Positions 1 through 16,079 of a stretch of DNA of 16,079 nucleotides are shown piece after piece. Below the pieces are notes generated by a model. It saw only the letters and a program-made list of their open reading frames with translations, was not told the origin of the DNA and made no database searches. This DNA comes from Candidatus Bathyarchaeia archaeon. GTDB lineage: Archaea; Thermoproteota; Bathyarchaeia; Bathyarchaeales; Bathycorpusculaceae. Every line of letters begins with the position of its first letter. Position 1 is the stretch's first letter. The position numbers and the translations under genes were made by a program. The DNA lies in the NCBI GenBank assembly GCA_050012755.1, contig JBEKGO010000044.1, forward strand, positions 1 to 16,079, read 5' to 3'.

Positions 1-240
1 AGCTTCTTTTCCGTCCACGAATAGTTTGATAGGCGAGAACGGTCCAGCGCTGATTTCCAAATGATGCTTTTCGGAATTTCCCACGTCCAACTGGAACTTC
101 TTTGGCAATGGCTGAAAGTTTGTTTCATTAATGACTTTTTCGCCATCTACTTCTATCTTGATGTATTTTAGAAGCGCGCTCGCATTAACAATAATGGTAT
201 GTTTTTCAGTCTCTCCTATTTCAAACTTGGCTTTTGTCAT
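1..240 (-). CDS. Small all-beta hypothetical protein with an internal duplication; 3' end lies outside the window; third gene of the ABC operon
   Basis: Not in the ORF track. Hand translation from ATG at 240: MTKAKFEIGETEKHTIIVNASALLKYIKIEVDGEKVINETNFQPLPKKFQLDVGNSEKHHLEISAGPFSPIKLFVDGKEA, open to the window edge. GGAGGAAGG RBS at about 250-258; starts 28 bp after the permease stop. Confidence 0.85.
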   Translation of the reverse strand, partial: MTKAKFEIGETEKHTIIVNASALLKYIKIEVDGEKVINETNFQPLPKKFQLDVGNSEKHHLEISAGPFSPIKLFVDGKEA

Positions 241-268
241 TTTTTTGAACCTTCCTCCTCTAACTTTG

Positions 269-1009
269 CTACTTCCACTTCGTCAATATTTCCTCTCTCT
301 GGAATGTAATTCTGCTGACAAAGAAGACAACAACGGCTATTACTAAGATAACACCTGCCAAAATCAGCAGATTCGTGTCATTGAATGCAAACACTCCAAT
401 TTCAGATGTTATGTATACTCCAAAGAATGGAAGCGCGGCCAACATTCCCATTTGCTGTGCTGTTCGCACATCGTTTACTCTGGATGAGATAATGATATTT
501 AATTCAACGCTAAGAAGACATATCAACGGTGCCACAAGCAAGATCGCCCCAATATGCCAGTTAGGATAGTAAAGATAACCCAGTGTGCTATGCGTCACCA
601 AATCCATGAGCGACATGTATATCACTGAACCAGCATAGATCGCCCCTAAAGGCACGACGAGCCCTGAAATTGTTTTGCCCAACAAGATTTCGCCGTCGGT
701 CATTGGCGTTGCCAGAAGCGGTTCCAAGCTCTTTTGGATCTTCTCTCCCACTAAACTGTAGGAGGCTATAGTTGTGGGAATTATGGCTGATCCTATGAGA
801 AACCATATCGAGAACGCGTCCATAAATCTGGGAAGAGTTAAGGCGGTCATTCCATGGCCGCTGCCAATATGCAGTGCATATTGCACAATCAATGGGAACG
901 CAATTCCCACAACAAGAGGGAAAACAACGGTGATATAGATAACCATAGTCTTCCGTTTGAAGATCTTGAAGTCTTTTGCGGCAACTGCCCAAGCGCTTTG
1001 CAAATCCAT
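269..1009 (-). CDS. ABC-2 type transporter permease subunit
   Basis: About six hydrophobic segments; motif SLVGEKIQKSLEPLLATPMTDGEILLGK is typical of ABC-2 permeases; 3 bp downstream of the ABC ATPase. Confidence 0.92.
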   Translation of the reverse strand: MDLQSAWAVAAKDFKIFKRKTMVIYITVVFPLVVGIAFPLIVQYALHIGSGHGMTALTLPRFMDAFSIWFLIGSAIIPTTIASYSLVGEKIQKSLEPLLATPMTDGEILLGKTISGLVVPLGAIYAGSVIYMSLMDLVTHSTLGYLYYPNWHIGAILLVAPLICLLSVELNIIISSRVNDVRTAQQMGMLAALPFFGVYITSEIGVFAFNDTNLLILAGVILVIAVVVFFVSRITFQREEILTKWK

Positions 1010-1012
1010 TTT

Positions 1013-1927
1013 TTATCCCCTCACAAGCTTGAGATACACATCCTCCAGAGACGAGCCAATCTCTGTTAAGAATTGCACTTGTCCACCTGCAGCTTCAATC
1101 GCCTTCAAAATGGCTGGATTCTCTTTCTCAGGATCATTGACATCGATAAGAAGGCTATTATTAGTTACCTCCGATATTTGAAAGCCGATTTTCTTGACCG
1201 CTTCTACGATTACGTTATCAACATGCTGAAGCTGAACTTTTATCTTTCTACCAGACAGCTTACGCCTTAACTCTTGCGGGGTGCCTGTTGCGATTAGTCG
1301 AGTTTTTAGTATCGCAACCCGGTCACAGATCTTTTCAGCCTCATCCAGAAGATGCGTGTTTAGGAAGATTGTTCTTTTCTCCTTTTTCAGCTCAAGGATG
1401 AAGTCCCTAACCGTCTTAGAAGCTTCCGGATCGAGGCTTGCAGTTGGCTCATCCAAGAATAGGACTTGTGGGTCATGGATGAGGGCGCGGGCTATGGCGA
1501 GTTTTTGCTTCATCCCCTTAGAAAAGGTTCCTGCTGCTACGTTTCTCTTTTCCCAAAGCCCCAGCATCTTGAGAAGGTATTCTATTCGCTCTTTCCTTTT
1601 CTGTACGTCAAGCCTGTAGAATCGACCGTAAAAATCGAGATTGTCATAGGCACTTAGTTCCTCATAGAGCCCGACATTTTCAGTCAGCAGGCCCACCATC
1701 CGTCTTATCTTCTGTTGATCAGCACTATTTCCGACATCGTAATTGCCTATCCTTGCAGTGCCGCTCGTCTTTGATATTAGACAGCAAAGCATTCTGACAG
1801 TTGTTGTTTTCCCTGCGCCATTCGGACCCAGAAAACCGAAGACTTCACCGTCGTTAACATGAAGATCAAGATTGTCTACGGCTGTTAGATCCCCAAACTT
1901 TTTTGTAAGACCCTCAGTATCTATCAA
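1013..1927 (-). CDS. ABC-2 type exporter ATP-binding subunit
   Basis: Walker A GPNGAGKTT, signature FSKGMKQK, Walker B VLFLDEPT, H-loop NTH, C-terminal SLEDVYLKLV; TTG start. Confidence 0.96.
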   Translation of the reverse strand: MIDTEGLTKKFGDLTAVDNLDLHVNDGEVFGFLGPNGAGKTTTVRMLCCLISKTSGTARIGNYDVGNSADQQKIRRMVGLLTENVGLYEELSAYDNLDFYGRFYRLDVQKRKERIEYLLKMLGLWEKRNVAAGTFSKGMKQKLAIARALIHDPQVLFLDEPTASLDPEASKTVRDFILELKKEKRTIFLNTHLLDEAEKICDRVAILKTRLIATGTPQELRRKLSGRKIKVQLQHVDNVIVEAVKKIGFQISEVTNNSLLIDVNDPEKENPAILKAIEAAGGQVQFLTEIGSSLEDVYLKLVRG

Positions 1928-1981
1928 TGCGATTACCCTTTGGACTAAACGTAGCCCATTGTTTGTTAATAAGAGGCTAGT

Positions 1982-2019
1982 GTTTTATAAATAACGTTCC
2001 ACGGGTACAAAATTTGTAC
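1982..2019 (-). promoter_or_regulatory. Candidate TATA box of the ABC operon with an upstream perfect palindrome
   Basis: Minus-strand TTATTTATAAAA at about 1983-1994, about 55 bp before the start; GTACAAA-A-TTTGTAC inverted repeat at 2005-2019. Confidence 0.45.
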
Positions 2020-2020
2020 T

Positions 2021-2191
2021 AGGAAGGGTTATACAAAGGCGCTGGCGGAGAAAAAGACGGGGTTGAAGGAGAAGACTGCACAGTCACTTCACCATTACAT
2101 AGAGCTAGTGCCGGGAGGAAATATGCAAGCTATTGAGCGGGCTCGTCGAAAACTGCGGAGCCTATCAGAGACGGAAAGCCAATCTGTCTAA
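2021..2191 (+). pseudogene. 5'-truncated remnant resembling the last repeat and capping helix of a TPR protein
   Basis: Frame reads RKGYTKALAEKKTGLKEKTAQSLHHYIELVPGGNMQAIERARRKLRSLSETESQSV-stop (TAA 2189-2191), with TPR-like KALA..G...A...Y.EL.P spacing. In-frame stop at 1988-1990 and no credible start or RBS before the motif. Confidence 0.4.
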
Positions 2192-2330
2192 CGGACAACT
2201 ATGATCCGGAAGTCTAGACAACCTACACTTGCAGGGATTAGACTGAAATATCTAAAAGAGCAATAGAATCTGTGCGCGCTTTAATGATTAAGCGTATACT
2301 AGCGGTTCTGATATGTGCTTTTTCTTGGAT

Positions 2331-2379
2331 TTTTCGTGTGGAATTTAAATGTGGGTGTAAATCTAACATCCCGCGCCAT
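2331..2379 (+). repeat. att-like repeat copy 1 (arm plus tRNA 3'-end core ACATCCCGCGCCA at 2366-2378)
   Basis: 42/49 identical, ungapped, to 8531-8579; 13-bp core identical to 3379-3391. Confidence 0.9.
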
Positions 2380-2394
2380 CGCTTTTTTAGGTGG

Positions 2395-3246
2395 TTATTG
2401 TGAGCGTTGTTTGTGGACAGCTAGATATCTTCGGATAAAATAGCTTACGAAGCCTTCTTCTGATCGCTGAAGAGCTTTGTAATAGGATTTTCTTTTCTTA
2501 TATTCTATTATGAGCATAGGATAACCATTTTTCCACAGAATATAATTCATTAGCAGCCTTCCAATTCTGCCGTTCCCATCACCGAACGGGTGAATTTTCT
2601 CGAAAATATAGTGTGCTCTAGCTGCAAGCTCGACTGAATTAAGGTTCGACTGGTTTGTAAAGGCTATGAGTTGCGTTATGAGGTTTGCGACGTTATGCCA
2701 ATCTGACGCCAAGTAAGGGCCTACTCTGACTTGATAATTTCTGAATGCTCCGGCGATGTCAGGTTTTGTTTCTCTAAAAATTTCTTTATGCCATTTCAAC
2801 AGGAGTTGGTCTGAAATTTCTTCTTTTGCTTTCAACATTTCAAAGAAAACTGTTGCATGAGATTCAGTTTCGCGTATATCTCTGATCGGTTTGTTTGGAG
2901 CAATTTTATCTTCCAGTATTAGTCTGGCTTCTTCAAGAGTTATGGTGGATCCTTCAATTGCGTTTGTGTTGTAGGTAAATGCTATTGCTATTTCTTGTAG
3001 CTCTTTTTCTTTGGCTGATGGAGGAGTTTCTTTCCACTCTTTTTGAAAATTGTTTTTTATTTTTTCTAGTTTTTCAAAGAGTGCTTCGTGTGTTTCATGC
3101 ATGAGTTTTGCTTTGATTTCTTCGATGTTGTCAGGGATTTTTTTGCCCAAGTAGAGTTCTTTTGTAATTACTTTTCCTTCTTTTCTGTAGGAATGTTGCA
3201 GATAGAAGTATTTTAATTGCCCTTTTTTTCGCTTAATTATTCGCAT
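2395..3246 (-). CDS. Fic family protein (AMPylase), class II with N-terminal inhibitory motif
   Basis: Canonical Fic motif HPFGDGNGRIGR; inhibitory (S/T)xxxE(G/N) motif TNAIEG upstream; basic N-terminal segment KYFYLQHSYRKEGKVITKELYLGK. Confidence 0.95.
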   Translation of the reverse strand: MRIIKRKKGQLKYFYLQHSYRKEGKVITKELYLGKKIPDNIEEIKAKLMHETHEALFEKLEKIKNNFQKEWKETPPSAKEKELQEIAIAFTYNTNAIEGSTITLEEARLILEDKIAPNKPIRDIRETESHATVFFEMLKAKEEISDQLLLKWHKEIFRETKPDIAGAFRNYQVRVGPYLASDWHNVANLITQLIAFTNQSNLNSVELAARAHYIFEKIHPFGDGNGRIGRLLMNYILWKNGYPMLIIEYKKRKSYYKALQRSEEGFVSYFIRRYLAVHKQRSQ

Positions 3247-3255
3247 CCAGATAGT

Positions 3256-3308
3256 TTACCATTACAAACCATATAAATATTTCATTACAATTCAAAATGT
3301 AATGGTAA
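3256..3308 (-). promoter_or_regulatory. Fic promoter (TATA-like box) bracketed by an 11-bp inverted repeat
   Basis: TTACCATTACA (3256-3266) and TGTAATGGTAA (3298-3308) are exact reverse complements; extra CATTACA at 3283-3289; minus-strand ATATTTATAT at 3271-3280, about 25-30 bp before the ATG. Confidence 0.6.
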
Positions 3309-3343
3309 TGTTCTGACCAGCTTGAAAGAGTGAGTCTCGCCAA

Positions 3344-3391
3344 ACCTGTGGTCGAAAGGCCGCGTAGGTTCAAATCCCACATCCCGCGCCA
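3344..3391 (+). tRNA. Partial, degenerate tRNA: 3' half of a type II (long variable arm) tRNA, Ser-like; probably an att remnant rather than a functional gene
   Basis: ACCTG (anticodon stem 3' strand), variable arm GGTC-GAAA-GGCC, T arm GTAGG-TTCAAAT-CCCAC (one A-C mismatch), acceptor strand ATCCCGC, discriminator G, CCA. No GCGGGAT 5' strand or D arm upstream. G73 with a long arm favours Ser over Leu. Confidence 0.75.
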
Positions 3392-3707
3392 CTCCTTGAA
3401 CCATATAAGTCTTGATTATTGATTATTTATGCAAATAATGCTGAAATCGCTTTTTAATTAATCAACATCCCCCCTGATTGCATAAAACCGCCCACTGTTT
3501 AGATGTCACGCCACTCACTGGAAAAGACTCTTTACCCCATTTGGAAATATGCCCCGTCGAGACCCAGCCTATAATCTTAAAAGTTCATGTCCAACGGGAA
3601 CTAGTGCGTGCGAATTCTATTTCTTATTGCTGGTGCGCTGATGCAAAAATCGAAGCTTTGAAATTTCGAACATTATTTCTTTAGTCCTAGGGATTCGGTT
3701 GTCAAAG

Positions 3708-5258
3708 TTAAAATATCTGTGTCGAGAAAGTTTCGTAAATATTCGATTTATCTAAGATATCGTAGATTCTCTTATGAAACTCAAATAGACTCTCATACTT
3801 CTTTTGATTCTCTTTAACTGGTTGATATTTTTCTGCTGGTCTCATTGTAGCTAAAACAGCCTCGTCAACACTCTTGAATATTCCAGCACCTACTCCTTCT
3901 AACAATGCACATCCCAACGCTGTTGACTCTCTGGCTTCTCGCAATACGGGTACTCCGTAGATATCAGCTTGAATTTGGTTAAAGATTTGGCTCCTCGTCA
4001 TACCTCCAGACACATGCACTTCTTTCAACGGAATACCAAGTTCTTCCATTACTTCCAAATTCTTTTGAATCTCAAAGCTCAAGCCTTCAAAAATCGATCG
4101 TATCACATCATGTCGTGTGTGCCCGAGGGTTAACCCGAAGATTACTCCTCTTGCGTGCGGGTTCCAGTATGGAGCACCTGCGCCGACAAAGTGAGGCAAA
4201 AATATGATTCCTCTGCTACCAACACTAGATGCAGCAGCCTCGCTATCCAATATTTCGTATGGATCGATCCCAACTTTATTAGCGACAAATTTCTCAAGTG
4301 AACCAAATTGATCTCTAAACCACTTATAAACGGAACCCGTAGAGAAAACACTTGCCTCCAGAACCCACTTGCCCGGAACCGCATGACAACTGCAAAGGAT
4401 TCTTCTTTTTGGATCAAAAACAGGCGTCTCTGAGTGCGCCAAGACAAATGTCCCGGTACCAGTGGTAACAACAACGCTTCCCTGTCGAATTACCCCAGCT
4501 CCAACAGCGCTGCATTGCTGGTCTCCTCCTCCGCAGAAAACAGGTGTTCCTTTTGCGAATCCTGTCTCTGCAGCTGCTTTGGCGCTTACGTTGCCAATCT
4601 GTTCTCCTGTAGGATGTACGTCTGGCATTTTCTCCCTGCCTATCTCCAAGCGGGTCAGGAGTGGTTCAGACCAATTACGTTTCCTGATATCAAACAACAT
4701 TGTTCTCGACGCGTTATCCGGACTCGTGATGAATGCATCTGTGAATTTCGCTATCAAGTAATCATGAACCAAAAGAAACTTGTAGGTTTTGTTGTAAATG
4801 TCTGGTTCTTTTTCCATGATCCATCGGATTTTGGGTGCCGAAAAGTACGGGTCAATCGTCAAGCCAGTCGTCTCGTAAACAACTTTTGGTCCAATATTCT
4901 TCTCTATCCAATTACACTGTGGAACTGTTCTTCTGTCTTGCCAAACGATGGCTTTTCGTAATGGGTTAGCATTGGCGTCAATGGGCACTATAGTCTCCCT
5001 TTGGCTTGTCACGCTGATACCTATGATCATGTCCTTTTTTATGCCCTTTTCATCTGCCTCTTTCAATGCCGCTTTTGCAGTTTTGCAGACGCAACTCCAC
5101 CACTCCGCCGCATCCTGTTCAACCCAAGCAATCTTTGGGAAATAGCTGGGGTGCTCTAAGTATTTCTCTGCAACTACATTGCCCTTTGTATCAAAAATAA
5201 CTGTGCGTTCGCCAATAGTTCCAGCGTCTATTACAGCCAAGTAAATGTCGTCTTTCAT
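3708..5258 (-). CDS. FGGY-family carbohydrate kinase (glycerol kinase/xylulokinase-like; substrate-site motifs resemble GlpK)
   Basis: IDAGT, WVEQDA, TSQRET, VWQDRRT, DPYFSAPKIRW, NASRTMLFD, GGDQQ, GTGTF, GAPYWN, VSGGMT. Confidence 0.92.
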   Translation of the reverse strand: MKDDIYLAVIDAGTIGERTVIFDTKGNVVAEKYLEHPSYFPKIAWVEQDAAEWWSCVCKTAKAALKEADEKGIKKDMIIGISVTSQRETIVPIDANANPLRKAIVWQDRRTVPQCNWIEKNIGPKVVYETTGLTIDPYFSAPKIRWIMEKEPDIYNKTYKFLLVHDYLIAKFTDAFITSPDNASRTMLFDIRKRNWSEPLLTRLEIGREKMPDVHPTGEQIGNVSAKAAAETGFAKGTPVFCGGGDQQCSAVGAGVIRQGSVVVTTGTGTFVLAHSETPVFDPKRRILCSCHAVPGKWVLEASVFSTGSVYKWFRDQFGSLEKFVANKVGIDPYEILDSEAAASSVGSRGIIFLPHFVGAGAPYWNPHARGVIFGLTLGHTRHDVIRSIFEGLSFEIQKNLEVMEELGIPLKEVHVSGGMTRSQIFNQIQADIYGVPVLREARESTALGCALLEGVGAGIFKSVDEAVLATMRPAEKYQPVKENQKKYESLFEFHKRIYDILDKSNIYETFSTQIF

Positions 5259-5272
5259 AGGTCAACATCTTA

Positions 5273-6397
5273 CTAAACTTTAAAGTTAAAGCGATATTTG
5301 GTCAAACCTAAATCTGACTGCATTGTCAACATCTCTTTCTGAGTTTCCAGGGAGATCGGTACTCCCTCGACGGCACGGCGCTTATATGCCAGATACTCTT
5401 TTTCTCCTGCAACGTAAATATGATCGATACCTGGCATTTTCTTTGATGCTGCCAGTTCACGAAGCATATCTCCCACTGACTTCTTGAATTTCTCCACCTC
5501 AACGAAAGCCTCAATGTTGACGGCTATGAAGAAGTGACCGAGATCAAAAGGCACTGTTTTTCCGTTGGCAACACCCAGGCAAGCCTTCAAAGCTGATGAT
5601 TGCTGAAGAGCTGAAGACATAATCTCAACAAAGGTCGCATAATTGTAGCCTTTGTATCCTGCCATGTCTTCACCAATCCCTCCGAGTGGCGTGAGCGCAG
5701 CCTCGTCCTTTGTCAAATCTGTCAAAATTTGGCGTGAATCTGTTCGGGATTTTCCGTCTGCTCCAATAACCCATCCCTGTTTTAACTCTTTTTCTATTCG
5801 GGCATAGGTTTCGATTTTACCCCGCTGAATTGTTGAGGTTGCTTGGTCTGCACACCAAGGAAAGTCCCAGTCAGTTGGCACTGCGATACAAAAGGGATTT
5901 GTTCCAAGCATCGGTTCGATGCCCCATGTGGGCGCAATAGACGGCCGAGCGTTGGTTCCGCACATGCCAATCATGCCTTTTTCAGTAGCCATTAGAGAAT
6001 AGTAACCTGCAATCCCGAAGTGATTTGAGTGGCCAACAACAACCATACCAATGCCTACATTCTTGGCTTTTTCGATAGCGAGTTCCATCGCTTTTTTTGC
6101 TGCTACCTGTCCCATTCCGTTGTTGGCATTAATTACTGCTACTCCAGGAGCGTCGCGTTCTATGGTTAGTTTTGTTGTAGGCAGTTGCTGTCCTTTCCTA
6201 ATGCGATCGTAGTACATTTTTAGTCGAGCGATTCCATGTGAATCAATTCCACGTTTGTCGGAAGCTATAAGCACATCCGCTACGATTGCTGCATCAGCTT
6301 TCGGAACTCCGACTCCGCATAAAACGTCGTACATGAAATTTTCGAGCGTTTTTATGTCAACAAGGGCAAATTCTTTGGCTTCAATCAATCTTTTCAC
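5273..6397 (-). CDS. Ldh_2 family NAD(P)-dependent oxidoreductase (type 2 malate/L-lactate, ComC/AllD-like)
   Basis: RGIDSHGIARL, SNHFGIAGYY, LGTNPFCIA, PLGG..GYKG, GHFFIAVN, AGEKE. The ORF-track start at 6445 overlaps the upstream gene; GTG 6397 (after GGGGAG) or TTG 6388 is more plausible. Confidence 0.92.
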   Translation of the reverse strand: MKRLIEAKEFALVDIKTLENFMYDVLCGVGVPKADAAIVADVLIASDKRGIDSHGIARLKMYYDRIRKGQQLPTTKLTIERDAPGVAVINANNGMGQVAAKKAMELAIEKAKNVGIGMVVVGHSNHFGIAGYYSLMATEKGMIGMCGTNARPSIAPTWGIEPMLGTNPFCIAVPTDWDFPWCADQATSTIQRGKIETYARIEKELKQGWVIGADGKSRTDSRQILTDLTKDEAALTPLGGIGEDMAGYKGYNYATFVEIMSSALQQSSALKACLGVANGKTVPFDLGHFFIAVNIEAFVEVEKFKKSVGDMLRELAASKKMPGIDHIYVAGEKEYLAYKRRAVEGVPISLETQKEMLTMQSDLGLTKYRFNFKV

Positions 6398-6423
6398 GCA
6401 CGCTCCCCGGGAATGCCCAATGA

Positions 6424-7359
6424 TTATAGGTGACGGTCGAGCCACGTGATGGCATCCTTCATGACTTCCTCTTTGTTGGTTTCGTTAAAGATCTCGTGGC
6501 GGGCGCCGTTGTACACTTTTATTGACGCATCCTTAATTCCCAGGGAAAAATAAGTCTTGTATAACGCTTGGGCACCTTTACTCATTTTGTTCGAGGGATC
6601 GCAGCCTCCACTCATTATATAAATCGGCAAATCCCTCGGAATGTTCGCTTGTTGCTTGCGCTTGGCGATCTTTATGACCCCTTTGGCTAATTCTGACGCC
6701 GTTCCAGCCTGCGAGATGAACCCGCAGAATGGATCATTTACATATTTTTCGACGACGGCATGATCCCGTGAGAGCCATTCGAATTTCGTGGGCGCCGGCT
6801 CGAAGGGTTTATTGTAAGCCCCAAACGTGAGTTTATCCAAATACGGACTCCTGGTGTCGGCGCCGATCTTCTTGATTTCCCTTGCTATCATTATTGGCGC
6901 AATTTTCCGGATGATAAAGGATTGTTTACCGTTGGTTCCGGTTAGGATCACCCCCTTGATTTCCTTGCCGAATTGTGATATGTAGTCTTGGGCGAGGAAA
7001 GAACCCCAAGAATGGCCGATTAAGAAAACGGGCAACCCGGGATTCTCTTTCTTGATGATATCGGTTAACATCTTGATTTCTTTCACGGTGCCATCCCACC
7101 CGCCCGGTCCAAGCAGCCCTAATTTTTCTACGGTTCCAGCCGTTTTCCCGTGACCGCGGTGGTCATCGGCATACACAATATAGCCTGTATCTGTGAGTTG
7201 CTGAGCGACCCATTCATATCTGCCCGCGTGCTCGCCAAGTCCGTGAGATATCTGAACTGCCGCTTTTGGCGATTCATCTGGGGCCCACTTGTAAACAAAG
7301 ATCTCGACCATATCTTGGTCGGTAAAGGTAAACGTTGACGCTCGCAACTTCAAATTCAC
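6424..7359 (-). CDS. Alpha/beta hydrolase, lysophospholipase/monoacylglycerol lipase-like (Hydrolase_4, PldB-like)
   Basis: HGLGEH, DHRGHG, nucleophile elbow GHSWG, WLSRD, catalytic Asp in GGCDP and His in RHEIFNE. Start may be TTG at 7347. Confidence 0.92.
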   Translation of the reverse strand: MNLKLRASTFTFTDQDMVEIFVYKWAPDESPKAAVQISHGLGEHAGRYEWVAQQLTDTGYIVYADDHRGHGKTAGTVEKLGLLGPGGWDGTVKEIKMLTDIIKKENPGLPVFLIGHSWGSFLAQDYISQFGKEIKGVILTGTNGKQSFIIRKIAPIMIAREIKKIGADTRSPYLDKLTFGAYNKPFEPAPTKFEWLSRDHAVVEKYVNDPFCGFISQAGTASELAKGVIKIAKRKQQANIPRDLPIYIMSGGCDPSNKMSKGAQALYKTYFSLGIKDASIKVYNGARHEIFNETNKEEVMKDAITWLDRHL

Positions 7360-7576
7360 TTCTATTTTAAGTAATCAGTTTATTTACCCTTCACTCGTAT
7401 TAATTAATAACTTTTGCTCAATCGACCGAGGATTTGTTAAAAAATCGCAAATTCGACCACATATTCATACCTAAAATGCAAGAAAATATGGGAAAAGCTC
7501 TTTGTTCTCTGTGGAAGAATGCTGTGAAACGAAGCTATGACCTGGCAACATCTTAACCTTGTAATGTACGCAGTAA

Positions 7577-8311
7577 TCAGTTGGAACTTTTCCAGATTTT
7601 TTTGAATAATAATGTGCCGATTACCCATGCTAGCGCTATTCCCGCGATTTCGTCAACAATATAATGCTGTTTAATGAACAGCGTAGATAGGATTACGCCT
7701 ACGGCTATAACGAATGCTGCAGCCGCCACTGCTTTAGTTGCCTTGCCGGGTCTCACTTTTGCATATTGGAACCATGTGTAGAAGCATATTGTTGATAGGG
7801 CTGCGTGCAAGCTAGGTAAGCAGTTGAAAGAAGTGTCGGTGGCAAAAATATGATAGACTTGGCTTGCCCAAAAATTGCCAACAAGCGGGTGCGCCAGCAG
7901 TTCTTGGCGGTACCAGAAAGTTGAAACAGGAAAGACAATGTAGATGAGGATTGCTATGCCGTTAATTGCCACCAGCGACCAGCCTAGAGCATACCCTTTT
8001 CTGTAATCCACGAATGCGAAGTAAAGCATCGTTAGAATGACAAACGGATAAAACAAGTATAGGTAAAAGACTGCCATTTGTGGAACAAAAGGAATTGCAG
8101 TATCCAAACCTGTTTGCAATCGGAAGCCTGACCCTGCAGGGTACAATTGTCCAGTCCAGTCATACGCAAAAGTGTTCAGCAACAAATAAAAAAGCACAAG
8201 CATCAAAATAACATTGCCAATTACATAGGTCAGATAAACGCTTTTCCTGCTGGACTTGCCCTTGAAAAACACTTTTTCAATCGCATCTTGGAATCTAGCG
8301 TGAAGTCCCAT
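7577..8311 (-). CDS. PAP2-superfamily membrane phosphatase/phosphotransferase
   Basis: Multiple TM segments; motifs NCLPSLHAA and KQHYIVD. Confidence 0.88.
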   Translation of the reverse strand: MGLHARFQDAIEKVFFKGKSSRKSVYLTYVIGNVILMLVLFYLLLNTFAYDWTGQLYPAGSGFRLQTGLDTAIPFVPQMAVFYLYLFYPFVILTMLYFAFVDYRKGYALGWSLVAINGIAILIYIVFPVSTFWYRQELLAHPLVGNFWASQVYHIFATDTSFNCLPSLHAALSTICFYTWFQYAKVRPGKATKAVAAAAFVIAVGVILSTLFIKQHYIVDEIAGIALAWVIGTLLFKKIWKSSN

Positions 8312-8530
8312 GACTTGCTTTTCCCCTTAGCCACCGTTTATGTAAAAGCTGAGTATAAAAGCATAATCAGTCTCGAACTCACAACGTTTTTTTTAGGTTC
8401 AGCTAGTGTTTATCAAGAAAAAATTATGGCTTACCCATTTAGTTTAAAGCCTACGTGTGCTTCAAAACTTGCGGCGCGCATAAACATTTTTGATTGAACC
8501 AGAGGAATTTTGGCTCGCTATTCGCGCGCT

Positions 8531-8579
8531 TTCTCGCGTGAAATTTAAACGTGAATGTAAACCTAACATCCCGCGCCAT
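8531..8579 (+). repeat. att-like repeat copy 3 (arm plus tRNA 3'-end core at 8566-8578)
   Basis: 42/49 identical to 2331-2379, exactly 6200 bp away; all seven differences are transitions. Confidence 0.9.
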
Positions 8580-8852
8580 TCTCCTTTTGATAATTTGAGC
8601 TCTATTTCTGATTATTTATTTTTCGTTTATCCATGAAATCAAACCGCCTGTCTACCCAGTATCCATAATTCTTAAATTTCCAAAAAACAGAGTAGGGCTG
8701 GGAGAAGGCGGGAGAAATAGACTATAATATTGAAATTTCAGTTTTGACTTTACTTGTATCTACAACAGCAGATTCAAAAACACAGTTTTTCAGCAGTAGC
8801 TTGGAACTGCCCCGTCGAATTATCAGGTGGATAGCGGGATTGGGAACAGAAA

Positions 8853-10883
8853 ATGGTAAGAAAAGGTTCAAAAACTGTAATTAGATTTCTTTGTTTGCTC
8901 ATCCTTTCAAGCGTTTTAATAGCTGCAGGAACAACGACTGCAGCCGCTATAGACTGGTGGCCAATGTTCCAACACGATCAAGCTCACACTGGAACCACAT
9001 CCTCTGCAGTACCTTTGACCAACCAAACCCTATGGGTTAAAACACTCGGCGGAGCTGTGCGTTCTGGTTGCGCAGTTCTGGATGGCGTCGTTTACGTTGG
9101 CTGCTTCGGCGGTAACGTTTACGCCCTAGACGCCTATACTGGAGCAACAATTTGGACTTTCTCAGCTGCTGATAGTGTGTGGGGAACATTGGCCGTTGCA
9201 AACGGCAAAGTGTACTTTGGCTCAAACGACGCTCACATTTACTGCCTCGACGCTGGCACGGGCACTGAAGTTTGGAATATGTCGACCAGTGGTCAAGGTG
9301 ACTGGTCTTCAGTTGCTGTTGTAAATAACACTGTCTATATTGGGTCATGCGATGATAACATATATGCTCTCGACGCGGCCACAGGAGCCAAAATATGGAA
9401 TTACACAACAGGGAATCAAGTCCGCGGTTCTCCAGTTGTCTCTAACGGCGTAGTATATGACCTCTCAGAAGACGGAAGTTTTTACGCTTTAGATGCTTCA
9501 ACAGGTGCCAAATTATGGAGTTCACCAACTGGTAACGTGGGTACGTACACGGATTCATCGCCTACAATCGCGAACGGAATAGTCTATATTGGCTCGACCG
9601 ACGATAACGTATATGCCTTCGACGCCGCCACTGGAACGAAGGTGTGGAACTACAAAACAGGTGACGCAGTTTCATCCTCACCTGTGGTCCTTGGCGGAAT
9701 CCTCTACATCGGCTCAGCTGATGGAAACGTATATGCCCTTAACGCCAACACGGGCGGCAAAGTTTGGAGTTACCCGACAGGCGGGCCCGTCTATGCCCCT
9801 CCCGTCGTCGCTGGCAATATAGCATTCATAGGCGCGTACAGCGGAAGCAACCAAATACTTGCGTTAGATGCGGCTACCGGAGCTAAAGTGTGGAGTTACA
9901 CCGCAGGAGAGGTGTTTGCCCAAGCTGCGATAGCAAATGGTGTCCTCTATATCGGGTCATACGACAGCAATCTCTATGCATTCGGAAACCAAACCGAACC
10001 TCTCTCAAACTCCACCCCAAGTCCCACTTCTTCCCCGACACAGCCAGCGGGCGGCGAAGTCACTAAAACCGCGTGGGTTCCAGCGCCTGCAAACGGAGTG
10101 GCAGCATGTGTTGTATCTGTGGGTGCCGCGACTGTGGCTGTCGTCCTTTTTTCAGCTGCGGCAAGTGTTCCTGCCAGTGCTGCTGGCGGGTTTTTCGACA
10201 AAGTAATTACCGAAATTCGAAATCTCATACCCGACACGATTAAGAAGTGGCTCGAAGACTTTGTTGCATCCAAGCGTAAACTCAAAATTGATGAGAAAAA
10301 GGGCTCGCCATTTCTACCAACGAACGCTGAAGTCGCCGTTTATGCAACATCCGTACTCATCTTGACTTTTTCCTTCGCGTACGTTAAAGTTATTAACTTG
10401 GACCAGTTTTTGACGGTCTTACCCACGTTTTTTGCAACAAGCATCCTAGTTGCTCTTACCAGAACTTACATTATATCGCTGTATGCGCGAAGAAAAGGGG
10501 TTTGGACAGAGTATAAACTGTGGTATTTTGGAGCCGCCTTGTTTCTGATATCAAGCGTAGCTCTCAAGTCTCCTTTTTCTTCGCCTACTCGGACCGTGCA
10601 TCACTCACACAACTTCACCGAACGTCTTGGCGGCTTCCTCGCAGTCGCAGGGGTCCTCATAACATTGGGATTTGGCGGCTTGTTCTTCATCCTTCTCAAA
10701 GCCGGCGTCGTCCTAATAGGCGGAACCGGCTTAGCCATGTGCCTGATCGCAGCGTTCTTTGACACCTTCCCCATCGAACCGATGGGTGGCAGAGACATTT
10801 ACAAGTACAACAAGAAGTTGTGGGCGGTGCTTTTCCTTGGAACTCTGGTGTTGTATGCGGCTTGGATAGCACACGTATTCTAA
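8853..10883 (+). CDS. Secreted PQQ-like (BamB-type) 8-bladed beta-propeller fused by a Pro/Ser/Thr linker to a multi-pass membrane domain resembling an inactive M50 peptidase
   Basis: Signal peptide, WWPMFQHD lead-in, eight repeats of W...SP.V.NG.VY.GS.D.N.YALDA.TG, linker STPSPTSSPTQP, then several hydrophobic helices ending FFDTFPIEPMGGRDIYKYN. Confidence 0.9.
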   Translation: MVRKGSKTVIRFLCLLILSSVLIAAGTTTAAAIDWWPMFQHDQAHTGTTSSAVPLTNQTLWVKTLGGAVRSGCAVLDGVVYVGCFGGNVYALDAYTGATIWTFSAADSVWGTLAVANGKVYFGSNDAHIYCLDAGTGTEVWNMSTSGQGDWSSVAVVNNTVYIGSCDDNIYALDAATGAKIWNYTTGNQVRGSPVVSNGVVYDLSEDGSFYALDASTGAKLWSSPTGNVGTYTDSSPTIANGIVYIGSTDDNVYAFDAATGTKVWNYKTGDAVSSSPVVLGGILYIGSADGNVYALNANTGGKVWSYPTGGPVYAPPVVAGNIAFIGAYSGSNQILALDAATGAKVWSYTAGEVFAQAAIANGVLYIGSYDSNLYAFGNQTEPLSNSTPSPTSSPTQPAGGEVTKTAWVPAPANGVAACVVSVGAATVAVVLFSAAASVPASAAGGFFDKVITEIRNLIPDTIKKWLEDFVASKRKLKIDEKKGSPFLPTNAEVAVYATSVLILTFSFAYVKVINLDQFLTVLPTFFATSILVALTRTYIISLYARRKGVWTEYKLWYFGAALFLISSVALKSPFSSPTRTVHHSHNFTERLGGFLAVAGVLITLGFGGLFFILLKAGVVLIGGTGLAMCLIAAFFDTFPIEPMGGRDIYKYNKKLWAVLFLGTLVLYAAWIAHVF

Positions 10884-11065
10884 GTTTGTGCTCAGAACTC
10901 TGTGGTCCATACTGCAGTGAAGCTGTTTCTCTATATGCGGCGTGATTAACGTTCCTGAACGTAAACACCTCCTGACTCTTGAGTGAAAGGTCGAAGCGTG
11001 CGCGCTAATGCATAAACGATTTAAACGTTTGTTTGTTAGAGGAAAGGGTGGTGAGGAGACTTCAG

Positions 11066-11908
11066 ATGAGTATTGAGCTTCCAGAAGCAAAGATCCTCGC
11101 GGATCAAATGAACAAAGTGTTGAAGGGCAAACAAATCACGAGTTATAGTCTTCGAGATTGCGAAAAATTGCAGAAAATTGGGTTCATGAACAGAGATAGC
11201 AAATCCTTCGATCAACTCTTGAACAGAGTAGTCGAATATGTCACGTCCAGGGGCAACTGCATGCGCGTGAAGCTTGATGAGGGAATGAACATGATTCTTA
11301 GCCCTGAATACGGCGGCGAAATTTTTTATCACTCAGGTGAAGGTACGGTTCCAGAGAAGTTTCATGTACGAGTGGATTTTTCCGACAAAACCGCGTTGAC
11401 GGTGAGATTCACCAGTATGGGAGGCATGAGGGTATTGAAGGATGCGGAACTGATAGACTCGTACGTGTTTAAACGAGATTTCAACGCCAAGATTCTTTCA
11501 CCTTTAGATGAGGACTTCACGTTTGAGCGGTTTTCGAGACTCTTATCGAGCGGCAACCGGGCACTCAAACCTCTGCTCGTTGGAAAAGACGCCGTCTTGG
11601 TAGGGTTGAGCAACAGTGCTTTTCAAGATATAATATACAGGGCTAAGCTTCACCCGAAAAGAAAGGCTTCTGAGTTGAATTTGAATGAGCAGAAAGCCCT
11701 TTACAACTCCGTCAAGCTAGTAATTCGAGAAAGACTTCGGTTGAACGGGAAAAACCAGTTCTTAGACTTATATCAGAATCAAGGTCGTTACGTTTCAGCG
11801 ATGGGTCCGAACATGAGAAAAAAGAACTGCCCAGTTTGCGAGTCTCCTATACAGGAGCTAAGCCTTGGCGGAGGCAAAGTATTCGTTTGCCCCAAATGCC
11901 AAGTTTAA
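11066..11908 (+). CDS. Fpg/Nei family DNA glycosylase-like protein (divergent active site)
   Basis: ATG 11066 after GGTGGTGAGG RBS; N-terminal ELPE, H2TH region (LKPLLV...VGLSN...DIIYRAKLHPKR), C-terminal zinc finger CPVC...CPKCQ. Confidence 0.88.
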   Translation: MSIELPEAKILADQMNKVLKGKQITSYSLRDCEKLQKIGFMNRDSKSFDQLLNRVVEYVTSRGNCMRVKLDEGMNMILSPEYGGEIFYHSGEGTVPEKFHVRVDFSDKTALTVRFTSMGGMRVLKDAELIDSYVFKRDFNAKILSPLDEDFTFERFSRLLSSGNRALKPLLVGKDAVLVGLSNSAFQDIIYRAKLHPKRKASELNLNEQKALYNSVKLVIRERLRLNGKNQFLDLYQNQGRYVSAMGPNMRKKNCPVCESPIQELSLGGGKVFVCPKCQV

Positions 11909-12112
11909 GGACCATAAATTATGGTCGAGGAGAGCACGTTAAGAACTGAGACATAGCATTTTGAGAAATGAAACAAGCTTAAAATAATTTCTGACAATGA
12001 GGCGCGCTTTATGAAATTATTTCCAGTTGAGAACGGACAGAATGTAATTAGTAGGGTCAATAGTTTGCCCTCTCTTACCCAAGTTTGTCGTTTGGGACTT
12101 GGTCGCTTATGA

Positions 12113-12616
12113 TTATTGGTGTTGCTTGATGAATTTTGCGAGATTTACGATTTCGAGATCGCCTTTGCATCTGGGACAAATGTTTTGGATTTCAGGTACC
12201 TTTGCTCCGACTTTTATTGGAGCTCCGCAATGGCAGCAGAAGTAAGTTAGGGTTTGTCCTTTCTCTGAGAGGGTTTTAGCTAGGGCAACTGCTTCTTTTT
12301 GTGTTTCAGTTAATTCTTTCTCTCTCTTTTTTGAGGTTCCTTTTTTCTCAGTGGAAAAATTTTTGCAGGTTTCTGCCTCAACAAAATAGTTATTAAACCC
12401 AACCTTCGCAGGCGCTAAATTTTTTCCAGTTTTCTGGCAGGATTCTTCTTCGAAGTGGCCGCAGTCTTCACAGTTCTTTTTCTGTTCATATTCTTTTTGA
12501 AGTTTCCAATAGCAATCTGCGCAATACATTTGGTCTTTACCTTTTATATTCACGGTTAAACCTGCGCCAGAGAAGGATTTCTTGCAACCACCACATTCAA
12601 ACCGCATAGCGTTCAC
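12113..12616 (-). CDS. Cys-rich multi zinc-ribbon hypothetical protein
   Basis: CGGC, CADC, CEDC, CCHC and CPRC pairs; Lys/Glu-rich soluble composition. Start GTG 12616 or ATG 12607. Confidence 0.8.
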   Translation of the reverse strand: MNAMRFECGGCKKSFSGAGLTVNIKGKDQMYCADCYWKLQKEYEQKKNCEDCGHFEEESCQKTGKNLAPAKVGFNNYFVEAETCKNFSTEKKGTSKKREKELTETQKEAVALAKTLSEKGQTLTYFCCHCGAPIKVGAKVPEIQNICPRCKGDLEIVNLAKFIKQHQ

Positions 12617-12815
12617 TTTTGAAAATATTATTCGGCAGGGTTTTATTTATTGTTTGATTAAGAATCAATGTTTTTTTAGGGGATTGTAGCGTTGTTTGGA
12701 TAACCAAACCAAATAATCAGACATGCTGAGAACTATAATTCTTTTAATTTCAAATTGACAACAACTTGATCATTTTAATAATTAATCTTCCAACAATGTT
12801 CTTGGTTAGAAAAAC

Positions 12816-13412
12816 CTAATGAGTTAAGGCTGCGAAATGTGTTACTCCGATTAAAATATACTGAACTGCAATGGCTGCAATAAGCAAAGCCATAACCCTC
12901 GATATCACCAGCGAGCCCGTTTTGCCCAAAAACTTGTAAATTCTACCTATGAACCTAAGAATAACCCATGTCAAACCCAGCACTATTAAAACTGACAGAA
13001 TCGCTGCTTCAATGCCATAAACTTGAAGATTAAATATGGTTGTAGTAATGGCTCCTGGCCCCACGAGCAGCGGAATTGCAATTGGAACTGCACCTAAACT
13101 TTCTGGAGACGAATCAGTGCTATCTCGCGTACCTGATATCAAAATTCTGATAGCAATAATAAGCAGTAATATGCCACCTGCTACCTCAAAAGCATAAATG
13201 GACAACCCAAAAATATTTAGGATTTCTTGACCTGTGAACGCAAAAACAAGCAGCAGAACGACGCCAACCAATGTTGCCGTATTGTAAACTTTTTTTCTCT
13301 GAATTTCTGGAACGTTTTCAGTTAAACCAATGAAAATAGGTATGTTTCCGAATGGATCAACAATGATGAACAAAGCAATAACGGCTTTTCCTAAGTCTAA
13401 AACGAAATCCAC
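12816..13412 (-). CDS. marC: MarC family integral membrane protein
   Basis: LFIIVDPFGNIPIF, F.VAGGILL, VPIAIPLLVGPGAITT, LGKTG..VISRVMALL; six TM segments. Confidence 0.94.
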   Translation of the reverse strand: MDFVLDLGKAVIALFIIVDPFGNIPIFIGLTENVPEIQRKKVYNTATLVGVVLLLVFAFTGQEILNIFGLSIYAFEVAGGILLLIIAIRILISGTRDSTDSSPESLGAVPIAIPLLVGPGAITTTIFNLQVYGIEAAILSVLIVLGLTWVILRFIGRIYKFLGKTGSLVISRVMALLIAAIAVQYILIGVTHFAALTH

Positions 13413-13520
13413 GCAAACATTCTCCAGAGCCTAACCTAACTCGTGTTATTGACTCAATAAAAACATAGCGGACAGCTAAAAAAACAAAAAGACTATTAAC
13501 TAAATATTGCCAAAACAATA

Positions 13521-14426
13521 CTAAACTATTTTTTCCCAGCTTGTAACAAAGTCAAGGAATTCCTGCACTGGTTTACGACCATAATTTCTCAATTTCTCTC
13601 TTAATTCAACCTGCTCGATTGCTGCTTTTTGGAAAGCTTGAATTTGATTGGCTCCATCAGTAAGATATAGGAAGCCGTCGGCTCCTGCTCTTGCACATCG
13701 GACACTGACGGTCAGCAGTTCTGAGGTTGATGGCGTATCTTTTGGATTATCACCTGGACCGAAAACGTAAAAGCTAATGTAGAATGGTTTTTTAAGTAGC
13801 TTTTTGAAGCCTCGCGCTAGCATTTCCCAATACCATGGAGTAGCGTAGTTTTTGCTAAACATTACAACGTTGAAAACGTCAGCATATTTAGCTAAGTCGT
13901 CAAAGTCAACACCATAACGCTCGTAAGAGGTCACAGGGTCAGGTTGAATACACAAAACTAGTTCTTTCTTGACTGCGTCTCGCACTTGAGCAATGTAGTC
14001 GGTGACTTCTTTTCTTCGCCATTCAAGCCAGCCCAAGCCGCTTTTCTTCCATAACTCGATACATCTTGAACATGTGCAATGTCCATGGTCGGCAAAGTAT
14101 TGGCTGTTTAACCATGTGCCAGCCGACTGCCGGTCAACATCAGCTGTGTACTGTAATTGTTCAGCTCTGTGCTGCGGCTGTGTTGCACAGACGACGTCCC
14201 AATATATGTTATAGTTGGGGTTTCCCGTTTTTGCAGGTCCCAATGGTGACTGAGATATCCAATCTGGATGATTATGGACTGCGACGTTGTCGGCGAAAAT
14301 TGCAATGTTGCTGCACATATCTTGAACTGGTGTTAATCTTATGCCTGTTTCTGGTTTAACACGTAAAACATGGAAATCAAACCCTTCTGCTTTTTGGGGT
14401 TGGAACGTGTATGTGCCAAATTTCAT
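13521..14426 (-). CDS. Hypothetical protein, possibly a glycoside-hydrolase-like TIM barrel with a Cys metal site
   Basis: 301-aa ORF with protein-like composition; HPDW, VCAT.P, HCTCSRC and EWRRKEVTDYI recall GH42/GHL10-like barrels; family not certain. Confidence 0.7.
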   Translation of the reverse strand: MKFGTYTFQPQKAEGFDFHVLRVKPETGIRLTPVQDMCSNIAIFADNVAVHNHPDWISQSPLGPAKTGNPNYNIYWDVVCATQPQHRAEQLQYTADVDRQSAGTWLNSQYFADHGHCTCSRCIELWKKSGLGWLEWRRKEVTDYIAQVRDAVKKELVLCIQPDPVTSYERYGVDFDDLAKYADVFNVVMFSKNYATPWYWEMLARGFKKLLKKPFYISFYVFGPGDNPKDTPSTSELLTVSVRCARAGADGFLYLTDGANQIQAFQKAAIEQVELREKLRNYGRKPVQEFLDFVTSWEKIV

Positions 14427-14765
14427 AAGTATTTCGCCTTTTCAGCCGCAAAGAAGCGGTTGATGTGTAATAAGGTTTTTGTGTAAAGCATTATCTGACC
14501 AGTTTTTGATTTCAAAGCTGAAAAAAATTAATTAAACTGCATGTTTCTTGGTTTTATTGAGGATGATTGCGCTTTTTCCAATGTTTTAACTTAAATCTGT
14601 AAATTTGTGCAAAGACTGAAAAAATCCTCTTTTTTCTACGGGTAGGCTCTTTCACTTTTAGGCGCAGCTTTGAACGTTCTTTTAGTATGCGGCTTAATTT
14701 GGTTGAATAATTGGATGAATGGTGTTGTAAAGTGTAATAGTTTGAACAATAGCCTAATAATAAGC

Positions 14766-14798
14766 AAATATGTGTTTCATATGAGCATATTTTAAATA
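14766..14798 (+). promoter_or_regulatory. Candidate amt promoter TATA box with adjacent dyad symmetry
   Basis: TTTAAATA at about 14791-14798; AAATATG (14766-14772) and CATATTT (14786-14792) inverted pair enclosing the palindrome TCATATGA (14777-14784). Confidence 0.4.
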
Positions 14799-14867
14799 TA
14801 AGTCTGTGTAGTTGTATAGTAAAAAATTATTCAACTAAACAAACGTCAAAAAGGATTGAATGAAAAA

Positions 14868-16079
14868 ATGGCGGCAGGAGACATAGCGTGGGTAATGACT
14901 GCAACAGCCTTAGTTATGCTAATGACACCAGCACTAGGATTCTTCTACGGAGGTCTAGTGCGAAGGAAAAATCTAGTATCAACAATTGTCCAATGTTTCG
15001 TAATATTCGCAGTCATAAGCATAATCTGGGCACTATGGGGTTATGCTTTGGTGTTCGGCAACAGCATCAATGGCTTGATCGGCTTCAAGACAAGCTTGAT
15101 AGGACTAAACGGCTTAGATATACATGCTGTCAACACGGCAGTTGCGCCGCAGGTTCCTGAACTACTTTACTTCGCATTCCAGCTAAAATTCGCAGCAATC
15201 ACCCCCGCTCTCATAATTGGAGCATGTGCAGAACGAATCAGATTCAAATCTCTGCTCATATTTATGGTGCTTTGGTCTACGCTCATCTACATGCCAATAG
15301 CACATTGGGTATGGAACCCAAACGGTTGGCTCCACAACCTAGGCGCTATCGACTTTGCAGGAGGAATAGTTGTACACATTTCAGCAGGCATTTCAGCATT
15401 AGCAGCAGCACTTGTAGTAGGCAGGCGAAAAGGATGCGCAGTTCCATGGCAAAGTCATATGAAAGCATTAGATAAAAAAGACCACCCAACGGAATTCAAG
15501 CCAACAAACATCCCATACGTACTTTTGGGTGCGGCATTGCTGTGGTTCGGATGGTTTGGCTTCAACGCGGGCAGTGCAGTAGCTGCAAACGACTTAGCAG
15601 TATCAGCACTTGTAACTACAAACTTGGCAGCAGCGGCAGCAGCTGTAAGCTGGATGCTTGCCGACTGGGCAATCAAGGGGAAGCCTTCGGCAACAGGTAT
15701 TGCTGTTGGGGCTGTTGTTGGTTTAGTCGCAATTACGCCTGCAGCAGGCTACGTCAGTGCATCATCGGCACTAATTATTGGTTTAGCTGCGGGAGTTATC
15801 TCGAACCTAGTGGCTAACTGGAGAGCGGGCAGATCCCGAATAGATGATTCGCTCGATGTGTTTGCATGTCATGGTGTCGGTGGAATGTGGGGTTCAATCG
15901 CAACAGGCCTCTTCGCTTCAGCAGCAATCAGCGCATCAGTAGGCGTGCCTGGCGTTAACGGTGCGCTCTTTGGAAACCCACACCAATTAGTTGTGCAGCT
16001 AGTGGCAGTTGGTGTAGTAGTGCCTTTTGCATTCTTCGGTTCTTACTTGTTGCTTAAACTTGTAAACATATTCTCACCG
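14868..16079 (+). CDS. amtB: Ammonium transporter (Amt family), 3' end outside the window
   Basis: Not in the ORF track (no stop in window). Hand translation from ATG 14868: MAAGDIAWVMTATALVMLMTPALGFFYGGLVRRKN, FQLKFAAITPAL, AHWVW, DFAGGIVVHISAG, LLWFGWFGFNAGS, DDSLDVFACHGVGG; both conserved pore histidines are present. Confidence 0.97.
   Translation, partial: MAAGDIAWVMTATALVMLMTPALGFFYGGLVRRKNLVSTIVQCFVIFAVISIIWALWGYALVFGNSINGLIGFKTSLIGLNGLDIHAVNTAVAPQVPELLYFAFQLKFAAITPALIIGACAERIRFKSLLIFMVLWSTLIYMPIAHWVWNPNGWLHNLGAIDFAGGIVVHISAGISALAAALVVGRRKGCAVPWQSHMKALDKKDHPTEFKPTNIPYVLLGAALLWFGWFGFNAGSAVAANDLAVSALVTTNLAAAAAAVSWMLADWAIKGKPSATGIAVGAVVGLVAITPAAGYVSASSALIIGLAAGVISNLVANWRAGRSRIDDSLDVFACHGVGGMWGSIATGLFASAAISASVGVPGVNGALFGNPHQLVVQLVAVGVVVPFAFFGSYLLLKLVNIFSP

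Follow-up and report, generated by a model that had tools for sequence, protein, structure and literature searches.

Introduction

Integrons combine an attI site, attC sites and the integrase IntI; their cassettes are small, mostly carry one gene and no recombinase, and have sites bounded by inverted repeats. The integrase gene adjoins the primary attachment site, the cassette sites are imperfect palindromes that can form hairpins as single strands, and the cassette ORFs share one orientation with respect to the site. Casposons depend on a Cas1 casposase, carry terminal inverted repeats directly at their ends and show a target duplication of 14–15 bp. CIMEs, as described for streptococci in the definition cited here, are flanked by attL and attR, are devoid of integration or transfer genes and occur in tandem at the 3′ end of their target gene, a place at which a further element may integrate beside them (PMC5704250). 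Tycheposons, which form islands in Prochlorococcus, target tRNA 3′ ends; the sections cited here describe repeated integration, by which older elements are displaced inward, together with partial tRNAs in between and niche-adaptive cargo (bioRxiv 10.1101/2020.12.28.424599). For archaeal tRNA-integrated elements, the passages used here report direct repeats that correspond to the 3′ part of the tRNA, tandem re-use of the site, loss of the integrase and, for SSV-type elements, ‘gene capture’ (PMC8371274, PMC6563490).

Here we analysed a stretch of 16,079 nucleotides (the window, on contig C44) from the genome of a Bathyarchaeia archaeon (G000), a MAG of 65 contigs from peat soil. It contains stacked gene modules that end in copies of the 3′ part of tRNA-Ser(GCT), either as a true tRNA fragment or as a diverged 49-nt block. 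Tandem accretion is known from CIMEs and tycheposon islands; the array found here is a variant of it. We consider it probable that the array reflects site-specific accretion of non-autonomous cassettes at tRNA-Ser(GCT), presumably mobilised in trans.

As in CIMEs, the modules of the window keep att-type ends, lack integration or transfer genes and are stacked at the 3′ end of a gene. However, CIMEs are described as decayed bacterial ICEs or IMEs and usually occur once per site, whereas the units found here are archaeal, mostly 0.7–3 kb in size with one or two genes, reach up to four per site, have two arms that are conserved throughout the family and bear no vestige of a conjugation or integrase backbone. 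With tycheposons the array has in common the targeting of a tRNA 3′ end, the repeated integration that displaces older elements inward, the partial tRNAs between stacked elements and a niche-adaptive cargo. In the sections cited, a tyrosine recombinase and replication genes of their own define the tycheposons, and integrase-less parts are regarded as degenerated remnants; in the archaeal host, by contrast, integrase-less units with their own diverged tRNA-like arm are the rule, and no tyrosine or serine recombinase with replication or packaging genes was found among the array ORFs. Small, mostly one-gene cassettes that lack a recombinase, have a conserved site bounded by inverted repeats, are stacked at one site, vary between relatives and carry toxin-like genes (Fic, PIN) recall integrons. 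Unlike in integrons, the attachment site here is a tRNA gene without an adjacent integrase (PF00589, C61 and C44) and the orientation of genes neighbouring the blocks is mixed (36 plus, 21 minus); folding of the junctions gave no significant sign of a hairpin (z −1.45). Described archaeal integrated elements resemble the array in their tRNA 3′ direct repeats, tandem re-use of the site and missing integrase, but those in the passages cited are complete proviruses or plasmids, at least several kb in size, that carry integrase genes or halves thereof; in the parts of the literature on archaeal integration covered here, we met no report of a genus-wide family of small integrase-less cassettes. A casposon was rejected: no Cas1 is encoded among the array ORFs, the inverted 17-mers are separated from the cores by 17 nt and ~89 nt, and no duplication is seen in the outside sequences. 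Among the characteristics of tRNA-targeted elements, we found direct repeats of the tRNA 3′ end, an intact tRNA and an empty site (in G085), and no integrase of the elements' own.

Three tRNA-tail repeats downstream of an intact tRNA-Ser(GCT)

The 13-nt core ACATCCCGCGCCA is located at positions 2366, 3379 and 8566 of the window, always on the plus strand, and no further match with up to two mismatches was found in the window. The chance expectation is 0.24 copies, and three copies were obtained in none of 200 shuffles. Core 2366 is flanked by the start of an ABC ATPase gene (1927) and the stop of a Fic gene (2395), core 3379 by the Fic start (3246) and the stop of an FGGY kinase gene (3708), and core 8566 by the starts of a PAP2 gene (8311) and a PQQ-repeat gene (8853). 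Thus, position, ORF list and sequence all agree with the three direct, intergenic copies described in an earlier sequence-only reading of this DNA. Further claims about the repeats also held. Copies 1 and 3 share a 49-nt block (2330–2378 versus 8530–8578, 42/49 identical), which is an AT-shifted copy of the tRNA-Ser(GCT) 3′ half, and copy 2 closes a tRNA 3′ half, as 3346–3391 corresponds to the last 46 nt of tRNA-Ser(GCT) with 45/46 identical positions. The sole difference from the intact tRNA is one G>A in the T stem; on its own, 3346–3391 was scored as a tRNA neither by ARAGORN nor by Rfam at E≤1. According to Pfam, the repeats part an ABC-2 exporter, Fic, a group comprising FGGY kinase, Ldh_2, hydrolase and PAP2, and a PQQ beta-propeller protein, likewise as proposed.

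An intact tRNA-Ser(GCT) is present at G000:C61:4531-4617 (ARAGORN; Rfam 54.9 bits). Because the last 99 nt of the 5.2-kb contig C61 are the first 99 nt of the window, an overlap that is unique, the tRNA is placed ~517 nt before the start of the window, on the left side, where a cognate intact tRNA had been predicted. The ORFs upstream of the tRNA on C61 are of the PIN, AbrB and wHTH types, judged from their translations. In total, G000 contains five exact cores: that of the tRNA, the three of the window and one in a solitary block on contig C6, which lies apart from the tRNA. The repeats are therefore not scattered genome-wide, a distribution that would have spoken against an array at this site.

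Modules of the window

Module 1 (plus strand) starts outside the window directly after the tRNA, at C61:4618, has an alpha-type left arm on C61 and extends to position 2378, where block 1 ends; counted from the end of the tRNA, it is 2895 nt long. On the minus strand it encodes an 83-aa ORF (window 1–240 plus C61, from the C61–window join), an ABC-2 permease (269–1009) and a DrrA-like ABC ATPase (1013–1927; both Pfam, NCBIfam). Its right end, an attR-type junction, is block copy 1 (2330–2378, plus strand; variant A, GTGGAATTTAAA..GTGGG; nhmmer 63 bits), consisting of a 36-nt P-arm-like part and the core 2366–2378. Module 2, the Fic cassette (2379–3391, minus strand, 1013 nt), carries a Fic/Doc-family gene (2395–3246, minus; Pfam) and ends in the true tRNA-Ser 3′ fragment at 3346–3391 (plus strand), which comprises variable arm, T arm, acceptor strand and CCA and includes the core 3379–3391.

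Module 3 (3392–8578, minus strand, 5187 nt) begins with a beta-type left arm, in which a degenerate inverted 17-mer is located at 3497–3513. Its four genes, all on the minus strand and assigned by Pfam and NCBIfam, encode an FGGY sugar kinase (3708–5258), an Ldh_2-family dehydrogenase (5273–6445), an alpha/beta hydrolase (6424–7359) and a PAP2 phosphatase (7577–8311). When the DNA was compared with 40 relatives, none of the matches listed fell in 3708–7359 (112 weaker matches were outside those listed). Proteins resembling the Ldh_2 protein are from bacterial clusters, a likeness that is no sign of transfer. The right end is block copy 3 (8530–8578, plus strand; variant B, GTGAAATTTAAA..GTGAA; nhmmer 60 bits) with the core 8566–8578.

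A possible fourth module (8579–12112, plus strand) has a beta-like arm after the core and encodes the PQQ-repeat beta-propeller protein (8853–10883) and an Fpg/Nei DNA glycosylase (11033–11908; both Pfam, NCBIfam). No core-like sequence was found in 8579–12112, so that its right end is not recognisable. It is mostly without DNA matches in relatives, the exception being an Fpg homologue that adjoins the array of G055. From 12113 to 16079 follows a conserved chromosomal flank, syntenic with tRNA-Ser in G003, G001, G012, G085 and others at 70–82% identity, with a 167-aa zinc-ribbon-like ORF (ORF12113; 12113–12616, minus), a MarC/NAAT transporter (12816–13412, minus), a 301-aa ORF (13521–14426, minus) and an ammonium transporter (Amt; 14856–16079, plus). 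Pfam, NCBIfam and PHROGs gave nothing significant for the 83-aa ORF, ORF12113 and the 301-aa ORF. The GC content is 0.36–0.39 over Fic and 0.44–0.55 over modules 3 and 4, compared to ~0.41 genome-wide, which is not decisive.

Anatomy of the cassette ends

In 36 copies of the block, the consensus frequency is ~0.9 from −48 to 0 and ~0.35 on either side, so that its bounds are sharp. On the other side of the core, a left arm of alpha or beta type is conserved from +1 to about +108 (11 copies). This arm of ~108 nt ends with an inverted copy of the block 17-mer TCGCGTGGAATTTAAAC, which means that each cassette keeps both attP-like halves. Joined head to tail, a cassette would form a complete attP-like site of ~157 nt with the inverted repeats as its bounds. 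The 17-nt terminal inverted repeats pair in five natural junctions; compensatory changes were absent from these junctions and the fold was not significantly better than that of shuffled sequences (z −1.45). These observations give no clear support to a hairpin recombination site.

The two blocks of the window are only 42/49 alike, whereas copy 1 is 98% identical to a block of G009 and copy 3 is 96% identical to one of G018, which argues for separate acquisition. As the block is alike in many species, it was probably brought in with the elements as attP rather than made by local decay.

Arrays in related genomes

Two to four exact cores on one contig and strand were found in 18/81 genomes, and 26 of the 53 loci with an intact tRNA-Ser contain one to four further repeats. 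At tRNA-Ser(GCT), small recombinase-less cassettes with conserved ends are present in about half of the related genomes examined, and the arrays were seen in one genus of peat and soil Bathyarchaeia. Bounded modules in those loci (n=48) have a median size of 1.9 kb; their cargo includes transporters, redox enzymes, Fic, PIN, protease-inhibitor pairs and more. An unoccupied site was seen in one genome, G085, in which 170 nt lie between the tRNA and the ORF12113 homologue and MarC that come next.

Relatives differ by gain, loss, replacement and reordering of cassettes at the cores, and the homology of recurring cassettes ends there. The Fic cassette recurs in 13 other loci with 70–93% identity, at array positions 1, 2 or 3. 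A DUF2807 cassette, 90.9% identical over 1314 nt, follows a block in G018 and the tRNA in G062, and the homology of a papain+chagasin cassette (89.3% identical between genomes) stops where the next left arm ends. G003 and G071 share 93% identity as far as the last tRNA base, then carry unrelated cargo, with homology returning at the blocks. Hence gene order is not conserved across the cores, and breaks lie at cores or arms. The integrase-less, cassette-like array proposed in the sequence-only reading is thus supported: a missing cognate tRNA, genome-wide scatter and conserved order across the cores, the three observations that were to count against it, were all looked for and not made. Interspecies copies are about 87–93% identical and not near-identical, so that no very recent transfer is documented.

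Search for an integrase and a free element

The suggestion that an integrase might lie to the left of the window was not borne out by the DNA available: none is encoded in the window or on the 5.2-kb C61, and neither C61 nor C44 has a PF00589 match. G000 contains ten PF00589 matches, and the cognate integrase for block-type cassettes could not be identified among these ten proteins. Using them in tblastn against 66 tRNA-Ser loci, we obtained matches in G076, which has an intact gene, and in G002, in which the locus is decayed. Pfam searches with 135 ORFs from the arrays and with 46 from four loci revealed no other tyrosine or serine recombinase. The G076 integrase is a 281-aa PF00589 protein whose gene starts 22 nt from a 24-nt core; an integrase predicted from its position to use the tRNA-Ser(GCT) site thus exists in the genus. 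The nearest G000 protein is 48% identical to it and is encoded beside tRNA-Ser(CGA), of which the 3′ end differs. The G076 integrase element stands in tandem with a block cassette, the only hint toward CIME-type mobilisation, in which a unit decayed from an ICE or IME would move after accretion with an element that has an integrase.

A block joined to a left arm was not found on other G000 contigs (nhmmer, blastn), and the block pattern gave no match in viral contigs. A helper adjoining the tRNA was considered and rejected as a general partner: a 637-aa protein and a HerA-like pair are encoded upstream in G003, G071, G018 and G046 and were not found in G000. To survey excision, short Logan contigs of four peat runs were compared with window positions 1–13000. 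No core-to-core or circular junction occurred among the short contigs listed, which bears neither way on excision. Loose ends were located at 2330, 3346, 3391, 8530 and 8578; at 3346 they carry letters of the tRNA anticodon arm in 4/4 runs. Because such ends carry flanks that occur in the arrays of other species, e.g. ACTTTGCAATTG as in G003 and G071, they are not assignable to the G000 population.

Alternative explanations

It is possible, if rather unlikely, that the modules are decayed autonomous elements or plasmids from which integrase and backbone were deleted after integration, with inert repeats and later differences arising via homologous recombination between the repeated blocks, the arms and paralogous cargo. 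The part of PMC8371274 used here describes archaeal cases in which the integrase was lost once the element had integrated, and tandem use of a single integration site; in G002 an integrase pseudogene with a frameshift and stops lies directly after tRNA-Ser. However, this locus and that of G076 are the only ones of the 66 with a match, and no integrase match was found within 2 kb of blocks in 58 further stretches. Degenerate cores and blocks are common in relatives, indicating that part of the arrays is decaying; yet both cassette ends are still conserved and sharply bounded while adjoining DNA is unalignable, and 19 of the 48 bounded modules are at most 1.5 kb with one or two intact genes. The failure to find a helper in G000 fits decay, whereas the lipocalin and Fic cassettes, which occur in G043 in the order opposite to that in G019, require either that units without an integrase were inserted independently or that extra steps took place.

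We regard it as improbable that the block is a functional cis element derived from the tRNA, such as a terminator, promoter or protein-binding site, in a flexible island kept by homologous recombination. The block starts with a T run, and its first position is 23–41 nt past the stop of a plus-strand gene in 13 of the 57 cases in which an ORF adjoins, but in all loci examined blocks are situated downstream of the tRNA and in its orientation. They terminate in the exact tRNA core, and homology between genomes breaks off at them. The TTTAAA in the block presumably resembles an archaeal TATA box; nevertheless, an inward promoter was rejected because neighbouring genes at 67 distinct block contexts have mixed orientation (36 plus, 21 minus, 10 without a neighbouring ORF). 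Moreover, 15 of the 18 inverted 17-mers found in 1.14 Mb are sited 88–112 nt after a core, a fixed spacing that fits arm-type sites.

An assembly or binning artefact, with a chimeric contig joined via the repeated 13-mer or block, is very improbable, for even though G000 is a 65-contig MAG with a break 517 nt after the tRNA and core 3 was bridged by none of the Logan contigs listed, independent contigs from other runs bridge core 1 (X1, 1972–2964) and core 2 (X2, 3257–3819; X4, 3077–3543), and equivalent arrays are present in single-contig genomes such as G003.

Discussion

In the reading that we favour, accretion of non-autonomous cassettes, the 3′ end of tRNA-Ser(GCT) would serve as an integration hotspot (attB) in the genus, and three bounded insertions, probably with a fourth, would be stacked head to tail, with the tRNA on one side and the conserved MarC–Amt flank on the other. 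The junctions would be attR-type scars, each composed of an element-side arm and the 13-nt core, i.e. the 3′ acceptor strand of the tRNA plus CCA. Two kinds of arm may be distinguished, the true 46-nt tRNA fragment of the Fic cassette and the 36-nt AT-shifted copy of variable and T arm in the block. We infer that the cassettes are inserted, and perhaps excised, in trans by a tyrosine integrase whose gene lies at another place, either in the chromosome or on a helper element. They would then not be dead remnants but akin to cis-mobilizable elements or to cassettes. More tentatively, and with a chance that we judge to be limited, the locus could be a tRNA-anchored, integron-like platform of one- or two-gene cassettes, each with a ~157-nt site made up of block, 13-nt core and left arm and bounded by inverted repeats; an off-site tyrosine integrase would capture, excise and reshuffle the cassettes at tRNA-Ser(GCT).

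Bathyarchaeia are abundant and uncultured, and their modes of gene exchange are poorly known. The tRNA-Ser(GCT) locus provides a defined hotspot that is recognisable by sequence. Even with inert cassettes it is a clear record of serial integration, usable to date and order acquisitions in the genus. If the cassettes are mobilised in trans, it would represent, in archaea, what integrons or CIMEs are in bacterial gene capture, and genetic tools could be built on its attB/attP pair and on a candidate family of integrases. Should the integron-like platform prove true, it would constitute a standing gene-exchange mechanism throughout an entire genus of uncultured archaea from soil.

A tRNA-Ser gene as the probable source of the core repeats

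The sequence-only reading had described three direct intergenic repeats, a tRNA 3′ half at the second of them and a block shared by the other two, and all of these features were confirmed. The 13-mer ACATCCCGCGCCA, the 3′ end of tRNA-Ser(GCT) and hereafter the core, occurs on the plus strand at 2366, 3379 and 8566, in all three cases between genes. By chance 0.24 copies would be expected, and none of 200 shuffled sequences contained three. Copies 1 and 3 each close a 49-nt block on its 3′ side (2330-2378 and 8530-8578), and the two blocks agree at 42/49 positions. The 46-nt stretch that terminates in copy 2 (3346-3391) matches the 3′ part of tRNA-Ser(GCT) save one base; by itself, this stretch was called as a tRNA neither by ARAGORN nor by Rfam at E≤1.

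The source genome, G000, comprises 2.41 Mb in 65 contigs, and the window is the entire contig C44. We found five exact cores in this genome: the three in the window, one in an intact tRNA and one in a solitary block on contig C6. The intact tRNA-Ser(GCT) is located on contig C61 (4531-4617; ARAGORN; Rfam tRNA, 54.9 bits) and reads in the direction of the three repeats. Since the final 99 nt of C61 recur as the start of the window, and nowhere else in the assembly, the tRNA lies ~517 nt left of the window, where it had been predicted. An integrase, which had been suggested for the same region, was found neither on C61 nor in the window; the 10 PF00589 matches of G000 are all on other contigs.

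The first 1500 nt of C61 carry a dispersed repeat family (~150-400 nt, dozens of copies over many contigs) flanking a PIN/AbrB-type pair, an assignment read from translations. This repeat coincides with the ends of contigs C46, C55 and C60, where it probably interrupts the assembly. Metagenome runs containing the window stretch came from peat, wetland and soil.

Anatomy of the array

Gene order was derived from Pfam and NCBIfam annotation and the join of C61 to C44. Module 1 (2895 nt) runs from the tRNA-Ser end to 2378 and consists of an alpha-type arm (see below), an 83-aa ORF, an ABC-2 permease, a DrrA-like ATPase and block 1. Module 2 (2379-3391, 1013 nt) holds a Fic gene followed by the tRNA fragment. 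Module 3 (3392-8578, 5187 nt) contains a beta-type arm, an FGGY kinase, an Ldh_2 dehydrogenase, a hydrolase, PAP2 and block 3. The stretch after it encodes a PQQ-repeat protein and an Fpg/Nei glycosylase and has no recognisable right end. The flank starts at 12113 with a 167-aa ORF (ORF12113) and continues through a MarC/NAAT transporter and a 301-aa ORF to Amt.

The 83-aa ORF (window 1-325 region and the C61 end), which has no family name, shows 83-95% DNA identity to many relatives (95% in G009, 93% in G021, 92% in G010), above the ~70-78% of the adjoining transporter genes. Together with the ABC-2 exporter it forms a three-gene unit that several genomes carry in multiple copies at places other than tRNA-Ser. 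The Fic protein (2395-3246) has 'mobile mystery protein B' as its top NCBIfam match (42.8 bits, under the 124.4-bit cut-off) and also matches PHROGs families of unknown function (1e-33).

A conserved pair of arms at the cassette ends

An alignment anchored at the CCA end shows the block to be a copy of the tRNA from the variable arm through the T arm to the acceptor strand, shifted towards AT and identical to the tRNA in the last 13 nt only. For instance, GTGGG-TGTAAAT-CTAAC in the block corresponds to GTGGG-TTCAAAT-CCCAC in the tRNA. Across 36 copies from 26 loci, consensus frequency was ~0.9 from −48 to 0 and ~0.35 beyond both borders. The diverged form is common to many species. Sub-variants A (GTGG..GTGGG) and B (GTGA..GTGAA) coexist, one of each in the window, and the two window blocks are nearer to blocks of other species (98% and 96%) than to one another. 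The block is therefore taken to have entered with the inserted DNA as the putative element-side arm of attP, and not via local duplication or decay.

The DNA after the cores is recurrent as well, in two related types, alpha (TTTCCAAATTCAGCC...) and beta (..CTCCTTTTGCCAAATAG...). Alpha arms are conserved from +1 to ~+108 and then drop (n=11). This left arm terminates in an inverted copy of the block 17-mer TCGCGTGGAATTTAAAC, which was located 88-112 nt past a core in 15 of 18 matches across loci totalling 1.14 Mb. The window has a degenerate copy at 3497-3513, 106 nt past core 2. Where cassettes abut, block, core and left arm form a ~157-nt unit bounded by inverted repeats. The single-strand fold of this unit was not significantly better than that of shuffles (z −1.45), and the inverted repeats are therefore read as putative protein-binding arm sites rather than a hairpin. 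Some tRNA-Ser genes and blocks (the tRNA locus L029 on G018:C5; blocks in loci L028, L038, L050 and L093) end in ...CCCGCGCTT, with no encoded CCA. These ends go with the beta-type flank and ...CGCGCCA ends with the alpha type; the two flanks look like alleles of one downstream sequence.

Blocks were also observed outside the arrays. The solitary full block on G000:C6 (75823-75872, minus strand, 64 bits; locus L034) is far from any tRNA-Ser and sits at a synteny break, ~75-110 nt past the end of homology to the ilvC region of relatives. Further solitary blocks were found on G015:C8, G076:C12 and G009:C238. The latter is identical to a 6446-nt public contig (L105) stored in a bacterial MAG record and probably mis-binned; all other matches were from Bathyarchaeia. 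At G000:C38 (9548-9620), block-like ACGCGTGGAATCTAAAC GTGTATCTAAATCT precedes a different 11-nt 'core' and an alpha-like flank TTTTTTCCAAATCAGCC; this may be a related site with another specificity or a decayed junction.

Cassettes recur in different arrays of the genus

The 13-mer was present in 71 of the 81 genomes of the genus, 18 of which carry 2-4 copies on the same strand of one contig. We fetched 66 loci and scanned them with a block profile. Among the 53 loci with an intact tRNA, 27 had no further repeat in the sequence covered, 13 had one, five had two, seven had three (including G000) and one had four. Bounded modules (n=48) had a median length of 1.9 kb, with 19 of ≤1.5 kb and 37 of ≤3 kb.

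An empty site is seen in G085, where the tRNA is followed by 170 nt and then by a homologue of ORF12113 and MarC. G003 and G071 share 93% identity over 6.6 kb running to the last base of the tRNA; past it, the cargo of the first and second cassettes is unrelated and the blocks are again homologous. A DUF2807 cassette (90.9% over 1314 nt) lies after a block in G018 and after the tRNA in G062, and homology stops at both cores. For a papain and chagasin cassette shared by G095 and G063 (89.3%), homology ends where the next left arm ends. Fic cassettes (70-93%) occupy array position 1 in G066, G068 and G064, position 2 in G000 and G043, and position 3 in G018, G080, G022 and G003. Lipocalin and Fic cassettes occur together (87-92%) in reversed order in G043 and G019.

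Recombinases are rare among the cargo

When the 10 integrases of G000 were used as tblastn queries, only two of the 66 loci gave matches. G076 encodes an intact 281-aa PF00589 protein, starting 22 nt from a 24-nt core, in a 7.2-kb element in tandem with a block cassette. G002 has an integrase pseudogene right behind the tRNA and a frameshifted full-length gene 11.6 kb further. The 10 integrases and the G076 protein had no match in 58 further stretches of public contigs, from genomes as well as metagenomes, that hold the blocks with up to 2 kb on either side; several of these stretches overlap one another or stem from genomes counted above.

Pfam searches of 135 array ORFs and 46 ORFs from four fetched loci revealed Fic, lipocalin, papain with chagasin, DUF2807, PNPOx, SnoaL with Pirin, ABC-2 exporters, flavodoxins, dehydrogenases, HNH and, in the arrays of relatives, PIN, AAA_15 and HEPN-AbiV. 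Other recombinase-type matches were limited to an IS200-type fragment and one DDE transposase.

Members of the G076 integrase family are widespread, with E≤1e-30 matches in 64 of 81 genomes. The closest G000 relative, at 48% identity, neighbours tRNA-Ser(CGA), which has a different 3′ end. In G076:C13 (L040, locus coordinates 8132-9018) the 281-aa frame is open through the att core, and ~20 codons past the core, on the tRNA side of the element, there is an in-frame ATG. attP may lie within the gene, as in SSV-type integrases, although translation from an internal start 8 codons past the core would keep the gene intact.

Origin and mobility of the cassettes

Site-specific insertion at the tRNA 3′ end as the origin of the array is well supported, and we regard it as very probable. 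The cassettes as observed are non-autonomous. We moderately favour the reading that an integrase encoded elsewhere still moves them, because the two att arms are conserved with sharp borders, the cassettes are small, hardly any integrase remnants occur and the same integrase-less cassettes were independently placed in different genomes. The main alternative, a graveyard of decayed elements reshuffled via homologous recombination, appears rather unlikely in the light of these features. Counting against cassettes still being moved are the many degenerate cores in relatives and the 87-93% identity of cassette copies, which is short of near-identical; nor was a helper integrase found. Excision junctions were not seen in short Logan contigs, and contig loose ends at repeat borders derive from co-occurring relatives.

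Tandem re-use of one att site and integrase loss are known in archaea (PMC8371274, PMC6563490), integrase-less att-flanked CIMEs and accretion in streptococci (PMC5704250), and stacks split by partial tRNAs with degenerate remnants in Prochlorococcus tycheposon islands (bioRxiv 10.1101/2020.12.28.424599). For Bathyarchaeia, the passages covered of PMC10848311 mention viral integrases only, and no description of this tRNA-Ser locus was seen in open-access text searched for integrases, tRNA and mobile elements of Bathyarchaeia. In contrast to the known kinds, integrase-less cassettes of one to two genes are here the rule and not the exception, they have a family-wide arm pair in common that includes a diverged tRNA-like arm, and the host is an uncultured archaeal genus. 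In these archaea, an integrase encoded elsewhere would move non-autonomous cassettes at the tRNA-Ser 3′ end.
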